A DNA stretch of 43,164 nt, taken from the IMG/VR virus record IMGVR_UViG_3300015245_000019; one strand, 5' to 3'. How positions within the stretch are numbered: the stretch's first letter is position 1; the number at the start of each line of letters is the position of its first letter. The notes under the pieces are model-generated. The model was not told the DNA's origin and did no database searches. It was given only the letters and a program-made list of their open reading frames with translations. The position numbers were made by a program, and so were the translations under genes. Source of the stretch: a virus. Below, piece by piece: positions 1 to 43,164 of this stretch.

Positions 1-77
1 CAATGATATTCTTCTGATTCCGCACGTCGATCACGGGCAGTTCCGGCAAATTGACTCCTCGGACGCTATTCTCGAAG
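1..77. repeat. Terminal direct repeat, copy 1 of 2 (circular-closure overlap)
   Basis: Bases 1-77 (caatgatattcttctgattccgcacgtcgatcacgggcagttccggcaaattgactcctcggacgctattctcgaag) recur exactly at 43088-43164. The repeat lies inside an open reading frame. Confidence 0.97.
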
Positions 78-88
78 GGTGGTGGTAG
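1..88 (+). CDS. 3' end of the wrap-around gp11-like gene that starts at 42255
   Basis: When the ends are joined through the 77-nt overlap, the frame arriving at 43164 continues as ...DAILEGWW. It stops at TAG 86-88. Confidence 0.8.
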   Translation, partial: NDILLIPHVDHGQFRQIDSSDAILEGWW

Positions 89-98
89 GCGGTAGCCC

Positions 99-2546
99 TT
101 GCCAGAACTCACACCTGAGCCCCTTGATGGCGGCCTTGTAACCGCACGAGACCCCGCTACGCTGACGCCGGGCGAGCTGACCCTCGCTAACAACGCCTAT
201 TACCTCCCCAACGACTCCGCAATCCACAAGGTCAAAGGCAGAACAAAGTATAACACTGTGGCTCTGGGTTCTGCCGGCAATGTAAAGGGGCTCAGATACT
301 TAGAGTTTGACGACGCCACGGCCATTGTGGCGGCGCACGAGGCAAGCAGCATCCGTCTCAGCACCTTTGCCGCCGAGACGGGAGATTTCTCCACGCTGAC
401 GCCGATCTCTTCCGTGGGATCAGGCCAGTCGATGGACTCCATCCAGTACGCTAACAAGCACTACCTGCTAATCGGCGCGGGACAGAACCAGGTCGTCAAG
501 GGAGACGGCACGTTCCGGAACCACGGAATGGTGCCGGTGCCGGAACTCACCACGCCGCCGGCGATCAGTGCCGGCGCCTGGTCCACGCAGCTCGGGACCG
601 GCTTCTTCCATTTCTTCACGACGGAAGTCTTCATCGATGCGTTAAACGGCGATGAGCTGGAGAGCGCTTTCACAGGCACGCCGCAAAGTGTGAATGTCAC
701 CGCGGTGGCGTCGCAGCAAGTCACGGTGACGAGATCCACACTGTCGAACCCAAACGCAACCCAGTGGCGCGTCTATATGGCTGGGCCAACGGTGACGGAG
801 ACGCCGATTCCTCTTCTGAGCGACTTCCACCAGGTGGCAGAGCAGGACATCTCCAACACGACGGCACTGATTGGAAACCAAGCCCTTGTGGCGGGACGTC
901 TCCCTACGGCAAACGGGGCTACTGGATGGACGAACACCAGTAACGTGTTCTCGAATACCGACAACGCAGGAATGACCACTTCGACGAACCTGGCTAGCGT
1001 GCTGCTCAACACATTCGGGTTCTCTGGCGTGAGCGGCACGATTACCGGTTTTGAAGTAGCCATTCGGCTCAAGATGACGGGCTTCACTCCGAAGTTCTTC
1101 CTCGGGTCGAACAGCCCGCTGCTCATCATGGACCTGACCTACAACGGGACGAACTTCTTTCCTGGGAACAACACCACTGCTCCTGTAATCCGACAGATAC
1201 AAGGCGTTACCAGCGGATATGTCACTGTGATTATTGGGGATCCCCACAACCTGTGGGGGCGGAGCAGTTGGGCGTTGGCCGACCTGAATGCGAACGCCTC
1301 CTTCGGCATCCGTTTCAAGTACGGGCAAGAGTACGTGGGGGCCTCTAACGCCACGCTGGATGTGGACTGGGTGAAGATTGCCGTCCACTCCACCGGTTCG
1401 ACGAGACCAGTCAACCTAGAAGGGAAGGCGTTCCGCGTCGTCACGGTCGCCGAGGCCGGCATTGTGACGGTCTACCCAGCCGACATGCCGCCGCCGACGG
1501 CCAGTACGGGGGATATCTTCGAGGGGCAGTTGCTATTGAACGATGTGCAGGATCCCTCCATGTTGAGGGCCTCTCTTCCCGACGAGGTGGACTCTTTCCC
1601 CGGCCCGTACTTCGTGAACTTTGAGACGAAAGAACGGGACGAGGTCACGTTGATTCGGCGGGTCGGAAACAAGACCGTCGTGGCGTTGTCCCACCAGCTC
1701 TACAGGCTGAACTACTTCCCGCGGGAGACCGATGCCGAGTTCGACCGAGGCCGATGCTTCGAGGCTATATCGGAGAGCCATGGGATCGTGGGTCCCATGG
1801 CGGGGACGTTGTTCTCTCCGGACGGCGGACCGCTCCTCCTGGGTTACGTCGCTCACGAGGGCCTTCATGCAACAGACGCCTTCCAGACGAAGGTTCTGAA
1901 CAAGGATCTTGACTGGAGAACCACGGTAACGGCGTCGTCGTTGAAGGCCTCCATTCTCGTTAACTTCCCTATTCTGGAGCAGCTATGGCTCTACTACACC
2001 GTCTCGGGGGTGAACAAGGCGCTGGTCTATCACTACAACACGCAGCACCGGAAGGAGGACGGGTCGTTCAAGGCGACGGGGCCGATCGATGTCGCGGCGT
2101 TCTCGGCCTGTCTTGCACGTCTGTCCGGGGCGGACGTTCTCCTTACTGGGCAGAGCGGCGGCTTTGTGTATGTGGAGGATCGCGGCTACGACCACAACGC
2201 GGGAGGGACGATTCCTTTCGCTGTGCAGACGAGGGAGATGTACCCAGGCGGGTTTGCCGACCAGATCACGATGAACTCGATGTACGTGAGACACCGGGCT
2301 GACAGTCCCGTGGGGACAGTCACCGTGACGCCGATCACGAGGACCGACTCGGCGGCCCAAGTGACGCGGGCAGCAAAGACCTTCGCAAATACTAACGGCG
2401 GCGCAGCGATGATTGCGTGGTCGCATATCTTCGGATCACTGCAAGTCCAGCTCTCTGAGCCGGGAACAAATGGCGGAGGAGCGGTTCGTCTCACGGCTCT
2501 GGCGATGGAGCTAACTGGTCACGGTCTCCCGGAGAGCCGCACATGA
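99..2546 (+). CDS. Tail tubular protein B / nozzle-like virion protein (T7 gp12-like by size and position)
   Basis: 815-aa ORF with a TTG start 10 nt after the stop of the gp11-like gene. Its stop overlaps the next start (ATGA at 2543-2546). Function is inferred from gp11-gp12 synteny and length only, not from motifs. Confidence 0.55.
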   Translation: MPELTPEPLDGGLVTARDPATLTPGELTLANNAYYLPNDSAIHKVKGRTKYNTVALGSAGNVKGLRYLEFDDATAIVAAHEASSIRLSTFAAETGDFSTLTPISSVGSGQSMDSIQYANKHYLLIGAGQNQVVKGDGTFRNHGMVPVPELTTPPAISAGAWSTQLGTGFFHFFTTEVFIDALNGDELESAFTGTPQSVNVTAVASQQVTVTRSTLSNPNATQWRVYMAGPTVTETPIPLLSDFHQVAEQDISNTTALIGNQALVAGRLPTANGATGWTNTSNVFSNTDNAGMTTSTNLASVLLNTFGFSGVSGTITGFEVAIRLKMTGFTPKFFLGSNSPLLIMDLTYNGTNFFPGNNTTAPVIRQIQGVTSGYVTVIIGDPHNLWGRSSWALADLNANASFGIRFKYGQEYVGASNATLDVDWVKIAVHSTGSTRPVNLEGKAFRVVTVAEAGIVTVYPADMPPPTASTGDIFEGQLLLNDVQDPSMLRASLPDEVDSFPGPYFVNFETKERDEVTLIRRVGNKTVVALSHQLYRLNYFPRETDAEFDRGRCFEAISESHGIVGPMAGTLFSPDGGPLLLGYVAHEGLHATDAFQTKVLNKDLDWRTTVTASSLKASILVNFPILEQLWLYYTVSGVNKALVYHYNTQHRKEDGSFKATGPIDVAAFSACLARLSGADVLLTGQSGGFVYVEDRGYDHNAGGTIPFAVQTREMYPGGFADQITMNSMYVRHRADSPVGTVTVTPITRTDSAAQVTRAAKTFANTNGGAAMIAWSHIFGSLQVQLSEPGTNGGGAVRLTALAMELTGHGLPESRT

Positions 2547-5536
2547 GCGGTATGAGGAGCTACCGGCCGATGAGGATCGGGGCCATTACCGATCCTCAGC
2601 TTCGCCGCGAGTTGCAGGGGACCGACGACTGGCTTCGGCAGCTCTCGACCAATCAGGCAAGGCTCGTCCAGATGCCGCCGGGAACGCCCACTGCGGTGAC
2701 GAATCCGTCTCCGACAGGAATCGATACGGGAGCCTTCCTCTATCTTCCAGGCCGCTCCCACGAGCAGATGTCGCTCGGCCCGGTGTCCTTCGACGCCTTC
2801 GGGCTTGCGTACAGCGACTCTGCACCGACGACAGAGAGGACTCTTTCTCTTCGGGCAACGACCAGCGACGGTTCTGCTCAGCCGGCGCGGGTGTTCCTCG
2901 GCATCCAGGGCTCCCGAGTCGGTACTACCGCTTCGGCCCAAAAGCGGTACTGGGCGTTTCCGTCGTTCACGGAGATCAACACGGGACCGTCCACGGGACT
3001 CCACTACTTCGTGGACCAGGACGACTACCAGTCGCTGTCGAAGAAGACGTTGAACAACGACTGCTACCTGAAGCTCGAAGACACCGTGGGCGGAAGCGGG
3101 ATCATCAACGCGGGGAGGACGAGTGTTCTTCAGTTCGCGTGGGGTAGCGGCTATCCCGCCGGGGGCGGCAGCGCCGTGACACCGACCACCCTCACGGGCG
3201 TGGTGCCGTCACTCCAGATCCCAGGGCTCGACTACAAAGATAGTGGGGTGGGGGTACGGGACCGCACCCACGTGTGGTGTATCTTGAAGAGCGACCATAC
3301 CGACACGACTCCCTTCGAGCCGGGAACACCAGTCTTCGGATCGTCTTCGGGGAAGGAACTCTACGCAATGTTCGGGACGGCGCAAGGCACGCTGGCTGCG
3401 CCGGCGACGAACTCCTTCCCGATCTGGCATGCGGTGGTGACACAGAGCTGCACGTTTACGCTGTCGAGTCCCACTGCCACGATGGCGAGCACTACAGGTA
3501 TTGTGAAGGGAATGCGGATGAGGGAGACGCTGAATGCGTACTCTCTTCCCGAGAACATGCACGTGCTGTCTGTGGATTCTCCCACGCAGATTACGATGGG
3601 TGCCAATTGGCCGGCTTCTAACCTCACACGCACGATCGATTTCTTCGGGATGACGTGGAGTGACACAGCGACCAGCGTGACGTTGTCGCACAGTGCGCTG
3701 ACCGGGCTCTCAGCTGACGATCACACGCAGTATCTTTTGCTGAATACCGCGGCACTGAATCGGGCCACTGGGCAGCGGATTGGGACGGCTACCCAAACTG
3801 GGAATAGCGATGACGTTGCTATTTCAGGACGGCTGAGCATTGGAACTGGCGCATATCAGCTAGGGCAGAAATTAGTTGTCTCTGACGTACTTTCCGCAAT
3901 AACAGGCGTGGTCAATCTTGCAAGACTCACTCCCAGTGTTACTGCTGTTGGTGGCTCTACTGCAACCTATCGTGCCTTACTTTGCCAAATTACAGGTGGT
4001 AGTTCTATAACAAGTAATTCTCCTAGTTTTGTAGGGGCATTTTTTACCGTTAGTCCTGCGATAACCTCCGGTAGCAGCGTGTCGGTGGGCGATTGTCTTG
4101 GTTTGGATATGAGTGCCACTATCCAAATTACTGCTACGGGATCAACGGCAAATTTGATCGCTGGGTTCCGTGGCGGGGCGCGTGGCGGCGCGAGCAACAT
4201 GGGGGACACTTTTGTAAATACCCAAATATCGGGTGCCCTCAGTGTTGTGTCCTCTGGGACTGGTAAGACGCAAGCTATGAATGGTCTCAATCTGACCATG
4301 GACACGGCTAACAAGTCCTACAGTCTTACGACGCGAACAGCCGGCATTAACTTGGATCTTTTCGGAAATACGGGCAACACATCGTGGGGCAAGACGAACT
4401 GGCCATGTGTCGTGACTGGCGGTAGTGCCAATTTGACATCTTTCACCAATGCTGGACAGATCCAAGTTGGCCAGTACGTATCCGGTACCAACATCCCGTC
4501 CGGCTCCTACGTAATCGCCACAGACAATGTCATGCTCATAGTTACACTGAACAATAATGCCACTGGAGCTGGAACGTCTGTCGATGTGTGGGGAACGACT
4601 GTCTACTGGTCTGGGATATACCGTAGTTTTGCGCTTCCGTTGGGAGGTGAGGTTACAAATGGCCGATTCGTTGATCTCCAGGCCGACATTCCGAGCCAAC
4701 ACTATGGCGCCTTTTACTTCCGGCCTCCGACGGCGTCCTCTTACCCTGCGCCTACGGCATGGGTTCACATTGGTGCTGGAGCGGCAGCGGCTGGATCTGC
4801 ACCACTGAAGCTAACGTCAGGTACTAGTCTCACGACAGCTGAAGCCGGCGCAATGGAGTTTACGACTGACGATTTCTTTCTGACGATCACTACGGGTGCG
4901 GCTCGTAAAGGCATCGTCCTCGATAACGGATCTCGCCTTACCTCTGGAAGAGTGCCGTTTGCCACGACCAATGGTCGGCTGATTGACGATTCGGACATGA
5001 CATTTAGCGTAGATACGTTGACTGTTACAAAGTTGGTTGTCGGAGCTGGGACTGCCGTTACCAATCTTCCAAAGACACTCTTCGATGACTTTGCTGATAT
5101 TGGCAACATCGGAACAGGAGAAGATGATCTTTTCTCTCATACGATTGCTGCAAGTCAGTTAGCGACAAACGGAGACAAACTGACTTCCAACATGGCTGGA
5201 ATCTTCGTCTCTTCTGCGACTGCAACACGGCGACTGAAAGCTTACTTTGGCGGCACATTGATCTATGACTCTTCTGCCCTTTCTCTCTCCACTTCGAGTG
5301 ACTGGGACATGAAGATGATTGTTCTTCGAGAGTCCAGTACGGTGGTCCGTTGTTCGGTCACAGTGAACACAACGACTGCCTCTAGCGCGCCCTATTGTCA
5401 GTACACGAGGATCACTGGGCTCACATTATCGAACACGAATGTCTTGAAGATCACTGGCGAGGCTGCCGGTGTTGGAGCGGCAACAGATGATATCGTAGCA
5501 AAACTTGGGACGATCGTCTTCGTTCCGGCAGCGTAG
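2543..5536 (+). CDS. Tail fibre / receptor-binding protein
   Basis: 997 aa. The segment SAPLKLTSGTSLTTAEAGAMEFTTDDFFLT matches the conserved phage tail-fibre motif (APLKF.SG.LLT.PE.GA.E) as I recall it. The middle is long and Gly/Ser/Thr-rich. GC content drops after about 3780. Confidence 0.75.
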   Translation: MSGMRSYRPMRIGAITDPQLRRELQGTDDWLRQLSTNQARLVQMPPGTPTAVTNPSPTGIDTGAFLYLPGRSHEQMSLGPVSFDAFGLAYSDSAPTTERTLSLRATTSDGSAQPARVFLGIQGSRVGTTASAQKRYWAFPSFTEINTGPSTGLHYFVDQDDYQSLSKKTLNNDCYLKLEDTVGGSGIINAGRTSVLQFAWGSGYPAGGGSAVTPTTLTGVVPSLQIPGLDYKDSGVGVRDRTHVWCILKSDHTDTTPFEPGTPVFGSSSGKELYAMFGTAQGTLAAPATNSFPIWHAVVTQSCTFTLSSPTATMASTTGIVKGMRMRETLNAYSLPENMHVLSVDSPTQITMGANWPASNLTRTIDFFGMTWSDTATSVTLSHSALTGLSADDHTQYLLLNTAALNRATGQRIGTATQTGNSDDVAISGRLSIGTGAYQLGQKLVVSDVLSAITGVVNLARLTPSVTAVGGSTATYRALLCQITGGSSITSNSPSFVGAFFTVSPAITSGSSVSVGDCLGLDMSATIQITATGSTANLIAGFRGGARGGASNMGDTFVNTQISGALSVVSSGTGKTQAMNGLNLTMDTANKSYSLTTRTAGINLDLFGNTGNTSWGKTNWPCVVTGGSANLTSFTNAGQIQVGQYVSGTNIPSGSYVIATDNVMLIVTLNNNATGAGTSVDVWGTTVYWSGIYRSFALPLGGEVTNGRFVDLQADIPSQHYGAFYFRPPTASSYPAPTAWVHIGAGAAAAGSAPLKLTSGTSLTTAEAGAMEFTTDDFFLTITTGAARKGIVLDNGSRLTSGRVPFATTNGRLIDDSDMTFSVDTLTVTKLVVGAGTAVTNLPKTLFDDFADIGNIGTGEDDLFSHTIAASQLATNGDKLTSNMAGIFVSSATATRRLKAYFGGTLIYDSSALSLSTSSDWDMKMIVLRESSTVVRCSVTVNTTTASSAPYCQYTRITGLTLSNTNVLKITGEAAGVGAATDDIVAKLGTIVFVPAA

Positions 5537-5546
5537 GAGACGATAG

Positions 5547-5864
5547 ATGGCCACTAGAACACAGGCAAAGGCGGCAATCGATAACGTGGCGATTGCCATT
5601 AAGGCGGACATCGATGCGATTGTTCCAGCTACCGCAAATATCTCGGACGGCAACATTGCCTTTACTCCGCAGCACTGGAACATTTATATCAATGCCGGTG
5701 GGAGTTCGACGACAGCGGATTCTTTCTTGGCGACAATCACTGCTAATCTAGCGACTGCAGGCCGCGCGACGACAGTCACGCGGAGTGGCCGGCGTTCCGA
5801 CGATTCAGACCACACCATCACGATTAAGACAACACTGGCGAACTATCTCATTGTAAACTTCTAG
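5547..5864 (+). CDS. Hypothetical protein (possible fibre accessory)
   Basis: 105-aa ORF with an RBS (taGGAGacgatagATG), directly after the fibre gene. No recognisable motif. Confidence 0.5.
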   Translation: MATRTQAKAAIDNVAIAIKADIDAIVPATANISDGNIAFTPQHWNIYINAGGSSTTADSFLATITANLATAGRATTVTRSGRRSDDSDHTITIKTTLANYLIVNF

Positions 5865-5888
5865 CGGGGCAGTGGGAGGGGAACGACC

Positions 5889-6446
5889 ATGGCAATGACG
5901 CAGGGCACCAGTAACATCGGGGCTGCAATTGGTGGCGCAGCCGGTACGGCCTTTCCGATCTTCGGTGCGCTGGGTGCCGTCGGGGGACTGCTCGGTACTC
6001 TCTTCGGTGGCCAAAAGCCGCCGTCGGCTGACGAACTAAAACGTCTCTTCGGTCCTGGAGCGCTAGCCGGCGATACCCAGCAGCTGTACCAGCTGCTGGC
6101 CAACTCTCCGCAGTTTCGGCAACAACTATCCCAGAACAACATCAATGCGAGCGGCTTCGAGCACAACCTCCGCGGTGGTCTTGCGGCGCGCGGCCTTACC
6201 ACGAGCGGCGTGGGGACGATCGCTACGGCTGCGGGTCAGTCCGCGGGACAGTACGGCGAGCAGGCCCTCCGAGGTGGGCTCTTCGGGACGGCAGGCGACA
6301 TGGCGCAGCAGAACCTACTGGCTCGTCTTCAAGCGTTCATGCAGAGCCTGCAGTTGGGGATGCAACAGCCGAGCACGTTGCAGCGGTTTGGCGGAGGCCT
6401 TGGTCTTGCCGGCGGGCAGTTCCAGAGCCTGTTCGGGGGTAAGTAA
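5889..6446 (+). CDS. Internal virion protein candidate with Gly-zipper hydrophobic segment
   Basis: 185 aa. The N-terminus IGAAIGGAAGTAFPIFGALGAVGGLLGTLFGG looks membrane-like. The stop overlaps the next start (TAATG). Role is inferred from the gp14-like position. Confidence 0.5.
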   Translation: MAMTQGTSNIGAAIGGAAGTAFPIFGALGAVGGLLGTLFGGQKPPSADELKRLFGPGALAGDTQQLYQLLANSPQFRQQLSQNNINASGFEHNLRGGLAARGLTTSGVGTIATAAGQSAGQYGEQALRGGLFGTAGDMAQQNLLARLQAFMQSLQLGMQQPSTLQRFGGGLGLAGGQFQSLFGGK

Positions 6447-7492
6447 TGGCCCTCCAGATGCAGCCGACCCATCAGACCTACACGGCGGATCCTGTCGCTG
6501 CGGTGAAGGAGAGCTTTACTCTGTCCGGCTCGGGAGGGGGAGACGCGGGGCCTGGCGGAAGAGCGCCAACGCCGAAGGCTCAACCTGCTGTGGCATTGCC
6601 GCCTCCGCTCTCCACAGCGACGATCGAGTCGCTCTATCAGCCACTCCGGCACGACATCGAGACGTTGCCGCCGCCTGCGGCACGACCAGTGCCGCCGCCG
6701 CCTCCTGCGCTGAACTCCTTCCTTTCGCTCTTGGGGGCGAACTTGGGGGCCTCTCTTCTCCGGGACCCCGGAGCTGCGGACAAGATCTTCGGCTACATGC
6801 AGGAAAAGGAACAGCAGAGACAGGCGATCGAAGACCAGAACTACGCGCAGAATCTTGCCTTTAACGAGAACAAGAAGGCGCAGCTGGTGGCGATCCGCGG
6901 GAAGGCCCTTGAGACGGCACTTCAGGTGGCGATCCAGTCGAACGACGCGGAGCGGGCTGCGAAGATCGCGGAGAACCTCCACAGGCTGCAGGCCGAGACC
7001 CAGGCTCAGACCGTGATTCCGGCGATGTCGAGCCTCCAGATCGAAAAGGCTAAAGAGATCGGTCGGCAACAAAGACTTACGCTGGCGGATCAGATCAAGA
7101 TGAAGCTGGAGGCAACGACTGCCTCCGGCAAACTGCAGCCGATCACGGGGAAAGACTTCCTCAAATCGATCGACGACATTAACAAGAATAAGGAACTCAC
7201 GACCCACGAAAACGGTCTCCTTGGCGGGCTCCTGCAAGGCATCTTTGGCGGAGATAAGAAGGTCTCGAAGAAAGACATGCTGAAGGCGTCTTTTGTTACG
7301 GGGATCATGGCCGGGGATCCGGGCGTGAAGGCCGACGCAAAGCGCCGGCTCTTGATGACGGTCTACTCGGACCTCGGCTGGCTCGGGAAGAAGGACGTGT
7401 CGAAAATTCTTACCCCGCAGGAAGAGGCCCAGCTCTCCAACAAGCTGGCGGAATACGGGGTTACGTTCGACATGCTGGATAACATCAAGTGA
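6446..7492 (+). CDS. Internal virion protein candidate (Pro-rich N-terminus, long coiled coil)
   Basis: 348 aa with start/stop coupling on both sides. Heptad-like Q/A/E/K-rich middle. Role is inferred from position only. Confidence 0.5.
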   Translation: MALQMQPTHQTYTADPVAAVKESFTLSGSGGGDAGPGGRAPTPKAQPAVALPPPLSTATIESLYQPLRHDIETLPPPAARPVPPPPPALNSFLSLLGANLGASLLRDPGAADKIFGYMQEKEQQRQAIEDQNYAQNLAFNENKKAQLVAIRGKALETALQVAIQSNDAERAAKIAENLHRLQAETQAQTVIPAMSSLQIEKAKEIGRQQRLTLADQIKMKLEATTASGKLQPITGKDFLKSIDDINKNKELTTHENGLLGGLLQGIFGGDKKVSKKDMLKASFVTGIMAGDPGVKADAKRRLLMTVYSDLGWLGKKDVSKILTPQEEAQLSNKLAEYGVTFDMLDNIK

Positions 7493-10410
7493 GAAGTATG
7501 GCCTCCATGCTGGGGACGGCGGCGTCAGAAGCGCCGCCGGTAACTGCGCCGCTAGGCGCAGGCGCAGCTCCGGCGGATAGTACCGGGGTTGCACTTGCGC
7601 CGCCGCCGGCAGCGCCGGTCGGTCGTTCTATGGCCGGGATGCTCGGTGGGGCGCCAGCGGCTGCTCCAGCCCCCCCCGAGCCGGTCCCGGGGACTCCAGG
7701 AATCACGAACGGCATCTCCCTTGGGTCAATCCTCGGGGACATGGCCGAAGGGGCTGTAGCGCCCTTTACGGGGGCCGGACACGCGATCGCTGGGCTCCTT
7801 GCGGATCCCATGTTCCGGGTGTTGCCGTACGAGGACGAGGCGAAGCATCTTGCCGAGGCGGAACGCCTCGGCTGGAAGGGTGCGGCGTTCTGGGGGTCGA
7901 TGCTGGCCGGCGGGCCGATGACAAAGCTGCCCATTGCATTGGTTTGGAGGTTGGCCGCTTCCGGGGCGGCTGGCGGCGCCGTGTACTCGGCGCTGAACAA
8001 TGCGCCGTCACTGCAGCATGGGCACGAAGATCCGAGGACGTATGCTGGGGAAATCGCTACTACGGCAACGTTTGGGGCTCTTACCGGTGGGGCTCTGGCG
8101 ATGGTGCCGCCGGTGGCAAGAACGGCCGGTTTTGCTGCCGCGTTGCCCTTCAAAGGGATGAATCGGCTGATCGATCTGGTGCCGGCTGGGCGGCAGGTCA
8201 GAGCAAAGACGGCCGAGTTTATAAGTGGTGCCTTTTCCAAGGCTTGGGATCCAGTGATGACCAGCGGGGAAGTGATTCTGCAGAAGGCTGGTCTGGGAGA
8301 TCTGGCGAACGGTTTCAAGGCGGCGAGGAAGGTTGCCGCTCTGAAGGCCGGAGAGTCAGTTGCCGGCTTCTACAAGAACATCGAGGGCCTTTCTCCAGAC
8401 GAAATCAAACGAGTCGGTTGGTTCATTGAGAAGTTTGACTTTAGCGACCCCGAACTATTCGGTGTGGCGCACGAGTACACGACGAACGCCTCCGATGCCC
8501 GGCTCTTCGGAGTAGCGCAGCGGGAAGCGACCCGGATGCAGGAACTTGGCAAAATGATGGAAAAGACCGGGATGCAGGTTTACGACCCGACGGACGAGGC
8601 TTTCCATCGGTTCGCGTTGCGGAAGAACTACATCCCGCACCGGTTCGTGAACCCGGACGCAATGAGACCAGGTGGAGAAGCCTACGATGTAAACATCGCC
8701 AAGGTGATGAAAGTAAAGAATATGGTCAGGCCGGACGCCGAGGTCTGGATGGACCAGTTCGCCAACCGGATCGAGAACTGGAACAACGGAGTCGTCGAGG
8801 GACGGTTCCCGGTGGGGACCGCAGGGCATTACCTGATTGGACGTGCCCTTAACCTCGATGGTTTTGAGACGCAGCTCGATCGAATCCTTCCCCAGTATTA
8901 CGAGCACGTCAGCCGCAGGCTGACGAACCACATGTTCTTCGGGCCGCAGCCGCTCCCCGAGGCGGTGGATCAGGCCATCCAAGAAGTTGCGCCGAAAGGC
9001 GTGTTGCCGCCGTCGGCGATGATGATCGGAAGGCCGGATGCCGTGCCTTTGCCGGCTCCAAAAGAGCCGACTCAGTCGATGTGGCAGATCATCTACGCAA
9101 GGAAGAACGCGGCAGAGGCTGCGGCACGGCGCGACCAGGCAATCGAGTTCAAGTACCCGCGGGCTTTTGCGCCACTCCAAGGGATCAAGGATCCGGAACA
9201 GCAGAAGCTGGCCACGACGATCGTGCGAGGCCAGCTCGGAGTTTCGGATCAGCCGCAGTTCGGAAAGAAGGCTCTCGACTGGCTGGCACAGAATGAGGTC
9301 GTTACGAAGTTGGCGTTGGGAGCGATTTCTCAGCCGAGCCAGATGCTCTCTGGCGTCGTGAGGACGGGGTACAGAGGGTCTTTGAAGTGGCTTGTGGCGA
9401 CGGCGGCGCAGGACCCGGAGATACTGGATTTCGTGTTACGGACTGGAGTTACGCTGCGGAGCGTTGTACGGGAGGCACAACAGTCGCTAACTGGACAGAG
9501 GACCGATTTCCTTGACAAGGTACTTTTTACCCAGTTTGACGTAGCGAGCCGTATATACGGCGCTGTGCAGGGTGCTACTCATGCTGAATATATGGGACAC
9601 GAACTCGCCAATACTGTGTCGCAGGCGCAGAGGGTCGCACAGCTGCAGGGTCTCCGGCAGATAGGGGCAAAAGTGCTTGGGATGTCTCCCGTCTTGCGTA
9701 ATAAAGTGGCCCAGCTGGAGTCCCGCTTTATCAAACTGGGGATTGATCCCGTCGAGGTCGTGAAGAACGGCGGCACACTGACCAATGAGCAGTTGCTGGT
9801 AGCGGGCCAGACCGTATCCACAGACGTGAATTTCTGGGGAGACCAGCTCAGCCTCCCACCTTTCTACAAGAGTGCGTATGGCCGGTATCTCACAATGTTC
9901 AAGTCGTTCGGATTCCAACAGACGCGCCTCGTAAAGGACCAGATGATAAAGCCGTTCGCGGCCTGGATCGCTGGAAAGCCAGACGGAGATCCGGGACCGT
10001 TGATGAGGTTCGCTACTTTGATGCCGGGAGGGGGAGAAGCGATCTCGGATTTGAAGGCGATTGCGCGAGCCCGTGAGCGTCCCACGGATCCGGTTCTCCG
10101 GATCTCCGAGAATATCGGGAATGCGGCTGGGTTTGGATTTGCGGCAGACGCTCTTCGGGCCGTTGATTTTGGAGTCGGTGGATCGCTTGGGTTAATGAGC
10201 GGGCCGATCGGGGGGACGGCAGGTAAACTGGGCGCCGCTATCGGCGAGGCCAAGGCGGGGAAGTTCCAGAAGAGTGGGAAGTTTGCAATCGAGTACGGAC
10301 TTCCGGTGCTAGCGAATCAGGTAGCGCCGGGGACGGCGCCGTTTGCCGCGGCAGTTGCGCCGGCCCTTTCTAACGTCATCTTTCCGACCAAGGCGAATCC
10401 CAACAAATGA
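7489..10410 (+). CDS. Large internal virion / DNA-ejection protein candidate (gp16-like position)
   Basis: 973 aa with a GTGA overlap on the upstream stop (an alternative ATG lies at 7498). Ala/Pro/Gly-rich N-terminus. No catalytic motif recognised. Confidence 0.5.
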   Translation: MRSMASMLGTAASEAPPVTAPLGAGAAPADSTGVALAPPPAAPVGRSMAGMLGGAPAAAPAPPEPVPGTPGITNGISLGSILGDMAEGAVAPFTGAGHAIAGLLADPMFRVLPYEDEAKHLAEAERLGWKGAAFWGSMLAGGPMTKLPIALVWRLAASGAAGGAVYSALNNAPSLQHGHEDPRTYAGEIATTATFGALTGGALAMVPPVARTAGFAAALPFKGMNRLIDLVPAGRQVRAKTAEFISGAFSKAWDPVMTSGEVILQKAGLGDLANGFKAARKVAALKAGESVAGFYKNIEGLSPDEIKRVGWFIEKFDFSDPELFGVAHEYTTNASDARLFGVAQREATRMQELGKMMEKTGMQVYDPTDEAFHRFALRKNYIPHRFVNPDAMRPGGEAYDVNIAKVMKVKNMVRPDAEVWMDQFANRIENWNNGVVEGRFPVGTAGHYLIGRALNLDGFETQLDRILPQYYEHVSRRLTNHMFFGPQPLPEAVDQAIQEVAPKGVLPPSAMMIGRPDAVPLPAPKEPTQSMWQIIYARKNAAEAAARRDQAIEFKYPRAFAPLQGIKDPEQQKLATTIVRGQLGVSDQPQFGKKALDWLAQNEVVTKLALGAISQPSQMLSGVVRTGYRGSLKWLVATAAQDPEILDFVLRTGVTLRSVVREAQQSLTGQRTDFLDKVLFTQFDVASRIYGAVQGATHAEYMGHELANTVSQAQRVAQLQGLRQIGAKVLGMSPVLRNKVAQLESRFIKLGIDPVEVVKNGGTLTNEQLLVAGQTVSTDVNFWGDQLSLPPFYKSAYGRYLTMFKSFGFQQTRLVKDQMIKPFAAWIAGKPDGDPGPLMRFATLMPGGGEAISDLKAIARARERPTDPVLRISENIGNAAGFGFAADALRAVDFGVGGSLGLMSGPIGGTAGKLGAAIGEAKAGKFQKSGKFAIEYGLPVLANQVAPGTAPFAAAVAPALSNVIFPTKANPNK

Positions 10411-10718
10411 CCTTGCCAGACGCGTTGAACGGGAAACGGCTGCCGAACTGGGTTTACTTTGTGGCTCTTGGGATTCTGCTGGGGATACAAGGAGCTACGA
10501 TCGTCTATGGGCAAAACGGCGCCATTGAACGGCTCGCAGAGGAGCAGAGAACCTCGACCGATCGACTGGTGAAGGCCATCAATCGGGTGGCGGAACGGGA
10601 CTCGGTGAACAACTACCAGGTGAGGGACATTGTTGATCGCAGGACGAGAGAGGCAAATCAGGAGTTCAAAGAAGTGGGAAAGTTGATCCGAGGATACGTG
10701 CCGAGAAGCATCGAATGA
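10407..10718 (+). CDS. Single-pass membrane protein with coiled coil (holin or i-spanin-like lysis candidate)
   Basis: 103 aa with an ATGA overlap on the upstream gene. One TM segment (WVYFVALGILLGIQGATIVYG) is followed by a charged helical region. Confidence 0.45.
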   Translation: MTLPDALNGKRLPNWVYFVALGILLGIQGATIVYGQNGAIERLAEEQRTSTDRLVKAINRVAERDSVNNYQVRDIVDRRTREANQEFKEVGKLIRGYVPRSIE

Positions 10719-10740
10719 GGTCCGCACGGCGGACCGGGAG

Positions 10741-11094
10741 GTGATTTTGAAACTCGATCAGATTCTGATCTTCGCATTGACGTGGGGACTAGGGATGGTT
10801 CTGAACAAGTGGCCGGCGTTTAAGAATGAGTACATCCCGCGGGTGCTGTGGGTGATGGGGGTGCTCTTCGAGGCCATCAACAAGGCGCTGGCGTCGTCTG
10901 TTGGACCGGTGCCGCCAGTGCCGGCTGTGCACACGTCGTTTGCTGCGGCGGCAATCGTACCGATTCCGGGAGTCAGTATCGACCCAAGCGTGGTGCTCTA
11001 CGGAACCGCGGTCTGGGTCGGCACTCAGGTCGTTCATCTCGCCTTCAAGGTTCTAAAGGACGTCTTCAAGCTGAAGCTGCCTAGCTGGCTGTAG
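10741..11094 (+). CDS. Multi-pass membrane protein, holin candidate
   Basis: 117 aa with 3-4 hydrophobic segments. The GGGAGG RBS favours the TTG at 10747 as the real start. It is the last gene of the + arm and converges on the endolysin arm. Confidence 0.45.
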   Translation: MILKLDQILIFALTWGLGMVLNKWPAFKNEYIPRVLWVMGVLFEAINKALASSVGPVPPVPAVHTSFAAAAIVPIPGVSIDPSVVLYGTAVWVGTQVVHLAFKVLKDVFKLKLPSWL

Positions 11095-11098
11095 GTCC

Positions 11099-11362
11099 CT
11101 AACGGCGGGAGGGCTTCTTTTCCTCTCGCCGTTTCCGTCTCAAGGGGGCAGATGCTCGGGCAGCAAGAGACCCGCGTTTCGCACGGTCTGTCCGTAGCAT
11201 CTTCGCTTCTTCGATCTCGTCGTTGTGGGCCTCTAAAGAGCCGTTGGCGCAAGCTGCGACGAGCCACCGAGCAATCTGGCGGACTCTGGCTCCGTTCTCC
11301 GATTCGAGCGTGATGTGGATTGTCTCGCCCTTCCCCAGTGTGACCTTTAGTTTCTCATTCAT
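11099..11362 (-). CDS. Hypothetical protein, basic C-terminal tail
   Basis: 87-aa reading MNEKLKVTLGKGETIHITLE...RRKRREEKKPSRR. Its ATG overlaps the end of the endolysin gene by 8 nt. The longer 128-aa version in the ORF track overlaps the endolysin and was trimmed. Confidence 0.45.
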   Translation of the reverse strand: MNEKLKVTLGKGETIHITLESENGARVRQIARWLVAACANGSLEAHNDEIEEAKMLRTDRAKRGSLAARASAPLRRKRREEKKPSRR

Positions 11363-11897
11363 ACGAGCCCAGTCGCCGAATGCCCAAGATGCGAGTGACT
11401 GGGAATGCTTCCACGCTGACGGAATTGTTCTGGTTTCCTCCCACGATGTGGACGTTTGTCCTGTCGTCTCCGGCAAAGAATCCAACGTGTCCAGGGGCCG
11501 AGATTACCTCGGCTCCGGGCTGTGCGCCGTCTCCCCGTTGGAGGATGACCACGTCGTAGCCTGGAATGGCAAGGGCCTTCTCGACTGCTTTTCCCACTTG
11601 GAGCCAGGAACGGGCTGCGAGGGATTTCGATCGAGGGAGACGGAGCATCCACGCGACGAAGTTCACGAAGGCCGAGCACCAAGGGACTTCGTCGTCGTCA
11701 GGCCAGGTGTTGTCGAGACGGAGCATGGCCAAGACGAGCGGGTTCGAGGCTGTCCCTGCAATCTCTTTTGTTCCGATGAAACGGCTGGCTAGGTCAAAGG
11801 CGGTCGTCTCTCTCACTGTTGTGCCCTCCTCTTTCTGAATTCCGCTTTGTAGGCTAGGAGTTTCTCTTTCTTCAGATACCGTCGGCGACTCGGCCAT
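11355..11897 (-). CDS. Endolysin, CHAP / NlpC-P60-like (TIGR02594-type) cell-wall hydrolase
   Basis: Motifs EVPWCSAFVNF (catalytic Cys) and APGHVGFFAG (catalytic His), then VGGNQNNSVS. This pattern is typical of TIGR02594-family phage lysins as I recall them. The start is uncertain because the ORF overlaps the upstream gene. Confidence 0.7.
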   Translation of the reverse strand: MAESPTVSEERETPSLQSGIQKEEGTTVRETTAFDLASRFIGTKEIAGTASNPLVLAMLRLDNTWPDDDEVPWCSAFVNFVAWMLRLPRSKSLAARSWLQVGKAVEKALAIPGYDVVILQRGDGAQPGAEVISAPGHVGFFAGDDRTNVHIVGGNQNNSVSVEAFPVTRILGIRRLGSYE

Positions 11898-12364
11898 TTG
11901 ACTACACCGTGCTTAGGAACCATCCAGCAGTCGCCGCCGGTCGTGCGGATCTTGATACGGCGGTCGAACTTCCAGATGTACTCGATCAGAGAAATGAAAT
12001 GGTCGAAGGTGATCTTTACGCCGTGGGAGTGGTCCCGTTCTCGGTGAAGCTGATGGGCAAGGGCAACGGCCTCCATTGGCTTTTTGCAAGGTGTCACGTC
12101 GCCGGAGAGAAGGCCCTTTGCACGCGCCGTGAAGAAGGCCACGTAGTCGGCCTTTACCTTCTCCCAGTTGATGGCGCGGATACCGCGCTCTGATCTTGTC
12201 CCAGACAGGGGTCGGATGATGCCGAACTTCATCAGGCCGTGGATCACGTAGTGGGTTAGGCAATGAGGAGTTCCTTCCCACTTCGGCAGCGCGCAGCGCG
12301 CCCACGAGCAGTTGTAGGTTTTCCGCTCTTCGTGGATCTCGATTGAGTCGGTGCCGTCTACCAT
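11813..12364 (-). CDS. Hypothetical Cys/His-rich protein
   Basis: 183 aa with an N-terminal C..C...C..H cluster (NCSWARCALPKWEGTPHCLTHY). It overlaps the PolA-like stop by 7 nt. No confident family assignment. Confidence 0.5.
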   Translation of the reverse strand: MVDGTDSIEIHEERKTYNCSWARCALPKWEGTPHCLTHYVIHGLMKFGIIRPLSGTRSERGIRAINWEKVKADYVAFFTARAKGLLSGDVTPCKKPMEAVALAHQLHRERDHSHGVKITFDHFISLIEYIWKFDRRIKIRTTGGDCWMVPKHGVVKWPSRRRYLKKEKLLAYKAEFRKRRAQQ

Positions 12365-14022
12365 ATCGAGCCGACGGTCGGACCTAAGACCACGCGTGTC
12401 TTTAGCCCAGTGCCGGTCTCCATGTGGGCCACGAGAGGCTGCAGCTTTGCGGTTTTTGGCAGCTCGACGATGAATCCGGCTCGGGAGATGGCCAGAAGCC
12501 AGCCGCCCAAGGCGGTGGAGATTGCCTCCATTCCCCCGAGACGGGACCAGATTGCGTCGGTGATGGTGGAGGCAACGAGGAACTGTTCCGGTGCAAGCCG
12601 GTTTGGGCCGGTGATGACGCCGGCTTTGTTCTTGTAGTAGCCGTAGAAGCGTTTCCTTCGGCCGAAGGCGTTGGTGATGAAGCCGTCGGTGACGAGCGGT
12701 TCGAGGCTCGGGATGGATCGGCTCGGCTCTTGGAAGAAGATGTGGGCGAGCTGATTTTCGGTCCTGTGGGGGACGAGGAGAGATGGTATTTCCGAAAGCT
12801 GCGGGTTCATTGCTGCAAGCCGTCCCGTGGGTGGTTCGAGATCGTCAGTCTTCCAGAGATCTGGATCGGGGATGTAGGTGGGGTGGATGCAGTTGTCGGG
12901 GCCGACCGGTTGAAGAGCCGACAAGTGGGAGATGGGGACGCCACCCAAGACGAAACCGGGATGGATGGGGATGCCTCTTTCCGTCATGTCGAGCAGGACG
13001 TGGAGGCCGGGCATCATCATGTCGTGGAAGAGGGAAGACATTCCTTCGGCGGCGATGACGGCGCGCTGTTTTGCGGCGATGGCTCTGGTGATTGCTACGT
13101 CGTAGGCGTTGTAAAGGGCCGGGTTCGTTTCGCTCTTGTGCTTCCAGCGGAACGTGTCGGCGTAGATCGAGGCGACGGATCCAAGGCCCATCGGAGAGTC
13201 TGGAAGGAGGAGTTTTGCCGCGAACATCGTGTCGAAGAGGGCTGTCTCCCGCGGCACTCGGACGCCAGCGCGGCGCAGCCGCGCCAAGTCGAACTGGAGA
13301 TGGTGGCCGATGATGGTGACGTTGGGACGAGCGACAGCGTCGGCTAACCAGCGACGAAGTTCTGCCGACCACGCAACAGTTGTGACCGGACCGGTAGGCC
13401 CAGCAATTCCTACTCGTTCGATGGCTACGGAGTGGCCAATTGTTTCGATGTCGAGAGTTAGCTCGGTGGCGACGGTGGGGAAGGCAGCTGTCATCTCCAC
13501 AATGATCGGCTGCGCTTCCCCTGAGATGATGCGCCGTAGGCGCATCAGATCCGCGATTAGTATTGGTAAGGCTTTGAACTGCCCCCGCTGGACGGATCGA
13601 GGAGGAGATAGACAAGTGATGTAGTCTGCTCGGGGCGGAAGGGGCGGAAGGCCAAGAGTCCGAACACGCCGATACTTTGGATCCCCTCGACGGCGAAGAA
13701 TGCTGCCATCAGGAGCTTTTCGTGTAGTGCGGTAGAAACCGGATTGTTCGGTGACAGTTCGCTGTATAGGTCGGCACTCGTCTGGCCGAAAGAGAAATCC
13801 CCGAAGTGAATCGAAACGCCCGGAAACTCCGGTAAGAGCCCCGAAGGTGACTCCGCCCAGACAAGCGATGACGCGAATGTCACCGTTGATTGCGTGGCAC
13901 TCGTAGTCAGCTGTCGTGGTGACGACGAAAGCCGTCCGGTCGAGGCCCGCCTCCGCGGCAAGTTTCCAGAAATGACGCGCTCCTTGGAAGTCGATCGTCT
14001 CTCCGAGAGGAACGATCAGCAA
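12358..14022 (-). CDS. PolA-like protein: UDG-like N-domain + 3'-5' exonuclease + degenerate polymerase remnant
   Basis: 554 aa, TTG start. The N-terminal ~100 aa show a UDG-superfamily-like pattern (PLGETIDFQG, VIACLGGVTFGAL, SLRGFLF). Exonuclease motifs are present: ExoI LDIETIG, ExoII GHHLQFDLARL, ExoIII YNAYDVAITRAI. The PolA landmarks PPTGRLAAMNPQLSEIP and ITNAFGRRKRF are only about 33 aa apart, so motif A (DYSQIELR) and motif B (R..AK..NFG..YG) are missing. The QVHDE position reads AISRAGF. Confidence 0.6.
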   Translation of the reverse strand: MLIVPLGETIDFQGARHFWKLAAEAGLDRTAFVVTTTADYECHAINGDIRVIACLGGVTFGALTGVSGRFDSLRGFLFRPDECRPIQRTVTEQSGFYRTTRKAPDGSILRRRGDPKYRRVRTLGLPPLPPRADYITCLSPPRSVQRGQFKALPILIADLMRLRRIISGEAQPIIVEMTAAFPTVATELTLDIETIGHSVAIERVGIAGPTGPVTTVAWSAELRRWLADAVARPNVTIIGHHLQFDLARLRRAGVRVPRETALFDTMFAAKLLLPDSPMGLGSVASIYADTFRWKHKSETNPALYNAYDVAITRAIAAKQRAVIAAEGMSSLFHDMMMPGLHVLLDMTERGIPIHPGFVLGGVPISHLSALQPVGPDNCIHPTYIPDPDLWKTDDLEPPTGRLAAMNPQLSEIPSLLVPHRTENQLAHIFFQEPSRSIPSLEPLVTDGFITNAFGRRKRFYGYYKNKAGVITGPNRLAPEQFLVASTITDAIWSRLGGMEAISTALGGWLLAISRAGFIVELPKTAKLQPLVAHMETGTGLKTRVVLGPTVGSIW

Positions 14023-14031
14023 GATAGAGCC

Positions 14032-14061
14032 AATAGGCGCCGCTTCTAAGCGGCGCCTATT
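14032..14061. terminator. Perfect 12-bp hairpin (AATAGGCGCCGC-ttctaa-GCGGCGCCTATT)
   Basis: Read directly. The TAG stop of the 14046..14474 ORF lies in the loop. A T-run follows on the + strand and GGCUCUAUCUUG follows on the - strand. It sits 10 nt upstream of the PolA-like start. Confidence 0.45.
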
Positions 14062-14474
14062 TTGAAGCCGCTCTTCAGAATGTTCCGAAGTGATGCCCGT
14101 CTCTGTGATGGGCTCTTCCCCACAAGAGGTCCGGCGGCCTTGTCCACCGACAGATGAGACTTAAAGGCTGCCAGACCCCGGTTCGTAAAGTAAGTGGCGA
14201 CCGCTGTGCAATCTACACAAAGATCGTGTGGCCTAAGTTCAGCTAGAATACCATCGTCACGGAGCGACTTGAACAGGGTTTGTCCGTCTCCGCGATCGAT
14301 GTCTTCCCGGCCGCAGTTGCGACACTTGGCTACTCTTTCGGCGCCTTGCGAGGCGTCTTCTTTTGCTTCCCTTTCGGCTTTCCAACGGGCGGGCGACCAC
14401 GTCGTCGGATGATCGCCGCCTTTGCCATCGTCGTGTAGGTGGCTGCCATGGCTGTCTTTGTCACGCGTAAGCAT
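14046..14474 (-). CDS. Zinc-ribbon protein (CxxC...CxxC)
   Basis: 142 aa from the ATG at 14474. CRNCG and CVDC form a zinc-ribbon signature. The first 48 codons overlap the upstream ORF out of frame, and no in-frame start codon exists after that ORF's stop. Confidence 0.45.
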   Translation of the reverse strand: MLTRDKDSHGSHLHDDGKGGDHPTTWSPARWKAEREAKEDASQGAERVAKCRNCGREDIDRGDGQTLFKSLRDDGILAELRPHDLCVDCTAVATYFTNRGLAAFKSHLSVDKAAGPLVGKSPSQRRASLRNILKSGFKIGAA

Positions 14475-14773
14475 GATCTAGTGATCCTATTTCTTTCGGC
14501 TAACGGGATCTCGAAGTTGCCGATAGTTGTGTGGACAAGCCCTGCTGTGAGATCCACCCCGAGAATCTTTGGTTCCACGGGTCCCGTGGGTACGATGGGC
14601 TGCTGTGCCTCCGCTCCTCCATTGGCCGGCACTCCAGGTACCGGTATCGTCTCGACCGCCGTAGGCGGTCGCCAGTCTGCTCCTTCGATTCCGGCCAGAT
14701 CAGGGGCTGTCCTCCGCTCCTGCTCCTTTCGTACAAAGTCAGCCATGTCAGTGATTTGCGGGTTCTCTTCCAT
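14330..14773 (-). CDS. Hypothetical protein with AT-hook-like basic tail
   Basis: 147 aa. The C-terminus RRRGRPPVGKPKGKQKKTPRKAPKE contains the RGRP AT-hook core. Pro-rich middle. Confidence 0.55.
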   Translation of the reverse strand: MEENPQITDMADFVRKEQERRTAPDLAGIEGADWRPPTAVETIPVPGVPANGGAEAQQPIVPTGPVEPKILGVDLTAGLVHTTIGNFEIPLAERNRITRSCLRVTKTAMAATYTTMAKAAIIRRRGRPPVGKPKGKQKKTPRKAPKE

Positions 14774-14809
14774 GAACGGTACCGTCCTCTTGTTTGACGC
14801 CGTAGGCCG

Positions 14810-15379
14810 TCAAACGGGTTCGAAGATTGTGGTGATCTCGGGGATCCAACGGCGCTTTCCGTCTCGGCCGTCCAGAGGACCGTGCTTCAACTCGAAACGG
14901 ATCGTCTTTCCCACGAGCGGCGAAGCTGCCGTGGCGAAGGCGTCCTCCGGCGGGAAGCAGGTTTTCAGGAGAGCGGAAGTGAAGCCGCCGTCTGGGCCGT
15001 CTGGCTGGATGCCGACGCCGCGAAGGAGCGCCATCAGTCTGTTGATCGACATGTAGCTCATCTTGGCGTAGCCCTCCGGCTGGCCAGTAGCGATTGCAGA
15101 CGGCGCAAGCCGAAGGGTGTTCTTGATGACAAAGCCGATGTTCTCTCCTGAGCCCTCTGCAGAACAGGTCACTTCGTAGACGAACGTCTTTACTATCACG
15201 CCGTTATCGGCGGTGTAAGTGCCGCTGTTGGTGGCCGTTATCGTTCCCGCCTCTTCCCAGAAGTGAACGTCGGGGTTGCGGTTAGAAGGTCGCGCCGTAG
15301 GCGGGACTCGCATCTTATACTCGGAGGCTTTCTCCGCGTCGCGTAAGACATCGCCCGAGATCGAAAAGAAATCATCCAC
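14810..15379 (-). CDS. Putative ssDNA-binding protein (DUF669-like)
   Basis: GTG start with a GGGAGG RBS 6 nt upstream, overlapping the upstream stop. It sits immediately downstream of the Sak4-like ATPase, the usual DUF669 position. Sequence resemblance is weak and judged by eye. Confidence 0.45.
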   Translation of the reverse strand: MDDFFSISGDVLRDAEKASEYKMRVPPTARPSNRNPDVHFWEEAGTITATNSGTYTADNGVIVKTFVYEVTCSAEGSGENIGFVIKNTLRLAPSAIATGQPEGYAKMSYMSINRLMALLRGVGIQPDGPDGGFTSALLKTCFPPEDAFATAASPLVGKTIRFELKHGPLDGRDGKRRWIPEITTIFEPV

Positions 15380-16232
15380 TGACACCCTCCCTGGCTTGCG
15401 CCGGCTGTGCCGGCGCAAAGTGGCGGTCATGTTCCAGCCAGAAGTTGATCGGGTTAGGTTGTAAGTCGCAGACAGGCATTGGGTTGTAGTCGTGCCCGCT
15501 GCGAATGCCAGCTAGCCAGATATTCTGGGTCTCGGTCCAAGCCGTGATCTTGGGCTTCGCGTCCTTGCCGTAGCCCGTGGACTGCCTTGTGAGACGGATA
15601 CAGGTCGGAAAGCGGCCTGCGTAGGAGCCGATTGTGGCAGAGCCGACCGTTAGAGGACCACCCGTGAGGGTCTTTGACCCGGCTTCCTGGGCCTCCTTGT
15701 AGCCTTCGTGGGCCACGACAATGACGTTCAGGGGCTGGAGGAAGAGGAACGTCGTGATTCGGTCTATGGCGTTCTGAGCGGCCATGTAGTCGCCCTGCAT
15801 GGGGATCGACTGGAGGTCTTTCGTCGCCTTGGATCCCATGATGATGTGCTTCGACTCGGAGAAGGAGCCCTGGTCGGCGATGCTGACCAGGATGTCCCAG
15901 CCGGTGGCCGTAATCGTGTCCCAGACGATCGTTTTTACGCCCGCGAAGCGGGCGCGCCAGGTTTCCTGGGCCATCACGAAGGCGTCGGTACGGGGATTGT
16001 AAAGCTCGCCGGCCTTTGGGCGAGAGCCGACTACGTGGAACCGGGGGCGGATCGCGGGGAAGATCGAGTCAAGGCGCTCGGAGGTCGGATCCGCGGCAAC
16101 GTAGACGATCTCCCCCCACCGAGGCGGGAGCGAGGTGGCAAAACGAGTCTTGCCCGTCTTTGGAGCGCCGTAGATTAGGATGCGTTCGAAGCGGTTCTCG
16201 ACTGCGGAGAGATCTGTGACTCCCACTGCCAC
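15372..16232 (-). CDS. AAA_24 / Sak4-like RecA-fold recombination ATPase
   Basis: 286 aa, GTG start with an AAGGA RBS. Walker A ILIYGAPKTGKT, Walker B-like TIVWDTIT and later NVIVVAHE. The layout is typical of phage AAA_24 proteins. Confidence 0.7.
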   Translation of the reverse strand: MAVGVTDLSAVENRFERILIYGAPKTGKTRFATSLPPRWGEIVYVAADPTSERLDSIFPAIRPRFHVVGSRPKAGELYNPRTDAFVMAQETWRARFAGVKTIVWDTITATGWDILVSIADQGSFSESKHIIMGSKATKDLQSIPMQGDYMAAQNAIDRITTFLFLQPLNVIVVAHEGYKEAQEAGSKTLTGGPLTVGSATIGSYAGRFPTCIRLTRQSTGYGKDAKPKITAWTETQNIWLAGIRSGHDYNPMPVCDLQPNPINFWLEHDRHFAPAQPAQAREGVSG

Positions 16233-16336
16233 CCCCGATCCTTGGGAACTGCTAAATCCAGAAGACCCAACCTCTCACGAACTTGTAGGTCCATTCATTC
16301 CACCAGAACCAGCCCTTCCACGAAAATGGAACTGGG

Positions 16337-17254
16337 TCACGTTTGCACGCGTAAATAGGCATTTGCCACGCAACGGCGAGCGTCGGCGTCGGAGAGAGAG
16401 GGTGTACTCCTCCTGGCGCCAGAGAGTACGACATGATGTGCATATGACTCATCGATGTTGGACTCTGCCAATGACGCGGCTGTTGCGAACGCAGCTGCAT
16501 GTCGGCCCGGCTCGTGAACTCCATGGCTGAGAAACCTCCTTGCTGTGACGGTGAGACGGCCCCAAATCTTGTCGAGGGTTACGGGATGACCGGACTCTTT
16601 GTCCCTACGAAGAAGGGATCGATGTTCTCGTTCATCTCCAGCTGCTCTCCAAATGGGGTGGTGTTCCCAGTCGGCGAAGCCGACTGGCTCTCCCCACTGG
16701 AGGACTCGGGCAGTCCTTCCTGTCTTTGTGTTTGTTGTGAATGGACAACGGGCGACCCTTGCTGCGTCACTGACGGTTGTATCGAGACGACAACCGAAAG
16801 AATCGCCAAGTTGATCTCTGACGGTAACGAGTAAACGGCGCACGCCGTGTTCAAACGCTCTTGCCACCAGTGGAGCACTATGTGGTTCTGTGTCAAGAAG
16901 AACCCAAGCTTGGACGCCTCTTCCTGTGTCAATGACAGCCGGATAGATTCTCCGTCCCAAAAGACCTTCGGCCAGGTCGATTGCGGCAAGGGCCGCGGCA
17001 ACTGGGGCACATTCCCCATCAACTGGATCCAGGTCGAGAACGATTGCTCCAATTCGGTCAATGTCGGTCCCTTTGATGCGGATTCCACGCCACTGGTTCG
17101 TGTGATTTAACCCGATGTAGGTATTGTAGCCGAGTCGGTCCATGTTCGCAGCGATTCGTTGTAGCCCGGAGGGGCGCTCCACGTGTCCACCAAGTACCTC
17201 GCCCGAAGGGCGACGAGCGAACCAGCGGAGGAATCCGGCCGAAGGCCGGACCAT
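16337..17254 (-). CDS. AEP-superfamily DNA primase-polymerase
   Basis: Trimmed to the ATG at 17254, the first start after the upstream stop at 17274. Motif I AIVLDLDP (DxD), motif II DTGRGVQAWV, motif III RLDTTVSDAARVARCPFTTNTKTG. A C-terminal helical PriCT-like region follows. Confidence 0.7.
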   Translation of the reverse strand: MVRPSAGFLRWFARRPSGEVLGGHVERPSGLQRIAANMDRLGYNTYIGLNHTNQWRGIRIKGTDIDRIGAIVLDLDPVDGECAPVAAALAAIDLAEGLLGRRIYPAVIDTGRGVQAWVLLDTEPHSAPLVARAFEHGVRRLLVTVRDQLGDSFGCRLDTTVSDAARVARCPFTTNTKTGRTARVLQWGEPVGFADWEHHPIWRAAGDEREHRSLLRRDKESGHPVTLDKIWGRLTVTARRFLSHGVHEPGRHAAAFATAASLAESNIDESYAHHVVLSGARRSTPSLSDADARRCVANAYLRVQT

Positions 17255-17273
17255 CTCCCAGAGCGCTTCCCAA

Positions 17274-18191
17274 TCATCCGGCGGAGCCGAAGCCTGCGAC
17301 GATCTGCTGCATGTTGTGACGGGTGGCGTAGTGATCGACGACAGTGTGGCCGATGTGCCGGACGAAAGTCTGTACATTCTCCATTTCCTTGCCTCGCAGG
17401 GCGAGAAGATCTTTCATGCCGGGGGACATTGTGGGGCCGGCCTGGAAGAGGCCGACACCCCATGCCCAGGGGAACTCGAAAGTAAGATCTGGATGGGCGG
17501 CGCGAAGCTCCGCCCAGAACTTCCAGACGTGACAGTTGGGGTTGATGAGTAAGTGCGTGTCGTGGAACACAACGCAGCCGCGGGACGAGAGCCGCGGCGC
17601 CCACGTTTCGAAGTCGTGCTTTACTTCTTCGTAGCTGTGGCCGGCGTCGATGTGGAGTAAGTCGATGGAGATGTCGTTGAACTTGGGACGAGCTTCGTCG
17701 AGGGTCGAACGGATCAGCTGCACGCTGTGGTAGTCGTTCTCTCGAAGGTAACGTTGGAGGTCTTCAATCACGGCGTCACCGTAGAAGCCGCTGTTCTCGT
17801 CACCGTGGAAGGTGTCGATGCCATAGATGCGCGTCTTAAGTGCCAGCTCTCGGCAGATCTGGGCGATGGTACAGAGGCTGTCGCCGCGGTAGACGCCAAG
17901 TTCTACCGCGACTGAAGGTCGCACCAGGGCAACGGCGAGAGAGAGACATGGCAAGGATGGGTGGTAATCGTTCACGCCAGTAAGGCGGTCGGGAAGAGAG
18001 AGAATTGTCGGATACTGAACGATGTTAAACACTATTCTCTTCCCCACATCGCCAGCTGGATACAACACACAATAAAGCAAATTAAGGCTGCTCCCATCAA
18101 TAGATACCAGAGTAATTCGACGAACGCTTTTACCATCGCTCGCACAGTCCTGGATGGACTGCCGTTCCCGCGCGAAGCGCGAAGCCCGCAC
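17274..18191 (-). CDS. Class I SAM-dependent methyltransferase (Methyltransf_24-like)
   Basis: Motif I VELGVYRGDS, then IYGIDTF and IDLLHIDAGHSYEEV. The true start is probably internal: the first ~60 nt overlap the upstream gene and 18000-18130 is AT-rich. Confidence 0.65.
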   Translation of the reverse strand: MRASRFARERQSIQDCASDGKSVRRITLVSIDGSSLNLLYCVLYPAGDVGKRIVFNIVQYPTILSLPDRLTGVNDYHPSLPCLSLAVALVRPSVAVELGVYRGDSLCTIAQICRELALKTRIYGIDTFHGDENSGFYGDAVIEDLQRYLRENDYHSVQLIRSTLDEARPKFNDISIDLLHIDAGHSYEEVKHDFETWAPRLSSRGCVVFHDTHLLINPNCHVWKFWAELRAAHPDLTFEFPWAWGVGLFQAGPTMSPGMKDLLALRGKEMENVQTFVRHIGHTVVDHYATRHNMQQIVAGFGSAG

Positions 18192-19050
18192 CTTCGAGTG
18201 CCACCCGTTCGCCCTCGGTGGCGTCTGATGTCGAAAGGGACACCGGCCCTCCGGCGCGGGCCTCTAGAAGAAAGTGGAGGAGAAACACGAAGAGGCCGCG
18301 GCCTCGCCACGCTGGCTTCAGATCGATAAAGCCGTCATCGCCCTCTACGGAAATTGTGACTGTTGCGACCGGCTCAGAAGAGGAGTCGAAGGCGGGATAA
18401 ATCGACCAGCTATTGGGCCAGATGACTGGCTTGTCGATCGGTCGTTGTCGCTTCTCCCGGATAGGTCTTTCAACGTCGCGCAGCGACGTCAGTTTGTTGT
18501 GCCAGACGATGGCCTCTTCTCCGGAGATGTGGAGGCGGTGCATCTCCGCGAGCCAGAAGGCGTCGCCCCACTCGTTGGCGCCGAAAGTGGCGAACTGGGC
18601 TAGTCCGCGGGGCACGACGGCGCAGGACATGGTGATGGTCTTCGGGCCGAGCAAGGCGCTGGTGCCGTGGTGGGACGGCATTAGCACGTTGCCCGGACCA
18701 AAGCCGCGGAACAAGTGGATCTTTGCGCCGGAATCTTCGGAGAGGCCGGCACGGATGGTCTCTAACGCCGTAGGTGCCGGGACCGTGTCGAGCGGCAAAG
18801 CCCAAATCCAATCATTTCTAGCAGCCTGGAAGGCTGGCGGAAATGAGTCCCAGAACATCGACCACGTCAGTGGTCGATCCATTACGGTGATCTTCAAGTC
18901 GCCAAATACGTCTTTTGCGGCGCGGAGCGCCGCCTCCCCCTCCGAGCCGGGATCAAGGACGAGGATCAGCTCGTCGGAAGGAAGCCAGATCTGGTTGGAG
19001 AATGCCCGAAGGGCACTGGCTGATGGGTTAACGGCTACGACGGATACCAT
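18130..19050 (-). CDS. GT-A-like glycosyltransferase fused to a GNAT acetyltransferase-like domain
   Basis: 306 aa. N-terminus VSVVAVNPS...LILVLDPGSEGE resembles the GT2 start and DxS motif. C-terminus IDLKPAWRGRGLFVFLLHFLLEARAGG...LEGAGFAL resembles GNAT motif A (R-G-x-G) and the terminal GF. Confidence 0.5.
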   Translation of the reverse strand: MVSVVAVNPSASALRAFSNQIWLPSDELILVLDPGSEGEAALRAAKDVFGDLKITVMDRPLTWSMFWDSFPPAFQAARNDWIWALPLDTVPAPTALETIRAGLSEDSGAKIHLFRGFGPGNVLMPSHHGTSALLGPKTITMSCAVVPRGLAQFATFGANEWGDAFWLAEMHRLHISGEEAIVWHNKLTSLRDVERPIREKRQRPIDKPVIWPNSWSIYPAFDSSSEPVATVTISVEGDDGFIDLKPAWRGRGLFVFLLHFLLEARAGGPVSLSTSDATEGERVALEGAGFALRAGTAVHPGLCERW

Positions 19051-19083
19051 AGGAATGTCACCAAAAGACCGTAGATGTTGATT

Positions 19084-20019
19084 TCATCGGGATTCCTCTT
19101 CCGCAAAATGTGACTTAGCATCAGCTGCTCTTGGGCTTCCATTATCATATCTCTGTTCGGCATTTTGGAAGAATCGATCGTCGCGTAAGTCCACGAGTCC
19201 CCTACGTGCATCCCAATATGGTGAGAGGACGTTGCCGAATCGATTGAGATCTGCCAGCCGGTTCTGGGTAGGTTGACGTCGGCCGTTGGCAATGTCGTCC
19301 ATTCGATCGGCCCAAACTGCGATGTCGAAGAGGGCATTTTTCACTTCCTCCGGACGAATCGGGATCATCTCTTGGATGAAAGCCGTCTCGGGGCGTTCCT
19401 TGATGGCTTTGTGGGACAGCTTTCGTGTCACGTTGAGGATTGTTCCGCCGTATTGACCATCTCCGAGGGCCAATTTCTGCTCGATGAGAAAGCTGTACAC
19501 CAGCTCGTGAAGAGACCGCTCCTGTGAGGCCACATAGACGGCGATCGGTGTTCTGTCACTGATGGTCTTGTATTGGACGTTCCACACTTTGCCGTCCCGC
19601 GTGCGGAGCACGCGGTCAGGCGTGCCGAGAAGTGTGTGGTCGGCCTTGGAGCCGGCCCAGTACGGAAGAGGTGCCTCCAATGGCGTCTCTATGAAGAGCG
19701 TCTCCTGATCGGCAACGAAGTCGCTGTAGTGATCGAAGAGCGAAAGGAGTCTTTCCGCCTGATCGACGAACTGCTGGACTTCTTCTTCGTCGCCGAAGAC
19801 TGCGATTTTGTCGCGCATCTCGGCCATCCTTGGGATGGCAGAAGCAAGGGCCGCGGTTTTACTCCCGGTCTTTGTGGCCTCCGCTAGGAGGCCGTGCCAG
19901 AAGGTGCCGACGTAAAGCTCGGCTGCGGGACGACGCGGGATGCGTCGGACGACGGCGCGCGCCCACCAGTCCCATTCGCAAACCAGGAACGAATTGATGT
20001 CAGATACCGAGAGACGCAT
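19084..20019 (-). CDS. PD-(D/E)XK (RecB/Cas4-like) nuclease
   Basis: ATG at 20019 with a GAGGG RBS. N-terminus MRLSVSDINSFLVCEWDWW. Core GTPDRVLRTRDGKVWNVQYKT matches the D...(D/E/Q)xK layout. No C-terminal Cys cluster. Confidence 0.6.
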   Translation of the reverse strand: MRLSVSDINSFLVCEWDWWARAVVRRIPRRPAAELYVGTFWHGLLAEATKTGSKTAALASAIPRMAEMRDKIAVFGDEEEVQQFVDQAERLLSLFDHYSDFVADQETLFIETPLEAPLPYWAGSKADHTLLGTPDRVLRTRDGKVWNVQYKTISDRTPIAVYVASQERSLHELVYSFLIEQKLALGDGQYGGTILNVTRKLSHKAIKERPETAFIQEMIPIRPEEVKNALFDIAVWADRMDDIANGRRQPTQNRLADLNRFGNVLSPYWDARRGLVDLRDDRFFQNAEQRYDNGSPRAADAKSHFAEEESR

Positions 20020-20303
20020 CCTTGCACCCTCGAAAGACGGTAACGGGACATAGAGCCGTAGTTTTCCATGATGATGATGTTGTTCAGCGTCCGTAAGGCA
20101 GATCCATTGGGGCTTCCAGGAGGCCAATAGAGAGCCAGATAGGCAGCGCTGACGGTCCTACTGTGGAGTGTTCCATCATTGAACATGTGGAAACACGGTG
20201 TGTTATTTGAAGCGAAAGAGTGGCGTTTCCATTCGTGTGCGACGTCCCAGTTCTCTAGAAGGTGAGCACGCAACACCTCAGCTGTCTCTAAGCGGGTCTT
20301 CAT
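19884..20303 (-). CDS. Hypothetical protein; 3' third overlaps the nuclease gene
   Basis: ATG at 20303 with a GGAGAAAGGA RBS. The last ~45 codons overlap the nuclease ORF out of frame and become low-complexity, so the true end is doubtful. Confidence 0.3.
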   Translation of the reverse strand: MKTRLETAEVLRAHLLENWDVAHEWKRHSFASNNTPCFHMFNDGTLHSRTVSAAYLALYWPPGSPNGSALRTLNNIIIMENYGSMSRYRLSRVQGCVSRYLTSIRSWFANGTGGRAPSSDASRVVPQPSFTSAPSGTAS

Positions 20304-20322
20304 TTCGGGTCCTTTCTCCAGT

Positions 20323-21171
20323 TCAGCTACGCTGAACTGGATTGAAGGCTTGCTCGGCTCTTGCCCAGGTCCAGGCGACACCGGCTTTGGCCGTTGTAAT
20401 GGAAGAAGGCACACAGAGCCAGTAGTCCTTGTAGGTGCCGTCCTTTTCTGGCGTGTTGTTTACGACTTTTAGCATACAGAGAGGTTCGTCGTTGGGGATC
20501 TCGGCACGGAAGAGTTGGCCCCAGTCGTCCTGGTGGATGGGCTTCAGCCCCATCGAAGAGATGTAGTTCTCCTTCCCGTAGCAATCGATCAAGATCCTTC
20601 TCTGCTCGATGTTTTTACAATCACGGATCATCGAGATCGGGATCTCGTGGGGGCGCATCACGGCCAGTTCGCCGACTTCGATGCCACGGATGAAGTAGAC
20701 CTTCAAGCCGTCACTGAAAGTGATCGCTGGGCCTTTCGTACTGTGGAGAGAACCGGTCTGGTTGAAGTGAACTGTCACCGGGAAGAAGTCGGACTTGTCG
20801 CCGATCGGAGAGAAGTAACAGGCCTGCCGCCAGACGGTTAGCACGTTGTTCGATAGAGCCCAGGCATCGGGCTGAGTGCGTGGCTTGAACGGTGCGACGT
20901 CTCCGCGATAGTGGATCGCCTCTGTGCCGTAGGTCGGAAAGAGAGCCTTTGCGGCACGGTGCGCCGCGAGACGAGCGCGATCTATTTCGGTCATTGTCGC
21001 AGTGTCAGTGTTGATTGGTTCTGTATCCATGATTAGAGATGGATCCTGTTGAATTTGTGTCCAGCCAGGAGTTGGTGCCCAATGTTGTTGTTGTGAAGCG
21101 AGTTGCTGCCACTCGCGGGCGGCAAAGACCTGCCACCGGGGTGGCGGGGGCTCTTGCGGTACCCCCGCCAC
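20323..21171 (-). CDS. Hypothetical protein with DUF6745-like C-terminal domain
   Basis: Start set at GTG 21171, the first start after the upstream stop (an ATG at MDTEPIN is an alternative). The C-terminus NIEQRRILIDCYG...YWLCVPSSITTAKAGVAWTW resembles DUF6745 as I recall it. Confidence 0.4.
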   Translation of the reverse strand: MAGVPQEPPPPRWQVFAAREWQQLASQQQHWAPTPGWTQIQQDPSLIMDTEPINTDTATMTEIDRARLAAHRAAKALFPTYGTEAIHYRGDVAPFKPRTQPDAWALSNNVLTVWRQACYFSPIGDKSDFFPVTVHFNQTGSLHSTKGPAITFSDGLKVYFIRGIEVGELAVMRPHEIPISMIRDCKNIEQRRILIDCYGKENYISSMGLKPIHQDDWGQLFRAEIPNDEPLCMLKVVNNTPEKDGTYKDYWLCVPSSITTAKAGVAWTWARAEQAFNPVQRS

Positions 21172-21187
21172 CTGCGCCGAAGGCGCC

Positions 21188-21580
21188 TCAGTCAGCGACC
21201 TGACGGGCTTTTGCTTCTCTGTCTCGGGTCTCGGAGCCGTGCTCGTACTCGCGCTGCCGGGTGACCTTCCAGAGACCGGGTTCGAGGGTGATCGGGCCAT
21301 GCTCAGGATGAGTGACCGTAACGCCTTCGGGATTCCGAACATGGAGAATCATCTCCTCGATCGCAGCGTTGTCGTCGGCAGTCAGGACGACAGTTTCCTT
21401 GTCCTCTTCGAGTGCGTGGAAGTGTCCGGTGATCTCGCCCTCAGCGAGGACGATCCGGCCGTAGGCCGTCTTCGTAGGGCTGTAACGGAAGCCCTTCGGG
21501 ATCGAGTCGATCTTCTCGAAGAAGATGTCGCCCTGATGGGCCTGGAGCGGCGGCTGTGCATCCTTCTCTTTCTTCGCCAT
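21188..21580 (-). CDS. Conserved phage protein of unknown function (QGD...EGE.TGH.H...HPEH...QREY pattern)
   Basis: 130 aa. QGDIFFEKI, LAEGEITGHFHAL, THPEHGPITLEPGLWKVTRQREY form a pattern I recognise from many phage genomes. No known function. Confidence 0.6.
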   Translation of the reverse strand: MAKKEKDAQPPLQAHQGDIFFEKIDSIPKGFRYSPTKTAYGRIVLAEGEITGHFHALEEDKETVVLTADDNAAIEEMILHVRNPEGVTVTHPEHGPITLEPGLWKVTRQREYEHGSETRDREAKARQVAD

Positions 21581-21597
21581 TTGAGCCTCCTGTGCCT

Positions 21598-21870
21598 TTA
21601 GTGTTGCTGCTCTGTGCTGCCGTCCACCTCGTGGGTCTCTACTGCCCAGTCGTCCTTCTCCAGCTCCTTCGTTAGTCGGCTGGCCTCTAAGCGAAGCGAC
21701 TCGGAGAGGAGTGCCATCATCATCGACTCTTTCAGCTTTGCCGGAACCGTGTCCGGGAAAGGTTGTGCCATGGTGGCACGTACCACGAAGACCGTGGAGG
21801 ATTCAAAACCGCACACGATCGAGATGTTCATTGCGCCGGCGAAGTCTTTGTCGTCGTCGTTTTTCTTCAT
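21598..21870 (-). CDS. Hypothetical acidic protein
   Basis: 90-aa ORF with an ATG start. It fits the gene spacing on the - arm. Confidence 0.45.
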   Translation of the reverse strand: MKKNDDDKDFAGAMNISIVCGFESSTVFVVRATMAQPFPDTVPAKLKESMMMALLSESLRLEASRLTKELEKDDWAVETHEVDGSTEQQH

Positions 21871-21904
21871 GTGGGTCCTTTGATGCCGGCACCTACGGCC
21901 GGAT

Positions 21905-22234
21905 TCACCGTTTGCGTTTCAGGATCAGGGAAGGGAATCTCTTATTGTCGAAGGCCGTTACGAACATTCGCACCGGTCTCGGGAGAGGGATTGTCACTTT
22001 GTAGTTTGTGTCTATGTATTGAAAGAACTTAAGTCCAACCACGGGGTAACGATTTCTGAAGGTCTTTCGCTTCATGTACTGGGCGACTGGGCACGCCGAG
22101 CCATCGCTCGGTATTCCGTAGCAGTTCATCGCCTTTAAGCGGCGGGCAACAATTACTCGGGAAGTGCCGAGCGCTTTTAAAGCGGTATAGGCTTTCTCTT
22201 TTATGGCTTCCGGTGTCTCTTTCATTCCTTTCAC
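21905..22234 (-). CDS. Small protein, paralog A of the CP[VL]AQY pair
   Basis: 109 aa. It aligns by eye with 22328..22654: ALKALGTS / ALTALGSS, CPVAQY / CPLAQY, VRMFVTAFDNKRFPSL / VKTMARNFDQGQYPFL. Confidence 0.55.
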   Translation of the reverse strand: MKGMKETPEAIKEKAYTALKALGTSRVIVARRLKAMNCYGIPSDGSACPVAQYMKRKTFRNRYPVVGLKFFQYIDTNYKVTIPLPRPVRMFVTAFDNKRFPSLILKRKR

Positions 22235-22256
22235 GTCGTTCCTTTCTGCCGAAGGC

Positions 22257-22328
22257 AGGCGCCGGTGGGACTCGAACCCACGTCAACGGGGTTGCAATCC
22301 GTCGCGTCAACCCTTCCGCCACGGCGCC
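22257..22328 (-). tRNA. tRNA-Cys (anticodon GCA)
   Basis: Hand-folded from the - strand sequence GGCGCCGTGGCGGAAGGGTTGACGCGACGGATTGCAACCCCGTTGACGTGGGTTCGAGTCCCACCGGCGCC+T. Acceptor stem GGCGCCG/CGGCGCC. T arm GTGGG-TTCGAGT-CCCAC. Anticodon loop TTGCAAC. Three-bp D stem with a G13/A22 mismatch, one A-C mismatch in the anticodon stem, 4-nt variable loop. Discriminator U, no encoded CCA. Confidence 0.85.
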
Positions 22329-22654
22329 TATACACGTATGCGGGTCTCAGCTCCCGGTCCTTCCAGGAAAGGATATTGTCCTTGGTCGAAGTTGCGTGCC
22401 ATGGTTTTCACGGCAATTGGCCGCCGGAAAAAGAAGAATTCGTCAGTCGCAACTTCTCCTTTCGGAACGACGGAGGTGATGTATTGGGCCAATGGGCAAG
22501 AAAGAGACTTACCTCTTTCTCCTTTGATGCCGAGCTTATGAAGAGATGCGGCGCATTCGTCGGGAGAAGAGCCCAGAGCTGTCAAGGCTGCTTCTACGCG
22601 TTCTTGGAGATCCAGTCGTTCCTTGGTTCTGGACTGATGTGGTCGTCCCTTCAC
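22328..22654 (-). CDS. Small protein, paralog B of the CP[VL]AQY pair
   Basis: 108 aa from a GTG that overlaps the upstream stop (GTGA). Its TAG stop shares one base with the first base of tRNA-Cys. The 190-aa version in the ORF track overlaps the upstream gene and was trimmed. Confidence 0.5.
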   Translation of the reverse strand: MKGRPHQSRTKERLDLQERVEAALTALGSSPDECAASLHKLGIKGERGKSLSCPLAQYITSVVPKGEVATDEFFFFRRPIAVKTMARNFDQGQYPFLEGPGAETRIRV

Positions 22655-23160
22655 TTCAAGTAGACGATCTTCACCGGTTTTCTGCCTTTCACGACTTTCC
22701 AATAGATGCCACTCCTCGTCGGGCGATTCACACGACGGCCGAAGACGTCGTAGTACCGCACAGTTGGGGCCGGCTCGGGGGGGGAGGATGGCAAGGCCAC
22801 TCCCGTTACCGGGCCGAAGTAAATGGTTGTCGAGGCGCAACTTGGGCCGGCAGTGTTGCGGGCTACTACGTAGTAATGGCCCGCTTCGGCCGTGGTCCAA
22901 CTTTCAGTTAAGCCTTCGCGACCGACGGCTGGGACTGTGGCTGCAAGCCGTGCTGCGCCGCCGGTGATCGGGACCTGCCAGATCTCGATGGTCTCTAGTT
23001 GATGGATCGGCGGACCGCCGCCGTTACAGTCATAGGTCGTTGAGTCGGCGATCAATTGGGCGCTGTCCGGGTTCGTCCACGTCATCGTCCATGGCTGGGC
23101 GCCCACGCAGGGCGCCCAGAGGAACACTGCTAGTGCTGTTGCTAAGGTTTTCCACCCCAC
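22651..23160 (-). CDS. Secreted Fn3-like protein with T9SS-type C-terminal tail
   Basis: Signal peptide MGWKTLATALAVFLWAPCVGA|QPW. Beta-rich middle (GHYYVVARNTAGPS). C-terminus VRYYDVFGRRVNRPTRSGIYWKVVKGRKPVKIVYLK resembles the last strands of Por_Secre_tail / FlgD-Ig-like sorting domains. Confidence 0.5.
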   Translation of the reverse strand: MGWKTLATALAVFLWAPCVGAQPWTMTWTNPDSAQLIADSTTYDCNGGGPPIHQLETIEIWQVPITGGAARLAATVPAVGREGLTESWTTAEAGHYYVVARNTAGPSCASTTIYFGPVTGVALPSSPPEPAPTVRYYDVFGRRVNRPTRSGIYWKVVKGRKPVKIVYLK

Positions 23161-23215
23161 CCCTCCCCCCTGAGCCGAGCACTATCCCGACCCGTTTTTA
23201 CTGAGCCCTTCGGGC

Positions 23216-23536
23216 TCAGCCGCTGCAATGGGTGCCGTCTTCCCAACAATAGCCTGCCGGGAGCGGACCGATGAAGCCGACTGGATAAGTGCAGTAATAG
23301 AGCACTTTTATGTCGCCGACGACCACCCTTTGGAGCTTAGCGTCCCAGCGGGAGTAGTGGATGGTCTTTTGGATGTGTGTGGCGTCGATCCAGGTCCAGC
23401 TCACTGCGTCGTCAGCGGTTGGATCGCCAACGGCGTGGATGCCAGACGGCGGAGCCGGCGCAAGGACCGTATCGGTGGTCTTCGAACAGCCGAATAGAAC
23501 GATACCTAGTACTGCGAGCGAAGCGAGCAGACGCAT
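23216..23536 (-). CDS. Lipoprotein
   Basis: Strong AGGAGG RBS. Signal peptide with lipobox MRLLASLAVLGIVLFG|C. 106 aa, Cys-rich C-terminus. Confidence 0.65.
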   Translation of the reverse strand: MRLLASLAVLGIVLFGCSKTTDTVLAPAPPSGIHAVGDPTADDAVSWTWIDATHIQKTIHYSRWDAKLQRVVVGDIKVLYYCTYPVGFIGPLPAGYCWEDGTHCSG

Positions 23537-23572
23537 GGGACTATCCTCCTGTTACGGTGTTGGGACCCCAAA

Positions 23573-23593
23573 GGCTTGGTCTTTGACCAAGCC
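23573..23593 (-). terminator. 9-bp hairpin followed by UUUGGGG on the - strand, after the XRE gene
   Basis: GGCTTGGTC-ttt-GACCAAGCC read directly. The - strand RNA continues UUUGGGG. It lies between the XRE stop (23642) and the lipoprotein start (23536). Confidence 0.5.
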
Positions 23594-23641
23594 CGCCAGG
23601 GCTTGGGATGCCGTCCTTGGCGGAACGGTGCGGCATTTGTG

Positions 23642-24112
23642 TCAAGGCTTTGCGAGATGATCGCCATGATGTTTCGGAGCCCAAGAGATGTCGCCGAACG
23701 TCGCGAGGGACACCCCAAGGGCCTTGGCAAGGATTTTCATCCGCTCCTGAGACGGGATCCGGAAACCGGATTCGATAGTGCTGAGCGCTGTAGGAGTAAG
23801 GCCAGCAAGTTTTGAGAGCCGAGCTTGGCTCATCTGTTTCTCCTGCCGAACTTCTCTCAACTTTTCGGTATAAGCCACAAAGCCTGGAATGGATCTGTTG
23901 CGCTCTCGGAGATGCAGCCAATCGACGCCCCTGTGCTTTTTCGGCTTTTCTGTCCGTGCTTTGCCTTGCATTGAAGCGACAGCTCCATTAGCTGTGCTGC
24001 TAAATCGCTTTAGGATTTCGTTGACAGTGTCTCGGTCCTGCGCCGAGTCGTAAAGAGTCTTGATTTTGAGGGCTGTTTCGAAATTGGCCATGAAACTATC
24101 GTGATCGGTCAT
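23642..24112 (-). CDS. XRE-family helix-turn-helix transcriptional regulator
   Basis: The C-terminal region QMSQARLSKLAGLTPTALSTIESGFRIPSQERMKILAKALGVSL is a classic HTH_3 pattern. The N-terminal ~85 aa are unassigned. Confidence 0.75.
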   Translation of the reverse strand: MTDHDSFMANFETALKIKTLYDSAQDRDTVNEILKRFSSTANGAVASMQGKARTEKPKKHRGVDWLHLRERNRSIPGFVAYTEKLREVRQEKQMSQARLSKLAGLTPTALSTIESGFRIPSQERMKILAKALGVSLATFGDISWAPKHHGDHLAKP

Positions 24113-24320
24113 TGGTCTTCCTTTCGGTTACGGGCCGCAGGCCCGGCCCTTGACGGAGAAGTCGAGTTCTTTCGGTTGTAATGTGGTCCATTGCCTCTTC
24201 GTCGAGGCGAAGGGTTGCGGAGCCGGCATGGATGAGCCAGTAGACTCCGTCGGACTCTTGGATGTACTCCAGGAAAGGACCTGCCGTGCCGGTTGTGGCA
24301 ACAACGGCAGTGGCCTTCAT
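24096..24320 (-). CDS. Hypothetical protein
   Basis: 74-aa ORF coupled to its neighbours by short overlaps on both sides. Confidence 0.45.
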   Translation of the reverse strand: MKATAVVATTGTAGPFLEYIQESDGVYWLIHAGSATLRLDEEAMDHITTERTRLLRQGPGLRPVTERKTNDRSR

Positions 24321-24766
24321 TCTTTCACCGTATTCTTCCTCCGAACACGGGTGGTCAGATGATAGGCGATACGGGATTTTGTGGGAGTTTCTCCGGATCC
24401 TGGTTTGTATTTTCTGGTCCGGTTCTGGAGTCGGTTCGCCGGAGAGAATGGGACAAGAGTGTAAACACCCGGTGAGAAGTCTTTGTGACGGTCGAATGTC
24501 ACGATCTCACGGGAGATGGAATTACTGGTTTTGTAGCGGATTGCTCGTGTGCCTTTGATGATGTAAGAGGCTGAAAGGCCGATGATTGCGCCGCCTTTGA
24601 ACTGGCGCTTGCAGGCGACGGCAAGGGCGCACTCGGTCTCTTCCATGATGTGACCGGTTATTTGATCGTTTTCTGTAACGGTGATCACCACCGGTTTGTC
24701 AGCATCGACGAGAGTCTTCACCCTCGGGTAGAACTTCTGCACATTCTTCAAAGTGGAAATCTGCAT
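24317..24766 (-). CDS. Hypothetical protein
   Basis: 149-aa ORF. Its ATG shares one base with the helicase stop codon. No motif recognised. Confidence 0.55.
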   Translation of the reverse strand: MQISTLKNVQKFYPRVKTLVDADKPVVITVTENDQITGHIMEETECALAVACKRQFKGGAIIGLSASYIIKGTRAIRYKTSNSISREIVTFDRHKDFSPGVYTLVPFSPANRLQNRTRKYKPGSGETPTKSRIAYHLTTRVRRKNTVKE

Positions 24767-25854
24767 TACGTTGTCTCCTTTGTGGTTATGGTGCTCCAGG
24801 TGCCGTGAGAAACGCGTCGGGCGGAGCCGGATCTTTCGAGAGAAAGAAGAGCGCCACTGATGCGAGAGTATAGCTGAGAGTCAGTGAGATCTTTGAAGGC
24901 CACGTCGGCGCGAAGAGCTTCGCTAATGGTTCTGAGCTGTACTTCTTGCGAAGCCCGAAGGGCTCGCAGGACACTACGGACGATAGAGTTGCCGCCGGAA
25001 TCGGCGTCCAGGTCAAGAGTTGTCGGCGAAGCCGACGTGATTCGGAAGCTGGACGTTGGTAGGTTTCCAGCTGAGCCTCGCGCTTTTGCGAGCGACATCG
25101 AAATGAGCCCTTTCGTCTTGGTCAGGATTAGGTGCTGGTCGATGGATCCTGCGATTACAGATGCGCCGCGAGCACGATAGTTTCCACTTATTTCGTTGAG
25201 TCCGCCTTTCGTGAAGGTGGGTTTTGCTGTGTGATGGGTGAAAAGCACAGTGAGGCCGTGGTGATCGCGGAGGTATTTGAGCAGCGTCATCACGCGATCC
25301 ATTTCTTGGTTGTTGTTCTCGTTGAAGTCGTGGAACGCCTTCAACGTATCGAGCATCACGACGTTGATGTCGTAGAGGTCGATCGCCTGTTCGATACAGC
25401 GAATAAAAGCCACGTTGTTCTGGCCGAAGGCCATGCCGCGATTCAAGATGAAGACGCTGTTGAGTGGTGGTTCCTCGGCGTAGCCGAGGCCGCGGACAAG
25501 GGCGGAATAGCCGCCGATGTAGTCCCACGTCGGAGCGTCTTGGCCGATGAAGAGGGCGCGGTGGTTCTTCGCCGGGATAAGCGCATTGAGGAAAAGGGCG
25601 CCGGTATCGAGGGAAATCATCAGATCGAGTAGGAAGAGGGTCTTTCCGCAGTAGGGTTCGCCGGTGATGGCGATCAGGGACTGGCTGCGGAGCAAGTCGG
25701 CAACGAGCATTGGGGGCGGCGAAGCCGCATGGCCCAAGATCTCGTAGCCGCGGAGTGGGCGATAGATCGTTTCGAAAGGGCCGACAGGTGTGTCATTGTG
25801 ACGCACGTCTTCTGTGGTGTCAACTGTCGTTTCACTGTCCACGAAAGCCTCCAA
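24766..25854 (-). CDS. RepA-like / AAA_25 RecA-fold replicative helicase
   Basis: Walker A ITGEPYCGKTLF, Walker B VVMLDTLKAF, then TVLFTHHTAKP. A GGAGG RBS favours the GTG at 25842 over the TTG at 25854. Confidence 0.7.
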   Translation of the reverse strand: MEAFVDSETTVDTTEDVRHNDTPVGPFETIYRPLRGYEILGHAASPPPMLVADLLRSQSLIAITGEPYCGKTLFLLDLMISLDTGALFLNALIPAKNHRALFIGQDAPTWDYIGGYSALVRGLGYAEEPPLNSVFILNRGMAFGQNNVAFIRCIEQAIDLYDINVVMLDTLKAFHDFNENNNQEMDRVMTLLKYLRDHHGLTVLFTHHTAKPTFTKGGLNEISGNYRARGASVIAGSIDQHLILTKTKGLISMSLAKARGSAGNLPTSSFRITSASPTTLDLDADSGGNSIVRSVLRALRASQEVQLRTISEALRADVAFKDLTDSQLYSRISGALLSLERSGSARRVSHGTWSTITTKETT

Positions 25855-26276
25855 TGCCCCCCGAGACGGGGAAAACAGGTGAAACTGAATAAATATTCTG
25901 ATGTGTTTTTATTCTGATATTTGGATGTGATTGTTGGCCTTGCCGATTCAGGTGTTCGACGATTCTCTAAACGTTAGGGAAATAAGGCGTTCCCTGCAAA
26001 GGTGTACCCCCTATGGGGGTACACCCCCGCATGCGGGTGGACTTGGGGCCACCCGCAGGGACTGCGGGGAGGACCGTGTACCCCCGACGGCGGAGTACAC
26101 CTCGGACCTCTTTTTACATTACCGGCCAATTTTTAGCCGAAGGCTGTTGGCGCCGCGCGGGATAGACGCTTATCCACCGGGCCGCAGGGCCCGGCCTTTG
26201 CCTATCCCTTTGAGTAGGGTTAATGGAGTTACTGCATGGGCCGCATTGCTTTACGGCCCATGAAAGGACATGCCTT
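25855..26276 (-). promoter_or_regulatory. Control/origin-like intergenic region upstream of the helicase gene
   Basis: The AT-rich tract carries TATTCTGAT at 25894-25902 and 25910-25918. Four GGTGTAC(C/T)CC half-sites form two inverted pairs (26001-26025 and 26075-26101). Palindrome CCCGCATGCGGG lies at 26026-26037, hairpin CCCGCAG-gga-CTGCGGG at 26052-26068, and a 9-bp hairpin at 26235-26262. Confidence 0.5.
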
Positions 26277-26636
26277 TTACCAATTCCAGCCTTTCCCTCT
26301 GCGATTCCTTGGTCCCCCGCCCCGGTACGATCCAAGGATCAGGATGATAGCTACAACAGCCGCCAGAACTAAATCCAGCCCCGTGGAGACACGAACGCGG
26401 AACCAGCGACCCCATGGGTCGCCCGGAGGGTCCGATCGCTCTGACGGCCCCGGAGGCGGCTTGTAAGCGAGCACCGGTTCTGAGCCACTTTCTGGGTATT
26501 CATAAAGGTCGCTATCCGCAGCTTTCGCCCCCTGTATGGCTGCGGTGGATTGTCCAAGGTCGGCCTTGGCCATTAAGGGAGCCAATCCTTTAGAGATATG
26601 CCAGTTCGATGTAGTATCTCGATTGTAATAAGCCAA
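26277..26636 (-). CDS. Hypothetical membrane-anchored protein
   Basis: 119 aa from TTG (an ATG at MAKADLG is an alternative). C-terminal TM segment GLDLVLAAVVAIILILG followed by a basic tail. Confidence 0.4.
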   Translation of the reverse strand: MAYYNRDTTSNWHISKGLAPLMAKADLGQSTAAIQGAKAADSDLYEYPESGSEPVLAYKPPPGPSERSDPPGDPWGRWFRVRVSTGLDLVLAAVVAIILILGSYRGGGPRNRRGKGWNW

Positions 26637-26753
26637 TCGAGAGCCTCGCGTAAAGTAGCCTTCAATCCACCATCTAGCCGTTCTATTAGCACCATGCCGT
26701 CATGCTCTAACTTCAATGGTCTTTTCCTTTAGGCCAGAGTGATCCTTCACCCT

Positions 26754-26849
26754 CCCGCCGCAGGCGGGTCGTCAGGCCACGGCTTCTCCGTGGCGACTGG
26801 AGGCCTTTCGCCCCCCAGTTTCGGCCGAAACACAGTCCCTGCGGGGCTG
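26754..26849. other. Cluster of five consecutive, unrelated stem-loops in an intergenic spacer
   Basis: + strand coordinates: CCCGCC-gca-GGCGGG 26754-26768. GCCACGG-cttct-CCGTGGC 26776-26794. GGAGGCC-tttcg-CCCCCC 26799-26816, an imperfect stem with a GAAA loop on the - strand. GTTTCGGCCGAAAC 26818-26831. CAGTCCC-tgc-GGGGCTG 26833-26849, with one mismatch. Confidence 0.5.
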
Positions 26850-27083
26850 TTAGTAGCTGTCCGTATCTTTAATGTTGATAGCCACAAGACGCGTCCGAGG
26901 CGTCGGGTCGCCGGTCAACATCCGTCCCAAGGCAACAAGCGCCGCCGCCTTGCTCCCGGCAAGGATCAGTTTCGGCGCGACCGTCACAACGGCCATGGTG
27001 CCGCCTTGCTCTGCCACTACCGTAGGCTCCTCGATTGCTGCCACCAGGTAGACGAAAAGGCTTTTATCCATGCGTTGAATCAC
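26850..27083 (-). CDS. Hypothetical protein
   Basis: 77-aa ORF 22 nt downstream of the amidotransferase gene. Start is GTG 27083 or ATG 27071. GC-rich, unlike the preceding island. Confidence 0.45.
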   Translation of the reverse strand: MIQRMDKSLFVYLVAAIEEPTVVAEQGGTMAVVTVAPKLILAGSKAAALVALGRMLTGDPTPRTRLVAINIKDTDSY

Positions 27084-27105
27084 CCCCTCTCAAGCTATGA
27101 CGTGA

Positions 27106-28080
27106 CTACTCGTAAAACTGCGCTTCTTCGTTGCTGCTGTCTTTTTCTGCCGCAGGCGGCGGCGGCGGCGGTAGTGCGCCGAGTGGCTGGCCTTTGGATT
27201 CAGGCAACGGCTCCGGGCGGAAGATTTGCTTGCCTTTCTTCCGTACCCAACGGCCACAGACGCCGTTTACGTAACCGATGTTGTTGTCAGCCCATGACTT
27301 GGGTAGTTTGGCGTTTTCCTTTCGCCATGTATCCCAATTGAACCGGCCATAGTCTGTGCTCTTGTAGTTGGGCTGGTAACACAGTCCGATTTCCCGGACT
27401 CGGCCTTGCTGCGGATCCAAACGGCACAGTACTTTGTCGGGTACGGTGTCGGATTTGATGCGATAGTCCATAAGCCAGACGTAATGGGCGGCTCGGTCGA
27501 TGATGCCTTCTGTCGAGGCAAATAGCATGACGCGCGTGCCGTTGGTCAAGTCAACGCGGTAGCTTTCGATCGGGTTTCCGTCTCGAATGAGATAGACCTT
27601 GTTTTCGTGGTAGACGGCGACGGCGGCACTGCCAAAGATGGAGCGTAAGAAGCGCGGCACCTTAAAGATGCCGTTCTTTTCGGCGTAAGCCGAAAATAGT
27701 TCGCTGTCTACGCCGGACGGCCAGAGAAGGCTGTGCGTCTCTGCGACTTTTTCGGGATTTCCGATAACGCCGTTGTGGATTGTGGCGATGCCGGAAGCGG
27801 AGACAAAAGGTTGCGCTTGTTCGTTGCCTTTCTCCCCGCAAGTTGGGGCGCGGGTATGGAGCAAGGCGTAACTTGCGCCGCCTTCGAGAAGCGCGGCGAA
27901 TTCGGGAAGAACGCCGAATTCGTCAGGAGATATGGCGCGTTTGAGTAGTTTGCCGTTCGTGTGAATCCCGGCACTCTGCTTTCCGCGCTCTTGGCCGAAG
28001 AACAAGAGCGCGCGGCATAAGCGCAGCGCCGTCTCGTAGGAAAGCGGTTTACTAGACGCGAAGCCGCTGATGCTGCACAC
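27106..28080 (-). CDS. Class-II (Ntn) glutamine amidotransferase-like protein with C-terminal extension
   Basis: GTG-TGC start gives an N-terminal Cys nucleophile (M)CSISGF. HTRAPTCGEKGNEQAQPF and IHNGVIGN match the purF-type GATase pattern. About 110 extra C-terminal residues end in a poly-Pro tract. An AGGAAGGA RBS is present. Confidence 0.7.
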   Translation of the reverse strand: MCSISGFASSKPLSYETALRLCRALLFFGQERGKQSAGIHTNGKLLKRAISPDEFGVLPEFAALLEGGASYALLHTRAPTCGEKGNEQAQPFVSASGIATIHNGVIGNPEKVAETHSLLWPSGVDSELFSAYAEKNGIFKVPRFLRSIFGSAAVAVYHENKVYLIRDGNPIESYRVDLTNGTRVMLFASTEGIIDRAAHYVWLMDYRIKSDTVPDKVLCRLDPQQGRVREIGLCYQPNYKSTDYGRFNWDTWRKENAKLPKSWADNNIGYVNGVCGRWVRKKGKQIFRPEPLPESKGQPLGALPPPPPPAAEKDSSNEEAQFYE

Positions 28081-29341
28081 GTTGCGGGGTTCCTTCCTTT
28101 GATAATTGGATGTACTCTGTGATGCGGACGTAACGCTCGAAGCGGCGGATGCGCCGGATGACGTACTTTCGGCCTTTGAGAGGCAAGTCGAGAAAGCGAT
28201 AGAAGGAGATGAGAAGTTGCCGGCCGGTTAGACGCTCGTCAGTGATTAAGACTGGAGCCGCTATCGCCTTTGTGACGAAACGGAGCAAGAGAAGGATCCA
28301 TTTCCGGATTAGTGTGGAGTTAACTGTGCCGTGATGGAGTCGGAATTCGTAACTTTTGTGCTTTGAATAGGCCGATGTATTAAGGGCTTGGTAGCGTGTG
28401 TGTTCCGGACGGAATCTCCCTTCCAGTTTGACGGAAGTGCAATAAGTGTTCTTCCGCCGTTGCTGGCGCACCATGGCGAAAAAGATCGGCTCGTAAAGGA
28501 ACCACCAGTACTCGATTTGTTTGCGTTGTGATGCCGTCACGGTTCGCATATCAATATGCACGTGAAAGCCACAAGAACGGTTGGAGTAAGACTGCGATGC
28601 CTTCAAAGCATCGCAAACGGAAGTCACTTGCGAGAGCAAGGTGTCGCCTCTCGCGATGCGGGATGCAAACTCGCGAGGATATCCGCCTTTGGCGGCGGTG
28701 GCCTTTATCGAGCCGTCGGATTTCAAATGGCCAAAGGGGCCGACAAAAGGCAAGTCGGAGAGACAATGTAGAAATTCTAATTCAAAACCTACGAATAGTT
28801 TACTCTTGTTCTGCATGAAAGTCGTGTCGGGAATCGGGAATCTTTGGGAGCATACAGCGCAAAACTTACTGCTATCTATGGTTACGAGGTTATTGGCCGT
28901 GAAATGGTGGTCGCAGTTTATGCATCTATCGCATCCTTCTACCGCGTAGCAACGGCGGCAGCAATGTCGCTGGCCGATACCGGCGTAATTGACAAGGCGG
29001 GATTCATTTGTCAATTCATGCCCTTTACATTGGCGGCACGTGATCCATTGTTCGTCTGAGCAGCAGTTAGAGCAAAGGTGACGAGTCTCTCTAGTGGCGA
29101 GATGCCAATCCATATCCGGGCCTGTCGGGAGAACCCAAACTGCTAACAGTTGGGAATTGCTTTTGTATAGCAATGTGTTACAAGTTAAGCAATTAGAGAA
29201 ATAGAGTTTTGCACATTTCCGGCAGAATTTAGCTCCCGCAACGGACTGATGGGTAAATGGTGCCTTTACCCATTGCACGCCGCATTGGGAGCATTGCCAC
29301 GGGATCGGCTTGTTTGGGGTCAGCTGTGAGGGATCAGGCAT
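28052..29341 (-). CDS. Amidoligase_2-type (GS/GCS2-like) COOH-NH2 ligase with four N-terminal zinc ribbons
   Basis: ATG at 29341 overlaps the upstream stop (ATGCCTGA). The N-terminal ~190 aa carry eight CxxC pairs (CSQC, CRKC, CLTC, CSNC, CRQC, CRRC, CDRC, CAVC). The C-terminal half has VGFELEF, KSDGSI, SCGFHVHID, YQALN and YEFRLHHGT, the PF12224 pattern as I recall it. AT-rich third codon positions. Confidence 0.7.
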   Translation of the reverse strand: MPDPSQLTPNKPIPWQCSQCGVQWVKAPFTHQSVAGAKFCRKCAKLYFSNCLTCNTLLYKSNSQLLAVWVLPTGPDMDWHLATRETRHLCSNCCSDEQWITCRQCKGHELTNESRLVNYAGIGQRHCCRRCYAVEGCDRCINCDHHFTANNLVTIDSSKFCAVCSQRFPIPDTTFMQNKSKLFVGFELEFLHCLSDLPFVGPFGHLKSDGSIKATAAKGGYPREFASRIARGDTLLSQVTSVCDALKASQSYSNRSCGFHVHIDMRTVTASQRKQIEYWWFLYEPIFFAMVRQQRRKNTYCTSVKLEGRFRPEHTRYQALNTSAYSKHKSYEFRLHHGTVNSTLIRKWILLLLRFVTKAIAAPVLITDERLTGRQLLISFYRFLDLPLKGRKYVIRRIRRFERYVRITEYIQLSKEGTPQRVQHQRLRV

Positions 29342-29615
29342 TGTCTGGCTGTTTTCGGGATATGCGGGATACACGTTCGTCGTCTCCCGAGTCGGGGCCG
29401 AAGGGATGATCTAGCCACAGTTTGAGCGGATACGGTTCTAGCCAACTAGGCCGAATTACTTTTCCTTCACCATCGCTTTGATCGTCGCCACACTCCCAAT
29501 ACGGACCTAGTAAAGACTTCGATAGTTTCCACAGCCCGGAACCGTGCTTTGGTATTGCAGCATGAAACCGAACGCGGGGCGCTAGGACCGACGATCGGCT
29601 GGCGGTCAAGGTCAA
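29334..29615 (-). CDS. Hypothetical protein upstream of the amidoligase
   Basis: 93-aa reading from a TTG that overlaps the upstream stop (TTGA). Its 3' part lies in the low-GC island. The start is uncertain. Confidence 0.4.
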   Translation of the reverse strand: MTLTASRSSVLAPRVRFHAAIPKHGSGLWKLSKSLLGPYWECGDDQSDGEGKVIRPSWLEPYPLKLWLDHPFGPDSGDDERVSRISRKQPDNA

Positions 29616-29779
29616 GATGCCGACCCCCGGTCGATCGTTGGTCCTGAGCCACCGGAGACGCCTTCCGCGCGATTGTGGGCGGACGGCGAAGCCGGTTTCG
29701 GCGGCTGCGGGCAGGACGGCCAGAATTGCAAAGCGGCGATGATTCCGGCCGCCCATGCCCAAACGGCGAGGATAATCAC
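29612..29779 (-). CDS. Small single-pass membrane protein
   Basis: 55 aa from a GTG overlapping the upstream stop (GTGA). TM segment VIILAVWAWAAGIIAALQFW. All three frames are open here, so coding status is uncertain. Confidence 0.35.
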   Translation of the reverse strand: MIILAVWAWAAGIIAALQFWPSCPQPPKPASPSAHNRAEGVSGGSGPTIDRGSAS

Positions 29780-29868
29780 GAACGAAGCGCGTCTCGGAGT
29801 GCCGTCAAGGCCGCGAGCATCTCGGGGGAGATAGGACCGGGCGGGACGATGATCCAGGTAGGCGTCAT
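29776..29868 (-). CDS. Possible 30-aa micro-ORF
   Basis: MTPTWIIVPPGPISPEMLAALTALRDALRS. Its ATG overlaps the upstream stop (ATGA) and its stop overlaps the next start (GTGA). It is proposed only because of this coupling geometry. Confidence 0.25.
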   Translation of the reverse strand: MTPTWIIVPPGPISPEMLAALTALRDALRS

Positions 29869-30044
29869 CGTGCAGCCGCCCGGTAGACGTTGGACAGCGC
29901 GGCGGAGTAGCTGTGGGAAGCGGGAAGCAGGCGCAGCGGGACGGTACGGAACGGTCGCGGTAGCGGCCGTCCCGTGGCGGGGTCAATGTTGGCCTTGAGA
30001 AGCAGGCCGGTAAGGCGTTCCAGCGTCCAGCGGGTCGGTGTCAT
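29865..30044 (-). CDS. Hypothetical small protein
   Basis: 59 aa from the ATG at 30044 (MTPTRWTLERLTGLLLKANIDPATG...). The longer version in the ORF track overlaps the upstream gene. Confidence 0.4.
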   Translation of the reverse strand: MTPTRWTLERLTGLLLKANIDPATGRPLPRPFRTVPLRLLPASHSYSAALSNVYRAAAR

Positions 30045-30127
30045 GGCGTGGTCTTTCCTTTCGGCAGGGGCCGGACCGGCCTTCGCTAGAAGGACGCGGC
30101 CCGGCGTTGGTCCCCGCCAGCAAGGGG

Positions 30128-30355
30128 TTAGATCGCAGCAGGGGCTTGTTCCGTCCATACGTTCATGCCGATATGGATGGTCTTGCCGTCAACTGTGACC
30201 TTGTGCGTTCCCTGCGTCGAACCGATTAGCAGGTTCTTCGCCTTGCCCGCCAACGTGGCCTTGGACGGCCCGATGTTCTGGGACAAGTCCACTACCAGCG
30301 TCAGCTTGTTGCCGTTGCGTGAGACGGTGACGTTCTGCACGGTGCTCTCCTGCAC
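30128..30355 (-). CDS. Hypothetical small protein, first gene of the leftward arm
   Basis: 75-aa ORF with a GTG start. Beta-rich sequence (VTVSRNGNKLTLVVDL...HKVTVDGKTIHIGMNVW). Confidence 0.5.
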   Translation of the reverse strand: MQESTVQNVTVSRNGNKLTLVVDLSQNIGPSKATLAGKAKNLLIGSTQGTHKVTVDGKTIHIGMNVWTEQAPAAI

Positions 30356-31079
30356 GTCGCCAGGCCGTTCCGGCGAATGACAGCACGCACGGTTTCGGGC
30401 TCTTTGCGCCCTGCTACTCCGCTTGCCATGCGGCGATGCTCAGCGCGGCGCGGCGACCGGCGACGCAAGCCGACCTAGCGAACGGCGTGCCAAGTCGCAA
30501 GTCGTTGCGCCGCAACTGGTTCTCTTTTTGCACGGCGCGGTTTGTCGGGCCTTTCGCACGATACGCAACGGCAAGATGCAATGTCGCGCAAAACGCAAGG
30601 CGCATTGCAAGTTGCAAGGTTTTCGCGCGCGCTACTGGAGCGGGAAAGGAGAGCTTGTTGAGACTGTGTCGCAACTATTGATAAACGCTTATGGCGAAAG
30701 GACTTACAGCCTTCTATGTCGGATAAGGACCATTATGTCAACTAGCTGGTACTCATTGCTACTGTTACAGTTACCATCATTCCAGACCCCTACCACCCCT
30801 CGTCCCCCGCGGCCGGATGCAATTCGCATTCCTAGCCCCCTCTTACTCCCGCGCCCACTTTGACTTACGCCCTTCGGGCGTGACAGCAACATTCCGGTTT
30901 GAATCTTTGTGATCTTCTCGGCATCTCACAGTTTGGATCCTCGTGAGGGTTCCTGCAGCTGCCAGTGCCAGGGCTGGTTTGTTCCCTGGCTGGAGGAGGG
31001 GCGCGAAGCGAACCGCGCCTTCCAGGGGTGCGGTGGTTCTAGCCGCACCCCGTTTCATTCCGGCGCATCGAAGGGCTCG
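30356..31079. promoter_or_regulatory. Divergent early/late control region
   Basis: This is the longest stretch without a convincing ORF, between the first - gene and the first + ORF. It has a dense CGCAA/TTGCG motif cluster at 30461-30680, a TTGACT hexamer at 30859-30864 and hairpins at 30867-30881, 30967-30990, 31000-31019 and 31025-31051. No promoter could be pinned down. Confidence 0.5.
31025..31051 (+). terminator. Terminator-like 9-bp hairpin in the late-operon leader
   Basis: GGGGTGCGG-tggttctag-CCGCACCCC followed by GTTTCATT, 29 nt upstream of the first micro-ORF ATG. Confidence 0.35.
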
Positions 31080-31205
31080 ATGATCTACGGGATCTGTACT
31101 CGTACTTTTGGCTATTATTTCTGGAAGCCCGACTGCCCATGCCACGACTGCCAGCTGTGGACCACCTGGCTCCATCGCATCGCGAGGCTGGCTCCGCCAG
31201 AATGA
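31080..31205 (+). CDS. Micro-ORF a (41 aa, MIYGICTRTFGYYFW..., Cys/aromatic-rich)
   Basis: ATG at 31080 with an AAGGG RBS 5 nt upstream. Its stop overlaps the ATG of micro-ORF b (ATGA). A longer GTG-initiated version (30909) has no RBS and spans the leader hairpins. Confidence 0.35.
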   Translation: MIYGICTRTFGYYFWKPDCPCHDCQLWTTWLHRIARLAPPE

Positions 31206-31426
31206 TCTCCGTCTACGGTTTCGGCTTCGTGGTGCGGTATCCGACTCGGATGGAGGCCGAGCTGTACCGTTCCTACTCCCAGCCTGGGCGCCGCTATCCC
31301 GTAACGACATCGGGCTACGCCTCCGGCATCGGTAGCGCCTTCTTCTTCCAGCAGCAGCAACGCCTTCTGCAACAGCGCGCCATCTTCGAGCAGCAGCACC
31401 CGCAGTGGCAACGCTCTCCCCGATGA
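31202..31426 (+). CDS. Micro-ORF b (74 aa, MISVYGFGF...)
   Basis: ATGA coupling at both ends. Aromatic and Gln-rich sequence. It shares its N-terminus with micro-ORF c. Confidence 0.45.
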   Translation: MISVYGFGFVVRYPTRMEAELYRSYSQPGRRYPVTTSGYASGIGSAFFFQQQQRLLQQRAIFEQQHPQWQRSPR

Positions 31427-31632
31427 TTCCAGTCTACGGCTTCGGCTTTCGGCGGTGGGCCGAAGTTGGATCCTTCAGGATGCACAATGGTATAATCTGG
31501 ACAGATTATTGGCTCGACTGGCTGGGTGATACGGCAGGTTTTACGACGGGCTACTTCACGGTGGGAACGGGCAATGGGCAAGGGACGGCCGGCGACAAAG
31601 TTGAAGGAGATCCAGCAGTACCTGCTGGTTGA
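31423..31632 (+). CDS. Micro-ORF c (69 aa, MIPVYGFGF...)
   Basis: ATGA coupling to micro-ORF b. Trp/Tyr/Gly-rich. Its last ~58 nt overlap the terS-candidate start. Confidence 0.4.
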   Translation: MIPVYGFGFRRWAEVGSFRMHNGIIWTDYWLDWLGDTAGFTTGYFTVGTGNGQGTAGDKVEGDPAVPAG

Positions 31633-32173
31633 GGCGGCTCTCGGCCGCCATCCCACTTTGTGGGAAGCGGCCGACGCGACGAAGGCCCACTACATGACGG
31701 TCTCGCGAGCACGAGCTTCGCTCGTGAACACCGGCCAGCTCCCCGCACCGCCGCGCTCTTACAAGCCGCCTCGGGCCGTGCGGGTCGCAACGGAGTCGCC
31801 GTCAGCCTCCGACCAAGGCCATCCTGCCGCGGTGCGGCCCGCCGTCCCGTCTCTTCCCTCCTCTCCTGAGCCGGATAGTTCACAAAGTAAGGACGAGGAC
31901 GAAGTCCTCCGCGCCATCTCGGTATCTCTCTCTCCGGAGGAGCAGCGCGAAGAGCTGTCTCGTCTTGCCCGCGACGCCTCTCGCGACGAAGTCCGCGTCA
32001 GCGCGCTAAGCGCGCTCGCACGTCTCGACTCCATGACCGGCTCTCAAGTTGGTGCCGGCATTCCACCGCCTCTCACGGAGGAGGACCGCATTGCGCGGCT
32101 ATCAGTTCTTTGCCGGGCCGTCGGTGAAAGCGTGGCTCGACTTGCGTTCAAGATGGCCTTCAACCGTGAATGA
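31574..32173 (+). CDS. Small terminase subunit candidate (N-terminal HTH)
   Basis: Start set at MGKGRPATKLKEIQQYLL... HTH-like region TLWEAADATKAHYMTVSRARASL, a disordered Pro/Ser linker and a helical C-terminus. It lies upstream of terL. Confidence 0.5.
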   Translation: MGKGRPATKLKEIQQYLLVEAALGRHPTLWEAADATKAHYMTVSRARASLVNTGQLPAPPRSYKPPRAVRVATESPSASDQGHPAAVRPAVPSLPSSPEPDSSQSKDEDEVLRAISVSLSPEEQREELSRLARDASRDEVRVSALSALARLDSMTGSQVGAGIPPPLTEEDRIARLSVLCRAVGESVARLAFKMAFNRE

Positions 32174-32336
32174 CACTCCTCCCATACCTATCTATTCCGA
32201 CCACGAGCGGCAACTGTTGGCCAAGATCCGGGAGAACGAAGAGCGCGTTACCCGGCTCGCGATAACCAACAAGATGCTCCGCGCCGCAATCGAGGACATG
32301 AAGGACCTACTGAGGAGCTATGGCCACGAAGTCTAG
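32166..32336 (+). CDS. Small coiled-coil protein
   Basis: 56 aa from a GTG overlapping the terS-candidate stop. ERQLLAKIRENEERVTRLAITNKMLRAAIEDMKDLL. Confidence 0.4.
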   Translation: MNDTPPIPIYSDHERQLLAKIRENEERVTRLAITNKMLRAAIEDMKDLLRSYGHEV

Positions 32337-32517
32337 ACGCACCAAAACGCACGTCTCGAAGTTCGAATTCAAGACGTCGGACGATCTGGTCCGCTTTATT
32401 ACGGCAGTTGATGTATACGATACGCGTTACTATCCACCATTGCTCTTACCGAAGGACGGATGGAGAACCCCCGACCTCGAAGGACTGCCAGTCTATGGAT
32501 ATGGCTTCTCTTTCTGA
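32320..32517 (+). CDS. Small protein ending in PVYGYGFSF
   Basis: 65 aa with an ATG start overlapping the previous ORF. The C-terminal residues carry the VYGYGF motif at 32491-32508. Confidence 0.45.
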   Translation: MATKSRRTKTHVSKFEFKTSDDLVRFITAVDVYDTRYYPPLLLPKDGWRTPDLEGLPVYGYGFSF

Positions 32518-32677
32518 GATCGGGGTTTACGGCTACGACCTGGCACGGGATTACCACGTCATAGTGGCTGGCATGACCGGTCATCTGCTGGAACGCATCG
32601 AAACCGACATCTTCGCCCTCTACTCCAAGGATGGAGTTGATGACGATAAACGCCCCGCCCAGCCCTCCTCTCCCTGA
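32495..32677 (+). CDS. Small protein MDMASLSEIGVYGYDLARDY...
   Basis: 60 aa from the ATG at 32495, which lies inside the previous ORF's motif codons. It overlaps the terL start by 47 nt. Confidence 0.35.
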   Translation: MDMASLSEIGVYGYDLARDYHVIVAGMTGHLLERIETDIFALYSKDGVDDDKRPAQPSSP

Positions 32678-34442
32678 GCCGGATAGTGTAGCCGGCGCCT
32701 TCGGCGCTTGGTCCTCCGACGACGAAGCGGCTCTTTGGGCCGACATCTGCCGGGAGTCCTTCTGGTGGTTCCTCCAAATTGCCTGGGGTGCGGCCTTCTA
32801 CATGGAGGCCAATCCCCACGACCGCTGGCTAACCGAGCGCCTCCACAAGCCGATCTGCGACTGGCTGGAGCGGCACGCCCGGGACTGGGAGGGCCGGCGC
32901 GCCGCCGGCTTGAAGGAGAGGAAGAAGCTCGCCGTCATCCTTCCCCGGTCCTACGGGAAGACGGTCATCGTGACGAAGGCCCTCACGCTCTGGGCTCACA
33001 TCAGAAATCCTAACATCGCCACCTACATCGGCAGCGAAACTGCTGAGAAGGCCCTCGACTTCCTCCGGCCCGTGAAGGCGGTCCTCGACGGAAGCGATGG
33101 TTTTTCTCGCTTCACGAAGCTCTACGGCAACTGGTACAACCCAGAACGGCTGTGGACTCACAGAACACTTGTTCACGCGATGCGTGAACAAGTAGGCCGT
33201 TCAGAGCCATCGTTTGACACTTGGGGAGTGGAGCAGGGCATCACCGGCGCCCACCCCGACTGGGGAGTCTTCGATGACCCGATCTCGGAAGAGAAGCTCA
33301 AGGACAGTGGGGCCTGGATCAGTTCCGTCAACACCGCGATTGCGGCTCTCCGCCCGGCATTTCGCACGGATTCTTTCTTTGTGTTGGTCGGCACCCGTTA
33401 CCGGGACAACGACGCCATCGGGACCTACCTTCCGATGGAAGGGGTAAAGACCTGGTCGGGAATGCAGTGCCCTGAGGCTCGCCTCTCCCCGCAGGAGAGG
33501 GGAGAGTGGGACGTGTACTACCTCCAGGCCCTCGACAACAATGGGGAGAGCACTTTCCCCGAGATGTGGCCGACGGAGGAACTACGTAAGTACCAAGGGT
33601 CGAAGTCGATCGAGTTCGCCTCGCAGATGATGAATGATCCCGCCTCGGGGGAGCATATGGTCCTCACGATGGAACAGGTGGACCAGCTCTGGGTGGAGAA
33701 GGAGAACCTCCCAAGTTATCTCTCCTACTCGATCCACTGCGACACGGCTTTTAAGGCGATGGCGAGGATGGGCCGCGGGGACGAGTCGGTCGTCGTGGTC
33801 TTCGGCCACGACATGCGCGGCAACGGGGACGTGTACTACATCGAGGGCTACGGATCGAACACCTGGCGCATAGAAGAGTTCACTGACGAGCTGTTGAAGA
33901 TCTGCCAGAACTACAAGCGGCAAGGGAAGCGGATTCGGATCCTCACGGACGAGCGGGAGATGGGCGGGAAGACCGGCACTTGGGAGTCGTGGCTCCGAAG
34001 TGCCTTCGCGGGAGCCGGCGTGCTGATGCCGCCATTTCAACTGCTCAACAGGTCGAAACTGAAGAAGGAACTCCGCATCCGGGAAGCCGCAGGCTTCTGG
34101 GTTGATGGCCACGTCAGGCTGATTCGCGGCGCACCGGGCGTCCACCGCCTCCTTACCCAGATGATTCGGATCGGCGTTTCGGCCCACGACGACTGGGCCG
34201 ACGCTGCTGCCGACACCTTCGCCCCCGAAGTCTACAAGCCGATGCTCAACCCGGAGCGCAGCTCCGGGGACGATGGTGCCTATCCCGTCCAGCCAGGTGA
34301 CGACTTCCTCGGCCGGCGTTTGACGAACGACGCCGTCCGGAAGTTCTATGACGTCGCGAATGGTCAGTGGGTGAACAAGTTCTTCGACGAAAGAGAAGAG
34401 GAAATGAGCAAATGGGCTGCAAACATTAAAGATGTCTCTTGA
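32631..34442 (+). CDS. terL: Terminase large subunit
   Basis: 603 aa. Walker A-like ILPRSYGKTV and Walker B VFDDPISEE. C-terminal RNase H-like nuclease region (YSIHCDTAFK, VVVVFGHD, DDWADAAAD). Confidence 0.85.
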   Translation: MELMTINAPPSPPLPEPDSVAGAFGAWSSDDEAALWADICRESFWWFLQIAWGAAFYMEANPHDRWLTERLHKPICDWLERHARDWEGRRAAGLKERKKLAVILPRSYGKTVIVTKALTLWAHIRNPNIATYIGSETAEKALDFLRPVKAVLDGSDGFSRFTKLYGNWYNPERLWTHRTLVHAMREQVGRSEPSFDTWGVEQGITGAHPDWGVFDDPISEEKLKDSGAWISSVNTAIAALRPAFRTDSFFVLVGTRYRDNDAIGTYLPMEGVKTWSGMQCPEARLSPQERGEWDVYYLQALDNNGESTFPEMWPTEELRKYQGSKSIEFASQMMNDPASGEHMVLTMEQVDQLWVEKENLPSYLSYSIHCDTAFKAMARMGRGDESVVVVFGHDMRGNGDVYYIEGYGSNTWRIEEFTDELLKICQNYKRQGKRIRILTDEREMGGKTGTWESWLRSAFAGAGVLMPPFQLLNRSKLKKELRIREAAGFWVDGHVRLIRGAPGVHRLLTQMIRIGVSAHDDWADAAADTFAPEVYKPMLNPERSSGDDGAYPVQPGDDFLGRRLTNDAVRKFYDVANGQWVNKFFDEREEEMSKWAANIKDVS

Positions 34443-34504
34443 CACACGCGAAGTGCGCCGTATCGTTTCCCGTGTGGCCAAAGGCCACACGGGAGGGGCA
34501 GCGG

Positions 34505-35218
34505 GTGGCGGACGAGTATCAGCAGATTGTTGAAGACCTAGCACCGGAGGCGCCAGCGGCGCCTCCGGACATTGCCGCGCCTCTCCTCCCCCCCGAGACG
34601 GTTCCAGCTGGTTACCCAAGGCCACCGCACGACGCTGATTTTCGCGTCGTCTACTTCGATCTAGAGATCCGTAACTCCATCGAGTCTTGCGGGGGCTGGG
34701 AAGGCGCCATCAGCCAAGGCGGAGTCTCAGCTCTTTGTCTCTGGGACTCGATCGACGAAAACGCCGTCTTCTACGACGACCACTGCCTCGATACTGCAGC
34801 TCTCCACCTCGAAGATGCCGACGTCGTTGTGTCTTTCAACGGGAAGGCTTTCGACGTGCCGCTTATCGAGCGGCATCTCCGGCGCACCCTTCACCTGAAA
34901 GAGCACATCGACGTCTTCGAGCTGGCGAAGAAGGGCCTTGAGCGATACGGCAAGCCGTGGAAGGGCAACGGTCTCGATGCTCTATCATCGAAAACGGTCC
35001 ATCGCGGAAAGAACGGCGTAGGTTCCCACGCTCCGCAACTCGTTGCGGAGGGCCACTGGGCGGAGTTGTTCACCTACTGCCTTCGAGACGTGGTTCTCAC
35101 CCGCGATTTGCTCACCTTTGCCCGCCGAAACGGCTACATCTTCGATAAGGACGGCCAAGTCTTGCCTCTAGATGTCCCGAGCTGGCTGCAGCTGCGCCCC
35201 GGAGTAACGCCCAAGTGA
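34505..35218 (+). CDS. DEDD / RNase H-like 3'-5' exonuclease (YprB-like)
   Basis: Start set at a GTG with a GGGAGGGG RBS; the ORF track starts at TTG 34439. VVYFDLEIRN, VVSFNGKAFDVPLIERHL, HIDVFE and TYCLRDVVLTRDLL follow the DEDD pattern. Confidence 0.6.
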   Translation: MADEYQQIVEDLAPEAPAAPPDIAAPLLPPETVPAGYPRPPHDADFRVVYFDLEIRNSIESCGGWEGAISQGGVSALCLWDSIDENAVFYDDHCLDTAALHLEDADVVVSFNGKAFDVPLIERHLRRTLHLKEHIDVFELAKKGLERYGKPWKGNGLDALSSKTVHRGKNGVGSHAPQLVAEGHWAELFTYCLRDVVLTRDLLTFARRNGYIFDKDGQVLPLDVPSWLQLRPGVTPK

Positions 35219-37131
35219 CCTCTATGAGTGAGGTAAGGCTGGACCCAACCGCCGAAGGGCGCCGGGACCAGATTGCCGGGCTAGTTCGGGCAAGAAAAGA
35301 GCACTCGGAGAACCACTTTTCGGGGATCCGGAGAGAACTCCCCCAGTACTACGATCTCTATCGCGGCGTCATCACGGGCCGGCACACCCCGCACAAGAAC
35401 AACATCCACATCCCGCTGATTTTTAGCACCATTCAGAGCGACGTGGCGCGGAAAACCCAGACGTCCTTCGGCTCTTGGCCGATTGTGTCGTTCGTTGGCT
35501 ACGATCCGGGTGATGCGTCGCTTGCTCGGAAGCGCGAGGCCCTCATCTCGGCGCAAATGCGCGACATGGGCATCTTTAGGAAGGGCTACGAGGTGTTTCT
35601 CACGGCGGATCTCTACGGAACGGCCGTTATTCGCTACGGGTGGGACCGAAGAGACCAAGAGATGGATGTCGAACGGTTCGATCGCCTTCCGCTGAGCGGG
35701 AAGATGGTCCGAGTAGCGAATCAGCAGACCGTTACCATCTTCGACGGCCCGAACTTCGTGGTAAAGGATCTCCTCGACTGCTTTCCGCAGCCCGGTTTCC
35801 GCACAATCGAGACGATGGGCTGGTTCTGTGAGCAGGACTACATGGATTGGGACCTGATCCGCATGTATTCTGAGATGCCGATGAGCGGAGGGTACTTTTT
35901 CGACCCTGCAGAGGTCGAAAGGATGAGAACTGACGGCGGAACGTCGGTCACAGAGATCGACACGCAGGACTACAAGAGCTGGAGGACGCAAAGCCGCACG
36001 ATGGTCGAGGAAGACGCTCGGCAGAGCGAGCGATACGCCCGTCCAGTAAAACTGATCACGATGTGGGGAAAGATTCCGTCGGAGTTGGCCCCGGACGGTA
36101 TCGTGGATCGCGTGATCACTGTGGCCAACGGCAAATACGTCCTCCGGAACCGACCGATTCCCTTCTGGGCAGGACAGAAACCGTTCTTTGCGTATTCTCC
36201 AATGCCGGATCCGCACTACTTTTTTGCCGCGGGAAAGGCCGAAGTGGCGGCGAAGTTGCAGGTGCTCGCAAACCGTTTCACCAACCAGCAGCTCGATGCG
36301 CTGGAGATCTTCATCGATCCGGTCTTCTTCGTGAACTTGAATAGCGGCCTCGATACGAGGAATCTGTTTATCCGACCGGGCAAGTTTATCCCGATGGACG
36401 GAAACCCGGCCGAGATGATCATGCCGCTCCAGCCGAACCTGACTGGCCTCCAGCTGGGCGGGCAGATGACAGAGTCTGTCTGGCGGTGGATGCAGCAAGG
36501 CTCTGGCATCGTCGAAGACACCGTCATGGGGGGCGGCGCGCAGAGACAGACAGCGCGGGAGTTCTTAGGGCGGAGCGAAGCTGTCGCCACGCGGCTTCTG
36601 ATGGAGTCTCGCATGTTCGAGGAGATCTTCCTGGAGCCGCTTGCCGACACTTTCGTCGATCTAAACCGCCAGTTCCTTGAGCACGACAAAGAGGTCTTTA
36701 TCCTCGGGCAGAGTGCCGACCAGGATCCCGTCACTGGCGAGCCGGTCCCAGCCCAAACCCGTCTTCTTGTTACCGGCTTCGATCTTGTGCCGAACTACGA
36801 AGCACGGGCTCTTGGATCGACGACAAAGCTGGCTCGGAGTCAGCGCCAGCAGACGTTGACGTTCCTCATGCAGGCGATGGGGTCGAATCCGATGGTGGCG
36901 TCTGCCGTGAACTGGATCAACTTCTTCCGGGACACGCTTCGTGAGTTCGAGATCGCCAACGTGAACGAGATCATCAACACGCCGGCGCAACAGGCGGCAA
37001 TGATGCAGGCCCAGCAAGGCGCCGGAGCGGCTCCGGGACCTGCCGTCCCCGGCCAGGCAGCAGAACCGCGGCTTGTGGTTAGCGGCGGATTGCCGACTCT
37101 GCCGGGTCAGGGCACTGAGACGATACAGTAA
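35215..37131 (+). CDS. Portal (head-tail connector) protein, podovirus/T7 gp8-like
   Basis: 638 aa with a GTGA overlap on the upstream gene. It follows terL. The N-terminal pattern YYDLYRGV...NIHIPLIFSTIQSDVARKTQTSFG resembles T7-type connector proteins. Confidence 0.8.
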   Translation: MTSMSEVRLDPTAEGRRDQIAGLVRARKEHSENHFSGIRRELPQYYDLYRGVITGRHTPHKNNIHIPLIFSTIQSDVARKTQTSFGSWPIVSFVGYDPGDASLARKREALISAQMRDMGIFRKGYEVFLTADLYGTAVIRYGWDRRDQEMDVERFDRLPLSGKMVRVANQQTVTIFDGPNFVVKDLLDCFPQPGFRTIETMGWFCEQDYMDWDLIRMYSEMPMSGGYFFDPAEVERMRTDGGTSVTEIDTQDYKSWRTQSRTMVEEDARQSERYARPVKLITMWGKIPSELAPDGIVDRVITVANGKYVLRNRPIPFWAGQKPFFAYSPMPDPHYFFAAGKAEVAAKLQVLANRFTNQQLDALEIFIDPVFFVNLNSGLDTRNLFIRPGKFIPMDGNPAEMIMPLQPNLTGLQLGGQMTESVWRWMQQGSGIVEDTVMGGGAQRQTAREFLGRSEAVATRLLMESRMFEEIFLEPLADTFVDLNRQFLEHDKEVFILGQSADQDPVTGEPVPAQTRLLVTGFDLVPNYEARALGSTTKLARSQRQQTLTFLMQAMGSNPMVASAVNWINFFRDTLREFEIANVNEIINTPAQQAAMMQAQQGAGAAPGPAVPGQAAEPRLVVSGGLPTLPGQGTETIQ

Positions 37132-37436
37132 TGCCACTCGACGAGGCTCACGAGGCGCTGTCAAGGCTGCTCTTGAATCCGGCTTGGGACGGGGTTATCA
37201 AAACCCGGATTAACTTGATGGTGAAAACGCTGTACAATCAGATCATCGACCCGTCGCAGAACCGGAAGGACAGAGCAAGTGACGACTTCATTCGGGGACA
37301 GATACAGGCTCTGAAGTGGGTTGTGACGTTCCCCGACGAGGAGATGAACCACGCAGTAACGGAGATCCTAATGGAGGCGGAGCCTCCTCCGCCTCCGCCG
37401 CTGTTCGGCGACCAAGGAAGGACGCCCAATGAGTGA
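37131..37436 (+). CDS. Hypothetical protein between portal and scaffold
   Basis: 101-aa ORF with a TAATG overlap on the portal stop. Poly-Pro near the C-terminus. Confidence 0.55.
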   Translation: MPLDEAHEALSRLLLNPAWDGVIKTRINLMVKTLYNQIIDPSQNRKDRASDDFIRGQIQALKWVVTFPDEEMNHAVTEILMEAEPPPPPPLFGDQGRTPNE

Positions 37437-38403
37437 CGAAGTAGCACCTCCTACAAAAGAGCAGACCGCAGAAGAGGCAAAAGGCAGTTTGCTGGATGCT
37501 ATCTCCCAGCAGGCTCTCGATGCCACTGGCGGGGACGTGTATCGCGCGGGTCAGCCCCTCGCGACTCCGGACCAGCCCCCTGTGGCCCCTGCAAAAGCGG
37601 CGGCTGATGCCGCCGCTGGCGGCGAAGAGACCTCCTCTTCTCAGCCGAAGGCTGAGGAACCGCTCGATAGACTTGGGCGGCTTCTCGGCAATAAGTACAC
37701 CTCGATCGAAGAGGCGGAGAAGGGCATCCACCAGCTGCTCCAAGACCGGAAGGCGGCGCAAGACTCTGCGACGAACGCTCATGCTGAGCTAGAGCGTATC
37801 CGCGGTGCCGTTGTAGCGAATGGCCACGCAGCGGCAGAGCCGCCGCCGGACCCTATGTCGGAGCTGGAGATGCTCGGATTCCCGAAGGACATCATGGAGA
37901 GGGCGATTGAACACAAGCTGCGAGCTGTTATCGCAGCGGATGCTAAGCCCTTCAATGAGCGCGTGGCTGCGGACAAGGAGATCGTCGGAAAGTACCCCGA
38001 CTATGAGAAGCAATTCGATGAGCTGAGCAGCTGGCTCGGGCAACACAAAGACATCGAAAAGCAGGTGCTTCTTGCGGAGAACGCGGGCCACTACACGCTG
38101 GCGAGAGAATTCGCCTGGCTCCAATTCGATCGAGACAAGGCAGCGAGGACAGAGACCCAAACAACCGATGCGGCAGCGGAAACCGCCGTGAAGCGCACAG
38201 AGAAGAGAAGTGACGCGAGGACCTTTCAACCCAGCCAGACAACGGAAGCTCGTATCCCGCCTCCAGCGGAAAACCGGAATGTGATCGGCAAAGACGAGTT
38301 TCAGAAGCTAACGGACCTTGCGAGGGCGGGCTACGAGCAGCCGCTCTGGCGCAGAACGATCGGAGAGACGCTGTCTAAAGACGTGTTTCCAGATTCGAAT
38401 TAG
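37429..38403 (+). CDS. Scaffolding protein
   Basis: 324 aa with an AAGGAAGGA RBS. Ala/Glu/Lys-rich helical composition. It sits between the portal and the major capsid gene. Confidence 0.6.
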   Translation: MSDEVAPPTKEQTAEEAKGSLLDAISQQALDATGGDVYRAGQPLATPDQPPVAPAKAAADAAAGGEETSSSQPKAEEPLDRLGRLLGNKYTSIEEAEKGIHQLLQDRKAAQDSATNAHAELERIRGAVVANGHAAAEPPPDPMSELEMLGFPKDIMERAIEHKLRAVIAADAKPFNERVAADKEIVGKYPDYEKQFDELSSWLGQHKDIEKQVLLAENAGHYTLAREFAWLQFDRDKAARTETQTTDAAAETAVKRTEKRSDARTFQPSQTTEARIPPPAENRNVIGKDEFQKLTDLARAGYEQPLWRRTIGETLSKDVFPDSN

Positions 38404-38419
38404 CGGCGCGTAGCGCCGC
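38403..38419 (+). promoter_or_regulatory. 7-bp hairpin abutting the capsid-gene RBS
   Basis: GCGGCGC-gta-GCGCCGC read directly. It ends 1 nt before the GGAGGG RBS of the capsid gene. Confidence 0.35.
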
Positions 38420-38431
38420 GGAGGGCCAAGG

Positions 38432-39448
38432 ATGGCAGCTCCTGGTAATTTTGGGGTCTATGGATTCGGCTTTCTCGCAGGAGCGGGGGCGAATCGAGAG
38501 GACCTGCTAGACCTCATCACCAACGTGGATCCGTGGGACACTCCGTGGGTGTCTCAGGCGCCGAAGGTGCGCGCCATGCACGTGGTCCACGAGTGGCTGA
38601 GGGACACGCTTGCCGCCACGAGCACCGCTTCTGGCGCCGCAGGCGCCATTGCCGTTGAAGGTGACGACTGGGCGTACAACACGCTCACGACACGCCCGAC
38701 GCGGGTGACGAATCAGACGATGATTTTCCGGAAGGACATCGCGGTGTCTGAGACACAGCGAGCCGTCAATCCGGCCGGCTTCAAGGACGCGTACAGCTAC
38801 GAAATCGCGAAGGCGACGAAAGAACTCGCCAGGAACATGGAAGTTTGGTTCTTCCACGTCTGTGCGACGGGCGATACGGGGTCGAGTGCCGCGGTGCGCC
38901 GCGCGATCGGCTTCCAGGGCTTCATCACAACGACGGCTGCCACAAACCGTACCGTTTCCTCCCTCGGCTCTGCAACGAACAACAGCGGTGTGCTTACGCA
39001 GAACGACATCAACAACGCTCTGCAGGACGCCTTTACCAACGGTGCCGATCCGGAGCTGGTTTTTGTCTCTCCGGCCATCAAGCGGCAGATTAGTGCATTC
39101 ACTGTCACCCAGCAAAACCGAAACATCGCTGCGATCGAGAAGAAGCTCGTCAACTCGGTGGATTTCTACCTCAGCGACTTCGGAATGATTCAGCTGATTC
39201 TCGACCGTTGGGTTCCTCAAGCGGCGAGCACGAGCACCGCGACGGCGCAGGCTACGGACGTCTCGGGGAACATCTTCTTCCTCGAACGTGCAAAGAACCG
39301 TCTCGCATGGTTACGGCCGATGGCTCACACGCTCATCGGGAAGCGCGGCGACAGTGTCGCCGGGTCGATTCTCGGAGAAGTAACGCTCGAAGTGCTCTCG
39401 GAAAGAGCGAACTACCGCATCAATCGCGTCAGTAACGTCACTGCGTAG
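38432..39448 (+). CDS. Major capsid protein (DUF5309 / SU10-type, HK97-fold)
   Basis: 338 aa with a GGAGGG RBS. EDLLDLITNVDPWDTPWVSQAPKVRAMHVVHEWLRDTL matches the N-terminal signature of DUF5309-type capsid proteins as I recall it. It follows the scaffold and is followed by a strong hairpin. Confidence 0.8.
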   Translation: MAAPGNFGVYGFGFLAGAGANREDLLDLITNVDPWDTPWVSQAPKVRAMHVVHEWLRDTLAATSTASGAAGAIAVEGDDWAYNTLTTRPTRVTNQTMIFRKDIAVSETQRAVNPAGFKDAYSYEIAKATKELARNMEVWFFHVCATGDTGSSAAVRRAIGFQGFITTTAATNRTVSSLGSATNNSGVLTQNDINNALQDAFTNGADPELVFVSPAIKRQISAFTVTQQNRNIAAIEKKLVNSVDFYLSDFGMIQLILDRWVPQAASTSTATAQATDVSGNIFFLERAKNRLAWLRPMAHTLIGKRGDSVAGSILGEVTLEVLSERANYRINRVSNVTA

Positions 39449-39487
39449 CAGTGACGTGGGCCAGGGAAGGCCCAGTTGGAGGAGAGC

Positions 39488-39515
39488 GGTGCGGGCTGCC
39501 GGCCCGCGCCGCACC
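39488..39515 (+). terminator. GC-rich hairpin after the capsid gene
   Basis: GGTGCGGGCTGCCGGCCCGCGCCGCACC: outer stem GGTGCGG/CCGCACC and inner stem GCGGGC/GCCCGC. There is no clear U-tract, so it may only attenuate or stabilise the transcript. Confidence 0.45.
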
Positions 39516-39532
39516 TCTGAACGGAGGTTCAA

Positions 39533-39787
39533 ATGGCGAAGCCATATCGGACCGGAGTAAAGGAGATCCAAGAAGAGGATTTCCTAGTTGCAGATCACGG
39601 TATTCCGACCAGCTATATCGAGCCCGGCTTAGTGTCTCAGGGACCAATGGAAGTAGTTGAAGCTCCCGGCGACACCCAGGGCAATTCTGGCTGGACGGCT
39701 GTGAAGGCACCGACCGACGACAACGATACGGTGGAAGGCGTTTCTGCCCAGAAGGGGAATCCTTTCCCAGGCGGAGGTTGGAACTGA
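39533..39787 (+). CDS. Hypothetical protein
   Basis: 84-aa ORF with a GGAGG RBS (ggaggttcaaATG). Confidence 0.55.
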   Translation: MAKPYRTGVKEIQEEDFLVADHGIPTSYIEPGLVSQGPMEVVEAPGDTQGNSGWTAVKAPTDDNDTVEGVSAQKGNPFPGGGWN

Positions 39788-39788
39788 G

Positions 39789-40016
39789 ATGGCAAAGCGC
39801 GCTAGTCCAGCTGTTCGGCAGGCTGCTCGGGCTAACTATCAGCAGGCCAAGGCCAACTCTGCCCCCGGCGAGGGCGGACGATTTGCGGCGGTTAAGGCGT
39901 CAGCGGCAGCGAGTGGAGCAACGAATCCGGGTGCCGTCGCGGCGGCCATAGGCCGCCGGAAGTACGGGAAGGCCCGGTTCCAAGCAATGGCAGCTGCAGG
40001 CCGCAAAGGCCACTGA
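39789..40016 (+). CDS. Conserved small phage protein (Ala-rich; RKYGKARFQAMAAAG)
   Basis: 75 aa. The pattern GGRFAAVKAS...NPGAVAAAIGRRKYGKARF recurs near capsid genes in other podophages, as I recall. Confidence 0.55.
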   Translation: MAKRASPAVRQAARANYQQAKANSAPGEGGRFAAVKASAAASGATNPGAVAAAIGRRKYGKARFQAMAAAGRKGH

Positions 40017-40017
40017 C

Positions 40018-40179
40018 GTGCCGTACAAGAGCCTGGCACAGGAGCGCAAGTTCCACGCGATGCTCGCCAGGGGCGAGATCGACGCTGCCACAGTGAAGGA
40101 GTACGACCAGGCGTCAAAGGGGATGAAACTGCCAGAACGGGTGGGGAAGAAGCCCACAAGGACGGCGCGCCGTGGCTGA
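40018..40179 (+). CDS. Small protein (53 aa) missing from the ORF track
   Basis: Hand translation from GTG 40018: VPYKSLAQERKFHAMLARGEIDAATVKEYDQASKGMKLPERVGKKPTRTARRG. It fills the gap between its neighbours exactly. Confidence 0.45.
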   Translation: MPYKSLAQERKFHAMLARGEIDAATVKEYDQASKGMKLPERVGKKPTRTARRG

Positions 40180-40375
40180 CCTGAAGTACAGGAAACAGAG
40201 CGATCAAGATCTCATTCGAGAGCTGAGCCGAAAGGCCAAAGACCGGCTCAAGGCGCTCTCTCCGCCGGATACCACGATGTGGGCGCCGGGAGAGAGCCAG
40301 CCGGGTGTTGACACAGTCATCGCACAAACGCGGACACGTCCCAAGCGGGCGAAGCCCGCTGGAGGAGTGGCGTAA
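40172..40375 (+). CDS. Hypothetical protein
   Basis: 67 aa, GTG start overlapping the previous ORF by 8 nt. Its stop shares one base with the next ATG. Confidence 0.45.
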   Translation: MADLKYRKQSDQDLIRELSRKAKDRLKALSPPDTTMWAPGESQPGVDTVIAQTRTRPKRAKPAGGVA

Positions 40376-40611
40376 TGGCAAACGGAGATGCCAGGGCAGC
40401 GTTCGTAAAAAAGGCTGCCAAGCAGTTCAGCACGGGCAACTTTACGGCTTCTCAGACCGGGGCAAAGCAGTTCGCAAAAGCCAACTACGACAATGCCCAA
40501 ACCAAGGCGATGGTAGACGCGATCGGCGGGACGTCGGACTTCGAGAACATGATTAATGGAGCCCCTCCTGCCCCGCGCGCCCCGCGGCCCACGAGAACGA
40601 AAGGCAACTAG
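40375..40611 (+). CDS. Hypothetical protein
   Basis: 78-aa ORF with a TAATG junction upstream. The next ATG follows directly after its stop. Confidence 0.5.
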   Translation: MANGDARAAFVKKAAKQFSTGNFTASQTGAKQFAKANYDNAQTKAMVDAIGGTSDFENMINGAPPAPRAPRPTRTKGN

Positions 40612-40944
40612 ATGCCGACTTACAGCCTGAACATGGCCGATGAGAAGTTCATCAACCAAGTCCTTGAGCCGGAGGAATTGACCAGGCGGGTTCCCCGCCT
40701 GGCGACGTTCTTCGAGGGGATCAAAGAACAACGCGGAGCATTGGCCGATCTCGGAACGAAAGGGCCGAAGACAGGTTCTACTGGCTGGTGGAAGAACGGG
40801 ACGGCGCAGTATCTCGGTACTGTGCCGATCTCGGTCAAGATGGCGATTCAAGAGATCGACCCCGAGTTCTGGGAAGATCAGCGGAAAGTGATGCGCTTCT
40901 TCGCCACTCACCCCGAATACGTTGTCACGTCGGTGTCGAAATGA
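40612..40944 (+). CDS. Hypothetical protein
   Basis: 110-aa ORF. Its stop overlaps the glycosyltransferase ATG (ATGA). Confidence 0.55.
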   Translation: MPTYSLNMADEKFINQVLEPEELTRRVPRLATFFEGIKEQRGALADLGTKGPKTGSTGWWKNGTAQYLGTVPISVKMAIQEIDPEFWEDQRKVMRFFATHPEYVVTSVSK

Positions 40945-42254
40945 CCGAGCACAAGGACGGAGTGCCGTCGGAAGAGGCGTTCAAAGACCCGTCTCGGAGG
41001 CGCAGTCGCCCGAAGTTTGGGGTCTACGCCAAATCGATGGGGGAGAACAACGGCTGCCTTTACTACCGTGTGGAAGTCCCGACTCGGGGCCTCTTCAAGC
41101 TCGGCCTTGCAGAGGCATTTGTAGACGCGGGCCGTGGAGCCGTAGACGAGTCGATTGGGGCTCTCTTTTCTGCGGAGATCATCCTGAACTTCGCTCTTTC
41201 TGGCGGCTCTGTCGAGGCGGTGCTCAATGCTCTCTCGAACATGAGGTCGGGAAAGACGGATGACGGCAACGAGGTGATTTTCCCTCCGTCGTTCGTCTTC
41301 GACCTTGACGACCGGATCGACTACACACACCCGTTCAACCCGGCCTTTGTGCATCTGGGCGTTCGGGCTTACGACGGCACGCCGTTGAAGAATGGCGACC
41401 GGCTCGTGACGACCTTTCCGGACGGTACGGACGTCATCCTCTGGGAGGACGGTGTCACAAGGCACGAGGTGCAGCACGAGGTCGTCACGTTCGACGTAGA
41501 GCGGAACTGGCGGAGAGTTAACCAAGTCTTCGACACGGCCCGAAGGGCCGATGGCGTCACTGTGCCGTCGCCGGCACTGGCCGAGTTCTACCGAGAACTA
41601 GGCGCGAAGGACGTGTACATCTTCCCGAACTCGGTGATCCCGGAGGACTACCCTGCGCCGCAGCTTGTTCCGCGCCCCGAAGGGGCGGTCCGCATCATGT
41701 GGCAAGGTGGTGCGTCCCACATGGTGGATTGGTTCCCGCTCCGGGACGCGGTCAGAACCATTGCGTTGAAGTATCCGAAGGTCAAGTTCGTCATCTGGGG
41801 GACTCACTACCCGTGGATCCACGACAACATCCCGAAGGAGCAACTGGAACTGAAGAGTTGGGTCCCGTATGACGCCTACAAGCCGATGCGGGGCATCGTG
41901 GACGTGGACATCAACCTCTGTCCCCTCGTGGACAATGTCTTCAACAAGGGGAAAAGTGCCATCAAGTGGTACGAGTCCGTCCTTCCCTTCGAGCCGGAAG
42001 CAACGCTCGCGGCAAAAGCGGCTCCCTACAGTGACGAGATTGAAGACGGAAAGACCGGGCTCCTCTACAGCAGTCCCGAAGAGTTCGTCGAAAAACTGAG
42101 CGCCCTCATCGAGAACGTACAGCTGCGGAAGACACTCGCTCGCGAAGCGCGCTCCTGGGTGATCGCCAATCGGCACTACGAGAAGACGGTTCCCGGCCTT
42201 TTCGAGTTCTACCAACATTTACGCGCGCGTAAGCGCGTCGCCCTGGCGGCCTAA
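40941..42254 (+). CDS. GT-B fold glycosyltransferase (group-1 / CgeB-like C-terminal domain)
   Basis: 437 aa from the ATG at 40941. VRIMWQGGASH, KVKFVIWG, and LCPLVDNVFNKGKSAIKWYES...YSDEIEDGKTGLLYSSPEEFVEKLSALIENVQLRKTLAREA follow the GT1 C-terminal pattern. Confidence 0.6.
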   Translation: MTEHKDGVPSEEAFKDPSRRRSRPKFGVYAKSMGENNGCLYYRVEVPTRGLFKLGLAEAFVDAGRGAVDESIGALFSAEIILNFALSGGSVEAVLNALSNMRSGKTDDGNEVIFPPSFVFDLDDRIDYTHPFNPAFVHLGVRAYDGTPLKNGDRLVTTFPDGTDVILWEDGVTRHEVQHEVVTFDVERNWRRVNQVFDTARRADGVTVPSPALAEFYRELGAKDVYIFPNSVIPEDYPAPQLVPRPEGAVRIMWQGGASHMVDWFPLRDAVRTIALKYPKVKFVIWGTHYPWIHDNIPKEQLELKSWVPYDAYKPMRGIVDVDINLCPLVDNVFNKGKSAIKWYESVLPFEPEATLAAKAAPYSDEIEDGKTGLLYSSPEEFVEKLSALIENVQLRKTLAREARSWVIANRHYEKTVPGLFEFYQHLRARKRVALAA

Positions 42255-43164
42255 ATGGCGATGACGAGGGGCAATGCGAAGACGTACATCGCAAGAGCCC
42301 TTTCTGGATCTTCCGATACGGACCGGCTGGCTCAGGCGCAGGACGCCCTTTTCGCGGCCCTGCAAGAGTGGAATATCCGGAACGACTGGTCTTTTCTTTT
42401 GATGGACACCAGTAACGGCTTTTCCGTTGCCGCTTGTACGCAGACGCTGGGTAATACACTTACGACGGCAACGGCTGATGGTTTCGCCGCCGTCAATGTT
42501 GGACAGACTGCCGTCGGAGCCACGATCGGGACGGTCACCGTGACGGCTATCGTCTCGACGACGGTTGTAACTGTCTCGGGAGGCGCCAATAACGGCCCGG
42601 AGACGTTGGTTTTCTCCGCTGACATTCCGGTAAGGGCGACTTTCGATACCTACAACCTGCCGTCACCGGTAAAGCGACCGTACTCGGCGCGGCTTCTTAT
42701 CAACAACAAACGTCTTGAGTTCCGCGACCAGAGACGGATCGATCGGATGTTCTCGAACCTGAGCGTAGGAGGAGAGCCCGGCCTCTACAATGTGTTCAAC
42801 ACGGCATCCTTTTCGACAAGTACACAGAACGGAAAGGTGCGTCTTTTCCCTATTCCGAGTTCTGCGGAGACGCTCCGGGTACGGTATCACCGGCCGATTG
42901 CTGAAACCAATTCTGATGCTCTGAATCTAGACGTCCCGGATCGGTACGTCTACGCGCTTCTAGAGCTGGGCCGATACAACTACTTGAAGGATCTGGACTC
43001 GGAGAATCCACGGACCGGGGAAGCAAAGGAAAGGGCTGAACATTTGCTTCGCAGGGCAATCTGGGATGACACTCAGGGCTCTGCCGACAATGATATTCTT
43101 CTGATTCCGCACGTCGATCACGGGCAGTTCCGGCAAATTGACTCCTCGGACGCTATTCTCGAAG
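42255..43164 (+). CDS. Tail tubular protein A / adaptor (T7 gp11-like); continues across the circular join to base 88
   Basis: The ATG follows directly after the previous stop and the frame stays open to the window edge. After removing the duplicate 77 nt the total is about 306 aa. AQDALFAALQEWNIRNDWSFLL and VPDRYVYALLELGRYNYLKD parallel T7 gp11 [20 protein letters not shown] and [20 protein letters not shown] as I recall that sequence. The gp12-sized gene follows. Confidence 0.6.
   Translation, partial: MAMTRGNAKTYIARALSGSSDTDRLAQAQDALFAALQEWNIRNDWSFLLMDTSNGFSVAACTQTLGNTLTTATADGFAAVNVGQTAVGATIGTVTVTAIVSTTVVTVSGGANNGPETLVFSADIPVRATFDTYNLPSPVKRPYSARLLINNKRLEFRDQRRIDRMFSNLSVGGEPGLYNVFNTASFSTSTQNGKVRLFPIPSSAETLRVRYHRPIAETNSDALNLDVPDRYVYALLELGRYNYLKDLDSENPRTGEAKERAEHLLRRAIWDDTQGSADNDILLIPHVDHGQFRQIDSSDAILE
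43088..43164. repeat. Terminal direct repeat, copy 2 of 2
   Basis: Exact 77-nt copy of bases 1-77 at the right edge of the window. Confidence 0.97.

Follow-up and report, generated by a model that had tools for sequence, protein, structure and literature searches.

Why would a phage keep a PolA-like gene with an intact proofreading exonuclease but apparently no polymerase active site? This question is raised by the gene at 12358-14022 of the DNA analysed here (the window, 43,164 nt), a phage genome of 43.1 kb that is circular and complete, its ends overlapping by 77 bp. An earlier note, made from reading the sequence, had proposed that the gene is an in-frame relic kept for its exonuclease and UDG-like domains, with DNA synthesis left to an AEP primase-polymerase or to host enzymes. 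The ORF is real exactly as described there and the motif strings quoted were all found at verified positions (Table 1). Its orthologue P0001 is full-length and has the same start.

The origin of the gene was determined by profile comparison. An exhaustive HMMER search yielded 598 matches, of which the best full-length one was P0003 (E 1.9e-78), and profile-profile alignment with hhalign against 28 full-length relatives covered aa 15-555 with a probability of 100 and an E-value of 1.9e-83. These relatives belong to the UDG-PolAs (Czernecki et al., 2023, PMC10201439), a group of phage family A polymerases whose N-terminus carries a domain resembling family-4 UDG. Identity to the full-length members is ~30-38% and the window protein is ~200 aa shorter. 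By these alignments the homology is far beyond chance; it extends over the full length, from the UDG-like N-terminus to the palm core, and the gene occupies the orthologous genomic position. We therefore regard the ORF as a descendant of this family, whose members carry a UDG-like domain followed by a DEDDy 3'-5' exonuclease and then the family A polymerase module. The exhaustive search was necessary, as a word-indexed homologue search, also when queried with profiles, retrieved nothing beyond the orthologue except a few generic PolAs. A PDB sequence search with the window protein gave nothing useful. No further reduced members were found in IMG/VR, where the single locus matched was an ordinary full-length UDG-PolA, or in GTDB genomes and JGI metagenomes; all known examples of the reduced form thus come from contigs in Logan, ENA and JGI to which the HMMER matches led. 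GenBank phages, searched by tblastn with the protein, the AEP and the terminase, yielded only remote matches or none. The phage lineage is uncultured.

Table 1. Features of the reduced UDG-PolA gene and of neighbouring replication and recombination genes in the window. Residue numbers refer to the window protein; dN/dS values are approximate.
Feature	Coordinates	Strand	Residues	Basis and remarks
Reduced UDG-PolA homologue, whole gene	12358..14022	-	554 aa + stop	ORF list; TTG start at 14022
N-terminal UDG-like domain, catalytically degenerate	13513..14022	-	1-170	Aligns to relatives' UDG-like N-terminus; dN/dS 0.24
CLSPPRSV in place of HPA motif	13591-13614	-		Alignment
DEDDy 3'-5' exonuclease domain	12958..13512	-	171-355	PF01612; phrog_17; pLDDT mostly >90; dN/dS 0.10
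ExoI motif LDIETIG	13435..13455	-	190-196 (D191, E193)	D and E invariant in 32-sequence alignment
ExoII motif GHHLQFDLARL	13276..13308	-	239-249 (D245; H241)	Motif position check and alignment
ExoIII motif YNAYDVAITRAI	13078..13113	-	304-315 (Y304, D308)	Motif position check and alignment
Short linker replacing ~100-aa thumb	12880..12957	-	356-381	MAFFT and hhalign gap; pLDDT 50-75, no long helices
Palm landmark PPTGRLAAMNPQLSEIP (TGR motif), retained	12784..12834	-	397-413	Position check, hhalign, MAFFT
Motif A beta-strand remnant and 16-aa linker replacing motif A helix and whole fingers (motif B)	12685..12756	-	423-430 (strand)	hhalign, AF2
Palm hairpin ITNAFGRRKRF, retained	12646..12678	-	449-459	Position check, alignments
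Motif C position LLAISRAGFIVELP; HD replaced by S513-R514	12457..12498	-	509-522	hhalign, AF2
Sak4-like ssDNA annealing ATPase	15372..16232	-		PF13479, phrog_124; syntenic in every related locus
AEP primase-like gene with PriCT-like C-terminus	16337..17254	-		phrog_2478; context gene
PD-(D/E)XK exonuclease	19084..20127	-		PF12705, phrog_1218; syntenic in related loci
RepA/DnaB-like helicase (AAA_25)	24766..25854	-		Context gene

The polymerase module is reduced to its palm core. Pfam detected no match to PF00476 (DNA_pol_A) in the window protein even at E<=10; full-length relatives that are ~30% identical score 140-176 bits with this family. The two retained palm landmarks are 35 aa apart, compared to ~123 aa in P0003, the closest full-length relative. 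The earlier note, which gave ~33 aa, had recognised the loss of the fingers but missed the deletion of the thumb. In the fingers, including motif B, ~125 template residues are unmatched in both the hhalign and MAFFT alignments, and against the 28 full-length relatives hhalign found no counterparts of DYSQIELR or RAKN..YG..YG. At motif A, of which the Asp and Glu are present in 28/28 full-length relatives, hhalign places F430 at the position of the catalytic Asp, and the helix carrying the Glu is deleted. At motif C, LLAISRAG is aligned on LLttVHDS, so that the His-Asp pair reads SR (TR in P0001). The Q-helix residue Q665 (P0003 numbering) is Ala. Thus, hhalign, MAFFT and Pfam agree with the initial impression that motifs A and B are not visible and motif C is replaced. 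Lacking the motif A Asp, motif B with its O-helix, the motif C His-Asp, the thumb and a PF00476 match, the protein, as judged from sequence and model, cannot plausibly polymerise. We considered whether the motif A carboxylate has shifted to the acidic residue that is conserved just after the motif A strand remnant (E432; Asp in P0001). Around this residue the alignment is ambiguous, and a residual metal site there is conceivable.

The AlphaFold2 model of the window protein (pLDDT 87.7, pTM 0.88) predicts the exonuclease domain and the core of the palm with confidence, with only loops at the thumb and fingers positions. The remnant of motif A is predicted as a strand, followed by a segment of lower confidence (pLDDT 69 for residues 431-440), and the motif C position lies in a beta-hairpin (residues 508-522, pLDDT >90). 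Foldseek matched the model to PolA large fragments in the PDB and, at the top of the BFVD list, to full-length UDG-PolAs. Coverage was high for the query (TMq 0.64-0.68) and low for the target (TMt 0.38-0.45), so that the window protein is a structural subset of a UDG-PolA.

The exonuclease domain presents a different picture. The complete DEDDy set (D191, E193, D245, Y304 and D308) is present in the window protein and invariant in the family, as the earlier note had seen for the three motifs, and all five residues are also kept in P0001, P0029, P0096 and P0137. Within ExoII, residue 241 is His in the window protein and Asn in most relatives. PF01612 was the sole family matched in the Pfam scan (E 1.5e-4), at 22.0 bits against a gathering cut-off of 23.6; P0001 scores 25.9 bits. 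A match to phrog_17 spans aa 185-354 (E 3.5e-17). That the exonuclease stays catalytically competent is the best explanation of this conservation, and the likeliest function of the protein is that of a 3'-5' exonuclease acting alone. Automated annotation would, via PHROG phrog_17, label such genes "DNA polymerase", which would be wrong for function prediction.

The N-terminal domain, on the other hand, is unlikely to be retained as an enzyme, because the family-4 UDG motifs are degenerate both here and in the nearest full-length relatives. The window protein reads LSPPRSV where relatives read HPA, and its PLGETIDFQGA lacks the PFxGxxG loop. Pfam detected no match to PF03167 (family 4 UDG) in the window protein, P0003 or P0005; the relatives P0007, P0009 and P0012 do match it. 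The suggestion that a UDG-like activity is one of the reasons for keeping the protein is thus not supported.

Related loci show the same gene in several states. The window, L008 and L015 share a gene order of PD-(D/E)XK, MTase, AEP, Sak4, an orf206 homologue, PolA, lysin and structural genes, and in L008 and L015 the PolA at the orthologous position is intact. In L013 and L014 it has decayed differently, with thumb, fingers and an intact exonuclease kept but TGR and motif C lost, and in a separate lineage (P0087/P0102, L017) the gene is kept with both its exonuclease and polymerase motifs degenerate. Two distant reduced proteins, P0096 and P0137, have intact reading frames. With intact copies in some syntenic relatives (L008, L015) and other forms of decay in others (L013, L017), these comparisons indicate that polymerase function is being lost repeatedly in this phage group. 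As L013 lacks the catalytic residues yet has thumb and fingers, the data are consistent with catalytic inactivation before loss of the thumb and fingers, although L013 need not sit on the window's direct line of descent. A single clade of the reduced proteins (window, P0001, P0096 and P0137) appeared in 0/100 bootstraps of a neighbour-joining tree of the exonuclease region, a crude tree in which long-branch effects are possible.

If the protein does not polymerise, the phage DNA would be copied by another enzyme. A UDG-PolA HMM searched in six frames found no other PolA in the genome, and Pfam and PHROG scans found no other polymerase among the large ORFs; neither a separately encoded polymerase subunit (split gene) nor a frameshifted continuation was found in the window genome. 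The scans left four large ORFs (815, 997, 973 and 348 aa) unannotated, all of them inside the structural module. The AEP, 305 aa in length, matches phrog_2478 (E 8e-13) and gave no match to Pfam or PDB sequences. It has a primase-like layout, AEP followed by the PriCT-like part, with motif I (DLD) and a later Asp present; motif II reads GRGxQxW, with Gln for His, in 3/3 aligned homologues. L002, L008 and L015 each have an AEP homologue at the corresponding position, in the latter two beside an intact PolA, and none was found in the 21.6 kb covered of the 45.6-kb L013 contig, where the PolA has decayed. By this distribution the AEP is an ancestral neighbour and not a replacement of PolA. The idea that it took over DNA synthesis is therefore not favoured, and host enzymes, the second option raised at the outset, are the likelier replicase. 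The role of the host polymerase is deduced from the absence of a phage polymerase.

An assembly deletion or chimera was raised early on as a source of the gap, but nothing was found that speaks for it. P0001, a 71%-identical orthologue, was found on 12 independent contigs, which derive from four or more SRA runs, and the window's own protein on 4 contigs, all with the same architecture, and the alignments show three separate in-frame differences from the relatives, not a single junction. Since an orthologue from other sequencing runs shares the architecture, misassembly is excluded, and we give this reading practically no weight. A decaying pseudogene that has yet to acquire stops would fit the progressive erosion of the gene in related phages. 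Yet two genomes separated by a dS of ~1.1 both keep all 554 codons in an open frame, the deletions are clean and in frame, the AlphaFold2 model is compact and confident, and even the distant P0096 and P0137 have kept open frames. In addition, dN/dS of the window gene is 0.19 overall, with 0.10 in the exonuclease (the lowest of the three domains), 0.23 still in the palm relic and 0.24 in the UDG-like domain, approximate values that come from a single sequence pair with dS near saturation (1.1-1.4). Neighbouring genes range from 0.07 to 0.33, so the gene falls within their range. A pseudogene is thus quite improbable, and the protein is, on this reading of its sequence, an in-frame remnant of a family A polymerase, maintained by selection, that has kept its proofreading exonuclease, as had been proposed. 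Even less probable, to the point of being hardly credible, is that the protein still polymerises DNA through an unusual, minimal active site: it retains TGR, the hairpin GRRKRF, the motif A strand remnant and the adjacent acidic residue, but the motif C Asp has become Arg, Q665 and the PF00476 match are lost, there is no O-helix (R, K, F/Y) for dNTP binding and no thumb to hold the duplex.

Two further readings accept the relic and assign it another role. The relic could be a trans-acting proofreader for the AEP, the two forming a two-part phage replicase. The AEP is encoded in the same operon-like block, the complete genome yielded no other polymerase, and AEPs are not known to have proofreading of their own. 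Against this speaks the ancestry of the AEP, as its occurrence beside intact PolAs in L008 and L015 and its apparent absence beside the dead one in the covered part of L013 suggest. Its small size with a PriCT-like tail, which is the typical layout of a primase, the substitution in motif II in all three homologues aligned, and a dN/dS of 0.33 (approximate), faster than its neighbours, likewise argue against it, and we consider this replicase unlikely. Slightly less likely still is a non-catalytic scaffold in the replisome or in recombination, contacting the helicase, primase, Sak4 or host factors, for which the exonuclease chemistry would be irrelevant. Purifying selection on the catalytically dead palm relic and UDG-like domain would fit such a role, as would the L017 lineage, which keeps the gene with both sets of motifs degenerate; retention of the five exonuclease residues in five proteins and the lowest dN/dS in the very domain that carries them argue against it.

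Taken together, we consider it probable that the gene encodes a pseudo-polymerase derived from a phage UDG-PolA replicase, of which the palm core is left and the exonuclease is the competent and selected activity. The polymerase module would have been inactivated first and then pared to the palm core, with selection acting on the DEDDy 3'-5' exonuclease. Palm relic and degenerate UDG-like domain would most likely serve as a structural frame packing around the exonuclease, and might in addition still offer a surface for binding DNA or a partner. Phage DNA would be copied by the host replicase, with priming and unwinding by the phage's own AEP primase and RepA-like helicase. The window-type gene is always encoded beside the Sak4 and PD-(D/E)XK recombination genes, and trimming of 3' ends by the exonuclease may take place at forks or within that recombination pathway.

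A family A member with proofreading but no polymerase chemistry is absent from both the 2023 family A reclassification and the 2024 phage polymerase-swapping survey. The window locus and its intact and half-decayed syntenic relatives form a natural series from which the order of events may be read, and which bears on the phage shift from self-encoded to host-dependent replication, on the minimal PolA scaffold that supports an exonuclease domain, and on whether proofreading can be supplied in trans. A wider scenario, which we put forward as a long shot only a little stronger than the two-part replicase, is that a phage clade of ~43-46 kb is giving up its family A replicase through several independent inactivations followed by trimming, with the exonuclease exapted as a free-standing enzyme. 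In the window lineage it would edit in trans, or process 3' ends, for a polymerase without such an activity, be it the AEP or a recruited host enzyme. If true, this would be the first natural "exonuclease-only" family A pseudo-polymerase, together with a two-protein replicase built from it.

In fold and DEDDy residues the window exonuclease is the same as the stand-alone PF01612 enzymes RNase D and WRN exonuclease, and we presume that it works in the same mode. These enzymes are not known to carry a PolA palm remnant or a UDG-like domain, or to be recent derivatives of a replicase. Inactivated polymerases with other roles are known in family B (Pol epsilon) and family Y. The inactivated family B module of Pol epsilon and similar pseudo-polymerases resemble the window protein in being a selected polymerase fold without catalytic residues (PMC2669801, PMC5499653). 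In the Pol epsilon relic, exonuclease and polymerase are both dead and the role is structural, whereas the window protein belongs to family A and its exonuclease looks active. The UDG-PolAs of N4-like cluster 17 and of unclassified phages have the same domain order as the window protein, and in the N4-like enzymes the UDG-like domain is likewise catalytically degenerate (PMC10201439). What the window protein is missing compared to them is the thumb, the fingers with motif B, the motif A and C carboxylates and the PF00476 match; that study describes exonuclease-dead PolAs but not polymerase-dead ones. S-SBP1-like T7-type phages with split exo and pol also have a PolA-derived 3'-5' exonuclease without polymerase activity of its own (PMC10201439). 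There, a separate pol adjoins the exo and both form one enzyme, whereas the window genome has no pol partner and the dead palm is still fused to the exonuclease. Finally, divPolA1 and divPolA2 of Caudoviricetes are, like the window protein, phage PolAs that have diverged strongly and whose thumb is truncated or missing (PMC11348598). They keep the catalytic residues of the palm and have an inactivated or absent exonuclease, which makes the window protein their mirror image.

An exhaustive HMMER search gathered 598 relatives of the window protein. Apart from its orthologue P0001 (557 aa, 71% identity), the top matches are proteins of 730–820 aa in which a UDG-like domain at the N-terminus precedes a DEDDy exonuclease and a complete family A polymerase; they belong to the "UDG-PolA" group of Czernecki et al. 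2023 (PMC10201439). Profile-profile comparison of the window protein and P0001 with 28 full-length relatives gave a probability of 100 (E 1.9e-83) over aa 15–555. In Pfam scans PF00476 was matched by five of five full-length relatives tested (140–176 bits) and PF03167 (UDG) by three of the five; PF00476 was absent from the window protein, P0001 and the homologues P0096 and P0137. Relaxing the threshold to E ≤ 10 still brought no DNA_pol_A match for the window protein. Its sole Pfam family was PF01612 (3′-5′ exonuclease; 22 bits against a cut-off of 23.6), and phrog_17 "DNA polymerase" (PHROGs) matched only aa 185–354, the exonuclease. These sequence comparisons indicate that the window protein is, by descent, a member of the UDG-PolA lineage.

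All exonuclease and PolA strings quoted in the earlier note were found in the ORF. The exonuclease is intact and the two PolA landmarks lie close together, as it held, with a spacing of 35 aa rather than ~33. Its reading that motifs A and B are missing and motif C altered was borne out by the profile-profile comparison, in which A and B have no counterpart. In these and MAFFT alignments the thumb (~100 aa) is gone after aa ~356, and after aa 430 a 16-aa linker replaces ~125 aa, namely the helix of motif A (DYSQIELR) and all of the fingers including motif B (RAKN..YG..YG). Motif C VHDS has become ISRA (VTRV in P0001), and Ala takes the place of the Q-helix minor-groove Gln (Q665 in the full-length homologue P0003). 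When the best 150 of the 598 matches were aligned with an HMM, motif A D/E, motif B K and motif C HD proved to be kept by practically all complete proteins, the exceptions being the window protein, P0001, P0096, P0137, P0029 and the P0087/P0102 pair. The five catalytic residues of the exonuclease do not vary within the family. The window protein has lost the active site of the polymerase, the fingers that bind dNTP and the thumb that holds the duplex; its exonuclease site is intact and the most conserved part, and on no functional count is it a family A polymerase.

Positions of the features discussed, in the window unless a locus is named; motif coordinates (aa) were verified in the ORF
Feature	Position	Strand	Remark
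PolA-like ORF	12358–14022	−	554 codons, TTG start
ExoI LDIETIG	aa 190–196		
ExoII GHHLQFDLARL	aa 239–249		
ExoIII YNAYDVAITRAI	aa 304–315		
PolA landmark PPTGRLAAMNPQLSEIP	aa 397–413		
PolA landmark ITNAFGRRKRF	aa 449–459		
Motif C position LLAISRAGFIVELP	aa 509–522		
183-aa ORF	11813–12364	−	
Hairpin	14029–14058	−	
Methyltransferase	17274–18191	−	Methyltransf_24
Glutamine amidotransferase	27106–28080	−	
Amidoligase	28052–29374	−	treble-clef zinc finger
Large terminase	32631–34442	+	
Second DnaQ-like exonuclease	34439–35218	+	259 aa, between terminase and portal; phrog_403 "DNA polymerase exonuclease subunit", PF13482 RNase_H_2, PF10108 PolB-exo-like
Glycosyltransferase	40788–42254	+	
AEP	16337–17254	−	
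AEP, L002	6635–7558		
AEP, L008	6583–7575		
P0029 gene, L013/L014	9491–11614		
P0087, L017	7755–10081		

An AlphaFold2 model built from a 32-sequence alignment was confident (mean pLDDT 87.7, pTM 0.88) and is in accordance with these losses. The exonuclease domain and palm core (strand 423–430, hairpin 448–458, helix 477–504, motif C hairpin 508–522 and C-terminal elements) mostly exceed pLDDT 90, and only loops are seen at the thumb position (aa 351–400, pLDDT 50–75) and the fingers position (aa 431–440, pLDDT 69). Foldseek retrieved PolA large fragments from the PDB (apicoplast polymerase, M. smegmatis Pol1 and Bst Pol I; E ~1e-15) and full-length phage PolAs of 820–1040 aa from BFVD. As the BFVD matches cover the query well (TMq 0.64–0.68) and the targets poorly (TMt 0.38–0.45), and no BFVD target of similar size matched on both scores, the predicted fold is that of a structural subset of a UDG-PolA.

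The earlier note suggested that the gene may be an in-frame relic, provided that misassembly could be ruled out. P0001, found on 12 contigs from several sequencing runs, has the same architecture from end to end, and its genome, L002, runs collinear with the window, the proteins being 65–90% identical. Nei-Gojobori dN/dS between the two genes was 0.19 for the whole gene, 0.24 for the UDG-like domain, 0.10 for the exonuclease and 0.23 for the palm relic, values that are approximate because dS (~1.1–1.4) is close to saturation; neighboring genes gave 0.07–0.33. The recurrent architecture, collinearity and low dN/dS make a misassembly or a drifting pseudogene very unlikely. The codon comparison shows a protein maintained by selection, with the exonuclease its most constrained part.

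Contigs of the nearest relatives share the gene order of the window: DUF6745, PD-(D/E)XK, a ~300-aa ORF, methyltransferase, AEP, Sak4, an orf206 homologue, small ORFs, PolA and lysin, followed by structural genes on the opposite strand. Along this order PolA occurs in several states. It is complete with all motifs in L008 (P0003) and L015 (P0008). P0029 in L013/L014, identical in a JGI and an ENA assembly, keeps thumb, fingers and intact exonuclease motifs and has lost the TGR motif; LDYGDTFTEL stands at motif A and RSKATLEGF at motif B, the C-terminus is truncated, and neither motif C nor a PF00476 match was found. Judged by its sequence, it represents intermediate decay. The window and L002 carry the fully pared-down form together with an AEP. 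In the P0087/P0102 lineage (locus L017) the UDG domain is encoded by a gene of its own (274 aa) and still matches PF03167, and the downstream 505-aa PolA homologue is degenerate in both its exonuclease (DIEN, HELKY, RPAHD) and polymerase motifs (motif A Cys/Leu, B Gly, C HN). The distant P0096 and P0137 (550–554 aa) are thumbless and without the motif C Asp; in the model of P0096 the thumb region is disordered and there is no O-helix, and the P0096 locus is a PD-(D/E)XK, Sak4, PolA-like and lysin module. In a neighbor-joining tree of the exonuclease region, the window protein and P0001 group in 100% of bootstraps, P0096 and P0137 in 98%, and all four in 0%; the window pair adjoins P0008 and P0029. 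This branching suggests that the polymerase half eroded repeatedly and independently, tentatively so because the tree is crude.

Upstream of the PolA-like gene, the stop codon of the preceding ORF lies within a 13-bp GC-rich hairpin, AUAGGCGCCGC-UUAG-AAGCGGCGCCUAU (−26.8 kcal/mol, z −4.5), which stops 7 nt short of the TTG start; no obvious Shine-Dalgarno sequence is seen there. The hairpin has a stem conserved in L002 and may be a terminator, an attenuator or a translational-coupling element. Downstream lies a 183-aa ORF whose 7-nt overlap with the PolA-like stop makes translational coupling probable. It contains a Cys/His cluster (C..C...HC..H) and matched no family; in L002 and L015 a homologue comes after the PolA gene, irrespective of the polymerase state.

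The window begins and ends with the same 77 bases (1–77 and 43088–43164), which fits a genome of 43,087 bp assembled as a circle or with terminal redundancy. Across all six reading frames, the PolA-like gene was the sole match to a UDG-PolA HMM and to generic Pol I queries. Scanning the remaining large ORFs against Pfam and PHROG yielded no polymerase; it identified a Sak4-like ATPase, the AEP primase-like protein, a methyltransferase, a PD-(D/E)XK nuclease, a RepA/DnaB-like helicase, a GATase, an amidoligase, terminase, portal and capsid genes and a second small DnaQ-like exonuclease, and left four large structural-arm ORFs without annotation. The amidotransferase, amidoligase, methyltransferase and glycosyltransferase could form a pathway that modifies DNA or the cell surface; modified bases are known in some UDG-PolA phages (PMC10201439). 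For the large terminase, 50,697 GenBank phage records yielded no close relative (best match 27% identity over half its length), and the lineage is known from metagenomes only.

The earlier note left DNA synthesis to the AEP or to host enzymes. We favor the host: its replicase would synthesize the DNA, working with the helicase and AEP primase that the phage encodes. Against a takeover by the AEP, the gene stands beside intact PolA in L008 (32% identity) and L015 (48%), and in L013, where PolA is dead, tblastn found no AEP within the 21.6 kb seen and a 106-aa ORF fills its position. The AEP appears to be ancestral and is primase-type in layout. Its motif II (GRGxQxW) has an invariant Gln in the window, L002 and L008 where AEPs normally have the nucleotide-binding His, and its C-terminus is PriCT-like ("EPGRHxAAF"). 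It evolves faster than its neighbors (dN/dS 0.33), and in L002 it was missed by the source's gene caller. The window protein itself most probably acts as a free-standing 3′-5′ exonuclease. Retention for both exonuclease and UDG-like domain, as proposed earlier, agrees with the constraint on the former, but the UDG-like domain, like the palm core, would persist because the three UDG-PolA domains pack as one body, the UDG domain being sandwiched between exonuclease and polymerase edges (PMC10201439). The constant neighborhood with Sak4 and the PD-(D/E)XK nuclease suggests 3′-end trimming in recombination-dependent replication or repair; trans-proofreading is possible.

The paper that reclassified PolA reports subfamilies with a dead exonuclease and a pair of split exo/pol genes, and no polymerase-dead member (PMC10201439); full-text literature searches for inactivated family A polymerases returned family B cases only, e.g., Pol epsilon. 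The main interest lies in a natural series of polymerase decay and a possible free-standing proofreader. In divPolA1/2 of the "polymerase swapping" study (PMC11348598) the palm is active and the exonuclease dead or missing, whereas the window protein has the opposite pattern, an intact exonuclease and a dead palm.

Follow-up and report, generated by a model that had tools for sequence, protein, structure and literature searches.

A Zinc-Ribbon-Array Amidoligase and a Class-II Glutamine Amidotransferase Form a Conserved Two-Gene Module in a Metagenomic Phage

The window analysed here, an IMG/VR record of 43,164 nt, is a complete metagenomic phage genome. It carries a two-enzyme module, amidoligase plus class-II glutamine amidotransferase (GATase), of the type credited to Iyer et al. 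(2009), and both the domain families and the adjacency of the genes confirmed this claim of the preliminary description. As a tentative best explanation, we propose that the two genes encode subunits of one amide-forming enzyme, ATP-driven, glutamine-dependent and tethered by the zinc array of the ligase. Its close rival, a pair making and removing gamma-glutamyl bonds, seems somewhat less probable.

Results

The amidoligase ORF matched Amidoligase_2 (PF12224; E = 5e-17, 63 bits against a cut-off of 22 bits) and PHROG 2443 ("amidoligase"), which bears out the catalytic half recognized earlier from the letters. The JGI gene call (P0001) covers only 254 aa and its start Met is not conserved. The reading frame is continuous, the Cys pairs are kept in the 8-sequence and 13-sequence alignments, and a full-length homologue of 441 aa (P0002) shows 56% identity over 97% of the query. 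The conserved Glu, His and Arg residues of the ligase are kept, the invariant positions among eight amidoligases being E198, E200, D220, S222, E235, H271, H273, R306, N309, R327, E343 and R345. Judged from this alignment, the ligase retains the acidic/His/Arg constellation, with E-x-E, H-x-H and E-x-R fitting a bimetal, ATP and acyl-phosphate site. The model of the catalytic domain (pLDDT 70–90) matched glutamine synthetase, YbdK, GmaS and many phage amidoligases in Foldseek; for the ligase, no match was found in NCBIfam, nor at sequence level to glutamine synthetases of solved structure.

The first approximately 184 aa, counted from ATG 29341, contain 19 Cys and nine CxxC motifs (among them CSQC, CRKC, CLTC, CSNC, CRQC, CRRC, CDRC/CINC and CAVC). 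The array described earlier as about 190 aa with eight CxxC, making four zinc ribbons, was therefore real, and only the count had to be raised to nine. Among 13 homologues (18–45% identical) these Cys pairs are the sole invariant or near-invariant columns of the N-terminal region, hence the array is not due to chance. A CxxC array of 4–12 motifs was present in 13 of the 15 relatives scored; counting was anchored on GxExE, and the remaining two had no anchor motif. The amidoligases of two cultured phages are without it. Its sequence conservation marks the array as a genuine trait of this amidoligase clade, and it may reasonably be given a targeting role. The Pfam scan of the array yielded no family above threshold (weak DUF4379, DZR and LIM matches), and no significant match to nucleic-acid- or protein-binding families was obtained. 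A search over 1.84 billion representatives returned P0002 as the only strong match, and the structure model did not resolve the region (pLDDT ~35).

The GATase ORF (27106-28080, minus strand) encodes 324 aa from the start GTG-TGC (M-C). It matched GATase_6 (E = 2.5e-10, 40.9 bits; cut-off 27 bits) and also GATase_7, and both proteins of the pair are thus above cut-off in HMM searches. The motifs behind its earlier designation as a purF-type Ntn amidotransferase (MCSISGF, HTRAPTCG, HNGVIGN) lie in invariant columns, and the designation holds. The alignment of 18 GATases showed invariant C2 (the N-terminal Cys), R32, G33, H75, R77, T80, N103, G104 and D125, so that all glutaminase residues are intact in this standalone protein: the nucleophile Cys, the oxyanion Asn-Gly and the glutamine-holding Arg and Asp. 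R77, N103-G104 and D125 fall on GlmS R73, N98-G99 and D123. We take the roles of these residues to be those established in GlmS/PurF structures, Arg and Asp holding glutamine by its alpha-carboxylate and alpha-amino groups. The core model mostly has a pLDDT of at least 89, falling to 79 at residues 81–90. Foldseek returned PurF, GlmS and EgtC at E ~1e-12 to 1e-9 (EgtC at rank 50), and a profile search gave PurF and GlmS at 4e-10. The scores stayed below the equivalog cut-offs (purF 38 bits, 350 needed; glmS 27 bits, 418 needed), no PRTase, isomerase or synthetase domain was found in the GATase, and GATase-derived patterns detected no relatives in 185,579 species genomes. The extension of about 110 aa proposed earlier does exist as a tail, of about 95 aa, that lacks conservation and is mostly modelled with low confidence (pLDDT 41–77, one small beta-meander at aa 268–289). 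The tail was rejected as a conserved domain, since homologues do not align there; the tails of some homologues carry a K/R-rich ...DRN motif.

Table 1. Features of the amidoligase–GATase region (positions in the window)
Feature	Position	Strand	Remarks
77-aa ORF directly downstream of GATase	26850..27083	-	accessory gene
GATase C-terminal tail, variable, mostly disordered	27106..27390	-	aa 231-324; basic patch RKKGK, then Pro-rich, acidic end
Class-II (Ntn) GATase core	27391..28080	-	aa 1-230
Amidoligase end/GATase start overlap	28052..28080	-	29 nt, putative translational coupling; AAGGAAGGA 10 nt upstream of GTG
Zinc-ribbon-array amidoligase	28052..29374	-	440 aa from GTG 29374; alternative ATG 29341
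Amidoligase_2 catalytic domain, glutamine-synthetase/GCS2-like fold	28130..28807	-	aa ~190-415
N-terminal array, about four Cys4 zinc ribbons	28850..29293	-	aa 28-175, nine CxxC
Small ORF d	29334..29615	-	93 aa, TTG start; stop overlaps amidoligase ATG (ATGCCTGA)
DNA-level conserved block	29565..29704	-	140 nt; hairpin 29585-29644, apex = ORF c stop + ORF d start
Small ORF c	29612..29779	-	55 aa, GTG start; hydrophobic N-terminal helix, conserved C-terminus
Small ORF b	29776..29868	-	30 aa, ATG start within ATGA overlap; coding status uncertain
Small ORF a	29865..30044	-	59 aa, ATG start

The order amidoligase–GATase was identical in all 16 related metagenomic phage loci, the two genes being likewise adjacent or overlapping in the relatives, and no third conserved partner gene was found near the pair across these loci. 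Of 79 amidoligase loci from cells or MAGs, 24 also have the pair, and many cellular amidoligases are followed by a mini GATase_4 (YafJ/EgtC-family) protein. Five Omnitrophota MAG contigs carry a related zinc-array pair beside T4CP and RadC in a conserved block; the array of one of this type (L029) gave a 24-bit LIM match.

The start/stop overlaps reported earlier (ATGA, GTGA, TTGA and ATGCCTGA) are exact at the ORF joins 30044, 29868, 29779, 29615 and 29341. ORF a shares its N-terminal motif TLERLTGLLLKA with a called gene of locus L005 (2360-2587), and no homologues of ORF b were found. The last 30 aa of ORF c are 67% identical to L001 8800-9105, likewise hydrophobic at its N-terminus, and ORF d shows 41% identity over 83 aa to L001 9102-9347 (E = 3e-17). 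The conserved block is 83.6% identical to L001; its flanks do not align and its mismatches show no third-codon-position bias. The hairpin is kept in L001 with one compensatory pair, its folding z-score being -3.7 in the window and -0.3 in L001. Downstream of the pair, homologues of the 77-aa ORF directly follow the GATase in 5 of the 16 loci, and one such homologue carries a CxxC-rich N-terminal fusion. The ORF matched no family and is an accessory gene, not a universal partner.

The enzyme pair occupies the promoter-proximal end of a leftward replication operon, and this complete genome contains no other genes for the same pathway. Scans of the genome detected no lysogeny genes; the phage is probably lytic. 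Its major capsid protein and its portal each match the corresponding SU10 family, and SU10 and phiEco32 are related phages.

The region had been taken for a horizontally acquired low-GC island with a two-enzyme module and AT-rich third codon positions. The amidoligase gene, at 50.8% GC against 58.3% for the window, is indeed the lowest 1.3-kb stretch (z = -3.0, lowest 0.5%), with a sharp rise to 62–67% just upstream. The dip is, however, limited to this gene: the GATase gene has a GC content typical of the genome (56.7%, z = -0.6) and hence lies outside any low-GC island. Third codon positions are GC-rich (GC3 57% in the amidoligase, 67% in the GATase), and other early genes in the window are similarly low (51–52%). 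The pair lies in synteny, together with the flanking helicase and terminase/portal genes, in a sister phage with 70–80% DNA identity genome-wide, and the amidoligase there dips likewise, by 5.3 points. Both genes follow the GC of their own phage in 15 relatives, over a range from 32% to 64%, and the order is the same at all 16 loci. The reading as a recently acquired, foreign two-gene island is largely refuted and we hold it to be quite improbable; the enzyme pair is no recent import.

Discussion

In the two-subunit reading that we tentatively favour, the amidotransferase would split free glutamine and pass the ammonia to the ligase, which with ATP would convert a carboxylate through an acyl-phosphate into a carboxamide. 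Glutamine synthetase likewise joins an acyl-phosphate to ammonia, and in function the proposed reaction would resemble those of MurT/GatD, asparagine synthetase B and GatCAB. As the GATase has no synthase domain and its tail is variable and disordered, it would need a partner to use the ammonia, and the overlapping or abutting genes are as expected of a 1:1 complex. Such a complex, an ammonia tunnel and activity are predicted for the pair. The approximately four zinc ribbons might hold the enzyme on a macromolecule, nucleic acid or protein, or on a substrate bound to one. The module may act as the element establishes in a new cell, because the pair stands at the front of the replication operon and a related pair lies by T4CP/RadC on conjugative-type elements; the timing of expression is deduced from gene order only.

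Several observations count against the two-subunit enzyme. The zinc array gave an unresolved model and no significant binding-family match. To our knowledge, those free-standing proteins with a class-II GATase domain that have been characterized (EgtC, YafJ family) hydrolyse gamma-glutamyl amides and do not serve as ammonia donors. The structural match to EgtC and the GATase_4 minis that follow many cellular amidoligases weigh in the same direction. Other phages couple this ligase family with gamma-glutamyl cyclotransferase, which points to gamma-glutamyl chemistry; among them are clostridial prophages whose amidoligase belongs to the same PHROG.

The gamma-glutamyl evidence suits the close rival, in which the ligase couples glutamate through its gamma-carboxylate (or another acid) to a target amine, for example on a polyamine, a metabolite or a Lys side chain, and the Ntn enzyme, an EgtC-like amidohydrolase, later trims or takes off the gamma-glutamyl group. 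Precedents are EgtA/EgtC, PuuA/PuuD and GmaS with its class-II-like MgsA subunit. The ligase matched YbdK (GCS2) and gamma-glutamylmethylamide synthetase in Foldseek, the minis after Bacteroidales amidoligases are PF13230 (YafJ/EgtC family), and the Arg and Asp that bind the alpha-groups of glutamyl would suit gamma-glutamyl-X as a substrate. Nevertheless, making and then breaking one and the same bond in a module of strictly two genes needs a step in between, for which no gene exists in the complete genome and none is conserved in relatives; strict adjacency and overlap suit a complex better than sequential enzymes, and the window GATase matches GATase_6/7, not GATase_4. We therefore consider this pair possible, at a probability slightly under that of the two-subunit enzyme.

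The remaining readings are much weaker. Amidation of an envelope precursor for superinfection exclusion, acting on a peptidoglycan or surface-polymer carboxylate as MurT/GatD does on D-iso-Glu, would use identical chemistry to the two-subunit amidation, and the SU10-type capsid and portal link the phage to the phiEco32 kin. For phiEco32, secondary papers and literature summaries credit Iyer et al. (2009) with this suggestion. We hold it to be unlikely: a soluble or lipid-linked small precursor would leave the conserved 2–6 zinc ribbons without reason, no signal peptide or membrane segment is visible in either protein sequence, a phage without detected lysogeny genes would presumably gain little from excluding later phages, and the literature searched holds no experimental test. 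We regard as very unlikely a pupylation-like tagging, in which the Ntn enzyme deamidates the terminal Gln of a small tag protein (Dop-like) and the ligase attaches this tag to proteins of the host or the phage at Lys (PafA-like). PafA and Dop are indeed GS-like carboxylate-amine ligases, small ORFs flank the pair, and LIM or DnaJ/BSD2 zinc arrays mediate protein contacts, the matches here being weak and non-significant. Yet the 16 loci share no small ORF that accompanies the pair, the flanking ORFs all lack a C-terminal Gln/Glu or Gly-Gly-Gln, and the retained Arg and Asp fit free glutamine or a gamma-glutamyl group, not an in-chain residue. Least credible of all are ordinary auxiliary metabolic genes, that is, a phage PurF, GlmS or glutamine synthetase aiding host nucleotide, hexosamine or nitrogen metabolism. 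Some homologues are annotated at source as "PRPP amidotransferase" or "asparagine synthetase B", and one paper (PMC10945688) reads such phage genes as nitrogen-metabolism genes; the missing acceptor domains, the low equivalog scores, the ligase's lack of NCBIfam or glutamine synthetase sequence matches and the empty species-genome search all speak against it.

Comparison with Known Systems

Iyer, Abhiman, Burroughs and Aravind (Mol Biosyst 2009) predicted phage pairs of Amidoligase_2 (PF12224) and class-II GATase, which occur in phiEco32, LUZ24/PaP3/tf/UFV-P2-like Pseudomonas phages, HMO-2011-type and OM43 phages, and mycobacteriophage Marvin. No substrate for these pairs is reported in the literature searched, consistent with the preliminary description. 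Cultured-phage pairs resemble that of the window in their two domain families and in lying side by side, on one strand, in the early/replication region. The cultured-phage ligases checked, however, have no N-terminal array, and the window GATase, at 324 aa, is shorter than those of UFV-P2 and Bjorn (486–586 aa). Identity to cultured phages stays below 36% for the ligase and below 29% for the GATase, and the window lacks the LUZ24-type partners (COOH-NH2_lig PF14395, ATP-grasp, HNH insert) and GGCT.

Glutamine synthetase, GCS2 (YbdK) and gamma-glutamylmethylamide synthetase share the fold class of the ligase (Foldseek probability 1.0, E ~1e-4), but TM-scores are only 0.25–0.35, there is no sequence-level match, and an oligomerisation domain is not evident in the ligase. 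The glutaminase domains of PurF and GlmS/GFAT have the Ntn fold, Cys1, oxyanion Asn-Gly and glutamine-binding Arg and Asp of the GATase, which differs in having no fused acceptor domain, hence is not an orthologue, and in its variable 95-aa tail. EgtA/EgtC of ergothioneine synthesis (also PuuA/PuuD and GmaS/MgsA) likewise combine a GS/GCS2-type ligase with a free-standing GATase-like amidohydrolase, but in another pathway context, the window having no further pathway genes; the analogy is functional only. The lipid II amidotransferase MurT/GatD is a two-subunit, glutamine-dependent enzyme for ATP-driven carboxylate amidation via acyl-phosphate, as proposed for the window, and MurT likewise carries a Cys4 zinc ribbon; its folds are unrelated (Mur ligase, class-I GATase), so the analogy is one of mechanism only.

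The Candidatus Omnitrophota pairs share with the window the N-terminal array (6–8 CxxC), Amidoligase_2 and a GATase_6 protein directly downstream, but are only ~23–29% identical to the window proteins and are set in a T4CP-RadC-...-sigma70_r4 block, not in a phage. Altogether, the amidoligase–GATase pair in phages was already known from the 2009 prediction, and the zinc-finger array on the ligase sets the present variant apart from the cultured-phage versions checked.

The amidoligase and its cysteine-rich N-terminal half

Profile searches bore out the amidoligase identity that the preliminary description had given to the larger ORF of the pair (the ligase; coordinates of all features are collected in the table). 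It matched Pfam Amidoligase_2 (PF12224) with 63 bits (gathering score 22, E = 5e-17) and the PHROG 2443 'amidoligase enzyme' family at 3e-19; neither the ligase nor the small ORFs had an NCBIfam match. In the structural model, the catalytic half alone was usable (pLDDT 70-90). Foldseek searches with this half returned glutamine synthetase (GS), YbdK (GCS2) and gamma-glutamylmethylamide synthetase (GmaS) with a probability of ~1.0 at TM scores of only 0.25-0.35, and the comparison with BFVD retrieved dozens of phage amidoligases (E down to 5e-13). As modelled, the catalytic domain has a glutamine-synthetase/GCS2-like fold. The acidic/His/Arg active-site constellation was present (GxExE, HxH, ExR), and the Glu, His and Arg residues pointed out earlier were kept in the alignment of eight sequences (28-57% identical), with E198, E200, E235, H271, H273, E343 and R345 invariant. 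Such a pattern would be anticipated at a metal, ATP and acyl-phosphate site of the GS type, and we infer the mapping of these residues onto the GS ligands.

The Cys-rich array preceding the catalytic half was also confirmed, with nine CxxC motifs instead of the eight pairs originally counted and 19 Cys in the first ~184 aa counted from the ATG at 29341. The public JGI call P0001 starts at an internal Met and omits the entire zinc-ribbon half. This gene call is wrong, and the zinc array is part of the ligase, because the 441-aa homologue P0002 is full-length (56% identity over 97% of the ligase query), almost all positions that stay invariant in the N-terminal half when 8 or 13 homologues are aligned are paired Cys, the linker into GxExE is unbroken (P-I-x-x-x-T-F-x-x-N-P-x-K-R-x-V-G-F-E-L-E-F) and the internal Met is not conserved among homologues.

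None of the Pfam zinc-finger families matched the array above threshold, the best being DUF4379 (treble clef; 17.7 vs 24.5 bits), and Pfam scans of the arrays of 13 homologues gave scattered DZR and LIM matches, all sub-threshold. The PDB profile search returned BSD2/DnaJ-type and LIM domains at E ~0.04. When the array alone was compared by phmmer with 1.84 billion representatives, P0002 was the one strong relative; the remaining matches were weak, and of eight that were checked, seven were DUF4379 repeat proteins. Assignment of the array as DUF4379 treble clef, DZR, LIM or DnaJ CR was rejected, as no profile exceeded its threshold. The AlphaFold model of this half was unusable (pLDDT ~35). 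Counted from the GxExE anchor, CxxC arrays with 4-12 motifs each were found in 13 of the 15 relatives, the remaining two lacking that anchor. The amidoligases of Pseudomonas phage Bjorn and of a Porphyromonas phage had no CxxC array. Zinc-array amidoligases are probably already present, unrecognised, in public databases. The BFVD matches of the catalytic half included a UniProt entry named 'LIM domain containing protein [uncultured Caudovirales phage]'.

The amidotransferase

The second ORF of the pair (the GATase) had been described as an Ntn amidotransferase with a nucleophilic N-terminal Cys, and both points stood. It scored above threshold with GATase_6 (40.9 vs 27 bits) and GATase_7 (27.3 vs 25 bits), its gene begins GTG-TGC and M1-C2 was invariant in 18 homologues. 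The model (pLDDT 83 overall, core mostly 89 or above) showed the Ntn alpha-beta-beta-alpha fold and superposed on the PurF and GlmS/GFAT glutaminase domains (E ~3e-12, TMq 0.56), with EgtC lower in the list. The invariant residues C2, R32, R77, T80, N103-G104 and D125 aligned with the GlmS/PurF positions that form the nucleophile, the oxyanion hole and the ligands of the alpha-carboxylate and alpha-amino groups of glutamine; R77, N103-G104 and D125 corresponded to HTRWAT, HNG and DTE of GlmS. Judged from these residues, the GATase is an intact glutaminase. Its classification as a PurF, GlmS or AsnB orthologue was rejected, since the purF model gave 38 bits against a cut-off of 350 and the glmS model 27 against 418, and the protein carries no fused PRTase, isomerase or synthetase domain.

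The ~110-aa extension proposed for this protein was not recovered as such: the C-terminal 95 aa are variable, and beyond residue ~230 the homologues could not be aligned and the model was mostly disordered. A basic K/R-rich motif (...DRN(RN)) was seen in the C-terminal tails of the GATase homologues P0017, P0020, P0023, P0025 and P0027 and in the relative locus L018 (1492-2479). The window GATase tail has instead RKKGK, followed by a Pro-rich stretch and an acidic end.

Genomic setting, composition and origin

The first 77 bp of the 43,164-nt window recur exactly, in direct orientation, at its end; the window is thus a complete phage genome of ~43.09 kb that was assembled as a circle. It encodes the phage hallmarks of a large terminase and an SU10-type portal and major capsid protein. 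The pair is located at the promoter-proximal end of a leftward replication operon, beside the divergent junction with the structural genes; the operon contains genes for an AAA_25 helicase, an HTH protein, a PD-(D/E)XK nuclease, a methyltransferase, an AAA_24 protein and a polymerase-exonuclease-like gene. No sigma-70-like sites were found in 26-32.7 kb, and terminator-like sites there were at background level. The ligase and GATase genes overlap by 29 nt on the same strand.

Features of the amidoligase-amidotransferase region and of the remaining genome
Feature	Coordinates	Strand	Remarks
Direct repeat, left copy	1-77		77 bp, exact
ORF, 997 aa	2543-5536	+	no Pfam match; codon-position GC pattern atypical
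Second low-GC stretch	3600-5700		50-53% GC; within ORF 2543-5536
tRNA-Cys	22254-22329	-	anticodon GCA; sole tRNA of the genome
77-aa ORF	26850-27083	-	directly downstream of GATase; motif F-YLVAAIEEPTVVAEQGG; kept in 5/16 loci
GATase	27106-28080	-	324 aa
Ligase	28052-29374	-	440 aa from GTG 29374; alternative ATG 29341
JGI ligase call P0001	28052-28816		254 aa
Small ORF d	29334-29615	-
140-nt block	29565-29704	-	83.6% identical to sister phage
Hairpin	29585-29644		in the 140-nt block
Small ORF c	29612-29779	-
Small ORF b	29776-29868	-
Small ORF a	29865-30044	-
488-aa protein	40788-42254	+	among structural genes; glycosyltransferase-like domain (Glyco_trans_1_2, E = 1.5e-6)
Direct repeat, right copy	43088-43164		77 bp, exact

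The preliminary description had placed the pair in a horizontally acquired low-GC island with AT-rich third codon positions. Low GC was found for the ligase gene (50.8% vs 58.3% for the genome; no other 1.3-kb stretch of the window is as low, z = -3.0) but not for the GATase gene (56.7%, z = -0.6), and GC3 values of 57% for the ligase and 67% for the GATase contradict the statement on third positions. Horizontal acquisition as an island was not upheld either: the deviation is limited to the ligase, and synteny of the module extends to the sister phage L001 (a 46-kb contig, seen on 11 contigs; most of its genome is 70-80% identical in DNA sequence), where the pair occupies the same place with the same helicase and terminase/portal genes flanking it. 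A recently acquired genomic island was rejected, there being neither a break across the whole module nor an absence from this close relative. In the relatives, both genes follow the composition of the genome that carries them, over a range of 32% to 64% GC, and the sister phage ligase displays the same GC dip (5.3 points); the module has therefore long resided in this phage lineage and is no recent island.

Some further features of the genome were noted. The tRNA-Cys gene lies within the same leftward operon as the pair, and the ligase is unusually Cys-rich (23/440 aa; 18 TGC and 5 TGT codons); a connection between the two is speculative. The second low-GC stretch may represent a mosaic tail-fibre or host-range module. 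The 77-aa ORF was without a match to any known family, and its counterpart in the relative locus L020 is fused to a CxxC-rich N-terminus.

Small ORFs and a conserved block upstream of the ligase gene

All four start/stop overlaps reported for the chain of small ORFs were present in the sequence: ATGA, GTGA, TTGA and ATGCCTGA join the ORFs starting at 30044, 29868, 29779 and 29615 to the ligase ATG at 29341. Most of the chain is probably coding because ORFs d, c and a resemble ORFs in relatives. ORF d matches a sister-phage ORF with 41% identity over 83 aa, ORF c and its sister-phage counterpart have a conserved C-terminus and a hydrophobic N-terminus in common, and an N-terminal motif of ORF a recurs in a called gene of another relative.

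The 140-nt block stands between flanks that are unalignable with the sister phage at the DNA level, and its 23 mismatches are even over codon positions, with no third-position bias. The hairpin in this block carries the ORF c stop and the ORF d start (TTGA) at its apex and is kept in the sister phage with one compensatory C:G to G:C change; the folding z-score was -3.7 in the window and -0.3 in the relative. The case for RNA structure, built on two sequences only, is weak, and a translational-coupling or regulatory element is possible. The block belongs to no Rfam family. Two viral-contig scans found no further copies, one metagenome scan gave chance matches alone, and the weak match in the relative locus L005 rests on a single 12-nt core.

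Distribution of the pair

The ligase and GATase genes are translationally coupled and always paired. The amidoligase lay directly 5' of a GATase homologue in all four Logan/JGI loci looked up and in every IMG/VR locus with upstream sequence, and the gene order amidoligase-GATase was seen in 16/16 distinct related loci. All-against-all ORF clustering of the 16 loci detected no third universally conserved gene; the AAA_25 helicase occurred in 8 loci and the 77-aa ORF in 5. A conserved third partner or tag protein was rejected, as the two enzymes alone were found in all 16 loci. The closest cultured-phage matches were less than 36% identical for the ligase and less than 29% for the GATase.

A search of 185,579 species genomes with GATase-derived patterns revealed no relative. 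With the amidoligase pattern, 80 loci were obtained from cellular genomes and MAGs, 79 of them with an amidoligase ORF, and a class-II GATase-like ORF followed directly downstream in 24 of these 79. In L045, L053, L060, L091, L103 and about 10 other Bacteroidales/Firmicutes loci, an array-less amidoligase precedes a ~180-aa mini class-II GATase. The five mini GATases checked against Pfam matched GATase_4 (PF13230, the YafJ/EgtC family); the L053 match was below the gathering score. In the Nitrospirae MAG locus L054 (5263-8672, prophage-like), a 605-aa amidoligase has a weak C-terminal SWIM zinc-finger match replacing the N-terminal array; a divergent GATase-like ORF and a GNAT acetyltransferase come after it, and a PD-(D/E)XK nuclease is encoded upstream.

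The zinc-array amidoligase and GATase were also found in a conserved block of five Candidatus Omnitrophota MAG contigs (L029 994-10862; L030, L034, L035 and L072), in the order orf, TraG/T4CP, two orfs, RadC, zinc-array amidoligase and GATase, with a sigma70_r4 gene further downstream. This T4CP/RadC block places the architecture of the zinc-array pair on conjugative-type elements as well, which suggests a general role in mobile-element establishment and not a phage-specific metabolic trick.

Possible function

We tentatively favour a two-subunit glutamine-dependent amidoligase with an ammonia relay and the zinc array as a tether. The Ntn subunit (GATase) would release ammonia from glutamine, the ligase would put it onto an ATP-activated carboxylate and the zinc array would anchor the enzyme on a substrate that is itself a macromolecule or is bound to one. 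This reading is preferred because the genes are coupled strictly 1:1, the GATase has no acceptor domain of its own and ammonia chemistry is native to the GS fold. Its close rival, gamma-glutamyl ligation followed by EgtC-like hydrolysis, seems to us somewhat less likely. The structural matches to YbdK, GmaS and EgtC, the GATase_4 minis after amidoligases in cellular loci and the gamma-glutamyl cyclotransferase partner in other prophages speak for it, as does the fact that characterised free-standing class-II GATase domains are, to our knowledge, hydrolases; however, a two-gene make-and-break cycle needs an intervening step, which is encoded nowhere in the genome. Pupylation-like tagging and ordinary metabolic roles are less likely, as is the amidation of envelope precursors, a suggestion for phiEco32 that citing papers credit to Iyer et al.

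DNA or RNA base hypermodification was rejected, since the complete genome has no thymidylate-synthase-like, kinase, DpdA/Que or similar genes; only a Methyltransf_24 gene and replication genes were seen. PADLOC gave no match to defence or anti-defence systems. Beyond the two-subunit amidoligase, a wider scheme may be put forward, although we regard it as improbable. In this scheme, DNA, RNA or a nucleic-acid-bound protein would be the macromolecule to which the zinc array guides the ligase, and the pair would act as a mobile-element 'entry' enzyme, covalently amidating or gamma-glutamylating a host or element macromolecule and so disarming the host response. Such an enzyme would be common to lytic phages, promoter-proximal in the replication operon, and to conjugative-type elements, beside T4CP and RadC. 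If the target is indeed a macromolecule, this would amount to a novel enzymatic chemistry for host take-over or counter-defence.

Comparison with known systems

The pair is also known in phiEco32 and mycobacteriophage Marvin, and a phage amidoligase and GAT-II module was reportedly predicted by Iyer et al. in 2009. Annotated in many phages (Pseudomonas LUZ24-like, phiEco32, marine HMO-2011/OM43 and mycobacteriophages), it is a widely recognised phage module whose substrate has long been missing; the searchable literature since the 2009 prediction yielded no experimental function for amidoligase and GATase pairs. The pair itself will be no surprise to a specialist. The zinc array, in turn, is an experimental handle and a practical route toward the missing substrate, and once one member is solved, a phage gene family that is widely annotated would gain a function.

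In OM43/HMO-2011-type phages the amidoligase is paired with a class-II GATase, and in LUZ24-like phages the pair stands alongside COOH-NH2_lig and ATP-grasp genes. Here, both genes are adjacent on one strand of a phage, as in the Iyer-type module, but the COOH-NH2_lig (PF14395), ATP-grasp and GGCT partners of the extended LUZ24-type operon were absent among the 48 window ORFs scanned against Pfam. Three features are new with respect to the known pairs: the clade is set apart by a zinc-ribbon array, fused to the ligase and varying in length, its GATase is short and has a variable tail, and the system is cut down to exactly two genes.

Follow-up and report, generated by a model that had tools for sequence, protein, structure and literature searches.

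A capsid-arm hexapeptide at the start of two small orphan genes ahead of the packaging genes of a metagenomic podophage

Results

Three overlapping small ORFs open the structural operon

The window, by which we mean the whole stretch of 43,164 nucleotides that was analysed, is a circular assembly from a metagenome, ENA ERZ27253147. Three small open reading frames, ORF1 to ORF3, open its plus-strand structural block and lie ahead of the packaging genes, as an earlier note on this DNA had described. The features of the locus, and the major capsid protein (MCP) gene further downstream, are as follows.

30720-30869, plus strand: conserved non-coding block ahead of the structural operon, single-copy in the window
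31025-31051, plus strand: terminator-like hairpin found in a terminator scan, with a 10-bp stem containing 8 G-C pairs, followed by GTTTCATT
31080-31205, plus strand: ORF1, 41 aa, beginning MIYGICTRTFGYYFW, the only one of the three ORFs with a Shine-Dalgarno-like site
31174-31238, plus strand: RNA hairpin whose 18-bp outer stem encloses the ORF1 stop and the ORF2 start
31202-31426, plus strand: ORF2, 74 aa, MISVYGFGFVVRY, beginning MISVYGFGF, aromatic- and Gln-rich; motif at 31211-31228
31423-31632, plus strand: ORF3, 69 aa, MIPVYGFGFRRW, beginning MIPVYGFGF, Trp-, Gly- and Thr-rich; motif at 31432-31449
31574-32173, plus strand: terS-like gene, 199 aa, so named from its position and weak HTH similarity only
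32320-32517, plus strand: gp65, 65 aa, ending in VYGYGFSF; motif at 32491-32508
32495-32677, plus strand: gp60, 60 aa, beginning MDMASLSEIGVYGYDL, overlapping the gp65 stop and the TerL start
32631-34442, plus strand: TerL, large terminase (phrog_38, E 3e-53)
38432-39448, plus strand: MCP of the SU10/DUF5309 type (PF17236, E 9e-67)

The stop codon of ORF1 overlaps the start of ORF2, and that of ORF2 the start of ORF3, as ATGA, which bears out the overlaps described for them; the final 59 nt of ORF3 overlap the start of the terS-like gene. A Shine-Dalgarno-like GAAGGG lies 5 nt upstream of ORF1, and no such site precedes ORF2 or ORF3. The GATGAT start context attributed to all three ORFs is found at ORF1 and ORF3 but not at ORF2, which has AATGAT. 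All three had also been called rich in both aromatic residues and Gly. The first part of this description stands, with F, Y and W making up 17-20% of residues versus 8.8% for a set of 15 long window genes; the second applies to ORF3 only (20% Gly, compared with 4.9% in ORF1, 8.1% in ORF2 and a background of 8.2%).

None of 174 length-matched open stretches in wrong frames reached the codon score of ORF2, which corresponded to the 36th percentile among true-frame chunks; the GC content of ORF2 at the three codon positions (0.61/0.47/0.79) is similar to that of the MCP gene. ORF3 scored in the top 1% of the null set of open wrong-frame stretches, within the range of true genes. Codon usage of ORF2 and ORF3 is thus typical of the established genes of this genome. 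The score of ORF1 was ambiguous, being matched or beaten by 16% of open wrong-frame stretches. An independent gene caller, whose calls are available for an ENA contig identical in sequence to the window, called ORF2, ORF3 and gp60, but not ORF1. AF2 prediction from the single ORF3 sequence was uninformative (pLDDT 44).

The shared hexapeptide is also the tip of the capsid protein N-arm

An MI(x)VYGFGF-type start had been ascribed to all three ORFs. It is present in ORF2 and ORF3, while ORF1 has only MI..YG in common with them. The codons quoted for the two copies, GTC TAC GGT TTC GGC TTC and GTC TAC GGC TTC GGC TTT, are exact. When the plus strand was scanned with the degenerate pattern GTNTAYGGNTWYGGNTTY, 4 matches were obtained versus 0.03 expected, a number reached in none of 100 shuffles. 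Three occurrences of the motif or its variants were absent from the earlier note: the same hexapeptide, VYGFGF, at 38456-38473, where it forms residues 9-14 of the MCP; VYGYGF at the gp65 C-terminus; and VYGYDL at 32525-32542, close to the gp60 N-terminus.

Alignment of four 18-nt copies revealed five variable columns, four of them third codon positions and the fifth an F to Y change (hypergeometric P ~0.02 for the wobble bias, by our own calculation on these four copies). Pairwise comparison of the copies gave pS values of 0.5-1.0 and pN values of 0-0.07. In the MCP genes of nine genomes, the peptide is likewise conserved and wobble positions are free to vary. Because the copies vary almost entirely at wobble positions, constraint acts on the protein, and the earlier proposal to this effect is supported by the pS and pN values and the MCP orthologue codons as well. 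Since synonymous sites are near-saturated and the peptide is identical, the copies are either old and maintained or convergent.

The likeness between ORF2 and ORF3 begins exactly at the ATG and stops after codon 9. The idea of a tandemly duplicated family therefore fails past residue 9, as the bodies show no mutual similarity. At the DNA level, the bodies of ORF1-3 resembled neither one another nor gp60 nor the 5' region of the MCP gene (p = 0.39-0.98), and at the protein level they did not resemble the other motif-bearing proteins. Sequence comparison thus indicates that ORF2 and ORF3 are a common N-terminal module carried on unrelated bodies. A degenerate repeat inside ORF2 (31304-31329), 65% identical to the ORF2 start, was set aside as a possible chance match.

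The tip of the MCP N-arm reads MAAPGNFGVYGFGFLAGAGANREDLLDLI. The N-arm pattern G.Y[GK][FYW]G[FL] recurs in about 120 homologues, and in an alignment of 46 sequences Y10 never varies and conservation of G13 is 90% or higher. A Logan run contains an MCP (P0002) that is 91% identical. The nearest MCP of known structure is the gp65 protein of another phage, Pa223 (PDB 9NY2, E 4e-21), which is modelled over residues 1-317 and whose N-arm is defined as residues 1-33; because the model starts at residue 1, the N-arm tip appears to be retained in that protein, which by proxy argues against cleavage in the window MCP. An AF2 model of the window MCP (pLDDT 71 overall, below 50 for residues 1-12) was uninformative on the tag. 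Past the hexapeptide, likeness to the N-arm was not significant for ORF2 (p = 0.71), ORF3 (p = 0.14) or gp60 (p = 0.68). An ungapped register of ORF3 and the MCP, with I, D and W matches, was rejected as evidence of homology (p = 0.10). No covariation of small-ORF motifs with the motif of the MCP of the same genome was evident in L001, L004, L006 and L007.

gp65 contains a second piece of the N-arm

A segment of gp65, DDLVRFITAVDVYDTRY, resembles MCP residues 23-39. In a BLASTP comparison with the window's own MCP, gp65 gave an E value of 0.006, to which the VYGYGF match is additional, and the gapless local score against the MCP N-arm had p = 0.003. The relationship is clearer in the related genome L006, where residues 19-41 of the gp65 orthologue are 74% identical to residues 22-44 of the L006 MCP (E 7e-12), with pS of 0.76, pN of 0.19 and saturated synonymous sites. 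The window and L006 gp65 proteins align over their full length with 22/63 identities, and both end in an aromatic-G-aromatic-G motif. The alignments identify gp65 as a paralogue of the MCP N-arm helix. Among 5.8 billion proteins, the window gp65 matched itself only.

gp60 belongs to a small family with the start pattern M..x..[AI][VI]YG[FLY][DN]L. Its orthologues immediately precede TerL in L006 (4053-4199) and L007 (2495-2680), and a fused form is present in L004 (3850-4197). Similarity of gp60 to the MCP past VYG and the following aromatic residue was not significant. Neither gp65 nor gp60 had a match in Pfam, PHROGs, NCBIfam, PADLOC or Rfam.

Orthologues of the terS-like gene were found at the same position in seven genomes (L002, L003, L004, L006, L007, L015 and L016). 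Its profile gave weak matches to wHTH regulators (E 0.02-0.1), and the protein had no match in Pfam or PHROG; it is a putative small terminase or winged-HTH DNA-binding protein.

ORF2 and ORF3 lie in a lineage-specific insertion

The conserved block at 30720-30869 aligns with L002, L004, L006 and L007, with invariant runs that include CCATTATGT, GCATTCCTAG and ACTTA, and it probably represents a late promoter, leader or operator, each a putative assignment. The distance from the block to the terS ATG is 3-12 nt in L006 and L007 versus about 705 nt in the window. ORF2 and ORF3 are located inside this insertion of ~700 nt. Five related phages, with TerL proteins 69-74% identical to that of the window, have neither the insertion nor the two ORFs, and their terS genes directly follow the conserved upstream block.

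The terminator-like hairpin is also within the window-specific insertion, 29 nt before ORF1, and the region 30990-31085 folds with -49 kcal/mol (z = -3.1). The hairpin at 31174-31238 has a predicted energy of -34.4 kcal/mol (z = -2.64), and 2 of 200 shuffled sequences were equally stable. It agrees, and is consistent, with ORF2 initiation being dependent on ribosomes that finish translating ORF1. Its 3' half contains the VYGFGF-coding segment of ORF2, and because the RNA of this motif copy forms half a hairpin, some RNA-level constraint on it is possible. The start regions of ORF3 (z = +2.0) and terS (z = +0.7) are not structured.

ORF1-3 had no match in Pfam, PHROGs, NCBIfam, PADLOC or Rfam, in line with the earlier statement that no described family has this signature; protein and metagenome searches found no family beyond this genome either. 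ORF2 is a singleton among 1.84 billion representative proteins and has no homologue in GTDB genomes, and ORF3 matched itself only among 5.8 billion proteins and has no relative in IMG/VR. As singletons, both are without an orthologue in which purifying selection on their bodies would show. A blastn search of GenBank phages with 30800-33000 returned no match. The pattern ATGATH-NNN-VYGFGF had 0 matches in IMG/VR, and the looser ATG-N6-VYGFGF had 9, about the chance level, all of them in internal, non-ORF or unrelated contexts. No motif copy was found upstream of terS in L002, L004, L006 and L007, and no additional copies were found in relatives with MCPs 63-68% identical to that of the window or in the more distant L030, L032, L033, L013, L014, L016, L017 and L023. 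ORF1 was also compared with a family of Cys-rich aromatic small ORFs of distant relatives, with which it did not align.

Discussion

The presence of a capsid-tip peptide on two, perhaps three, orphan genes suggests that the peptide may be a portable tag, by which small accessory proteins are linked to the assembly of the head. The explanation that we favour, though tentatively, is that ORF2 and ORF3 are translated, lineage-specific micro-proteins whose copy of the hydrophobic MCP N-arm tip serves to dock or target them, in the manner of the capsid targeting sequence (CTS) of T4. Their translation, docking function and binding partner are what we infer from the data above. Ribosomes would enter at the Shine-Dalgarno site of ORF1 and pass from ORF1 to ORF2 to ORF3 by termination-reinitiation at the ATGA overlaps, the hairpin over the ORF2 start making ORF2 initiation depend on translation of ORF1; ORF1 itself is probably a ribosome-loading partner of the coupled ORF2 and ORF3. 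The tag may then have the same binding partner as the MCP N-arm tip has while the head is being built; candidates are the scaffold, an adjacent MCP subunit and the N-arm sockets that stay empty around the portal vertex. The tagged micro-proteins would thus be recruited to the assembling procapsid or compete at it. The scaffold candidate is a 324-aa protein encoded at 37429-38403, and the portal gene lies at 35215-37131. Several results weigh against this explanation: both ORFs are singletons, the five related phages do without them, relatives with MCPs 63-68% identical have no further motif copies, ORF2, ORF3 and gp60 do not significantly resemble the N-arm past the hexapeptide, AF2 confidence is low for the MCP tip and for ORF3, searches revealed no prohead protease of the kind that T4 has, and the motif copy of ORF2 is also part of an RNA hairpin.

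gp65 and gp60, whose genes immediately precede TerL, seem to be earlier examples of this tag strategy. The lineage keeps N-arm-derived small proteins in its packaging module, and gp65 is independent evidence of this. No prohead protease was found among the proteins from TerL to MCP or among ORF1-3 in Pfam, PHROGs and NCBIfam searches, which a very divergent enzyme could escape. A broader and more speculative proposal, which we regard as rather unlikely, is that this podophage lineage reuses pieces of the N-arm (the tip in ORF2, ORF3 and gp65; the helix in gp65) as modules, either for protease-independent capsid addressing or as decoys for host immunity. In the first version, the modules would serve to bring hypervariable micro-proteins onto the procapsid or to anchor them there, for example in empty N-arm sockets at the portal vertex; in the second, they would distract host immunity that senses the capsid N-terminus. 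In either version, such N-arm self-mimicry, if true, would be a phage strategy previously undescribed.

Should the tag work as proposed, six residues would suffice to direct arbitrary small proteins to a capsid of the HK97 fold, with no maturation protease needed. They would provide a compact handle for phage cargo engineering, and would show how a conserved assembly machine accommodates hypervariable accessory genes. gp65 is in addition a clear case of a capsid-gene fragment duplicated into a new small gene, which bears on the origin of phage orphan genes.

A serious competitor, although we doubt it, is that ORF1-3 are young orphan ORFs without a dedicated function, in a lineage-specific insertion of ~700 nt that gained open frames. 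The VYGFGF start would then be the result of micro-duplication, or of template switching, with the MCP or gp65 gene as its source, and the products would be neutral passengers, translated or tolerated, like proto-genes or morons. Their singleton status across all databases searched is what would be expected of such genes, as are their absence from the five relatives whose terS directly follows the conserved block, the unrelated bodies of odd composition (aromatic-, Gln- or Gly-rich), the low-confidence structure prediction for ORF3 and the ambiguous coding score of ORF1. Against this stand the codon usage of ORF2 and ORF3, which is that of established genes in this genome, the identity of the peptide across copies despite near-saturated synonymous sites, and the precise ATGA coupling, which occurs twice over and appears selected. 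The two-fold aromatic enrichment in a genome of 60% GC is also contrary to the expectation from drift, because aromatic codons are AT-rich.

Arrest peptides of about nine hydrophobic residues are a known kind, and the shared start could be read as one of them. According to this explanation, which we find improbable, the ORFs form a translational leader cassette that governs the passage of ribosomes to terS and TerL, be it by coupling, by structural unmasking or by arrest near codon 9, the last modelled on Erm-type leaders, and the free peptide products are irrelevant. The location of the ORFs between the conserved upstream block and terS is in keeping with such a role, and so are the terminator-like hairpin ahead of them, the Shine-Dalgarno site at ORF1 alone, the strong hairpin across the ORF2 start and the 59-nt overlap of ORF3 with the start of terS. 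However, products of 74 and 69 aa with gene-like codons are far longer than a leader needs, the terS start region is unstructured and relatives express terS without such a cassette. Nor does a leader account for the identity of the peptide with the MCP N-arm tip or for the C-terminal copy in gp65. Should ORF1-3 be neutral passengers or a leader cassette, the locus would be an ordinary lineage-specific curiosity.

It is more doubtful still that the peptide is a processing or chaperone signal, recognised by a host or phage protease, or by a chaperone, whose substrates would include the N-terminus of the MCP; the Prp motif is the model for this reading. An N-terminal motif is indeed common to the MCP and other proteins of the phage, and there is a precedent for one N-terminal motif on non-homologous phage proteins (PMC5744158), but the Pa223 MCP appears to retain its tip in 9NY2, searches of Pfam, PHROGs and NCBIfam revealed no protease among the head genes and the gp65 copy is C-terminal. 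Least probable of all, and hardly to be entertained, is a DNA- or RNA-level repeat of 18-27 nt that serves as a binding site or recombination linker (small-terminase recognition repeats, for example) and to which the ORFs are incidental: the copies are direct repeats on one strand, one pair spaced 221 nt apart ahead of the terS-like gene and another immediately before TerL, and the ORF2 copy is within a stable hairpin, but variation falls at the wobble base in four of the five variable columns and changes F to Y in the fifth, the MCP copy is kept as protein in nine genomes with codons varying freely, relatives have no copy upstream of terS, and the boundary of the repeat falls exactly at the ATG.

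The proposed docking tag can be compared with several known systems. Like the lambda cosB R sites and pac boxes, the motif copies are direct repeats beside a small-terminase gene, but the window repeats vary according to the genetic code and not around a DNA consensus, and relatives have no repeats at that position. Erm-type leaders and coupled uORFs resemble the locus in that short ORFs stand before a gene, stop codons overlap start codons, a hairpin covers the start that follows and the N-terminal nonapeptide is hydrophobic; they differ in that ORF2 and ORF3 encode 69-74 aa with normal codon usage, the terS start has no alternative structure, and the peptide matches a structural protein.

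The Prp cleavage motif is common to ribosomal protein L27 and to the 80alpha capsid and scaffold proteins, and is also found on non-homologous phage proteins (PMC5744158). As in that system, one short N-terminal motif is present on the MCP (residues 9-14), on ORF2 (residues 4-9) and on ORF3 (residues 4-9). The Prp motif is, however, cut by a host protease (F|A) and was taken over from a host protein, whereas the nearest MCP of known structure, from Pa223, appears to keep its N-terminus, and one of the window copies is C-terminal.

In T4, small, fast-evolving and otherwise unrelated internal proteins are directed to the head during its assembly by a common N-terminal CTS of ~10 residues (PMC3012670). 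The CTS is carried by IPI, IPII, IPIII and their hypervariable relatives, and ORF2 and ORF3 share with these proteins a short N-terminal peptide on unrelated small bodies, as well as membership in a lineage-specific, plastic gene set. There are also clear differences. The CTS is removed by the T4 prohead protease, and no protease was found from TerL to the MCP or among ORF1-3 of the window phage; the CTS has no sequence relationship to the window tag and is not present on the T4 MCP, whereas the window tag is identical to part of the phage's own MCP; and the window genes, known here from sequence alone, precede the terminase genes in a podophage.

Finally, satellites provide cases in which a small protein reuses a piece of the head-assembly machinery for the same interface: CpmB of SaPI1 contains the capsid-binding helix of the scaffold C-terminus, and Ccm of SaPIbov5 is a capsid-protein homologue (PMC5644958, PMC8569155). 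gp65 resembles them as a true paralogue of an MCP segment. CpmB and Ccm are encoded by parasites of phages and redirect capsid size, whereas the copies in the window are situated in the phage's own packaging module.

Genome organization

The ends of the window are identical over 77 nt (1-77 and 43088-43164); the assembly is therefore circular, with 43,087 unique bases. The phage is a podophage whose capsid belongs to the SU10/DUF5309 lineage, and its nearest GenBank phages are distant (major capsid protein, MCP, identity ≤34%). Over the 20,210 bp that were retrieved of a 24,337-bp ENA contig (ERZ27253147 k141_2960178), the sequence is identical to that of the window from 21423 onward. The early genes, those for replication among them, occupy the minus strand left of 30355; a plus-strand structural block begins at the region of three micro-ORFs, ORF1-3, and continues over the circular junction.

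Features of the window
20323-21342, minus strand: DUF6745 protein (E 7e-40), early region
27106-29374, minus strand: Amidoligase_2 (PF12224) and adjoining class-II glutamine amidotransferase, early region
31080-31205, plus strand: ORF1, 41 aa
31202-31426, plus strand: ORF2, 74 aa
31423-31632, plus strand: ORF3, 69 aa
31574-32173, plus strand: terS-like gene, putative small terminase
32320-32517, plus strand: gp65, 65 aa
32495-32677, plus strand: gp60, 60 aa
32631-34442, plus strand: large terminase, TerL (phrog_38, E 3e-53)
34439-35218: RNase H-like or 3'-5' exonuclease-like ORF (PF13482, PF10108, phrog_403)
35215-37131: portal (PF23899)
37429-38403: scaffold candidate, 324 aa, named from position only
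38432-39448, plus strand: MCP (PF17236, E 9e-67)
40941-42254: glycosyltransferase-like gene (PF13524), within the structural block

The place of the nuclease-like gene, between TerL and portal, is unusual for a nuclease; the gene tables of relatives L005, L006, and L007 list ORFs of 237-251 aa there, similar to the window ORF in size and position. The amidoligase/amidotransferase pair also occurs in L032 (1-1424), a relative with 68% MCP identity, and PF13524 genes are listed in the structural blocks of L006, L007, L032, and L033.

ORF1-3 and their coding status

The three ORFs, their two ATGA overlaps, N-termini, and codons are exactly as the earlier note described them, and the core of that observation is correct: the feature is real. 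ORF2 starts with MISVYGFGF and ORF3 with MIPVYGFGF; ORF1, to which the same motif had been ascribed, has MI and YG only. A GATGAT start context precedes ORF1 and ORF3, the ORF2 context being AATGAT. Aromatic residues are enriched about two-fold in all three ORFs, as had been noted, and glycine in ORF3 only.

Codon usage was scored against 15 long window genes, with equal-length open stretches in wrong frames as the null. ORF2 scored above all null stretches (174/174) and, when ranked among true-frame chunks, stood at the 36th percentile; ORF3 fell within the top 1% of the null, and the ORF1 score was ambiguous. Minus-strand ORFs overlapping the region scored negatively. ORF2, ORF3, gp65, and gp60 are all gene-called on the ENA contig, with sequences identical to the window.

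Among the three ORFs, only ORF1 is preceded by a Shine-Dalgarno-like sequence (GAAGGG). A hairpin at 31174-31238 (-34.4 kcal/mol, z = -2.6) spans the ORF1 stop and the ORF2 start. Together with the ATGA overlaps, this arrangement fits a predicted coupling by termination-reinitiation, in which translation would pass from ORF1 to ORF2 and on to ORF3. ORF3 extends 59 nt into the terS-like gene, which starts at 31574; the putative terS assignment is based on position, orthologues in relatives, and weak winged-HTH similarity only.

A lineage-specific insertion upstream of terS

At least 30 related loci were gathered through TerL and MCP homologues. In four relatives with TerL 69-74% identical (L002, L004, L006, and L007), a conserved non-coding block lies almost immediately before terS, with a gap of 3-12 nt in L006 and L007 versus ~705 nt in the window. 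The window interval contains a terminator-like hairpin (31025-31051) and ORF1-3, which therefore lie in a lineage-specific insertion.

Conserved non-coding block and small coiled-coil-like protein in the window and its close relatives
Window: block 30720-30869; protein 32124-32336
L002: block ~8330-8600; protein 9741-9968
L004: block ~2690-2860; protein 3597-3905
L006: block ~2930-3136; protein 3703-3879
L007: block ~1600-1800; protein 2311-2505

The block is single-copy in the window, adjoins the terS start in the relatives, and is kept in five genomes with proteins only ~70% identical. Its conserved runs are ATGTCG.ATAA..CCATTATGTCAAC, then ATTCGCATTCCTAG.CCCCTCTT.CTCC and TTTGACTTAC; its candidate roles are late promoter or operator, leader, and packaging site. 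Window positions 30990-31085 are strongly structured (-49 kcal/mol, z = -3.1). The hairpin at 31025-31051, between the block and ORF1, is absent from the relatives; it looks like a terminator close to a promoter, one through which transcription would have to read.

No homologue of ORF2 was found among 1.84 billion representative proteins, nor of ORF3 or gp65 in a 5.8-billion-protein search; IMG/VR and GTDB genomes yielded no relatives, and the gene-start signature M-x-x-VYGFGF occurred in IMG/VR at chance level only. The bodies of ORF1, ORF2, and ORF3 showed no kinship to one another, to MCP, or to gp60. The proposal of a tandemly duplicated family is thus not supported; the ORFs instead have an N-terminal module of nine residues attached to bodies that are unrelated.

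The motif is shared with the MCP N-arm

On the plus strand there are four matches to the degenerate motif GTNTAYGGNTWYGGNTTY, versus 0.03 expected. Two copies had escaped the earlier note: 38456-38473, encoding MCP residues 9-14 (MAAPGNFGVYGFGFLAGAGANREDLLDLI), and 32491-32508, at the gp65 C-terminus (..GLPVYGYGFSF*). More distant relatives contained no extra copies. In ~120 MCP homologues, the pattern G.Y[GK][FYW]G[FL] precedes an N(R/K)EDLLD helix, and across 46 aligned sequences Y10 never varies and G13 is at least 90% conserved; judged from these alignments, the N-arm tip is old within the MCP family. In the nearest solved capsid, that of Pa223 (PDB 9NY2), the N-arm comprises residues 1-33, and the model begins at residue 1; the tip is therefore retained in Pa223.

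Five columns vary among the four 18-nt copies, four at third codon positions and one changing F to Y (hypergeometric P ~0.02, our own calculation). Pairwise pS among copies was 0.5-1.0 and pN 0-0.07, wobble bases of the motif vary freely across nine MCP orthologues, and the ORF2/ORF3 likeness begins at the ATG and ends after codon 9. We therefore conclude that constraint acts on the peptide rather than on the DNA, as had been suggested, with one caveat: the ORF2 copy forms the 3' half of the hairpin at 31174-31238. It is likely, taking the two points jointly, that ORF2 and ORF3 are coding frames and that constraint on the motif is at the protein level; it is very likely that descent or selection, not coincidence, ties the motif to the MCP tip.

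Small ORFs near TerL

The L006 orthologue of gp65 carries REDLIDFIVAIDPWDTPWVQPAP, 74% identical to L006 MCP residues 22-44 (E 7e-12), with synonymous sites saturated (pS 0.76, pN 0.19), which indicates an old duplication held at the protein level. Window gp65 aligns with it end to end and retains a weaker N-arm likeness, DDLVRFITAVDVYDTRY (E 0.006; p = 0.003); both end in aromatic-G-aromatic-G (YGYGF in the window, WGFGL in L006). This phage lineage does encode small proteins derived from the N-arm.

Where the end of gp65 overlaps the beginning of gp60 (32482-32545), two aromatic-Gly copies lie 34 nt apart with a +1 offset, the second being a fifth, partial copy (EIGVYGYDL) near the gp60 N-terminus; L006 4037-4080 has the same layout. 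It could reflect duplication or deletion between copies, or a programmed frameshift giving a fusion protein. gp60 itself overlaps the TerL start. ORFs similar to gp60, starting M..[AI][VI]YG[FLY][DN]L, adjoin TerL upstream in L006 and L007, and L004 has instead a single fused ORF (3850-4197) with one motif copy.

The small coiled-coil-like protein, present in all close relatives, sits between the terS-like gene and gp65, gp60, or TerL and ends in a conserved ..LLRSYGH(D/E)(I/V). In more distant relatives, a distinct Cys-rich, aromatic ORF of 67-74 aa (CPxCG..CPHCGR....YPWW) lies directly upstream of TerL: L015 1062-1268 (= L012 38-244), L016 4029-4232 (= L017 7788-7991), and L019 1665-1889 (L016 versus L015, E 9e-7). 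This ORF, which is unrelated to ORF1, may encode a micro-protein of the packaging module that binds zinc.

A possible docking tag

Unrelated, fast-evolving micro-proteins carry an identical N-terminal peptide, and the same residues form a hydrophobic segment of the MCP N-arm that is conserved and retained; gp65-type neighbors derive from this arm, and all of these genes belong to the packaging and head module. We hold it most likely, though tentatively, that VYGFGF serves as a portable tag for docking. The tag would contact the same partner as the N-arm tip does (neighboring MCP, scaffold, or portal-vertex sockets), and the micro-proteins would thus either be brought to the procapsid or act as competitors at it. 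This function of the ORF2/ORF3 tag is inferred, and a main limit on the reading is that both ORFs are singletons. Within ORF2, an in-frame TTSGYASGIG (31304-31329) has DNA 65% identical to the ORF2 start ATGATCTCCGTCTACGGTTTCGGCTT, 102 nt downstream of it; it is either a degenerate repeat of the tag or chance.

It is doubtful, though conceivable, that ORF1-3 are neutral young ORFs: singleton status and the lineage-specific insertion fit, but codon usage, saturated synonymous sites, and aromatic enrichment in a 60% GC genome fit poorly. A translational leader cassette, whose architecture is right, is unlikely given the ORF length, the coding signal, and a terS start free of structure, and would leave the identity with the MCP peptide unaccounted for. 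As a processing signal the peptide is hard to credit, the N-arm being retained in Pa223 and the gp65 copy C-terminal. Least credible is a repeat acting at the DNA level, for example a terminase site, since variation is restricted to wobble positions and no such repeat lies upstream of terS in relatives.

The original reading is sharpened: there is no duplicated gene family, and a capsid N-arm peptide appears to be reused on orphan micro-proteins.

Comparison with known systems

A case related to the peptide shared by ORF2, ORF3, and MCP is 80alpha, in which the capsid protein and the scaffold have an N-terminal motif in common with some proteins that are not homologous (PMC5744158). The window tag belongs neither to that system nor to T4 capsid targeting, since Pfam, PHROGs, and NCBIfam revealed no protease among the proteins from TerL to MCP or in the ORFs themselves, the MCP N-terminus is kept in the nearest solved relative, and the tag has no sequence relationship to either motif. 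N-terminal address peptides and assembly-protein mimicry are already known in kind, and the window case would be a variant of them.

Follow-up and report, generated by a model that had tools for sequence, protein, structure and literature searches.

Copies of the capsid N-arm tip in small pre-terL proteins of a phage with an SU10-type capsid: a possible docking peptide

The hexapeptide at the tip of the major capsid protein's N-terminal arm recurs in four small proteins encoded ahead of the large terminase gene (terL) in the viral genome IMGVR_UViG_3300015245_000019, and this recurrence is not due to chance. A six-frame scan of the window (the whole stretch of DNA that was analysed, 43,164 nucleotides) for VYG[FY][GD][FL] reveals five sites, all on the plus strand; because the window is a complete, circular 43 kb contig with an exact terminal overlap of 77 nt, this is the count for the whole genome. 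We tentatively read the hexapeptide, with a probability of roughly 0.4, as a capsid-arm mimic that serves for docking, in the manner of the T4 capsid targeting sequence (CTS) or the N-arms of Dec and the portal-vertex protein PVP. The features concerned are as follows.

31080..31205, plus strand: ORF-A, 41 aa, beginning MIYGICTRTF, with an SD-like GAAGGG 4 nt before its ATG
31202..31426, plus strand: ORF-B, 74 aa, pI 10.6, beginning MISVYGFGF (motif at 31211-31228, residues 4-9)
31423..31632, plus strand: ORF-C, 69 aa, pI 4.6, beginning MIPVYGFGF (motif at 31432-31449, residues 4-9)
31574..32173, plus strand: HTH-like conserved protein in the terS position, with same-position homologues in L001, L002, L006 and other relatives
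32320..32517, plus strand: ORF-D, 65 aa, matching the capsid arm, with an N-arm copy and a C-terminal second motif
32377..32436, plus strand: N-arm-like segment of ORF-D (SDDLVRFITAVDVYDTRYYP), from the capsid comparison
32491..32508, plus strand: VYGYGF, residues 58-63 of the 65 in ORF-D, from the motif scan
32495..32677, plus strand: ORF-E, 60 aa, pI 4.4, read in frame +1 with respect to ORF-D and extending across the start of terL
32525..32542, plus strand: VYGYDL, ORF-E residues 11-16, from the motif scan
32631..34442, plus strand: large terminase (PHROG 38, terminase large subunit, E = 3e-53)
37429..38403, plus strand: 324-aa protein in the scaffold position between the portal and capsid genes, as in relatives; candidate N-arm partner
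38432..39448, plus strand: major capsid protein, SU10/DUF5309 type, HK97 fold (Pfam PF17236 SU10_MCP)
38432..38545, plus strand: capsid N-arm, approximately residues 1-38, with the tip motif, the acidic helix NREDLLDLITN and DPWDTP
38456..38473, plus strand: VYGFGF, capsid residues 9-14 at the N-arm tip (GTC TAT GGA TTC GGC TTT)

The capsid gene product is assigned to the SU10/DUF5309-type, HK97-fold major capsid proteins by its match to PF17236 (E = 9.3e-67, residues 19-332 on profile positions 8-290 of 292). Sequence matches extend to the solved Pa223 gp65 (9NY2, E = 4.4e-21 over residues 20-330) and SU10 gp9 (7Z45, E = 1.2e-8), and 368 homologues were found. The AF2 model comprises a long spine helix (residues 114-141) and a beta-rich body. 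The same module encodes an SU10-type portal (35215-37131, PF23899 SU10_portal, E = 5.5e-23), and the SU10_adaptor family is present in the equivalent module of relatives. Neither the 324-aa protein, a putative scaffold by its position, nor the HTH-like protein in the terS position has a family match in Pfam or PHROG. The capsid protein of Pa223 belongs to the same family as that of the present phage.

The capsid N-arm aligns with residues 15-40 of Pa223 gp65, whose own arm comprises residues 1-33 (bioRxiv 10.1101/2025.06.11.659172), and is the family's most conserved portion in the alignment of capsid homologues. In the AF2 monomer, residues 1-47 have a pLDDT below 50, with a helix at residues 22-26. 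The sequence-only reading had raised the prospect that DUF5309/SU10-type homologues carry the N-terminal motif, and they do: the tip follows the pattern G-x-Y-x-[FYW]-G, with Tyr10 invariant and Gly13 kept in at least 90% of the 48 sequences aligned, and reads exactly VYGFGF in the closest relatives and VYKFGF, AYLFGV or similar elsewhere. Because the model of the Pa223 virion capsid protein spans residues 1-317, the arm included (bioRxiv 10.1101/2025.06.11.659172), the arm is evidently not removed in that phage. In the present genome, a Pfam scan of 33 ORFs, including most of the large plausible genes, returned no family match to a prohead protease.

The positions and translations of the motif copies given in the sequence-only reading are all correct, and their number far exceeds expectation. 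In 300 composition-matched second-order Markov simulations, the hexapeptide pattern never occurred, and the shorter VYG[FY], also observed five times, averaged 0.31 per genome with a maximum of 3. All five copies are in frame with ORFs showing coding signal, and four (B, C, E and capsid) lie at most 16 residues from the start codon. Nucleotide differences among the B, C and capsid copies are confined to three third codon positions; the D copy adds a conservative F to Y change. The motif is conserved at the peptide level.

An alternative places the signal in the nucleic acid: the 18-nt GTCTAYGGNTWYGGCTTY near start codons would act as a translational operator or protein-binding site, with the peptide incidental. 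All five copies indeed lie within ∼45 nt of a start codon, and the ORF-B start is hidden in a hairpin (-40.4 kcal/mol, z = -2.56) of which the motif copy forms one side. However, the copies share a single codon phase (5/5) with their differences on third positions, the four 5' regions fold differently (z = -2.56, +0.76, -2.40 and -1.25), the similarities in relatives are at the protein level with codons scrambled, and the region has no Rfam family match, which together make such an element extremely unlikely.

It is likewise very unlikely that the small ORFs go untranslated and that the capsid copy is the only real protein. The ORFs are short (41-74 aa), and ORF-B and ORF-C have neither an SD sequence nor homologues. 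Under a codon model trained on the large genes of the phage, whole small ORFs score 0.06-0.11 bits/codon, compared with 0.26-0.36 for terL and the capsid gene. Against this, B, C, D and E each score highest, if low, in their own frame of six; SD-like sequences precede A, D and E (GAAGGA lies 10 nt upstream of the ORF-E ATG at 32495); ATGA overlaps link the stop of ORF-A to the start of ORF-B, and ORF-B to ORF-C; a significant counterpart of ORF-D exists in a related phage, along with an apparent one of ORF-E; and chance recurrence is excluded by the simulations. ORF-B and ORF-D had previously been gene-called (P0121 and P0122, respectively, in protein collections). ORF-A, which codon usage does not support and for which no homologues were found, may represent the tandem set's first member in degenerate form and act as a coupling leader.

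ORF-D, which ends in GLPVYGYGFSF, carries the resemblance beyond the hexapeptide. Its residues 21-37 match capsid residues 23-39 (shuffle p = 5e-4; BLASTP E = 0.006), and its N-arm-like segment is identical to the capsid at 8 of 20 residues, with codon positions 1, 2 and 3 identical at 12, 12 and 3 of 20. The orthologue in the 82%-related phage L001 (3863-4060, E = 8e-10) matches residues 22-44 of that phage's own capsid protein at 74% identity (17/23 residues, E = 7e-12; shuffle p = 5e-4); the three codon positions match at 18, 19 and 10 of 23, and identical codons encode 7 of the 17 identical residues. So few identical codons behind matching residues suggest that the D copy is old and has been kept as a peptide, and the scrambled third positions of ORF-D point to selection on the peptide. 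At the motif position, L001 has CWGFGL where ORF-D has VYGYGF. The significant similarity marks ORF-D as a paralogue of the whole capsid N-arm, an arm copy able to last as a separate gene; no description of a free-standing capsid N-arm persisting as its own gene was found in the literature searched.

Mimicry of the capsid N-arm by small proteins, as earlier proposed, is thus upheld for ORF-D (shuffle p = 5e-4) and does not extend to B, C and E, which have only six residues in common with the capsid. Beyond the hexapeptide, their comparison with the arm is not significant (shuffle p = 0.95, 0.82 and 1.0 for B, C and E, respectively); an arm resemblance of ORF-C and ORF-E noticed by eye was rejected on these values. 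B, C and E otherwise lack significant capsid similarity, and their likeness to one another is a judgement by eye. ORF-B has no homologue among 5.8 billion proteins, its sole match in the protein collection being itself; the scanned JGI metagenome contigs contain no relative of ORF-C; and neither ORF has a homologue in the related loci compared. By these searches, the two are orphans with only the N-terminal hexapeptide in common.

ORF-E reads MDMASLSEIGVYGYDL, its motif beginning 17 nt past the end of the ORF-D copy. This twin layout, a C-terminal motif in D and a second motif in the +1 frame at the N-terminus of E, is kept in L001, where an apparent ORF-E counterpart, identified by eye and position and not detected by tblastn, runs from TTG 4053 to its stop (last sense codon ending at 4196) and reads MADEAVYGLDL...MNQIESDLF. 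Its VYGLDL starts 31 nt after the start of the D-copy motif, compared with 34 nt in the present phage. L002 has a single 115-aa ORF with one copy, PAFGWGVSYDV. Neither ORF-D nor ORF-E is present in L006, which at 82% is as close as L001, suggesting that the small genes are accessory rather than core assembly parts. Among the close relatives L001-L005, no strict motif copy occurs outside the capsid gene except VYGWDL in the L002 and L003 portals, probably a chance match.

More distant relatives reuse the arm tip in other proteins. An HMM built from capsid arm tips only (cut-off at least 8 bits, reversed-sequence decoys) matched 11 ORFs outside the screened capsid set and 0 decoys. Eight of the 11 are small basic proteins whose sequence opens with M-x2-3-[ST]Y-x-[YFM]-G-x-x-P-G-x-G-x-N-[KR]-E-D-[LI], a 17-residue copy of the arm tip with codons scrambled at third positions; the remaining three, two from L086 and one from L091, resemble capsid-gene sequence missed by the screen. 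In addition, beta-rich proteins of 294-389 aa encoded after terL carry the arm-tip peptide near their C-terminal end (L065, E = 1.8e-5; weakly L062, E = 0.5, and L021, E = 5). Because the small basic proteins are not homologous to B-E and their genes lie downstream of the capsid gene rather than before terL, their support is by analogy. Arm tip and mimic show no more than a hint of co-variation (own 0.61 versus non-own 0.56 identity, permutation p ∼0.03, over six non-independent pairs).

These comparisons bear on a second alternative, that the copies are an evolutionary by-product: a partial duplication of the capsid 5' end would have produced ORF-D, and tandem duplication the A/B/C and D/E sets, leaving copies without a common partner and perhaps without function among small pre-terL ORFs that turn over quickly. 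ORF-D can be shown to descend from the capsid N-arm, A, B and C start with a common ATGAT[CT] and resemble tandem paralogues, the content of the pre-terL region differs in every relative, and the orphan status of B and C and the absence of D and E from L006 fit the same picture. Yet the sequences on either side of the copies are dissimilar as DNA; just 18 nt are kept, differing at synonymous sites only; third positions between D and the capsid are saturated while first and second positions are conserved; two diverged phages retain the motif in both overlapping frames; and proteins of other lineages, independent and non-homologous, contain the tip in a longer version. On balance, a by-product origin is unlikely. 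Were the small genes inert duplicates, the finding would shrink to a curiosity of a fast-evolving region.

Under the docking reading, the extended N-terminal arm of the capsid protein becomes ordered only once the shell has assembled. The small pre-terL proteins carry its tip at a free end, N-terminal in B, C and E and C-terminal in D, with ORF-D additionally copying the remainder of the arm. The mimic peptide would allow otherwise unrelated small proteins to take a site meant for the capsid arm tip, with the scaffold, a neighbouring capsid subunit or a portal vertex lacking capsid subunits as candidate sites, and the outcome would be their recruitment to the procapsid or capsid. On this scheme, the small proteins may bind one partner in common, be present in the virion and have a downstream role, e.g., as cargo delivered with the DNA. 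Observations of several kinds count against docking: ORF-D and ORF-E are dispensable, being absent from L006; B, C and E share just six residues with the capsid; and conservation of the motif across genomes cannot be demonstrated for ORF-B and ORF-C since they have no homologues.

The same mimicry would equally suit a decoy or regulator, in which free copies of the arm vie with those of the capsid protein for the scaffold or a neighbouring subunit. They could then control the timing or extent of self-assembly, act as chaperones for capsid protein not yet assembled, or poison assembly in a co-infecting related phage. ORF-D, which copies the entire arm with its acidic helix, goes beyond a mere tag, and the genes stand at the head of the late operon. 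However, a poison would hit the phage itself, since its capsid gene and the small genes are expressed together, and the small genes are dispensable in the close relative L006. Sequences do not separate a decoy from passive docking, and we consider the decoy decidedly unlikely.

A broader form of the docking reading, that the capsid N-arm tip is a general head-loading tag across this phage group and that small proteins acquiring it enter the procapsid, is doubtful. If true, the hexapeptide here and the 17-residue version in relatives would both act as tags, and the hypervariable pre-terL genes would be interchangeable cargo, possibly effectors like T4 IPI*. The tag would then be a protease-independent, self-mimicking counterpart of the T4 CTS, a means of tagging foreign proteins for podophage heads and a short peptide for loading cargo into the capsids of a widespread environmental phage group. 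How podophages that lack a prohead protease select the minor proteins that enter or decorate the head is poorly understood; an arm-tip copy serving as a tag would supply a simple, testable rule and make the receptor site of the tip an assembly hub.

One close parallel lies in T4, where, according to a published account (PMC3012670), internal proteins are loaded into the prohead by a short, conserved N-terminal CTS that can also carry foreign proteins into the head. Like the T4 CTS proteins (IPI, IPII, IPIII and Alt), which are fast-evolving small accessory proteins, B, C and E are otherwise unrelated small proteins with an N-terminal peptide in common. The T4 CTS targets the scaffolding core and is cut off by the prohead protease gp21. 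The present phage differs in that no prohead protease was detected (33 ORFs, Pfam), the putative tag has the same sequence as the capsid's own arm tip, and the ORF-D copy is C-terminal.

Terminal peptides that bind the lattice offer a second parallel. In P74-26, those of Dec and PVP contribute further strands to a sheet built from the capsid E-loop and N-arm (PMC12407722), and in Pa223 the capsid spike gp52 is held by nothing but its N-terminal residues 2-41 (bioRxiv 10.1101/2025.06.11.659172). B-E likewise carry their peptide at a terminus, as putative counterparts of these anchors. Dec, PVP and gp52 possess sizeable globular domains and no reported sequence similarity to a capsid arm, whereas B-E, with 60-74 aa and no Pfam or PHROG match, are too small for outer domains of these known types, and their putative docking peptide copies the capsid arm sequence.

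In HK97-fold capsids, the N-terminal arm touches adjacent subunits. In P22, the scaffold, which binds the coat protein at its N-arm, is required to load the portal and ejection proteins. By analogy, an arm copy with an acidic EDL segment, as in ORF-D and the small basic proteins, could ride the scaffold; unlike in P22, there is no sequence relationship, and the scaffold here is assigned by position only. Encapsulins provide a final comparison: their varied cargo is guided to the inside surface of an HK97-fold shell by a short peptide at one terminus. This peptide usually sits at the C-terminus; its consensus differs from the present one, and it is not known to resemble the arm of the shell protein. 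The present proteins share with encapsulin cargo the short terminal peptide on otherwise diverse proteins, and differ in that the peptide here copies the arm of the shell itself.

The hexapeptide VYG[FY][GD][FL] occurs at five sites in a six-frame scan of the genome, all on the plus strand. Of the small ORFs upstream of terL (ORF-A to ORF-E), ORF-B to ORF-E carry one each, and the fifth lies in the major capsid protein:

31211-31228, plus strand, in ORF-B (31202-31426), reading MISVYGFGF
31432-31449, plus strand, in ORF-C (31423-31632), reading MIPVYGFGF
32491-32508, plus strand, in ORF-D (32320-32517), reading ...LPVYGYGFSF before the stop
32525-32542, plus strand, in ORF-E (32495-32677), reading MDMASLSEIGVYGYDL
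38456-38473, plus strand, residues 9-14 of the capsid protein

The coordinates and translations of the sequence-only reading were all correct, and its remark on third-codon variation also stands: the ORF-B, ORF-C and capsid copies differ at three third-codon positions only, while the ORF-D copy carries one extra F-to-Y change relative to them. Recurrence by chance is excluded, as the 6-mer appeared in 0 of 300 second-order Markov simulations, and the 4-mer VYG[FY], observed five times, had a mean of 0.31 and a maximum of 3 in 300 such simulations. In the portal, a conserved position is occupied by V-[YT]-G-[WF]-D-L (36760-36780 in the window, ...LLVTGFDLVPNYEARA; 8260 in the related locus L002, ...REQVYGWDLVPNYEARA), a likeness to the VYGYDL of ORF-E that is probably due to chance. 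In each of ORF-B to ORF-E, the own frame scores best of six for codon usage, with low values as expected for genes of 60-74 aa, and SD-like sequences precede ORF-A, ORF-D and ORF-E. That these ORFs are simply untranslated is very unlikely.

ORF-A, ORF-B and ORF-C are joined by ATGA stop/start overlaps, and a GC-rich terminator-like hairpin (31025-31051) lies just upstream of ORF-A. ORF-B is basic (pI 10.6) and ORF-C acidic (pI 4.6). The ORF-B start codon lies inside a long hairpin (31174-31238, -40.4 kcal/mol, z = -2.56) of which the motif-coding sequence forms one arm, an arrangement that would fit translational coupling to ORF-A. The hexapeptide as the by-product of a nucleic-acid element is nevertheless highly improbable, being disfavored by the single codon phase of all copies, the synonymous nature of the differences among the ORF-B, ORF-C and capsid copies, and the absence of a shared RNA fold around the motif; Rfam matched tRNA only. 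ORF-B matched only itself in 5.8 billion proteins, a scan of JGI metagenome contigs gave no relative of ORF-C, and ORF-A, ORF-B, ORF-C and ORF-E gave no tblastn match in the related loci compared. Pfam and PHROGs matched neither the small ORFs nor the small basic proteins of distant relatives described below.

The window (43,164 nt) is a complete circular contig with an exact 77-nt terminal overlap (1-77 = 43088-43164), so that the closed genome has ~43,087 bp. Its late module comprises:

from about 31080, plus strand, small ORFs, start of the module
31574-32173, plus strand, conserved HTH-like protein in the terS position
32166-32336, plus strand, small coiled-coil-like ORF
between the coiled-coil-like ORF and terL, plus strand, ORF-D then ORF-E
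32631-34442, plus strand, large terminase (PHROG 38)
34439-35218, plus strand, RNase H-like / PolB-exonuclease-like protein of 259 aa, between terL and portal
35215-37131, plus strand, SU10-type portal
between the portal and scaffold-position genes, plus strand, 101-aa ORF
37429-38403, plus strand, scaffold-position protein, its role assigned from position
38432-39448, plus strand, major capsid protein, SU10/DUF5309-type

The RNase H-like gene has the same layout in relatives (RNase_H_2 matches in L002 and L003). Directly 3' of the capsid gene (39533-39787) is a small acidic protein whose C-terminus, ...PGGGW(N) before the stop, is conserved in L001 (11145-11411), L002 (11220-11459) and L004 (11098-11397), so that the head module has a further protein with an aromatic-glycine terminus; the L011 counterpart starts MKDNTYGFDSW. 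The leftward (early or replication) arm, on the minus strand, carries an Amidoligase_2 and glutamine-amidotransferase gene pair (27106-29374), a DUF6745 protein (20323-21342) and a tRNA-Cys (22254-22329). Capsid identity to cultured phages is at most 34%. The nearest metagenomic genomes among the matches listed are L001 and L006/L084 (82%), L002/L007 (76%), L008 (70%) and L004 (67%); a second metagenome scan gave no relative above 82% among the matches listed, and megablast of 30400-39500 against 50,697 phage records gave no match. Capsid relatives are encoded on at least 568 IMG/VR contigs, of which 80 were kept for comparison.

DUF5309-type capsid homologues carry the motif, a check that the sequence-only reading had proposed: 120 of them share the N-terminus G-N-[FA]-G-[VTAS]-Y-x-[FYW]-G-[FLIV]. 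Across 48 aligned sequences, Tyr10 never varies and Gly13 is conserved in at least 90%; the most conserved stretch of the protein is the segment after the arm tip, NREDLLDLITNVDPWDTPW..AP. The tip is exactly VYGFGF or TYGFGF in the closest relatives and takes forms such as VYKFGF, VYKWGL, AYLFGV and TYTFGG in more distant ones. Among solved relatives, gp65 of Pseudomonas phage Pa223 is the best (9NY2, E = 4e-21); its N-arm is defined as residues 1-33, and its residues 1-317 are modelled in the virion (bioRxiv 10.1101/2025.06.11.659172). By alignment, the arm of the window capsid spans about residues 1-38; since the Pa223 arm is present in the virion model, the arm is probably not cleaved off, and the hexapeptide forms its tip. 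Pfam recognized no prohead protease domain in 33 ORFs, most of the large plausible genes among them. An AF2 monomer has pLDDT <50 over residues 1-47, as would be expected if this part becomes ordered only within the lattice, and is uninformative about a partner.

ORF-D is a free-standing copy of the capsid arm, as shown by its sequence and that of its positional counterpart in L001 (3863-4060, 65 aa; E = 8e-10 between the two proteins). The L001 protein contains REDLIDFIVAIDPWDTPWVQPAP, 74% identical to residues 22-44 of the L001 capsid (E = 7e-12). The mimicry of the capsid N-arm by small proteins that had been proposed is directly supported for ORF-D, which matches residues 23-39 of the window capsid (E = 0.006; shuffle p = 5e-4 without the hexapeptide). 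Extended arm homology was rejected for ORF-B, ORF-C and ORF-E (shuffle p = 0.82-1.0) and for ORF-A (0.47), along with the by-eye likenesses I..D.W..W in ORF-C and LLERIETDIF versus LLDLITNVDPW in ORF-E. At the DNA level, codon positions 1/2/3 are identical at 18/19/10 of 23 between L001 D and its capsid, with the same codon at 7 of 17 identical residues, and at 12/12/3 of 20 in the window. First and second positions are kept and third positions scrambled, so this is an old copy, maintained at the peptide level; third-codon divergence excludes a nucleotide motif as well as a recent duplication of the DNA. An aromatic-glycine motif closes both D proteins (VYGYGFSF in the window, CWGFGLG in L001, each before the stop). 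Among 1.8 billion representatives, ORF-D matched itself and a spurious eukaryote-like repeat protein (P0123); L001 was its sole tblastn match among related loci.

An apparent ORF-E counterpart in L001, placed by eye and position and not detected by tblastn, starts at TTG 4053 (MADEAVYGLDL...MNQIESDLF...), so that its first codons overlap D in the +1 frame, with a D-motif to E-motif offset of 31 nt versus 34 nt in the window. E is in +1 relative to D, but a programmed frameshift joining the two was rejected, as inspection found no slippery context at ...TCT TTC TGA; the -1 frame ends at 32564. L002 has in this place a single 115-aa ORF with one motif copy (PAFGWGVSYDVPRW...EEEEVFAKF), and L080 (85% capsid identity) has NLEVFGYGLRAW directly upstream of terL. 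L006, as close as L001, is without D and E, which marks this family as a narrow, dispensable accessory set with the motif as its one constant feature.

When all ORFs of the related loci were searched with an HMM of capsid N-termini, distant relatives showed small proteins, very basic, with an arm-tip copy at the start:

L026 11561-11734, L021 9925, L033 12408 and L068 12081, start MDTSYSYGVTPGKGANKEDL-RGGRKAPSKRR...
L027 11706, start MDTSYKFGVLPGEGVN...
L017 about 4470, start MSSSYDMGAKPGSGANREDL...
L037 about 8095, start METTYDMGVTPGKGANREDI...
L065 6852, start MASTTYNYGSRPSKGVNREDI...

These proteins have 53-80 aa, the first ~20 copying the tip as [ST]Y-x-[YFM]-G-x-x-P-G-x-G-x-N-[KR]-ED[LI], and their genes belong to an array, flanked by the capsid and adaptor genes, that encodes small basic proteins. 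Beyond the screened capsids, a capsid-tip-only HMM (at least 8 bits) found 11 ORFs versus 0 reversed decoys. Eight are small basic proteins; the remaining two in L086 and one in L091 resemble capsid-gene sequence missed by the screen. Relative to capsid tips, the codons of the small basic proteins are scrambled at third positions. The family is rare (7 IMG/VR contigs by a degenerate DNA pattern, 6 of them already in the locus set; 6 protein clusters), and its database members are all unannotated. With a profile of these proteins, the same peptide was also found close to the C-terminus of beta-rich proteins of 294-389 aa whose genes follow terL:

L065 3012-3893, TSYTYGFRPGIGFNQEDI, HMM E = 1.8e-5
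L062 3701-4867, weak match, E = 0.5
L021 1224-2240, weak match, E = 5

Mimics are 0.61 identical to their own capsid tip and 0.56 to others (permutation p about 0.03 from six non-independent pairs), which hints weakly at a closer match of each mimic to the tip of its own phage.

In several relatives, an insertion of ~0.6 kb interrupts the capsid gene directly after ...NVDPWD (or NVSP) (L028 3403-3510 / about 4105-5001; L064 9308-9415 / about 9995 onward; also L059, L065 and L072/L094). It contains an ORF whose product has a LAGLIDADG-like motif (AAYLAAMLDGEGHISG; IAYAAGIFDGEGHVGG) and resembles an intron or a homing-endonuclease insertion within the N-arm coding segment; at gathering score, Rfam recognized no group I intron. 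ORF-D spans the equivalent site, after DPWD. Its origin as a recent co-conversion product of intron homing was rejected, the DNA being too diverged and third positions random.

On several occasions in this phage group, other proteins have acquired a copy of the capsid arm or of its tip, and peptide-level selection has retained it. Capsid-arm mimicry as a docking tag would be the simplest mechanism: the tag would bind wherever the capsid arm tip binds (scaffold, neighboring subunit or portal vertex) and so bring its carrier to the particle. This sequence-based reading is tentative, with a probability of about 0.4; ORF-B and ORF-C are orphans and ORF-D and ORF-E dispensable. The same facts speak for its main rival, in which the copies are duplication by-products of a fast-turnover region; this is doubtful, and the old, peptide-level conservation of ORF-D stands against it. 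A decoy or regulator role, the same mimicry with another outcome, is quite unlikely.

No report of capsid-arm sequence mimicry or of a free-standing arm gene was found in the open-access literature searched. Docking by terminal arms of decoration and portal-vertex proteins is already known: the Dec and PVP arms of P74-26 pair with the capsid E-loop and arm, PVP at the portal vertex (PMC12407722), and 40 N-terminal residues alone anchor the spike of Pa223 (bioRxiv 10.1101/2025.06.11.659172). T-even internal proteins are diverse and have only a capsid targeting sequence in common (PMC3012670). The T4 capsid targeting sequence is the closest functional analogue of the arm-tip tag; the phage differs in that removal of the tag by a prohead protease is not supported (no such domain in the 33 ORFs) and in that the tag is the capsid's own arm tip.
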